From positions 1-15,441 of IMG/VR virus record IMGVR_UViG_3300005805_000069: 15,441 nt of DNA. The stretch is one strand, 5' to 3'. Below are positions 1-15,441 of the stretch, in pieces; position 1 is the stretch's first letter, and each line of letters starts with the position of its first letter. The notes below the pieces were generated by a model, which made no database searches, was not told where the DNA came from, and saw only the letters and a list, made by a program, of their open reading frames with translations. Both the position numbers and the translations under genes were made by a program. Source of the DNA: a virus. Taxonomy: Duplodnaviria > Heunggongvirae > Uroviricota > Caudoviricetes.

Positions 1-3000
1 GAACTAAACGTAGCACTCGTTCCGCTTAATGCGCCACCCAGTGTAATCGTAGTACCATTGTCCTGAATCAAGCTATTGCCTATGGAAGTAGCAGATGTAA
101 ACTTAGGAATGTAATTGGTTGTACCACTTCCAGATATGCCACTAAAGGCGTTTACTAGATAGTTGTAGGCTATTATCTCCACGATGTCTCCTGCCACACA
201 AGCTATAGCCAACACAACGGTTGTTCCGTTGGTAGCTGTGAATTCAGCACCTGTAAGCCTACTACCATTGTAAAACACATCTATCAGTCCTACAGAGTAG
301 GTGACAGAGAATGTTGTCTGTCCACCTGTAGCTGTGAATGTTGTTATTGTCCTAAGGGTGTTGAATGGGGTGTATTCAGATCCATATATATACACCTCAA
401 TTACGTCATTGAGGGCAGCTGGATCTGTTAGCACCACAGTTGTGGTGTTAGATGCTGTAAAGTCTGTAGCGTTGTCTAGCTTTACACCGTTCCTATAGAC
501 ATCAAGCAGTCCTACGGTGTATCCACCAGTTATTGTAAATGTGGTTTGTCCTGCTGTAGCTACAAACCTTTGTAATTCTCTTGAATATAATGTTGCTGTA
601 CCAGAGGTACCAGATGTACCACTACTACCTGCAGATCCGCTAGATCCAGTGCCTCCACTGGTTCCTGAGCTTCCTGATGTACCAGATGTACCAGCACTAC
701 CAGTGCTACCACTTGAACCTGTTGCACCACTAGTACCACTGCTTCCAGATGTACCAGATGAGCCTGATGTTCCAGATGTACCTCCTGTTCCGTCAGTAGC
801 ACTTGTACCACTGGTGCCACTAGATCCACTGCTACCAGCTGTGCCACTAGAGCCTGCTGTACCTGAACTACCAGAGCTGCCAGAGGTTCCGCTTGTGCCA
901 TCTGTACCTGACGTACCAGATGTTCCCCCACTACCATCAGTGCCACTTGTACCTGAGCTACCACTAGAACCAGCTGATCCAGATGTTCCACTAGTGCCAT
1001 CTGTACCATTTATTCCACTGCTACCTGATGTACCACTTGTGCCAGAAGATCCAGCTGTACCACTGCTACCAGATGATCCAGAGCTACCACTGCTACCACT
1101 TGTACCTGTGGTGCCACTCGTACCACTAGTTCCTCCTGAGCCATCAGTACCACTAGTGCCTGAAGAGCCTGAGGTGGCACTTGTACCAGAGGTACCAGAA
1201 GAGCCAGATGTCCCAGACGTACCTGTGGTTCCACTAGTTCCATCTGTACCTGATGTTCCACTTGATCCAGTGAGACCAGATGTTCCAGATGTACCTGTTG
1301 TACCAGAGGTGCCTGTTGTACCTGAGGTTCCAGATGTGCCAGAAGTTCCGTTCACACCACTAGTACCAGAGGTACCAGAAGGAGGGGTGAATGTGGTTTG
1401 TGCGTAGGAATAATTACTTGTTCCTTCTGTATAGAATGTAATGTTTTGATTTCCTCCTCCAGTGTGTTCTGCATATATTTCGCAATAAAGCCTATCTGTA
1501 ACAAGCATTGCTGTTTGAGGCAGGAATAAATCTGTAAAAAATTCTTTTAGAATATTGGTGGTCATCACCTCAGTGTCAAGGTTGGTGGTTCCTAAAAACA
1601 CCACACTTCCACCTGTAGAGTCACATTTGTAAAGATCTACATCCACCTTCATGGTGACGTTAGCATCTATTGAGAAATGCGTCACCCATGCCCAAAGTCC
1701 TGAAGGTAAACTTATTACACCTGGATCATTTGAGTCTGTAGCATATGTAGCAATTAGTGTTCTAGTGTTACCAGCAACACTTGTTACCACTGTTTGTTCT
1801 GCCCCACCTGTAGGGGTGCCAGACCATTGTTTATATGTAGGAGTGCCTATTGCACTGCTAGTATTTACTGATTGGTTTAGGTAGTATACAAGTCCTCCAG
1901 ATATACCGTTAGCACCTGAAGAGCCTGAGCTACCTGCAGTGCCTGATGTTCCAGATGTACCTGCGCTTCCTGATGTGCCACTTGTACCACTGGTACCGCT
2001 TGTTGCACTTGTACCAGATGTACCACTTGTACCTCCAGAGCCGTCTGTTCCACTAGTGCCACTTGTTGCAGATGTTCCTGATGTACCAGCAGTTCCACTA
2101 CTACCTGATGTGCCTGAGGTGCCTCCTGTACCATCAGTGGCAGATGTACCACTAGTACCTGACGTACCGCTAGTGCCTGTTGTTCCACTAGACCCACTTG
2201 TACCTGTTGTTCCTGAAGATCCAGAAGTTGCACTAGTACCACTAGTTCCTGATGTTCCTCCACTACCGTCTGTACCAGAAGATCCTGATGTTCCAGAGGT
2301 GGCAGAAGTACCTGATGTACCGCTGGTTCCTCCTGTACCGTCCGTACCACTGGTTCCTGAAGTACCAGATGAGCCACTCGTAGCAGATGTACCACTTGTA
2401 GCAGACGTACCGCTGGTTCCTGTAGTTCCACTGGATCCAGAGGTAGCTGACGTACCTGATGTACCTGACGTACCTCCAGTGCCATCTGTAGCACTCGTAC
2501 CTGATGTACCACTGGTAGCACTTGTACCACTCGTACCTGTGGTACCAGAAGTACCAGAGGTGGCGCTTGTACCTGAACTTCCAGAGGTTCCACTGGTTGC
2601 ACTTGTTCCACTTGTACCAGAAGTGCCTGATGTACCTCCTGAACCATCTGTTGCACTTGTACCACTGGTGCCACTTGTTCCACTGGTCCCTGATGTACCA
2701 GCTGTTCCAGACGTACCAGAACTACCAGCAAAGCCAGAGAGGAACACATCCTCTATCTTCTCAATGACCACCTGAAGATTGTCATTGGTGTTAATGCCTG
2801 TATAGATTAAATTGGGTCCTTCATAAAAGACACAAGTGGCGTTTAACGTAATAGGGCATGGTTCTGCAGCACAGATGACAGGGCTAGTGATAAATGTTGA
2901 AGGAGTGCCACATTCCTTGTTAAGCAGTTTAGACAAAAAGGAAGATTGGCTAACAGCTGGGCTGTCATCCTCTACATTTGTATATATAGGCAACTCGTCT

Positions 3001-3083
3001 TGACAATTGGATGGCAAGGACTCACCTGAGCTACCAGATGATCCTGCACTTCCATGTTGAAATATTTTAGGAAGTACGTTCAT
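1..3083 (-). CDS. Large virion fibre protein (tail or head fibre) with two collagen-like G-T-S triplet tracts; 3'-partial, more than 1027 aa
   Basis: Absent from the ORF track (no stop inside the window). Translated by hand: ATG at 3083, 8 nt after the stop of the 131-aa gene, with A at -3; no in-frame stop down to base 1. Reads MNVLPKIFQHGSAGSSGSSG...CPITLNATCVFYEGPNLIYTGINTNDNLQVVIEKIEDVFLSGFA, then GTS tract, about 170-aa globular domain, second GTS tract, two ATxGQTTF beta repeats, and SGTTNYIPKFTSATSIGNSLIQDNGT. The open frame is certain; the fibre function is inferred from architecture and context. Confidence 0.9.
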   Translation of the reverse strand, partial: MNVLPKIFQHGSAGSSGSSGESLPSNCQDELPIYTNVEDDSPAVSQSSFLSKLLNKECGTPSTFITSPVICAAEPCPITLNATCVFYEGPNLIYTGINTNDNLQVVIEKIEDVFLSGFAGSSGTSGTAGTSGTSGTSGTSGTSATDGSGGTSGTSGTSGTSATSGTSGSSGTSATSGTSGTTGTSGTSATSGTSGTSATDGTGGTSGTSGTSATSGSSGTTGTSGTSATSGTSATSGSSGTSGTSGTDGTGGTSGTSGTSATSGTSGSSGTDGSGGTSGTSGTSATSGSSGTTGTSGSSGTTGTSGTSGTSGTSATDGTGGTSGTSGSSGTAGTSGTSATSGTSGTDGSGGTSGTSGTSATSGTSGTSGTSGSAGTSGTSGTAGSSGSSGANGISGGLVYYLNQSVNTSSAIGTPTYKQWSGTPTGGAEQTVVTSVAGNTRTLIATYATDSNDPGVISLPSGLWAWVTHFSIDANVTMKVDVDLYKCDSTGGSVVFLGTTNLDTEVMTTNILKEFFTDLFLPQTAMLVTDRLYCEIYAEHTGGGNQNITFYTEGTSNYSYAQTTFTPPSGTSGTSGVNGTSGTSGTSGTTGTSGTTGTSGTSGLTGSSGTSGTDGTSGTTGTSGTSGSSGTSGTSATSGSSGTSGTDGSGGTSGTSGTTGTSGSSGSSGSSGSSGTAGSSGTSGTSGSSGINGTDGTSGTSGSAGSSGSSGTSGTDGSGGTSGTSGTDGTSGTSGSSGSSGTAGSSGTAGSSGSSGTSGTSATDGTGGTSGTSGSSGTSGSSGTSGATGSSGSTGSAGTSGTSGSSGTSGGTGSSGSAGSSGTSGTSGTATLYSRELQRFVATAGQTTFTITGGYTVGLLDVYRNGVKLDNATDFTASNTTTVVLTDPAALNDVIEVYIYGSEYTPFNTLRTITTFTATGGQTTFSVTYSVGLIDVFYNGSRLTGAEFTATNGTTVVLAIACVAGDIVEIIAYNYLVNAFSGISGSGTTNYIPKFTSATSIGNSLIQDNGTTITLGGALSGTSATFS
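165..581 (-). repeat. Two tandem ~63-66 aa beta-rich protein repeats in the fibre
   Basis: Unit 1 (581-384): RELQRFVATAGQTTFTITGGYTVGLLDVYRNGVKLDNATDFTASNTTTVVLTDPAALNDVIEVYIY. Unit 2 (353-165): RTITTFTATGGQTTFSVTYSVGLIDVFYNGSRLTGAEFTATNGTTVVLAIACVAGDIVEIIAY. They align nearly colinearly. Confidence 0.85.
594..1376 (-). repeat. Triplet repeat tract 2: 87 (G/A)-X-Y triplets, mostly GTS/GSS/GTD/GTG
   Basis: 9-nt periodicity; Gly codons in register from 1374 to 600 (774 nt = 86 x 9) without interruption. Only 2 of 87 first positions are Ala. Confidence 0.95.
1377..1898 (-). other. About 170-aa globular, probably beta-sandwich, domain between the two triplet tracts
   Basis: GGLVYYLNQSVNTSSAIGTPTYKQWSGTP...DPGVISLPSGLWAWVTHFSIDANVTMKVDVDLYKCD...DRLYCEIYAEHTGGGNQNITFYTEGTSNYSYAQTTFTPP: alternating hydrophobic/polar strands rich in aromatic residues. 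The fold is inferred. Confidence 0.6.
1899..2726 (-). repeat. Triplet repeat tract 1: 92 (G/A)-X-Y triplets, mostly GTS/ATS with recurring (A/G)TD-G(T/S)G units
   Basis: Register kept from 2724 to 1905 (819 nt = 91 x 9). 13 of 92 first positions are Ala. Six xTD-GxG units. Synonymous codons are heavily varied. Confidence 0.95.
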
Positions 3084-3091
3084 GTTCTAAA

Positions 3092-3487
3092 TTAATGTAC
3101 GATTTTCAATACATCACCTGTACGATACACTTGGCCTGCAAACAGACCAGCAGCTGCAGCAGCAGCATTATCAGCATATTCAGGAGCTCCTGTATATCCT
3201 ACAGAGAGAACAATTCTCCAGTCTAGAGCACCTGTGCCTGTTGTTTGGGCATACAAAAGGTTCTTGGCTCCAGCTGTTCTTACATAAAGCTGACCCAAAT
3301 AAATGGCAGCATTTGTAGGAGCATTGGATCCTGTTACAGGAACCAGATTGTCATTTATCTTCTCTAATGCCACCTCTAGACTATCCAGAGGATTGATGTC
3401 AGCATTAGCTAGATATTCGCCATTATAGAGGATGCAAAGGGCATTCTCAAAAACAGCACAGGTTGGGCAAATTGCAGCAGTACGCAT
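3092..3487 (-). CDS. Small virion structural / short fibre-like protein (131 aa)
   Basis: AT-rich leader with A at -3. N-terminal CxxYxGxxLxxxxINxxDxLxVxxEKIxD module shared with the downstream fibre; middle GSNAPT...GQLYVRT...W; C-terminal YADNAAAAAAGLFAGQVYRTGDVLKIVH, a motif type I associate with phage fibre proteins (recall, not a search result). Confidence 0.8.
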   Translation of the reverse strand: MRTAAICPTCAVFENALCILYNGEYLANADINPLDSLEVALEKINDNLVPVTGSNAPTNAAIYLGQLYVRTAGAKNLLYAQTTGTGALDWRIVLSVGYTGAPEYADNAAAAAAGLFAGQVYRTGDVLKIVH

Positions 3488-3492
3488 GTTAG

Positions 3493-3523
3493 CAAAATTA
3501 GTTGTTATTAATTAATTTTCAAT
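3493..3523 (-). promoter_or_regulatory. Bacteroidota housekeeping-sigma-type promoter (-33 TTG / -7 TAnnTTTG)
   Basis: Minus strand reads ATTG (3523-3520), a 19-nt spacer, TAATTTTG (3500-3493), then CTAAC-ATG. This matches the TTTG-N19-21-TAnnTTTG consensus with one mismatch in -33, in the only sizeable intergenic gap. Confidence 0.65.
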
Positions 3524-3530
3524 GGGTTAT

Positions 3531-3554
3531 AAAAAGTTTTGGCTATAATATAGC
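3531..3554 (-). terminator. Weak terminator or operator candidate: palindrome GCTATA-T-TATAGC followed by a T5 run
   Basis: Perfect 6-bp inverted repeat at 3542-3554, 6 nt after the TAG of the 1562-aa gene; TTTTT lies 6 nt further on. The stem is AT-rich and the spacing is atypical for an intrinsic terminator. Confidence 0.25.
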
Positions 3555-3560
3555 TATGTC

Positions 3561-6500
3561 CTATCTAATTCCGTAGTTAGATTGAACCCTCAAACCAAGG
3601 TCTTTGGCTAGGTCAGGATAGAACATAGGAAGGTAGCCAGCCATCTGGTTTGTGAAGGGGAATGTCTTAAGCCAGTATTTGATCACCTTGATCTCCTCAA
3701 CAGACTCATCATCACCTGTAGCAAGTGCCCAGTTCTCTCTAAAGAAGTTCACTGTACCCTTTCTAAAGTTTTCTACAAGTCCTAGGGATGGGAATATACC
3801 GCTGGATACAAGATTCTGGAAGCTGGTGGGATCGTAGAAATATGTCAACTCATCCTTGAACTTGTCAGCAGCCTTCACCATGAATCTATATCTAGCTTTT
3901 GTAGCTGCATCTTCTTCATCATCAGGCATGTTTGCTTTGAGGGCAGCCACAAGGATGAACATTGTTGTCAGGAATATAACATCGTACATCTGGTTTCTAA
4001 TGTTGCTTCTAACCAGGTCCATGAACTCAGCTTCTGACATATTCAGGGTTTTACCTGTGTCTTTCTCATAGTCAGCCTTTTTCTTTTCAAACAGCTCTCT
4101 CATGAAATCCACACCCCTCTGATTAGCTACAAGGGATCCATATAAATTGTTAAGGCTTCCTATCAGGTCCTCTGAAAATATGCGGAACACCATTCTCATT
4201 CTACCCCACTCATAGGCATCTGAAGCATTGTTATACTTGAGATTACCCATACGTACATCTACCAGACGTGGAATCCAGTTCTTGAATATCATGAACGACT
4301 TACCGTATATAGTGAGGTTGATCTTTCTTAAATCATCTTCAGACAAGTTACCAAGAGCATCCTTTGTAAGTTGTTGCACATTCCTTCTGAGCCTAACAAC
4401 ACTTTCAGATTTTCTGTTTACACCAGGTATAACAAACTCATTATCAACAACTTGTGCCACTTTTAATATTCCTTTCTCCTCAACAAGTCTTTTCACCTCA
4501 TCTTCAAACTTCTGTTCAAACGCTCTTCTGTCTTCCACTGTACCAGCATATTTCTCTGCATACTCAGGTTGAGATCTCAAGAACTCTCTTGCATTCACCA
4601 CCTCTCCATCCTGCACTATGGTGTTCTTAAGGAAGGCATAGAAGTTGGCTGTTTGTACAGCCCAGTCAGACTTTCTCATGAAATACATAAGAGCGTCTTG
4701 TAGGTTCTGCTGGTTTAACTTATTAAGAGACAAGCTGTTAGCCACATCCCTGTTATAGTTTTCTGTCAATGGAAGGAAATAATCCAGAGCACCAATCACT
4801 TTCTTTCTGTCTTCCACGCCAGCAAGTTTACCAACAAACAGCATTGCCTCAGCACTTGCATAGTCTGTCTTGGTAAAATACTTACCAGAGTTGATTACAG
4901 ACTGAGCATTACCACCAAAGAAGTTGGAAGTTGCAGATAGTGCATTCAGTCCTAATGTGGTTATTTGGAATGTATTGTTGAGCTGGTTGATCACCTTGTT
5001 AACACTGATCTGTCTGCCGTCCAAGTTCTTTGGGAATATATTCATACCCAACTTGTCATTTATCTTATCACCCCACTTACCAATGTTGCCTAGAAGCTGG
5101 TCAAAGGTTTCGCTTTGTACAAACTTCTGACCATAGATAATGGATTTCATCATGTCTTCAACAAGCTTAGTGTTCTCATTATTATCTGGAGTGTATTGGA
5201 GTACACCATCTTTGTATTCAGTTCTACCAAACACAGATGTGGCAATAGCCTTTTTGTTTCTTTCTACAGCTACAAGCGCTCTCACCTGATCCTCAATCTC
5301 ACTGAGATATTGATATCTAATAGCAGCCTCATTATATAAAGCCATTGTTCTGAACAGGTCATCACTCACTTCTCCTTCCACCTCTCTTGCAAAGTATTTA
5401 GGAATAACATCTATAGGCTTACCTGTCAAAGGATCAATCTGACCCATTCCTATATCTCCCTCATCAATTGATATGTCTCTAAAGAACTGCTCACCAAGTC
5501 TTACATTTCCTCCCATGACAAGTTTCTCTACAAGACTCTTTCTTACAAACGGAAGGAACACACGAGCCTCAGCTCTACCTATATAACCAAGCTCACGATA
5601 GATTTCATTTCTTTCTTTGATGTAATTATAGAAGTCTAGAGCAGGTTTATTGGCAGGATTGTTCAACTCTCTCCATTCTTTAGACTCCCAGTTCTCACGT
5701 TTAGGATGGAGCTTTACAAAGTCATACAACAACCATCCAGCACTTTCTGTAGTGGATGTGTTATAAAGAAGCTTAGCTTGGTTCTTTTCACGGGTGATTT
5801 CAGCATTGATTTCTGCCTCTGTACCCACCCTATGTTTGTTCTCTATTCTCTCAAACTCTTCTGCTAACTTTTTGCTCAGGAACTCATTGTACTCAGACAC
5901 ATTAATGTTATCTCTAACCCATTGAGAGTCTTTCTCTTCTATCTTCTTCTTAAGGGTGGAATAGAACTCAGGATTGAATTCATCAATCAGTTCGTTCTTA
6001 TTCTTCTTCTTAATGATGTTGAAGTAGTCTTTTTGTGAAAGTCCTTTTGATGCAGCCCATTTGTCATACGCATCCTTCAGAGACTTCAGCCTTTTGCTTT
6101 CTGTTAGTGTGTCATATCCTGCAAGGGCAAAAGCCTTGTTTGCCTTCTTGTACAACACTTCCATAGCTTTGAGCTGTATGGTGGCTGTAGAAGCAAACAG
6201 TCTTGTAATACCTTTTACAATCTTTTCAGGAGACAATAGGCTATCTACCCCTTCACTCTTAGCAATGATTTCAGATGTGTAGTCGTTTAGAATCTCATTC
6301 AGGGATGATTGTATATCTCTAGCGTCATCAGCAGCATCTCTTAAATCGTCTTTAAGTTTCTTATCTTCCTCAGACAACTCTCCAGTGAATAGTCCTCTCA
6401 GGTCTGTGTCAAGATTGACATAAGTGTTAATAGCATCTTGGGCTGTCTGTAGTTCTTCAGCAAAGTTATTTATTTCCTTCTGGCTAAACTGTGAAGGATC

Positions 6501-8249
6501 TTGACCAGCAAACTTACTGTTGTATGTCTCAATAATTTTCTGGATTTGCTTGTTCAATATCTTAGCCTGTCTGAGCAGAGGTTTAAGATTGCCCTTGATT
6601 TGCAATTGCCTAATGGCTGTAAACAACTCATTGAGCTGTTCTGCTTTGCTTTGCTTTTCTGAAGGAAGCACCTTCTTCTCAGAGAACTTCTTATATACAG
6701 CATTGAGCTTTTCAATCAATGCATCTATCTTTCTATTTCCAGTTTTCTCACCTTCTAGTCCTACAGGAAGCAAATAGTCGTCTGTAATGTTTTTAATATT
6801 TACATCTCCTATCTTAACGCTCAGCAGTTGTGGCAGAACGTTAAGCTTTGCGTTACCCTGAGAGTAAAGCGCCTGTATAGGAATCATCCTGGTTTGCTTG
6901 AACTTCTCTGGCTTAATACCATAGACGTTCTGTAGGATGAGCTTATACTGTTCCATCTGTTGTCTCCAGGCATTTATCTTATACCAAGGAACGTCTGTAT
7001 ACTTGTTTATATTCAAGTCCATAAACTTCCAGTCAAGCACACTGGTTTCACCAGTTGGCGTAATGGCAAGGAAGTCTATTGTACCAGCTAATCCACGCTT
7101 AGGATCATACACAGTTATCTCAGACATAAACCTTGTGCCCTGAGGGAAAGACTTAAGCCTAGCTTCCATGTTTTCCTTCAGAGAGTTGTACATGTCTTTG
7201 TTAGACGGGTTGAGCTGAGATACGTATGTAGAGTCATCCAGTAGAGTGTCTCTTAGGTTACCGTTCTCATCTACAAACACCTTGAATATATTCTCTATAT
7301 CAGCATGTCCAGCTGTACCCTTCTCACGCTTCAAATCATCTACAGCTTTGGCATATTCACTCTTGGTGAGGTCTTTGTCATTAAATCTTCTTTGATACCA
7401 GTCTTTTACAATGTCTGTAACCCTTCTGCTCACTTTCTTGCCATCAATATAATAGCCATCATCCTTCTTCTCAATTCTTCCAGACACTTCTTTAATCTTA
7501 TCAAACAGGGCTTCCTGAGGATTCTTTGAGAAGAATATAGCATCTTGCTCTTCCCTGATGTCCTCAGCTGTACCAATCTTATTACCAGACATAATGTCTA
7601 TGGCAAGTTGGTCAAATCCACTCTTAGCAAACAGGTTCTTAATAGCCCTTATAATCTGTTGCCACCAGCTCTCCACATTAGCTATCTTCTGTAGAGTTTC
7701 CGTGCTACCCTCGTTCTTTTCTATAATCACTTGTGTCAACACCTTGGCAATAGCTTCTTCCTTCAGTTTGATAACATTAGGCTTACCATCTATCTGGTAG
7801 TTTGGATCTTTGCTATATGTGGCAAATACGTCATTCAGGATGCGATAGTTGTTAATCTCACCCAGGAGCTTTCTGTATAAGGCAGGATCAGTTTGCTTGA
7901 TGATGGATACAGCAAAGTGCATTGCTTCTTCAGGAAGTGCTTCAGCCTCTTTACCTTCTACCACCTGTATCAGTTTCTGCATAACAAGCGCAGCACCCTT
8001 ATCATCATACTTCACACCATTCACCTCAATCTGCTTTAACACCTTGATGTCTACACCAATACGCTTGATGAAGTCTTTGATAAGCGCAATGGTCTTAGGA
8101 GATGCCACAGGAGCATCAGGGGTGGGTATAATTGCATCCTCAGGAACATTACCGTCATATTTATCCCACAGGTAGTAGGCAAGATCCTCTCCTTTAGAAG
8201 CCACTAGTTCTTTCCAAGAGTCAAGATTTGTATTTGGACAAGTTGCCAT
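3561..8249 (-). CDS. Large virion cargo (ejection) protein, 1562 aa: degenerate zincin-like domain + PD-(D/E)xK nuclease + long helical region
   Basis: ATG overlaps the RNAP stop (TAATG). Motifs: LPEEAMHF...KEEAIAK (zincin-like, aa 107-111); RRVTDIV...KGTAGH...SE...AGTIDFL...SVLDWKF...QQMEQY (nuclease). The remainder looks helical. Cargo role is inferred from its position beside a crAss-like virion RNAP. Confidence 0.85.
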   Translation of the reverse strand: MATCPNTNLDSWKELVASKGEDLAYYLWDKYDGNVPEDAIIPTPDAPVASPKTIALIKDFIKRIGVDIKVLKQIEVNGVKYDDKGAALVMQKLIQVVEGKEAEALPEEAMHFAVSIIKQTDPALYRKLLGEINNYRILNDVFATYSKDPNYQIDGKPNVIKLKEEAIAKVLTQVIIEKNEGSTETLQKIANVESWWQQIIRAIKNLFAKSGFDQLAIDIMSGNKIGTAEDIREEQDAIFFSKNPQEALFDKIKEVSGRIEKKDDGYYIDGKKVSRRVTDIVKDWYQRRFNDKDLTKSEYAKAVDDLKREKGTAGHADIENIFKVFVDENGNLRDTLLDDSTYVSQLNPSNKDMYNSLKENMEARLKSFPQGTRFMSEITVYDPKRGLAGTIDFLAITPTGETSVLDWKFMDLNINKYTDVPWYKINAWRQQMEQYKLILQNVYGIKPEKFKQTRMIPIQALYSQGNAKLNVLPQLLSVKIGDVNIKNITDDYLLPVGLEGEKTGNRKIDALIEKLNAVYKKFSEKKVLPSEKQSKAEQLNELFTAIRQLQIKGNLKPLLRQAKILNKQIQKIIETYNSKFAGQDPSQFSQKEINNFAEELQTAQDAINTYVNLDTDLRGLFTGELSEEDKKLKDDLRDAADDARDIQSSLNEILNDYTSEIIAKSEGVDSLLSPEKIVKGITRLFASTATIQLKAMEVLYKKANKAFALAGYDTLTESKRLKSLKDAYDKWAASKGLSQKDYFNIIKKKNKNELIDEFNPEFYSTLKKKIEEKDSQWVRDNINVSEYNEFLSKKLAEEFERIENKHRVGTEAEINAEITREKNQAKLLYNTSTTESAGWLLYDFVKLHPKRENWESKEWRELNNPANKPALDFYNYIKERNEIYRELGYIGRAEARVFLPFVRKSLVEKLVMGGNVRLGEQFFRDISIDEGDIGMGQIDPLTGKPIDVIPKYFAREVEGEVSDDLFRTMALYNEAAIRYQYLSEIEDQVRALVAVERNKKAIATSVFGRTEYKDGVLQYTPDNNENTKLVEDMMKSIIYGQKFVQSETFDQLLGNIGKWGDKINDKLGMNIFPKNLDGRQISVNKVINQLNNTFQITTLGLNALSATSNFFGGNAQSVINSGKYFTKTDYASAEAMLFVGKLAGVEDRKKVIGALDYFLPLTENYNRDVANSLSLNKLNQQNLQDALMYFMRKSDWAVQTANFYAFLKNTIVQDGEVVNAREFLRSQPEYAEKYAGTVEDRRAFEQKFEDEVKRLVEEKGILKVAQVVDNEFVIPGVNRKSESVVRLRRNVQQLTKDALGNLSEDDLRKINLTIYGKSFMIFKNWIPRLVDVRMGNLKYNNASDAYEWGRMRMVFRIFSEDLIGSLNNLYGSLVANQRGVDFMRELFEKKKADYEKDTGKTLNMSEAEFMDLVRSNIRNQMYDVIFLTTMFILVAALKANMPDDEEDAATKARYRFMVKAADKFKDELTYFYDPTSFQNLVSSGIFPSLGLVENFRKGTVNFFRENWALATGDDESVEEIKVIKYWLKTFPFTNQMAGYLPMFYPDLAKDLGLRVQSNYGIR
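6900..7440 (-). other. PD-(D/E)xK (RecB/Cas4-like) nuclease domain
   Basis: GTAGH (H315, 7305-7307), E377 (7119-7121), GTID (D392, 7074-7076), DWK (D406/K408, 7026-7034), QMEQY (Q431-Y435, 6945-6959). Order and spacing fit the RecB-family motif set. No Cas4 Fe-S cysteines. Confidence 0.85.
7620..8060 (-). other. Zincin-like (metallopeptidase-fold) domain with EExxH in place of HExxH
   Basis: KGAALVMQKLIQVVEGKEAEALPEEAMHF (motif at 7917-7931), downstream EEAIAK (7743-7760), and the amphipathic helix WWQQIIRAIKNLF. Confidence 0.6.
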
Positions 8250-11200
8250 TAACAGATTGCTTTTAATATGTTACCAATTTCAGCAGGTGTATATCCCATT
8301 TTCTCTAACATCTCAGCATTTACATCTGCAGAGGAATATTTAACACCATCTTTTAGTTCAATTGTATTATCTTGTGAAGGTACAATTTCTTCTTCAGCCA
8401 CAACTTTAGCACCAAAGAACTTTATCAAATTAGCATCACTAATTTCGTTATCCACTTTCACTGTGCCATTGTTTATAACAGAAGGTTTGCTCTCCAGATA
8501 GTATTCAGAAGCTAGCTGACCGTCACCATACAGATTAACAAGTTTGTATATATGTTCTCCTTTAGCTGTTACAAGAGGTTCACCGTTTGCATATTTCACC
8601 TTTTGATAACCAAACACATCCTTCAGAGACAAATCACCTTGGGCTTTTTGTCTAGCAAACATGGCACGTGTTACAGTTTGACCAGTTGTCATGTCAATCG
8701 TCTCACCAGTTTTCTTGTCTGTTACAACACGAGGTATCTTTACAAAGTCATATTTTACTTCAGCAGAATTGTATATCTCACTGAGTAACAACACTTTACG
8801 ATCTATAGATTGTACACCAAAGTATTCAATGTTAGGGAACAGAGGTGAAAAGTATTGATATATCTCATTACCAGAAGGATCTTCTCCTATAGCCAGTTCA
8901 GCAGCTGCAAAGAACTTAGGTTGTACAGAAGGTACAATTGCATCATCCTTCCAGTTGTTTCTGTAGAACGCACCTTTACCAAAACTCTTAATCTCTTCTG
9001 TGGATGTCAGAGGATCAATAACAGGCTTAATCATTACAGACAAATCCTCAACAGGTATGATGTTTCTAATGGATATAGCTGATTGGTATGTACCCTGGAT
9101 TAGAGACAGTTTAACAAGACCATTATATAAGTCTGGTTCTACCAACTTGAGCTCCCTCATCATGTCTGTATACATGTCTGTATCAAATGCATCCTTCAGA
9201 TTAGCTCTAAGTCTTACGCTTTTAGCTCCACCGATTCTGTCAGAACTTACCACCTGTAGCTCGTTTAGAAGCTTCATCTCAGGGTGTCTTTTCTTAGCCT
9301 GAGCCAGCTGGTCTGCTACAGAATTGTTTGATACAACAAGAGCTTCTATTTCTGTATTCAAAGGACTCTGTGTCTGTATAACGTAGTCAATGAACGATGT
9401 CTTCACCTTAGCAGCTATTCTGTTAAAGTCTTCTGCACCAAGGAACTCGTTCTCTAGGAATGGCTTAATGACATCATTTGTGATGATGGTGAAGTCATCC
9501 TTCTCAGTCTTGATGATCTCTCCCAAGGATGACATAGCACTGTCAATAAACTTAGCCTGGTTTCCTATGAAAGAAGAATCTAATATCTTATCTACAGAGG
9601 AGAATATATTCTTATCTCTAGCTGCTGATGTTCTAGCCTGCTTTCTGCTAAACTCATCACCACTCCTAAACTTAGTAGTGTCATAGTTGGAAGCCTGTGT
9701 AAGCTTGAAGTTGTATTCAGCCATTTTAGCATACTTCAAAAACTCATTGAGTATTGCTTCTTGTTCAGCGTTATCCTCACCAGTAGGCATTTGTTGTTTG
9801 TTCTCATAATATACTCTGATGTTATCTTTGAGTTTATTAACATCAAACGTACGTCCAAATGATTCCCCAGGGTCTACTGTATATGCAAAACCACCTTTAA
9901 CATGATCTATGTTCTTTTTACTAAACAGTCCTTTTGCACCAATGCTGTTTAGGTAACTCAGGTATTCTCTAATGATAGGCTGGTTCATAAACCAGATTGT
10001 ATTCTCACCAGCACCTATTCTCTCAAGGAACATGAACACACCTACAACAGAATTAGAACCAATAATCTTCATGATGTAAGGGTCTTTGGCTACATCTACA
10101 AATGATGTGGCATATCCAGAAAGTCTGTCAGAAATGTATTGTGTATTATCTGCAGTCATCTTTCCAGAGATGGATATGTATTCTTTGCCATCAACAACCA
10201 CACTGTTATGTGGAAGGTACACTTTGCCGTCTCCCAACATTTTCTTATCAAAATCAGACAATGCTTCAAATCTATCTGGGTCAATATACACCTCAGCTTT
10301 CTGTGTAAGAGAATGACCTGTGATGTTTACAGCAGAAATACCCACCCACTTCTTAGCAGTGACAAATGCATTCCTAAGAGGAGTCATGTAGTTGCGGTTG
10401 AGTAGTCTTCCTGGTATGGTGGTCTCATCTTCCTTCCTAAGAACATCAAGTTCTGTGGCAAGTTTGGAAAGCCCTGCATCATCTACAGGAGAAACCAGTC
10501 TGTCGAAGTTCTCAGGCAGAGTGATCATGTCCTCTAGGGAAATGTAATACTCGTTCTCCAAAGAACGTCTGTACATATCATCTACAAACCTGTTCTTCAG
10601 TTTAGCCTGTAAGTCAACATCTCCCAGTCTCTCAAGTTCCTTCATTATCTCATCTTCAAACTTAGAAGAGTCTTGTACATCCTCTAGAAGAACATCAAGA
10701 AGGTTTGAGTATTTGTCTAATAGGTTGTTTGAATCCTCTAGTCCAAGAGAAAGGATTTGTGCAGCCTCAAGAAGTTCAGCCTTGTTTATCTTCTGTTTCT
10801 CAAGCACTTCGTCAAACACCTTACCAAAGAAAGCTTTTGTAGCTTCTTCAGATCCTTGGTATTTAACCAGCTTAATGTCACCATTCTTGTCTATGTATGT
10901 AGACTTCAGATAGGTGTTCATTTTATCTATATCAAAGTCAGATCCAGCTTTTGCTGTCACCTCAGAAGGAACAACAATGGTGTCACCCATAGATTGTGGC
11001 AGGAATCCTTTCACTCTAAACACCTCAATAGAGGACATAGACTGTGTAGGGATACGGAAACCAATACCTCTGAGGATAGACTTACCCTCTGGGCTGGTGT
11101 TTAGATATTTAAGAATAGCCTCATCGTTAGGAAACTTCTTCTTACTAAACTTACCTCTAAACCAATGAGGAAGCAACACTTCCATGTAAGGATCTTCCTT

Positions 11201-14200
11201 GGTGTAGAACTTAAGCTCTGGGTTTGGTTTGCCAGCCTTTCTGTTTTGTTTCTCCCATCCTGTTACAGGAACCTGCACCTTAGGAGCACCGTTCATCTTA
11301 GGACTAACAAGAGACTTGTTAACCATAGAGAACAGAATATCTTTTATTTGCTTGTATGCAGGAGATGCTTCGAAAGGAATAATAAACTGACCATTCTCGT
11401 CAAGCTTGATTGTGTCCTTAGCATTCTCAGCCATCTCTCTTCTGAGCAGTTCATACTCAAGAGTTTCCTGTACAGCTTTAGGATTTACAAGACGGAAACC
11501 ATCACCTAAGTCCTCAAGGCCCAGTCTGTTAAGAAGGGTTTTGTATCCATTCTCATGGAGGTCATTGAGAGCTTTGAGGTTACGCTCGTAAGCTTTCTTA
11601 GCTTGTTGTGTGCCCTTACCATCACTAAATAGGTCAAGGCTAGAAAGTTTTGTCAACTGAGAACCACGGGTTTGATCCTTAGGATTCTCATAGGCATTCT
11701 CCACTTGTATACCATATGCCTTCCAAGGCACTTTTACAATGCCATCAAAAGGTTTCTCATTGATAGAACCATCAGCGTTATACATGTTGTACAACTCTGT
11801 AGCTCCCACCTTTCTGCCACTCTCAAACACAGCATATCCAATGTTCTCTTTCCACATCTTGATGTAGAGTTTCTCAAGATTTCTGCCCTCAACATCTTTG
11901 TAATACAAAGGCATTTGAGAGAACTTATCTAGCACGTTGTCAATCTTTGTCTCAGCAGCTTTAACACCAGACACAATAGGTTTGAGAACGTCTGTTACAA
12001 ATGCAGGCTCAGGTTTGCTAATCAGCTCACTGTCAGCCTTTTGTAATCTATCACTTGTGTATACGTATTCACCTTTAGCAGCCAGCTTGTTTCTTGTGTA
12101 AGCCATTTGCCATTGATGCCAAGGTTCTGAAACTTCATCAATCCACTGACCATTCTTCAGCTTCACTTCTCTGTATGTGGTGTCCATAATAAACGAAGCA
12201 GCATCTGCCTCATTGATCTTAGGATAGAGTTCACTAGACAGATTGATGTCAGCCAGTGTAACAGTGTTTGTATAAGACTTATGTAAATGATAACCAGGAT
12301 CGTTAGGGGTGAGTTTTACACCGCTAGCTGTATTGTAGTCATCATTAAGGAAGCTGTTATACTCAGGGCTGTCAAATGTAATTCTGCGTGGAGACAGGAA
12401 GCTTTTGATACGTTTGGTCTCATCCAGCTTACCATTCTTTATGGCAAACTCATATGGGTCACCAAAGATGAGTTTGTGCAGTTCTATGTTATTAATGATA
12501 TAGTTTGCGTTTACAAATGTCAATAGGTTCTTAACGTCTTGCTCAGACATATTAAACTTATTGATATTAAACTTATTGATATCACTTGCTGTTGTAAACT
12601 TGTCCTGTAGTCCTGGGTAGCTATACTGACCTTTTTTAATCAGGGATATCTGGTTATTGTCTATGAGAAGTTTTGTTGTTTCTTCCACTGTGGTGTTAAT
12701 GAAGTCAGCCACAGCAGCGTTAATATCATCAATGTTCTTATCAATATATTCGTTGATCTGGTCCTGTGTAGAACCATTAGCAATCATTTTCTCTATTGCG
12801 TTAACATCCTTTTCTTTCAGGATTTCCTTGAAGAAGCGAAGTTCTTTTGCCTTGTCTCCAACATTTTTAAGATTCTCTCTGTTCTCGTAGTCAAGAGCAA
12901 GAGCCACCTCATCCTGCAGATATCCTTTAAATACACTGTAAATCTTATTCCAGCCTCTTCCACCAGCTATGTCAACAAATGGCATGTGGTTACCAAGGTT
13001 TATCTTCCACTCTGTAGATCCGTCAGCAGGAACCAGGATATAGTAGTCACCGTTCAGATTCTCATTGATCTCTTGTGTAAAACGATCTCCAAGTGTAAGT
13101 TTACTGGTAGTAACACCCTTGTCACTATCCACTGTCTTCCTACCCTGTATGTATCCAATCTTAATTTTCTTATATCTTTCTCCTTCTGCGTTATAGAAGT
13201 TCTCACCATCCTTAAGCGTGATGCTGTTTGTAGAGAATACATCATTGAGTTCTGGTCTGAGCTGTTTCAGCTCTTCAACTGTCTTAACACTGTTAAACTC
13301 GTTCTCCATTATGGAAGGAACGTTGTTATCAGCATAAGACTGAATACGTTGATTCTCAACACCAAAGTAGGTGGAGTCTTGAGAAGGATTGGTTACATTG
13401 ATGTATAGGTTGGCCAGGTCAGACAGCTGAGGATTGATTCCAAGTGTCTTGCCTGTGATTGTTCCCACCTCAGTGCTCTTCTGTATGTAGGTGTATATTC
13501 CTGCAACAGCTTTACCAAATTCATCCTTCTGTGTAGTCTTCAAAGAAGTGTATGCGCTAAGAGGGAAACTTACACCAAGGTCTGCAAGGAAGTTAACCAT
13601 TGGTTGTGGTTCTTTAGGAACTGAACCAGGCAACTTACTTTTGTCCACCTCAAAGGTTTGCTTCTGTTTGTTCTTCTTTATAATGGATGCAGGATCATCA
13701 GCCAGAGCTTTCATGTTCTCAAACCACTCACTTTGTAAAAGTTTACTAGCAGTGAACTGATTAGCAGGAGCTGTGTACACACTGTTACCATCAAAGTATT
13801 GGATGTCAGCATTAGGCTTTTGCTTGGTGAATGTCTGGTAGAAGTTGATGAACAGTCTCCAGTCTTCTCTGCTAGAAAGTTTGAAGTCCATGTTGTCCAA
13901 GTCACCACCTATACGCTGGAAGAAACGAACAAATGTACCATCATTTTTAGCAAGATTGACAAGCTTGTCCTTTATCAATTTAAGATTGGTTGTGTTAGAA
14001 ACCTTATCCAACACTGTATTAAACACTCTACCAAAACTTGCTAGCTTCAGACCTTTCACACTAGATGTGTCACGCTCAGGGAGTTTTAGAGAGGATGCAG
14101 TTTGCTGATTTGTAGGCTTCACCTCAGGTAGGGTGGCTGCTACAAGTTTAACTGGGAAAGGAGAGGTCTTCTTCCAGTCTGTAGAGAATGGTTCTGGAGC

Positions 14201-15441
14201 ATAGTCTCTATTAGAAACATTCTCATCATTTATATCCACTGTGTCTTCATCATTGAAGCTAATACCCAGTGTACGAAGCTTTTCTTTTGTCCTGATAACC
14301 AATTGGTTAAAACGTTCTTCTCCAAGCTTCTGATATTTTTTCTCAGCATCACTTGCATAAGCTTCTTTAATTCTATCAAAGATTTCTTTACCAGTGATTT
14401 TCTTAATATCGTAGAGAGACTTCTTGCTGTCTCCAAATATATAGTTAGCTACACGAGCTGTCATATCTTGGACAAACTCATAAGCCTGTGTTTCTGTAAG
14501 TCCAGGAATACGCATGTATTCAGGAGTGGAGGCAGCAATAGAAGCAGGAAGTGTAAGGTCTTTAAACTTACCAGCCTCAATAGCTTTGAACAGCTGCTCC
14601 TTCATAGAAGGTTTCTGTACAAAGGATTTGAAGAAGTCTATAATACTTCTAAAGAATCTAACAACTCTTTCTCCTAGATTGCGTGCAGGAAGTTTACCCA
14701 CTCTAAATGCACCAAAGTCATCAGCTATTCTTTCCTTAGCCTGTTGGTCTGTAGCATCAGCATAGTTTATCTTCTTACCAGAAGCTCTGTCTGTAAACTG
14801 ACCAGCTTTAGCTTTGAACTCATCCAGAATTAATTGTCTTTGCTCAGGAGTGAGGAACCCTTTCCATATACCCTCAAATACCTCGTGGTATGGAGTGGTG
14901 CCAGGAGCACCCTTATAGAACTTAGCTACATTGTTCTCAAACACACCCCACGCTTTTTCGTTATCATATGTATTTACTAGATTGTCCAACACCTCGTATG
15001 GAATAGTAGGTACTTTATCTGCAGCCCAGATTTTAAACAGTTCTATCTGTGCATCTGTAAGCGTTTCAACACCAGCCTCTTTTGCACCCACTCTCATGTA
15101 GTCATCCTGAGGAGCACCTGTTCCTTGTGGATTATATTTCTCTGTTGTAGGTTTAGCTCCTTCTAAAGCAGCTAGTTCTGCATCATATTTAGCATTAATA
15201 GGTTTAGCAATCTCATCAAATTCTTTTAAATAAATCTCTTCTTCAGTTGATTCTTCTGGAGATATAGATACAAAAGCACTTTCATTTGGTAACTTTGATT
15301 GCTTTTCTGATCTTAGCTTTGGTTCTTCAGAAGGATCAAAATCAAATAAATTTTTTCTTCTCCATTTTTCCCATGCTTCTTGATGTTGTTTTTCAGCATC
15401 AGCTGATGTATTTTCTTCACTATTAATAAAGTAAGTAACTT
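8249..15441 (-). CDS. crAss-like single-subunit (fused beta/beta-prime double-psi barrel) virion DNA-dependent RNA polymerase; 5'-partial, at least 2396 aa
   Basis: Catalytic DFDID at 10925-10939 in GDTIVVPSEVTAKAGSDFDIDK, the same DFDID motif as phi14:2 gp66, preceded by GFRIPTQ (R at 11054-11056). Candidate beta-like Lys motifs LDKFSQMPL (K 11924-11926) and FESGRKVG (K 11810-11812). Later VGISAVNITGHS and SFVDVAKDP. The frame stays open 114 codons upstream of ATG 15097 to the window edge. Confidence 0.92.
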   Translation of the reverse strand, partial: VTYFINSEENTSADAEKQHQEAWEKWRRKNLFDFDPSEEPKLRSEKQSKLPNESAFVSISPEESTEEEIYLKEFDEIAKPINAKYDAELAALEGAKPTTEKYNPQGTGAPQDDYMRVGAKEAGVETLTDAQIELFKIWAADKVPTIPYEVLDNLVNTYDNEKAWGVFENNVAKFYKGAPGTTPYHEVFEGIWKGFLTPEQRQLILDEFKAKAGQFTDRASGKKINYADATDQQAKERIADDFGAFRVGKLPARNLGERVVRFFRSIIDFFKSFVQKPSMKEQLFKAIEAGKFKDLTLPASIAASTPEYMRIPGLTETQAYEFVQDMTARVANYIFGDSKKSLYDIKKITGKEIFDRIKEAYASDAEKKYQKLGEERFNQLVIRTKEKLRTLGISFNDEDTVDINDENVSNRDYAPEPFSTDWKKTSPFPVKLVAATLPEVKPTNQQTASSLKLPERDTSSVKGLKLASFGRVFNTVLDKVSNTTNLKLIKDKLVNLAKNDGTFVRFFQRIGGDLDNMDFKLSSREDWRLFINFYQTFTKQKPNADIQYFDGNSVYTAPANQFTASKLLQSEWFENMKALADDPASIIKKNKQKQTFEVDKSKLPGSVPKEPQPMVNFLADLGVSFPLSAYTSLKTTQKDEFGKAVAGIYTYIQKSTEVGTITGKTLGINPQLSDLANLYINVTNPSQDSTYFGVENQRIQSYADNNVPSIMENEFNSVKTVEELKQLRPELNDVFSTNSITLKDGENFYNAEGERYKKIKIGYIQGRKTVDSDKGVTTSKLTLGDRFTQEINENLNGDYYILVPADGSTEWKINLGNHMPFVDIAGGRGWNKIYSVFKGYLQDEVALALDYENRENLKNVGDKAKELRFFKEILKEKDVNAIEKMIANGSTQDQINEYIDKNIDDINAAVADFINTTVEETTKLLIDNNQISLIKKGQYSYPGLQDKFTTASDINKFNINKFNMSEQDVKNLLTFVNANYIINNIELHKLIFGDPYEFAIKNGKLDETKRIKSFLSPRRITFDSPEYNSFLNDDYNTASGVKLTPNDPGYHLHKSYTNTVTLADINLSSELYPKINEADAASFIMDTTYREVKLKNGQWIDEVSEPWHQWQMAYTRNKLAAKGEYVYTSDRLQKADSELISKPEPAFVTDVLKPIVSGVKAAETKIDNVLDKFSQMPLYYKDVEGRNLEKLYIKMWKENIGYAVFESGRKVGATELYNMYNADGSINEKPFDGIVKVPWKAYGIQVENAYENPKDQTRGSQLTKLSSLDLFSDGKGTQQAKKAYERNLKALNDLHENGYKTLLNRLGLEDLGDGFRLVNPKAVQETLEYELLRREMAENAKDTIKLDENGQFIIPFEASPAYKQIKDILFSMVNKSLVSPKMNGAPKVQVPVTGWEKQNRKAGKPNPELKFYTKEDPYMEVLLPHWFRGKFSKKKFPNDEAILKYLNTSPEGKSILRGIGFRIPTQSMSSIEVFRVKGFLPQSMGDTIVVPSEVTAKAGSDFDIDKMNTYLKSTYIDKNGDIKLVKYQGSEEATKAFFGKVFDEVLEKQKINKAELLEAAQILSLGLEDSNNLLDKYSNLLDVLLEDVQDSSKFEDEIMKELERLGDVDLQAKLKNRFVDDMYRRSLENEYYISLEDMITLPENFDRLVSPVDDAGLSKLATELDVLRKEDETTIPGRLLNRNYMTPLRNAFVTAKKWVGISAVNITGHSLTQKAEVYIDPDRFEALSDFDKKMLGDGKVYLPHNSVVVDGKEYISISGKMTADNTQYISDRLSGYATSFVDVAKDPYIMKIIGSNSVVGVFMFLERIGAGENTIWFMNQPIIREYLSYLNSIGAKGLFSKKNIDHVKGGFAYTVDPGESFGRTFDVNKLKDNIRVYYENKQQMPTGEDNAEQEAILNEFLKYAKMAEYNFKLTQASNYDTTKFRSGDEFSRKQARTSAARDKNIFSSVDKILDSSFIGNQAKFIDSAMSSLGEIIKTEKDDFTIITNDVIKPFLENEFLGAEDFNRIAAKVKTSFIDYVIQTQSPLNTEIEALVVSNNSVADQLAQAKKRHPEMKLLNELQVVSSDRIGGAKSVRLRANLKDAFDTDMYTDMMRELKLVEPDLYNGLVKLSLIQGTYQSAISIRNIIPVEDLSVMIKPVIDPLTSTEEIKSFGKGAFYRNNWKDDAIVPSVQPKFFAAAELAIGEDPSGNEIYQYFSPLFPNIEYFGVQSIDRKVLLLSEIYNSAEVKYDFVKIPRVVTDKKTGETIDMTTGQTVTRAMFARQKAQGDLSLKDVFGYQKVKYANGEPLVTAKGEHIYKLVNLYGDGQLASEYYLESKPSVINNGTVKVDNEISDANLIKFFGAKVVAEEEIVPSQDNTIELKDGVKYSSADVNAEMLEKMGYTPAEIGNILKAIC
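12549..12582. repeat. Perfect 15-bp tandem duplication inside the RNAP gene (ATATTAAACTTATTG x2.3)
   Basis: Units at 12549-12563 and 12564-12578 are identical, plus ATAT; encodes DINKFNINKFNM. Confidence 0.95.
14600..14970 (-). other. Zincin-like (metallopeptidase-fold) domain in the RNAP N-terminal region with HExxE in place of HExxH
   Basis: AWGVFENNVAKFYKGAPGTTPYHEVFE (motif at 14873-14887), downstream KERIADDF (14714-14737), and the amphipathic helix VVRFFRSIIDFFKSF. Confidence 0.65.

Follow-up and report, generated by a model that had tools for sequence, protein, structure and literature searches.

Facing terminal cysteines at split junctions of the crAss-like virion RNA polymerase module suggest a head-to-tail tie between cargo proteins

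It is an open question how megadalton amounts of protein pass through the narrow tail of a podovirus-like particle and what sets their order. The closest described system is the RNA polymerase (RNAP) cargo module of the Crassvirales, composed of parts A, B and C (phi14:2 g067-g066-g065, named gp078-gp077-gp076 in GenBank, with g066 represented by PDB 6VR4; crAss001 Gp47-Gp50-Gp49), which is homologous to the proteins examined here. The phi14:2 and crAss001 orthologues are virion proteins by mass spectrometry, and fusion of module parts in some phages has already been described (preprint 10.1101/2020.03.07.982082; PMC10172136). The LC-MS/MS runs of crAss001 virions in PMC10172136 include reduced as well as untreated samples. 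Gp47, Gp50 and Gp49 of crAss001 have masses of 262.5, 276.9 and 154.5 kDa, or near 694 kDa in sum. Ejection order was considered in the crAss001 structure paper to be probably set by packing and mutual interactions, with no mechanism given. Crassvirus particles do contain disulfides, as described for the tail and portal vertex of crAss001 (PMC10172136); those of the gp57 dimer and of the tail hub and ring proteins join folded subunits side by side, whereas the tie proposed below would join ejected proteins end to end. The words 'cysteine' and 'disulfide' have 0 occurrences in the preprint, and the disulfides of PMC10172136 are of tail and portal-vertex proteins only, with terminal Cys or a link among the three proteins unmentioned. 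An end-to-end tie was not found described in any paper.

Other systems share parts of this design. The ejection proteins of N4-like phages (N4 gp50, DEV gp71-gp73) are nearly devoid of Cys, which has been ascribed to passage through the periplasm (PMC11445570). N4-like phages resemble the phage of this study in having a giant, Cys-poor virion RNAP that is ejected into the host (probably so in our case); theirs is one chain of about 3400-3500 aa in which Cys is essentially absent, so that a terminal pair is lacking, and it fits the rule presented below as a 'no split, no Cys' case. The N4-like enzyme is a T7-like single-subunit RNAP and is unrelated to the two-barrel crAss enzyme. In AB toxins (clostridial neurotoxins, diphtheria toxin), one disulfide holds two chains, of which one translocates unfolded through a narrow channel and is freed by cytosolic reduction (see also PMC6899712). 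These toxins are similar to the proposed tie in working only, with no homology; their chains derive from a nicked single precursor in which the disulfide closes an internal loop, whereas the crAss-like proteins would be separate products joined end to end. In modular polyketide and non-ribosomal peptide synthases, docking domains are short, matched C- and N-terminal modules on flexible linkers that order giant polypeptides, and they disappear when modules are fused. Such domains are non-covalent, have no conserved Cys and are not homologous to the crAss modules, for which docking is, by comparison, predicted and weakly supported.

The window analyzed here is a 15,441-nt stretch of a virus record in which the minus strand codes for all genes. 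It contains the following features:

3561..8249, minus strand: partner gene (module part C), 1562 aa, crAss001 Gp49 homologue (tblastn, blastp)
6900..7478, minus strand: nuclease-like region in the partner, residues 258-450 (phrog_298 'exonuclease', E 1.6e-8)
8142..8249, minus strand: N-terminal 36-aa module of the partner, proposed 'head' docking module (AF2)
8238..8240, minus strand: Cys4 codon TGT, only Cys in the partner (sequence)
8247..8251, minus strand: TAATG stop/start overlap of the RNAP and partner genes (sequence)
8249..15441, minus strand: virion RNAP gene, 3' two thirds, module parts A+B fused (ORF and homology)
8252..8254, minus strand: Cys3988 codon TGT, last residue and only Cys in the RNAP (sequence)
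8252..8365, minus strand: C-terminal 38-aa mini-domain of the RNAP on a disordered linker, Cys at its end, proposed 'tail' docking module (AF2)
10925..10939, minus strand: DFDID catalytic motif of a two-barrel RNAP (motif)

The RNAP, which the first-pass annotation of this DNA had named as such, was found to match PDB 6VR4 (phi14:2 gp66) by phmmer (E 1.5e-23, query 1139-1844 to chain 1012-1688) and phi14:2 gp077 by blastp (E 7e-30). Residues 94-742 of its full-length product (P0001) align to crAss001 Gp47 (A) and residues 2556-3468 to phi14:2 gp077 (B). Homology of the partner is weak, with 28% identity to the crAss001 Gp49 region over residues 57-222 by tblastn (E 3e-4) and matches to Gp49/g065 by blastp (E 9e-8 for crAss001 Gp49, and 5e-5); its gene adjoins that of the RNAP. 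Scans against PHROGs and Pfam named neither giant protein except for the one nuclease-like PHROG in the partner, with zero Pfam domains of any kind in both, and searches of a phage collection with the junction DNA and protein returned no close relative, only the catalytic region and weak Gp49 matches. As in phi14:2 and crAss001, the module has a DFDxD motif, the same gene order beside tail and cargo genes, and the same Cys rule. It differs from these in that A and B form one 3988-aa protein and only the B/C junction is split. Based on the mass spectrometry of the orthologues and the position of the genes in a structural block, the RNAP and partner are probably packed in the virion and ejected.

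The whole RNAP gene spans 8249-20215 of the 79,441-bp genome record; the 2396 aa visible within the window have one Cys, the last residue. A '114-codon extension' reported previously belongs to this far longer ORF. The first-pass annotation had placed a lone Cys in each protein at the facing ends, with the two codons 14 nt apart across TAATG, and this was confirmed by the sequence (8252-8254 and 8238-8240) and by the complete 3988-aa RNAP and 1562-aa partner. Extra Cys in the RNAP N-terminus, which lies outside the window, would have weakened the pattern; none are present there, and the pattern is strengthened. Read across the junction, the RNAP ends in A-I-C-stop, followed by TAATG and the partner start M-A-T-C-P-N. 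The TAATG overlap varies among relatives and is not conserved (gene spacing of -4 to +24 nt).

Cys was found to be strongly depleted around this pair. Five consecutive genes of the cargo block (3561-28489) encode 2 Cys in 8274 aa; the remaining ORFs of the genome have a Cys frequency of 1.31%, at which about 108 would be expected (Poisson probability of two or fewer, about 6e-44). This value is far under that of the proteome and places the cargo block among Cys-suppressed ejection proteins. TGT or TGC occurs once per gene in frame and 46-156 times in the other two frames. Terminal placement had been judged improbable by chance, in agreement with a calculated probability of about 4e-6 that a lone Cys would fall within the last 5 residues of a 3988-aa protein and another within the first 5 of a 1562-aa protein. 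The purge is incomplete in some lineages, with 13 Cys per protein in cr7_1 and 15 in the giant protein of cr271_1. We propose that selection removed Cys from the ejected proteins, sparing one at every terminus adjoining a neighbouring cargo protein.

Co-conservation of the two Cys, raised earlier as a check, held in 67 of 67 distinct paired junctions of the clade in IMG/VR. In 120 of 120 homologues of the RNAP, a Cys lies 0-5 residues before the C-terminal end, and 118 of 120 homologues of the partner contain a single Cys, located at residue 3-5; the surrounding sequence switches class while the terminal Cys stays (120 RNAP tails, 118/120 partner heads). Across the 67 junctions, the tails form 28 sequence classes, with the tail Cys 0-4 residues from the end and the head Cys occupying residue 3-5; the two genes are spaced by -4 to +24 nt, and the Cys codon may be TGT or TGC. 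Non-terminal Cys at these junctions number 44 in 114,727 aa for the RNAP part and 1 in 110,586 aa for the partner. When partners were clustered at 50% and three gene starts corrected, a Cys was detected in about the first 10 residues of every separate partner (116/116). With regard to the 'CPN' head motif described in the first-pass annotation, the Cys is universal but CPN is one among many head classes.

Genes may also intervene between the module parts. B and C are separated by two genes in one relative (L101), and A and B by four genes in another (L099), and the Cys are retained in each. The 355-aa protein inserted in L099 has a lone Cys at its end as well, giving an odd count that speaks against a tie.

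The same arrangement was found in 19 reference crAss-like genomes, representing three Crassvirales families (Steigviridae, Suoliviridae and Intestiviridae) and Flavobacterium phage Fpv1, where Cys is on both facing termini at every split A/B/C junction and on none of the outer termini; in the phi14:2 part B chain (PDB 6VR4), these are Cys3 and Cys2179. Cys numbers go with 2 x the count of split junctions: exactly four terminal Cys are present in the three proteins of phi14:2 and of crAss001, and no more than two in the window phage and all of its clade. Gene A is on the opposite strand in crAss001, cr116_1 and IAS virus and the rule still holds; because of this strand arrangement, the Cys signal is of protein level.

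Fused versions, which had also been suggested as a check, were found to have no Cys at the seam; these surfaced only in an exhaustive search of representatives. Zero Cys were detected in a 5544-aa A+B+C fusion relative and in 4/4 fusions at 50% clustering. The A/B seam of the window RNAP itself, near residue 1889, has no Cys, and a relative of 51% identity, in which A and B are separate, carries Cys at A-1807 (of 1812) and B-6. Similarly, Cys are absent from Intestiviridae B+C seams and, in Rudgehvirus B+C, from the vicinity of the seam expected from alignment to B and C. In the fusion, about 22 aa take the place of about 104 aa that are specific to the split forms, with terminal modules of about 40 aa on flexible linkers in the split forms and a short linker instead in the fused form. 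Thus, the earlier suggestion that the Cys are the scar of a split ancestral fusion is unsupported, as fusions have neither the Cys nor the terminal modules. A search for B+C fusions of 2735-5000 aa returned none, only partners with C-terminal extensions that all retain the head Cys. Fusions of A+C exist without Cys and without an RNAP core nearby; they demonstrate that no tie is needed to organise the module, a point against the tie.

The termini that bear the Cys are predicted to form small modules. By AF2, the last 40 aa of the RNAP have a pLDDT of 81-90 and fold into two short strands and two helices, and the preceding 40 aa are below 50. A Foldseek search with this tail model yielded no match in the PDB at E <= 0.001. 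The putative head module consists of a flexible Cys-bearing tip (residues 1-5, low confidence), a helical hairpin (helices 9-19 and 21-30) and a disordered linker (31-50, without regular structure), and 17 of its first 36 residues are invariant in 19 sequences. The tail module recurs behind unrelated preceding sequence, the head module precedes bodies that differ downstream, and both are missing in the fused relative. Acidic tails and basic heads predominate, with a rho of -0.44 to -0.49 over 28 classes that is not corrected for phylogeny. Modelling of the two termini together, advised earlier, weakly favoured an interaction, as the tail-head complex scored 0.32 compared to 0.02 for the best control, passing a mark that is reached by 58/80 solved complexes and 2/110 mismatched pairs, with passing scores of 0.60 or under comprising only 7/80 solved complexes but both of the passing mismatches. 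The prediction runs had at least 84% contact agreement and a partner pLDDT of at least 61. Tail and head classes co-vary perfectly, a relationship that DNA adjacency alone could produce.

Taken together, the comparative tests (co-conservation of the Cys and their loss in fusions) support the first-pass reading of an end-to-end link between RNAP and partner. A tie is suggested because the pair is present wherever the proteins are separate and absent wherever they are fused. Based on this sequence comparison, we estimate a probability of roughly 0.6 that a head-to-tail tie, most likely a disulfide, makes the proteins a threadable pseudo-polyprotein. Inside the particle, the RNAP tail module would dock on the partner head module and the two exposed thiols would then bond, most likely as a disulfide. 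Separate proteins could in this manner act as one linear, unbranched chain in N-to-C register, equivalent to a post-translational polyprotein; linking the chains at their very ends would be the one cross-link geometry still allowing an unfolded chain to be threaded through the tail. The tie would set a 1:1 stoichiometry and the order of delivery, and could be opened by thiol reductants of the host cytoplasm. We see even odds for the complete scheme, in which a pseudo-polyprotein of ~0.6 MDa with matched docking modules and single disulfides would be threaded in one register, released by host reductants and perhaps activated.

The Cys rule, which has no exception among the 67 junctions of the clade and the 19 reference genomes checked, leads to the hypothesis that the RNAP module is one covalently tied thread. 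If true, this would explain the free splitting and fusing of these genes, the purge of Cys from cargo genes, and how the polymerase might stay inactive until it reaches the reducing cytoplasm; gene fusion, or splitting accompanied by a Cys clasp, would be evolutionary solutions that can replace each other. Phages are assembled in a reducing cytoplasm and many crassviruses reside in the anoxic gut, which speaks against a disulfide and because of which the place and time of oxidation are unexplained. No thioredoxin, glutaredoxin or Erv/ALR oxidase was detected in the 69%-complete record of the phage itself, which is weak evidence as the Erv control matched nothing.

A metal ion (Zn, Fe or Cu) may instead bridge the facing Cys, in a clasp that would open upon metal loss. 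Thiolates are common metal ligands, a clasp of this type could form in the reducing cytoplasm with no oxidation problem, and the four terminal Cys of phi14:2 and crAss001 correspond to the number of a tetrahedral site. However, there is one Cys per terminus with no CxxC, His is found in the last 10 residues of 0/28 tail classes and the first 12 residues of 2/28 head classes, and the Cys number tracks 2 x the split junctions. With only two Cys in the clade of the window phage, a Cys4 site would need two chains together, and we consider a metal bridge unlikely.

We regard it as quite unlikely that the Cys are not mutually bonded but each anchor to a third virion component (portal, capsid interior, tail cargo protein or DNA end) or serve as a packaging signal. 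Such anchoring would leave unexplained why Cys are on facing termini only, with outer termini Cys-free in 19 genomes, and why both Cys and both terminal modules are lost jointly upon fusion, although crAss001 structural proteins have many inter-subunit disulfides (PMC10172136) and the extra small protein of L099 likewise has a lone Cys at its end.

A chemical or regulatory role other than linkage (redox sensing in the cytoplasm, autoprocessing, or intein-like ligation to a peptide bond) appears very unlikely. Single conserved Cys are often nucleophiles or redox switches, and a cysteine-switch is imaginable from the degenerate zincin-like motifs found in the module of relatives by HExxH scan; HExxH is, however, absent from the two proteins of the window. 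No Hint/intein domain was detected in either protein by Pfam scan, the head Cys is at residue 3-5, not +1, which makes an S-to-N shift impossible, and the pairing of the Cys and their loss upon fusion indicate a function at the junction. Finally, a nucleotide-level feature (translational coupling, RNA structure) or an ancestral-fusion scar devoid of protein-level meaning would suit the 14-nt distance of the codons around TAATG in the window but is scarcely tenable given the variable spacing (-4 to +24 nt), the use of both TGT and TGC, the retention of Cys across intervening genes (L101 two, L099 four), the opposite strand of gene A in crAss001, cr116_1 and IAS virus, and the fused seams without Cys.

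Some candidates were rejected on closer comparison. Split inteins and trans-splicing had no Pfam match; the head Cys is at 3-5 and the tail Cys 0-4 from the end, and the modules, one with a helical hairpin and one with a strand-helix fold, measure about 36-38 aa compared to intein halves of about 100 and 35 aa. Zinc hooks and clasps (Rad50, CD4-Lck) use two Cys per chain in CxxC or CxC, compared to one Cys per terminus and tails without nearby His. A 131-aa ORF with CPTC after the partner gene, considered as an oxidoreductase, belongs to no redox family and resembles hypothetical proteins of viruses, for which there are hints of a tail or baseplate role.

The terminal-Cys rule also flags cargo proteins in metagenomic crAss genomes and was found to correct miscalled gene starts, those of crAss002 gp_33, P0131, P0335, P0338 and P0340.

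Where the RNA polymerase (RNAP) gene meets the gene of its partner, the C-terminal end of the RNAP (tail) and the N-terminal end of the partner (head) were each found to carry a Cys residue. The window covers bases 1-15441 of a viral record of 79,441 bp, and all its genes are on the minus strand.

Features of the RNAP/partner region (genome-record coordinates where stated).
8252-8254, minus strand: Cys codon TGT, last residue of the RNAP (K-A-I-C-stop)
8247-8251, minus strand: TAATG, in which the RNAP TAA and the partner ATG share one base
8238-8240, minus strand: Cys codon TGT, residue 4 of the partner (M-A-T-C-P-N)
10925-10939, minus strand: DFDID motif of the RNAP
3092-3487, minus strand: 131-aa ORF after the partner gene, with Cys at 7, 10 and 18 and a CPTC motif
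3-3083, minus strand: tail fibre gene running off the window end; its repeats are of the collagen triple-helix type (Pfam PF01391, E 2.4e-53)
8249-20215 of the genome record, minus strand: full RNAP gene, 3988 aa, identical to P0001 (the phage's full RNAP)
20221-28489 of the genome record, minus strand: three large proteins (875, 1067 and 782 aa) immediately 5' of the RNAP gene

The RNAP part inside the window (2396 residues) has one Cys, its final residue, and the 1562-aa partner has one, residue 4. The terminal Cys was still the only one in the full 3988-aa RNAP, confirming the lone facing Cys residues reported by the first-pass annotation. In either gene, each of the two alternative frames held 46-156 TGT or TGC codons, so the absence of Cys reflects in-frame selection and not base composition. 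The 875-, 1067- and 782-aa proteins had zero Cys and are probably other cargo or ejection proteins, outside the Cys-tied chain. With mean Cys at 1.31% in the genome's other ORFs (1-4% in neighbouring structural genes), about 108 Cys were expected in this block of five consecutive genes (8274 aa) vs 2 seen (Poisson P(<=2) ~6e-44). Cys suppression has been documented for N4-like ejection proteins; these are single polypeptides without terminal Cys (PMC11445570), whereas the window phage has a split pair with facing Cys.

The RNAP matched the virion RNA polymerase of Cellulophaga phage phi14:2 (PDB 6VR4, E 1.5e-23). PHROGs and Pfam scans gave no name to either giant protein, the exception being a nuclease-like PHROG at partner residues 258-450 (E 1.6e-8); crAss001 Gp49, an 'RNAP-associated' virion protein, was a weak homologue of the partner. 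The partner gene is followed on its 3' side by the 131-aa ORF, which had no redox family match and resembled viral hypothetical proteins hinting at a tail or baseplate role, and then by the tail fibre gene, which holds 8 Cys, unlike the cargo genes.

The three proteins of this cargo module, A, B (RNAP core) and C, correspond to phi14:2 gp078, gp077 and gp076 and to crAss001 Gp47, Gp50 and Gp49, respectively. They are present in virions and fused in some phages, with proteolysis proposed for the fused forms (phi14:2 preprint, 10.1101/2020.03.07.982082), and Gp47, Gp49 and Gp50 are listed as cargo in the crAss001 atlas (PMC10172136). In phi14:2, A had one Cys (final residue), B had two (residue 3 and the penultimate residue) and C had one (residue 3). 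The same pattern was found in crAss001, though gene A is non-adjacent and on the other strand. Beyond these two, 17 genomes were checked: Steigviridae (cr111_1, cr108_1, cr116_1, IAS virus), Suoliviridae (cr10_1, cr55_1, stop-recoded cr7_1), Intestiviridae (cr271_1, cr8_1, Rudgehvirus, crAss002, cr107_1, cr11_1, ctbg_1 and ctcc615, the last with the head side alone visible in the stretch examined), Flavobacterium phage Fpv1, and L099, a locus of the window's clade with A and B split. Cys was detected on both facing termini at every visible split junction of the 17 genomes, and none on the outer termini of the module.

Co-conservation of the facing Cys, as the first-pass annotation envisaged, was borne out within the window's clade. 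In all of the best 120 RNAP homologues, whose last 497 aa showed 45-100% identity, Cys was 0-5 residues from the C-terminus, across unrelated tail classes (..AIC, ..SCG, ..ECY, ..CVPF, ..PCGQ, ..KQC and ..FTC) and with 1-6 Cys in total per ~4000 aa. Many homologues among P0022-P0119 had a second Cys ~940-1290 residues before the C-terminus, which the window's protein does not. Partner homologues, whose heads likewise split into many classes, had exactly one Cys, at residue 3-5, in 118/120; the two exceptions were truncated gene calls, and in a third protein the start was called too early. Both Cys were present in 76/76 IMG/VR loci with both genes visible (80 loci), which collapsed to 67 distinct junctions, all 67 with the pair. 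At these, the head Cys was residue 3 (36), 4 (29) or 5 (2), the tail Cys was 0-4 residues from the end, gene spacing ranged from -4 to +24 nt and both TGT and TGC were used; non-terminal Cys numbered 44 in 114,727 aa of the RNAP part and 1 in 110,586 aa of the partner.

Run exhaustively against 1.84 billion representatives (50% clustering), phmmer recovered 716 partner relatives, and 120 of the best 150 looked full-length. Cys was within the first 8 residues in 111 of these 120 and at residue 9-10 in 2; 3, L101 among them, were start-site miscalls that obeyed the rule once corrected, and the remaining 4, all fusions, were Cys-free, giving 116 with head Cys vs 4 without. Miscalled starts, off by 14-32 codons, were noted for crAss002 gp_33 (L010 11053-11151), P0131, P0338 and P0340, with corrected starts M-x-C, and for L101 5953-6000, with MAIWGVDC. 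Since each corrected start gave a Cys-bearing N-terminus, the terminal-Cys rule is useful for annotation. In L101, the RNAP ends ..PCQL and two genes lie between RNAP and partner. The rule is independent of DNA geometry, which contradicts a DNA-level reading of the Cys pair.

Fused versions were sought and found, with no Cys at the seam. P0001 aligned to Gp47 (A) over 94-742 and to gp077 (B) over 2556-3468, so the window's RNAP corresponds to A+B fused. In L099, A and B are separate (B 51% identical to the window's): the only Cys of A is 5 residues from the end, B has Cys6 and a last-residue Cys, and C starts MGLC. Near residue ~1889 of the window's RNAP, where the L099 A/B seam mapped, there was no Cys. 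In L099, four inserted small genes (102, 148, 209 and 355 aa; 5552-8013), none with a Pfam match, separate A from B. The only Cys of the 355-aa product is 2 residues from its C-terminus, just before B, making this protein a conceivable fourth link of the chain. Alignment showed the Intestiviridae giants to be B+C fusions: the Rudgehvirus giant aligned to B over 765-1635 and to C over 3472-4066, its four Cys (residues 3, 158, 1673, 1802) all lying away from the seam. An A+B+C fusion of 5544 aa had zero Cys and a ~22-aa linker where split forms have ~104 aa of their own, consisting of the tail linker, a 38-aa tail module, a 36-aa head module and its linker; these modules are thus specific to split forms. 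Two further proteins, P0325 (L102 10001-19171) and P0364, had the N-terminal 1300 aa of A fused directly to C; in the 29-kb L102 locus no RNAP core was seen, and four consecutive proteins (4976 aa) had zero Cys. The alternative of the first-pass annotation, that the pair is a scar of a split ancestral fusion, is contradicted by this loss of Cys on fusion.

By AF2, the last 40 aa of the RNAP were predicted as a confident mini-domain of two short strands and two helices (pLDDT 81-90), preceded by a ~40-aa disordered stretch; the Cys immediately follows the final helix. The first five residues of the partner, including Cys4, were predicted to be flexible, followed by a helical hairpin (9-19, 21-30; block-mean pLDDT 66-71) and residues 31-50 of no regular structure. 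Tail and head modules were both found again on otherwise different bodies. Among 28 junction classes, tails were mostly acidic and heads mostly basic, with a modest inverse correlation of charge, uncorrected for phylogeny, of rho -0.44 to -0.49 (p 0.008-0.02). Tail and head classes paired consistently by an eye count (11/11 for the window's own class), which linkage alone could explain, as the termini are adjacent in DNA. Complex prediction with the last 60 aa of RNAP and first 60 aa of partner gave a score of 0.32 vs 0.02 for the best control, weakly supporting contact between the two termini, on a scale whose mark was passed by 58/80 solved complexes and 2/110 mismatched pairs, passes at 0.60 or under comprising 7 of those 80 and both passing mismatches. 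At least 84% of contacts agreed between runs, with partner pLDDT of at least 61.

The tail-to-head link proposed by the first-pass annotation thus gains comparative support from conservation and loss on fusion, and the bond, if formed, would most likely be a disulfide. We infer that the tail module would dock on the head module and the facing thiols would bond, such that separate cargo proteins would travel as a single N-to-C thread, and that the host cytoplasm would open the link. A disulfide is favoured because each terminus has a single Cys and no other conserved ligand, because there are two Cys for every split junction (two in this phage and four in phi14:2 in total), and because disulfides, described as structural only, are seen in crAss001 particles (PMC10172136). 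A metal ion bridging the same two Cys is improbable; His was essentially absent near Cys across the 28 classes. Slightly less probable still is anchoring of each Cys to a third component, which leaves both the directionality and the Cys loss on fusion unexplained.

While crAss RNAP cargo is already known, the proposed terminal-Cys tie within it is undescribed: full-text literature searches, covering the phi14:2 study as preprint, found nothing on this idea, and that preprint version (10.1101/2020.03.07.982082) never mentions cysteine or disulfide. The crAss001 atlas describes reduced and untreated MS samples (PMC10172136). A small thioredoxin was encoded near the module, on the opposite strand, in several gut crAss genomes (L003, L005, L008, L009, L098); none was found in the window phage's 69%-complete record. 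In cr108_1 (L005 16095-16386) and cr116_1 (L097 16693-17534), the RNAP frame is broken exactly at the DFD catalytic motif, the cr116_1 insert containing a 215-aa ORF; these interruptions look like an intron or mobile insertion.
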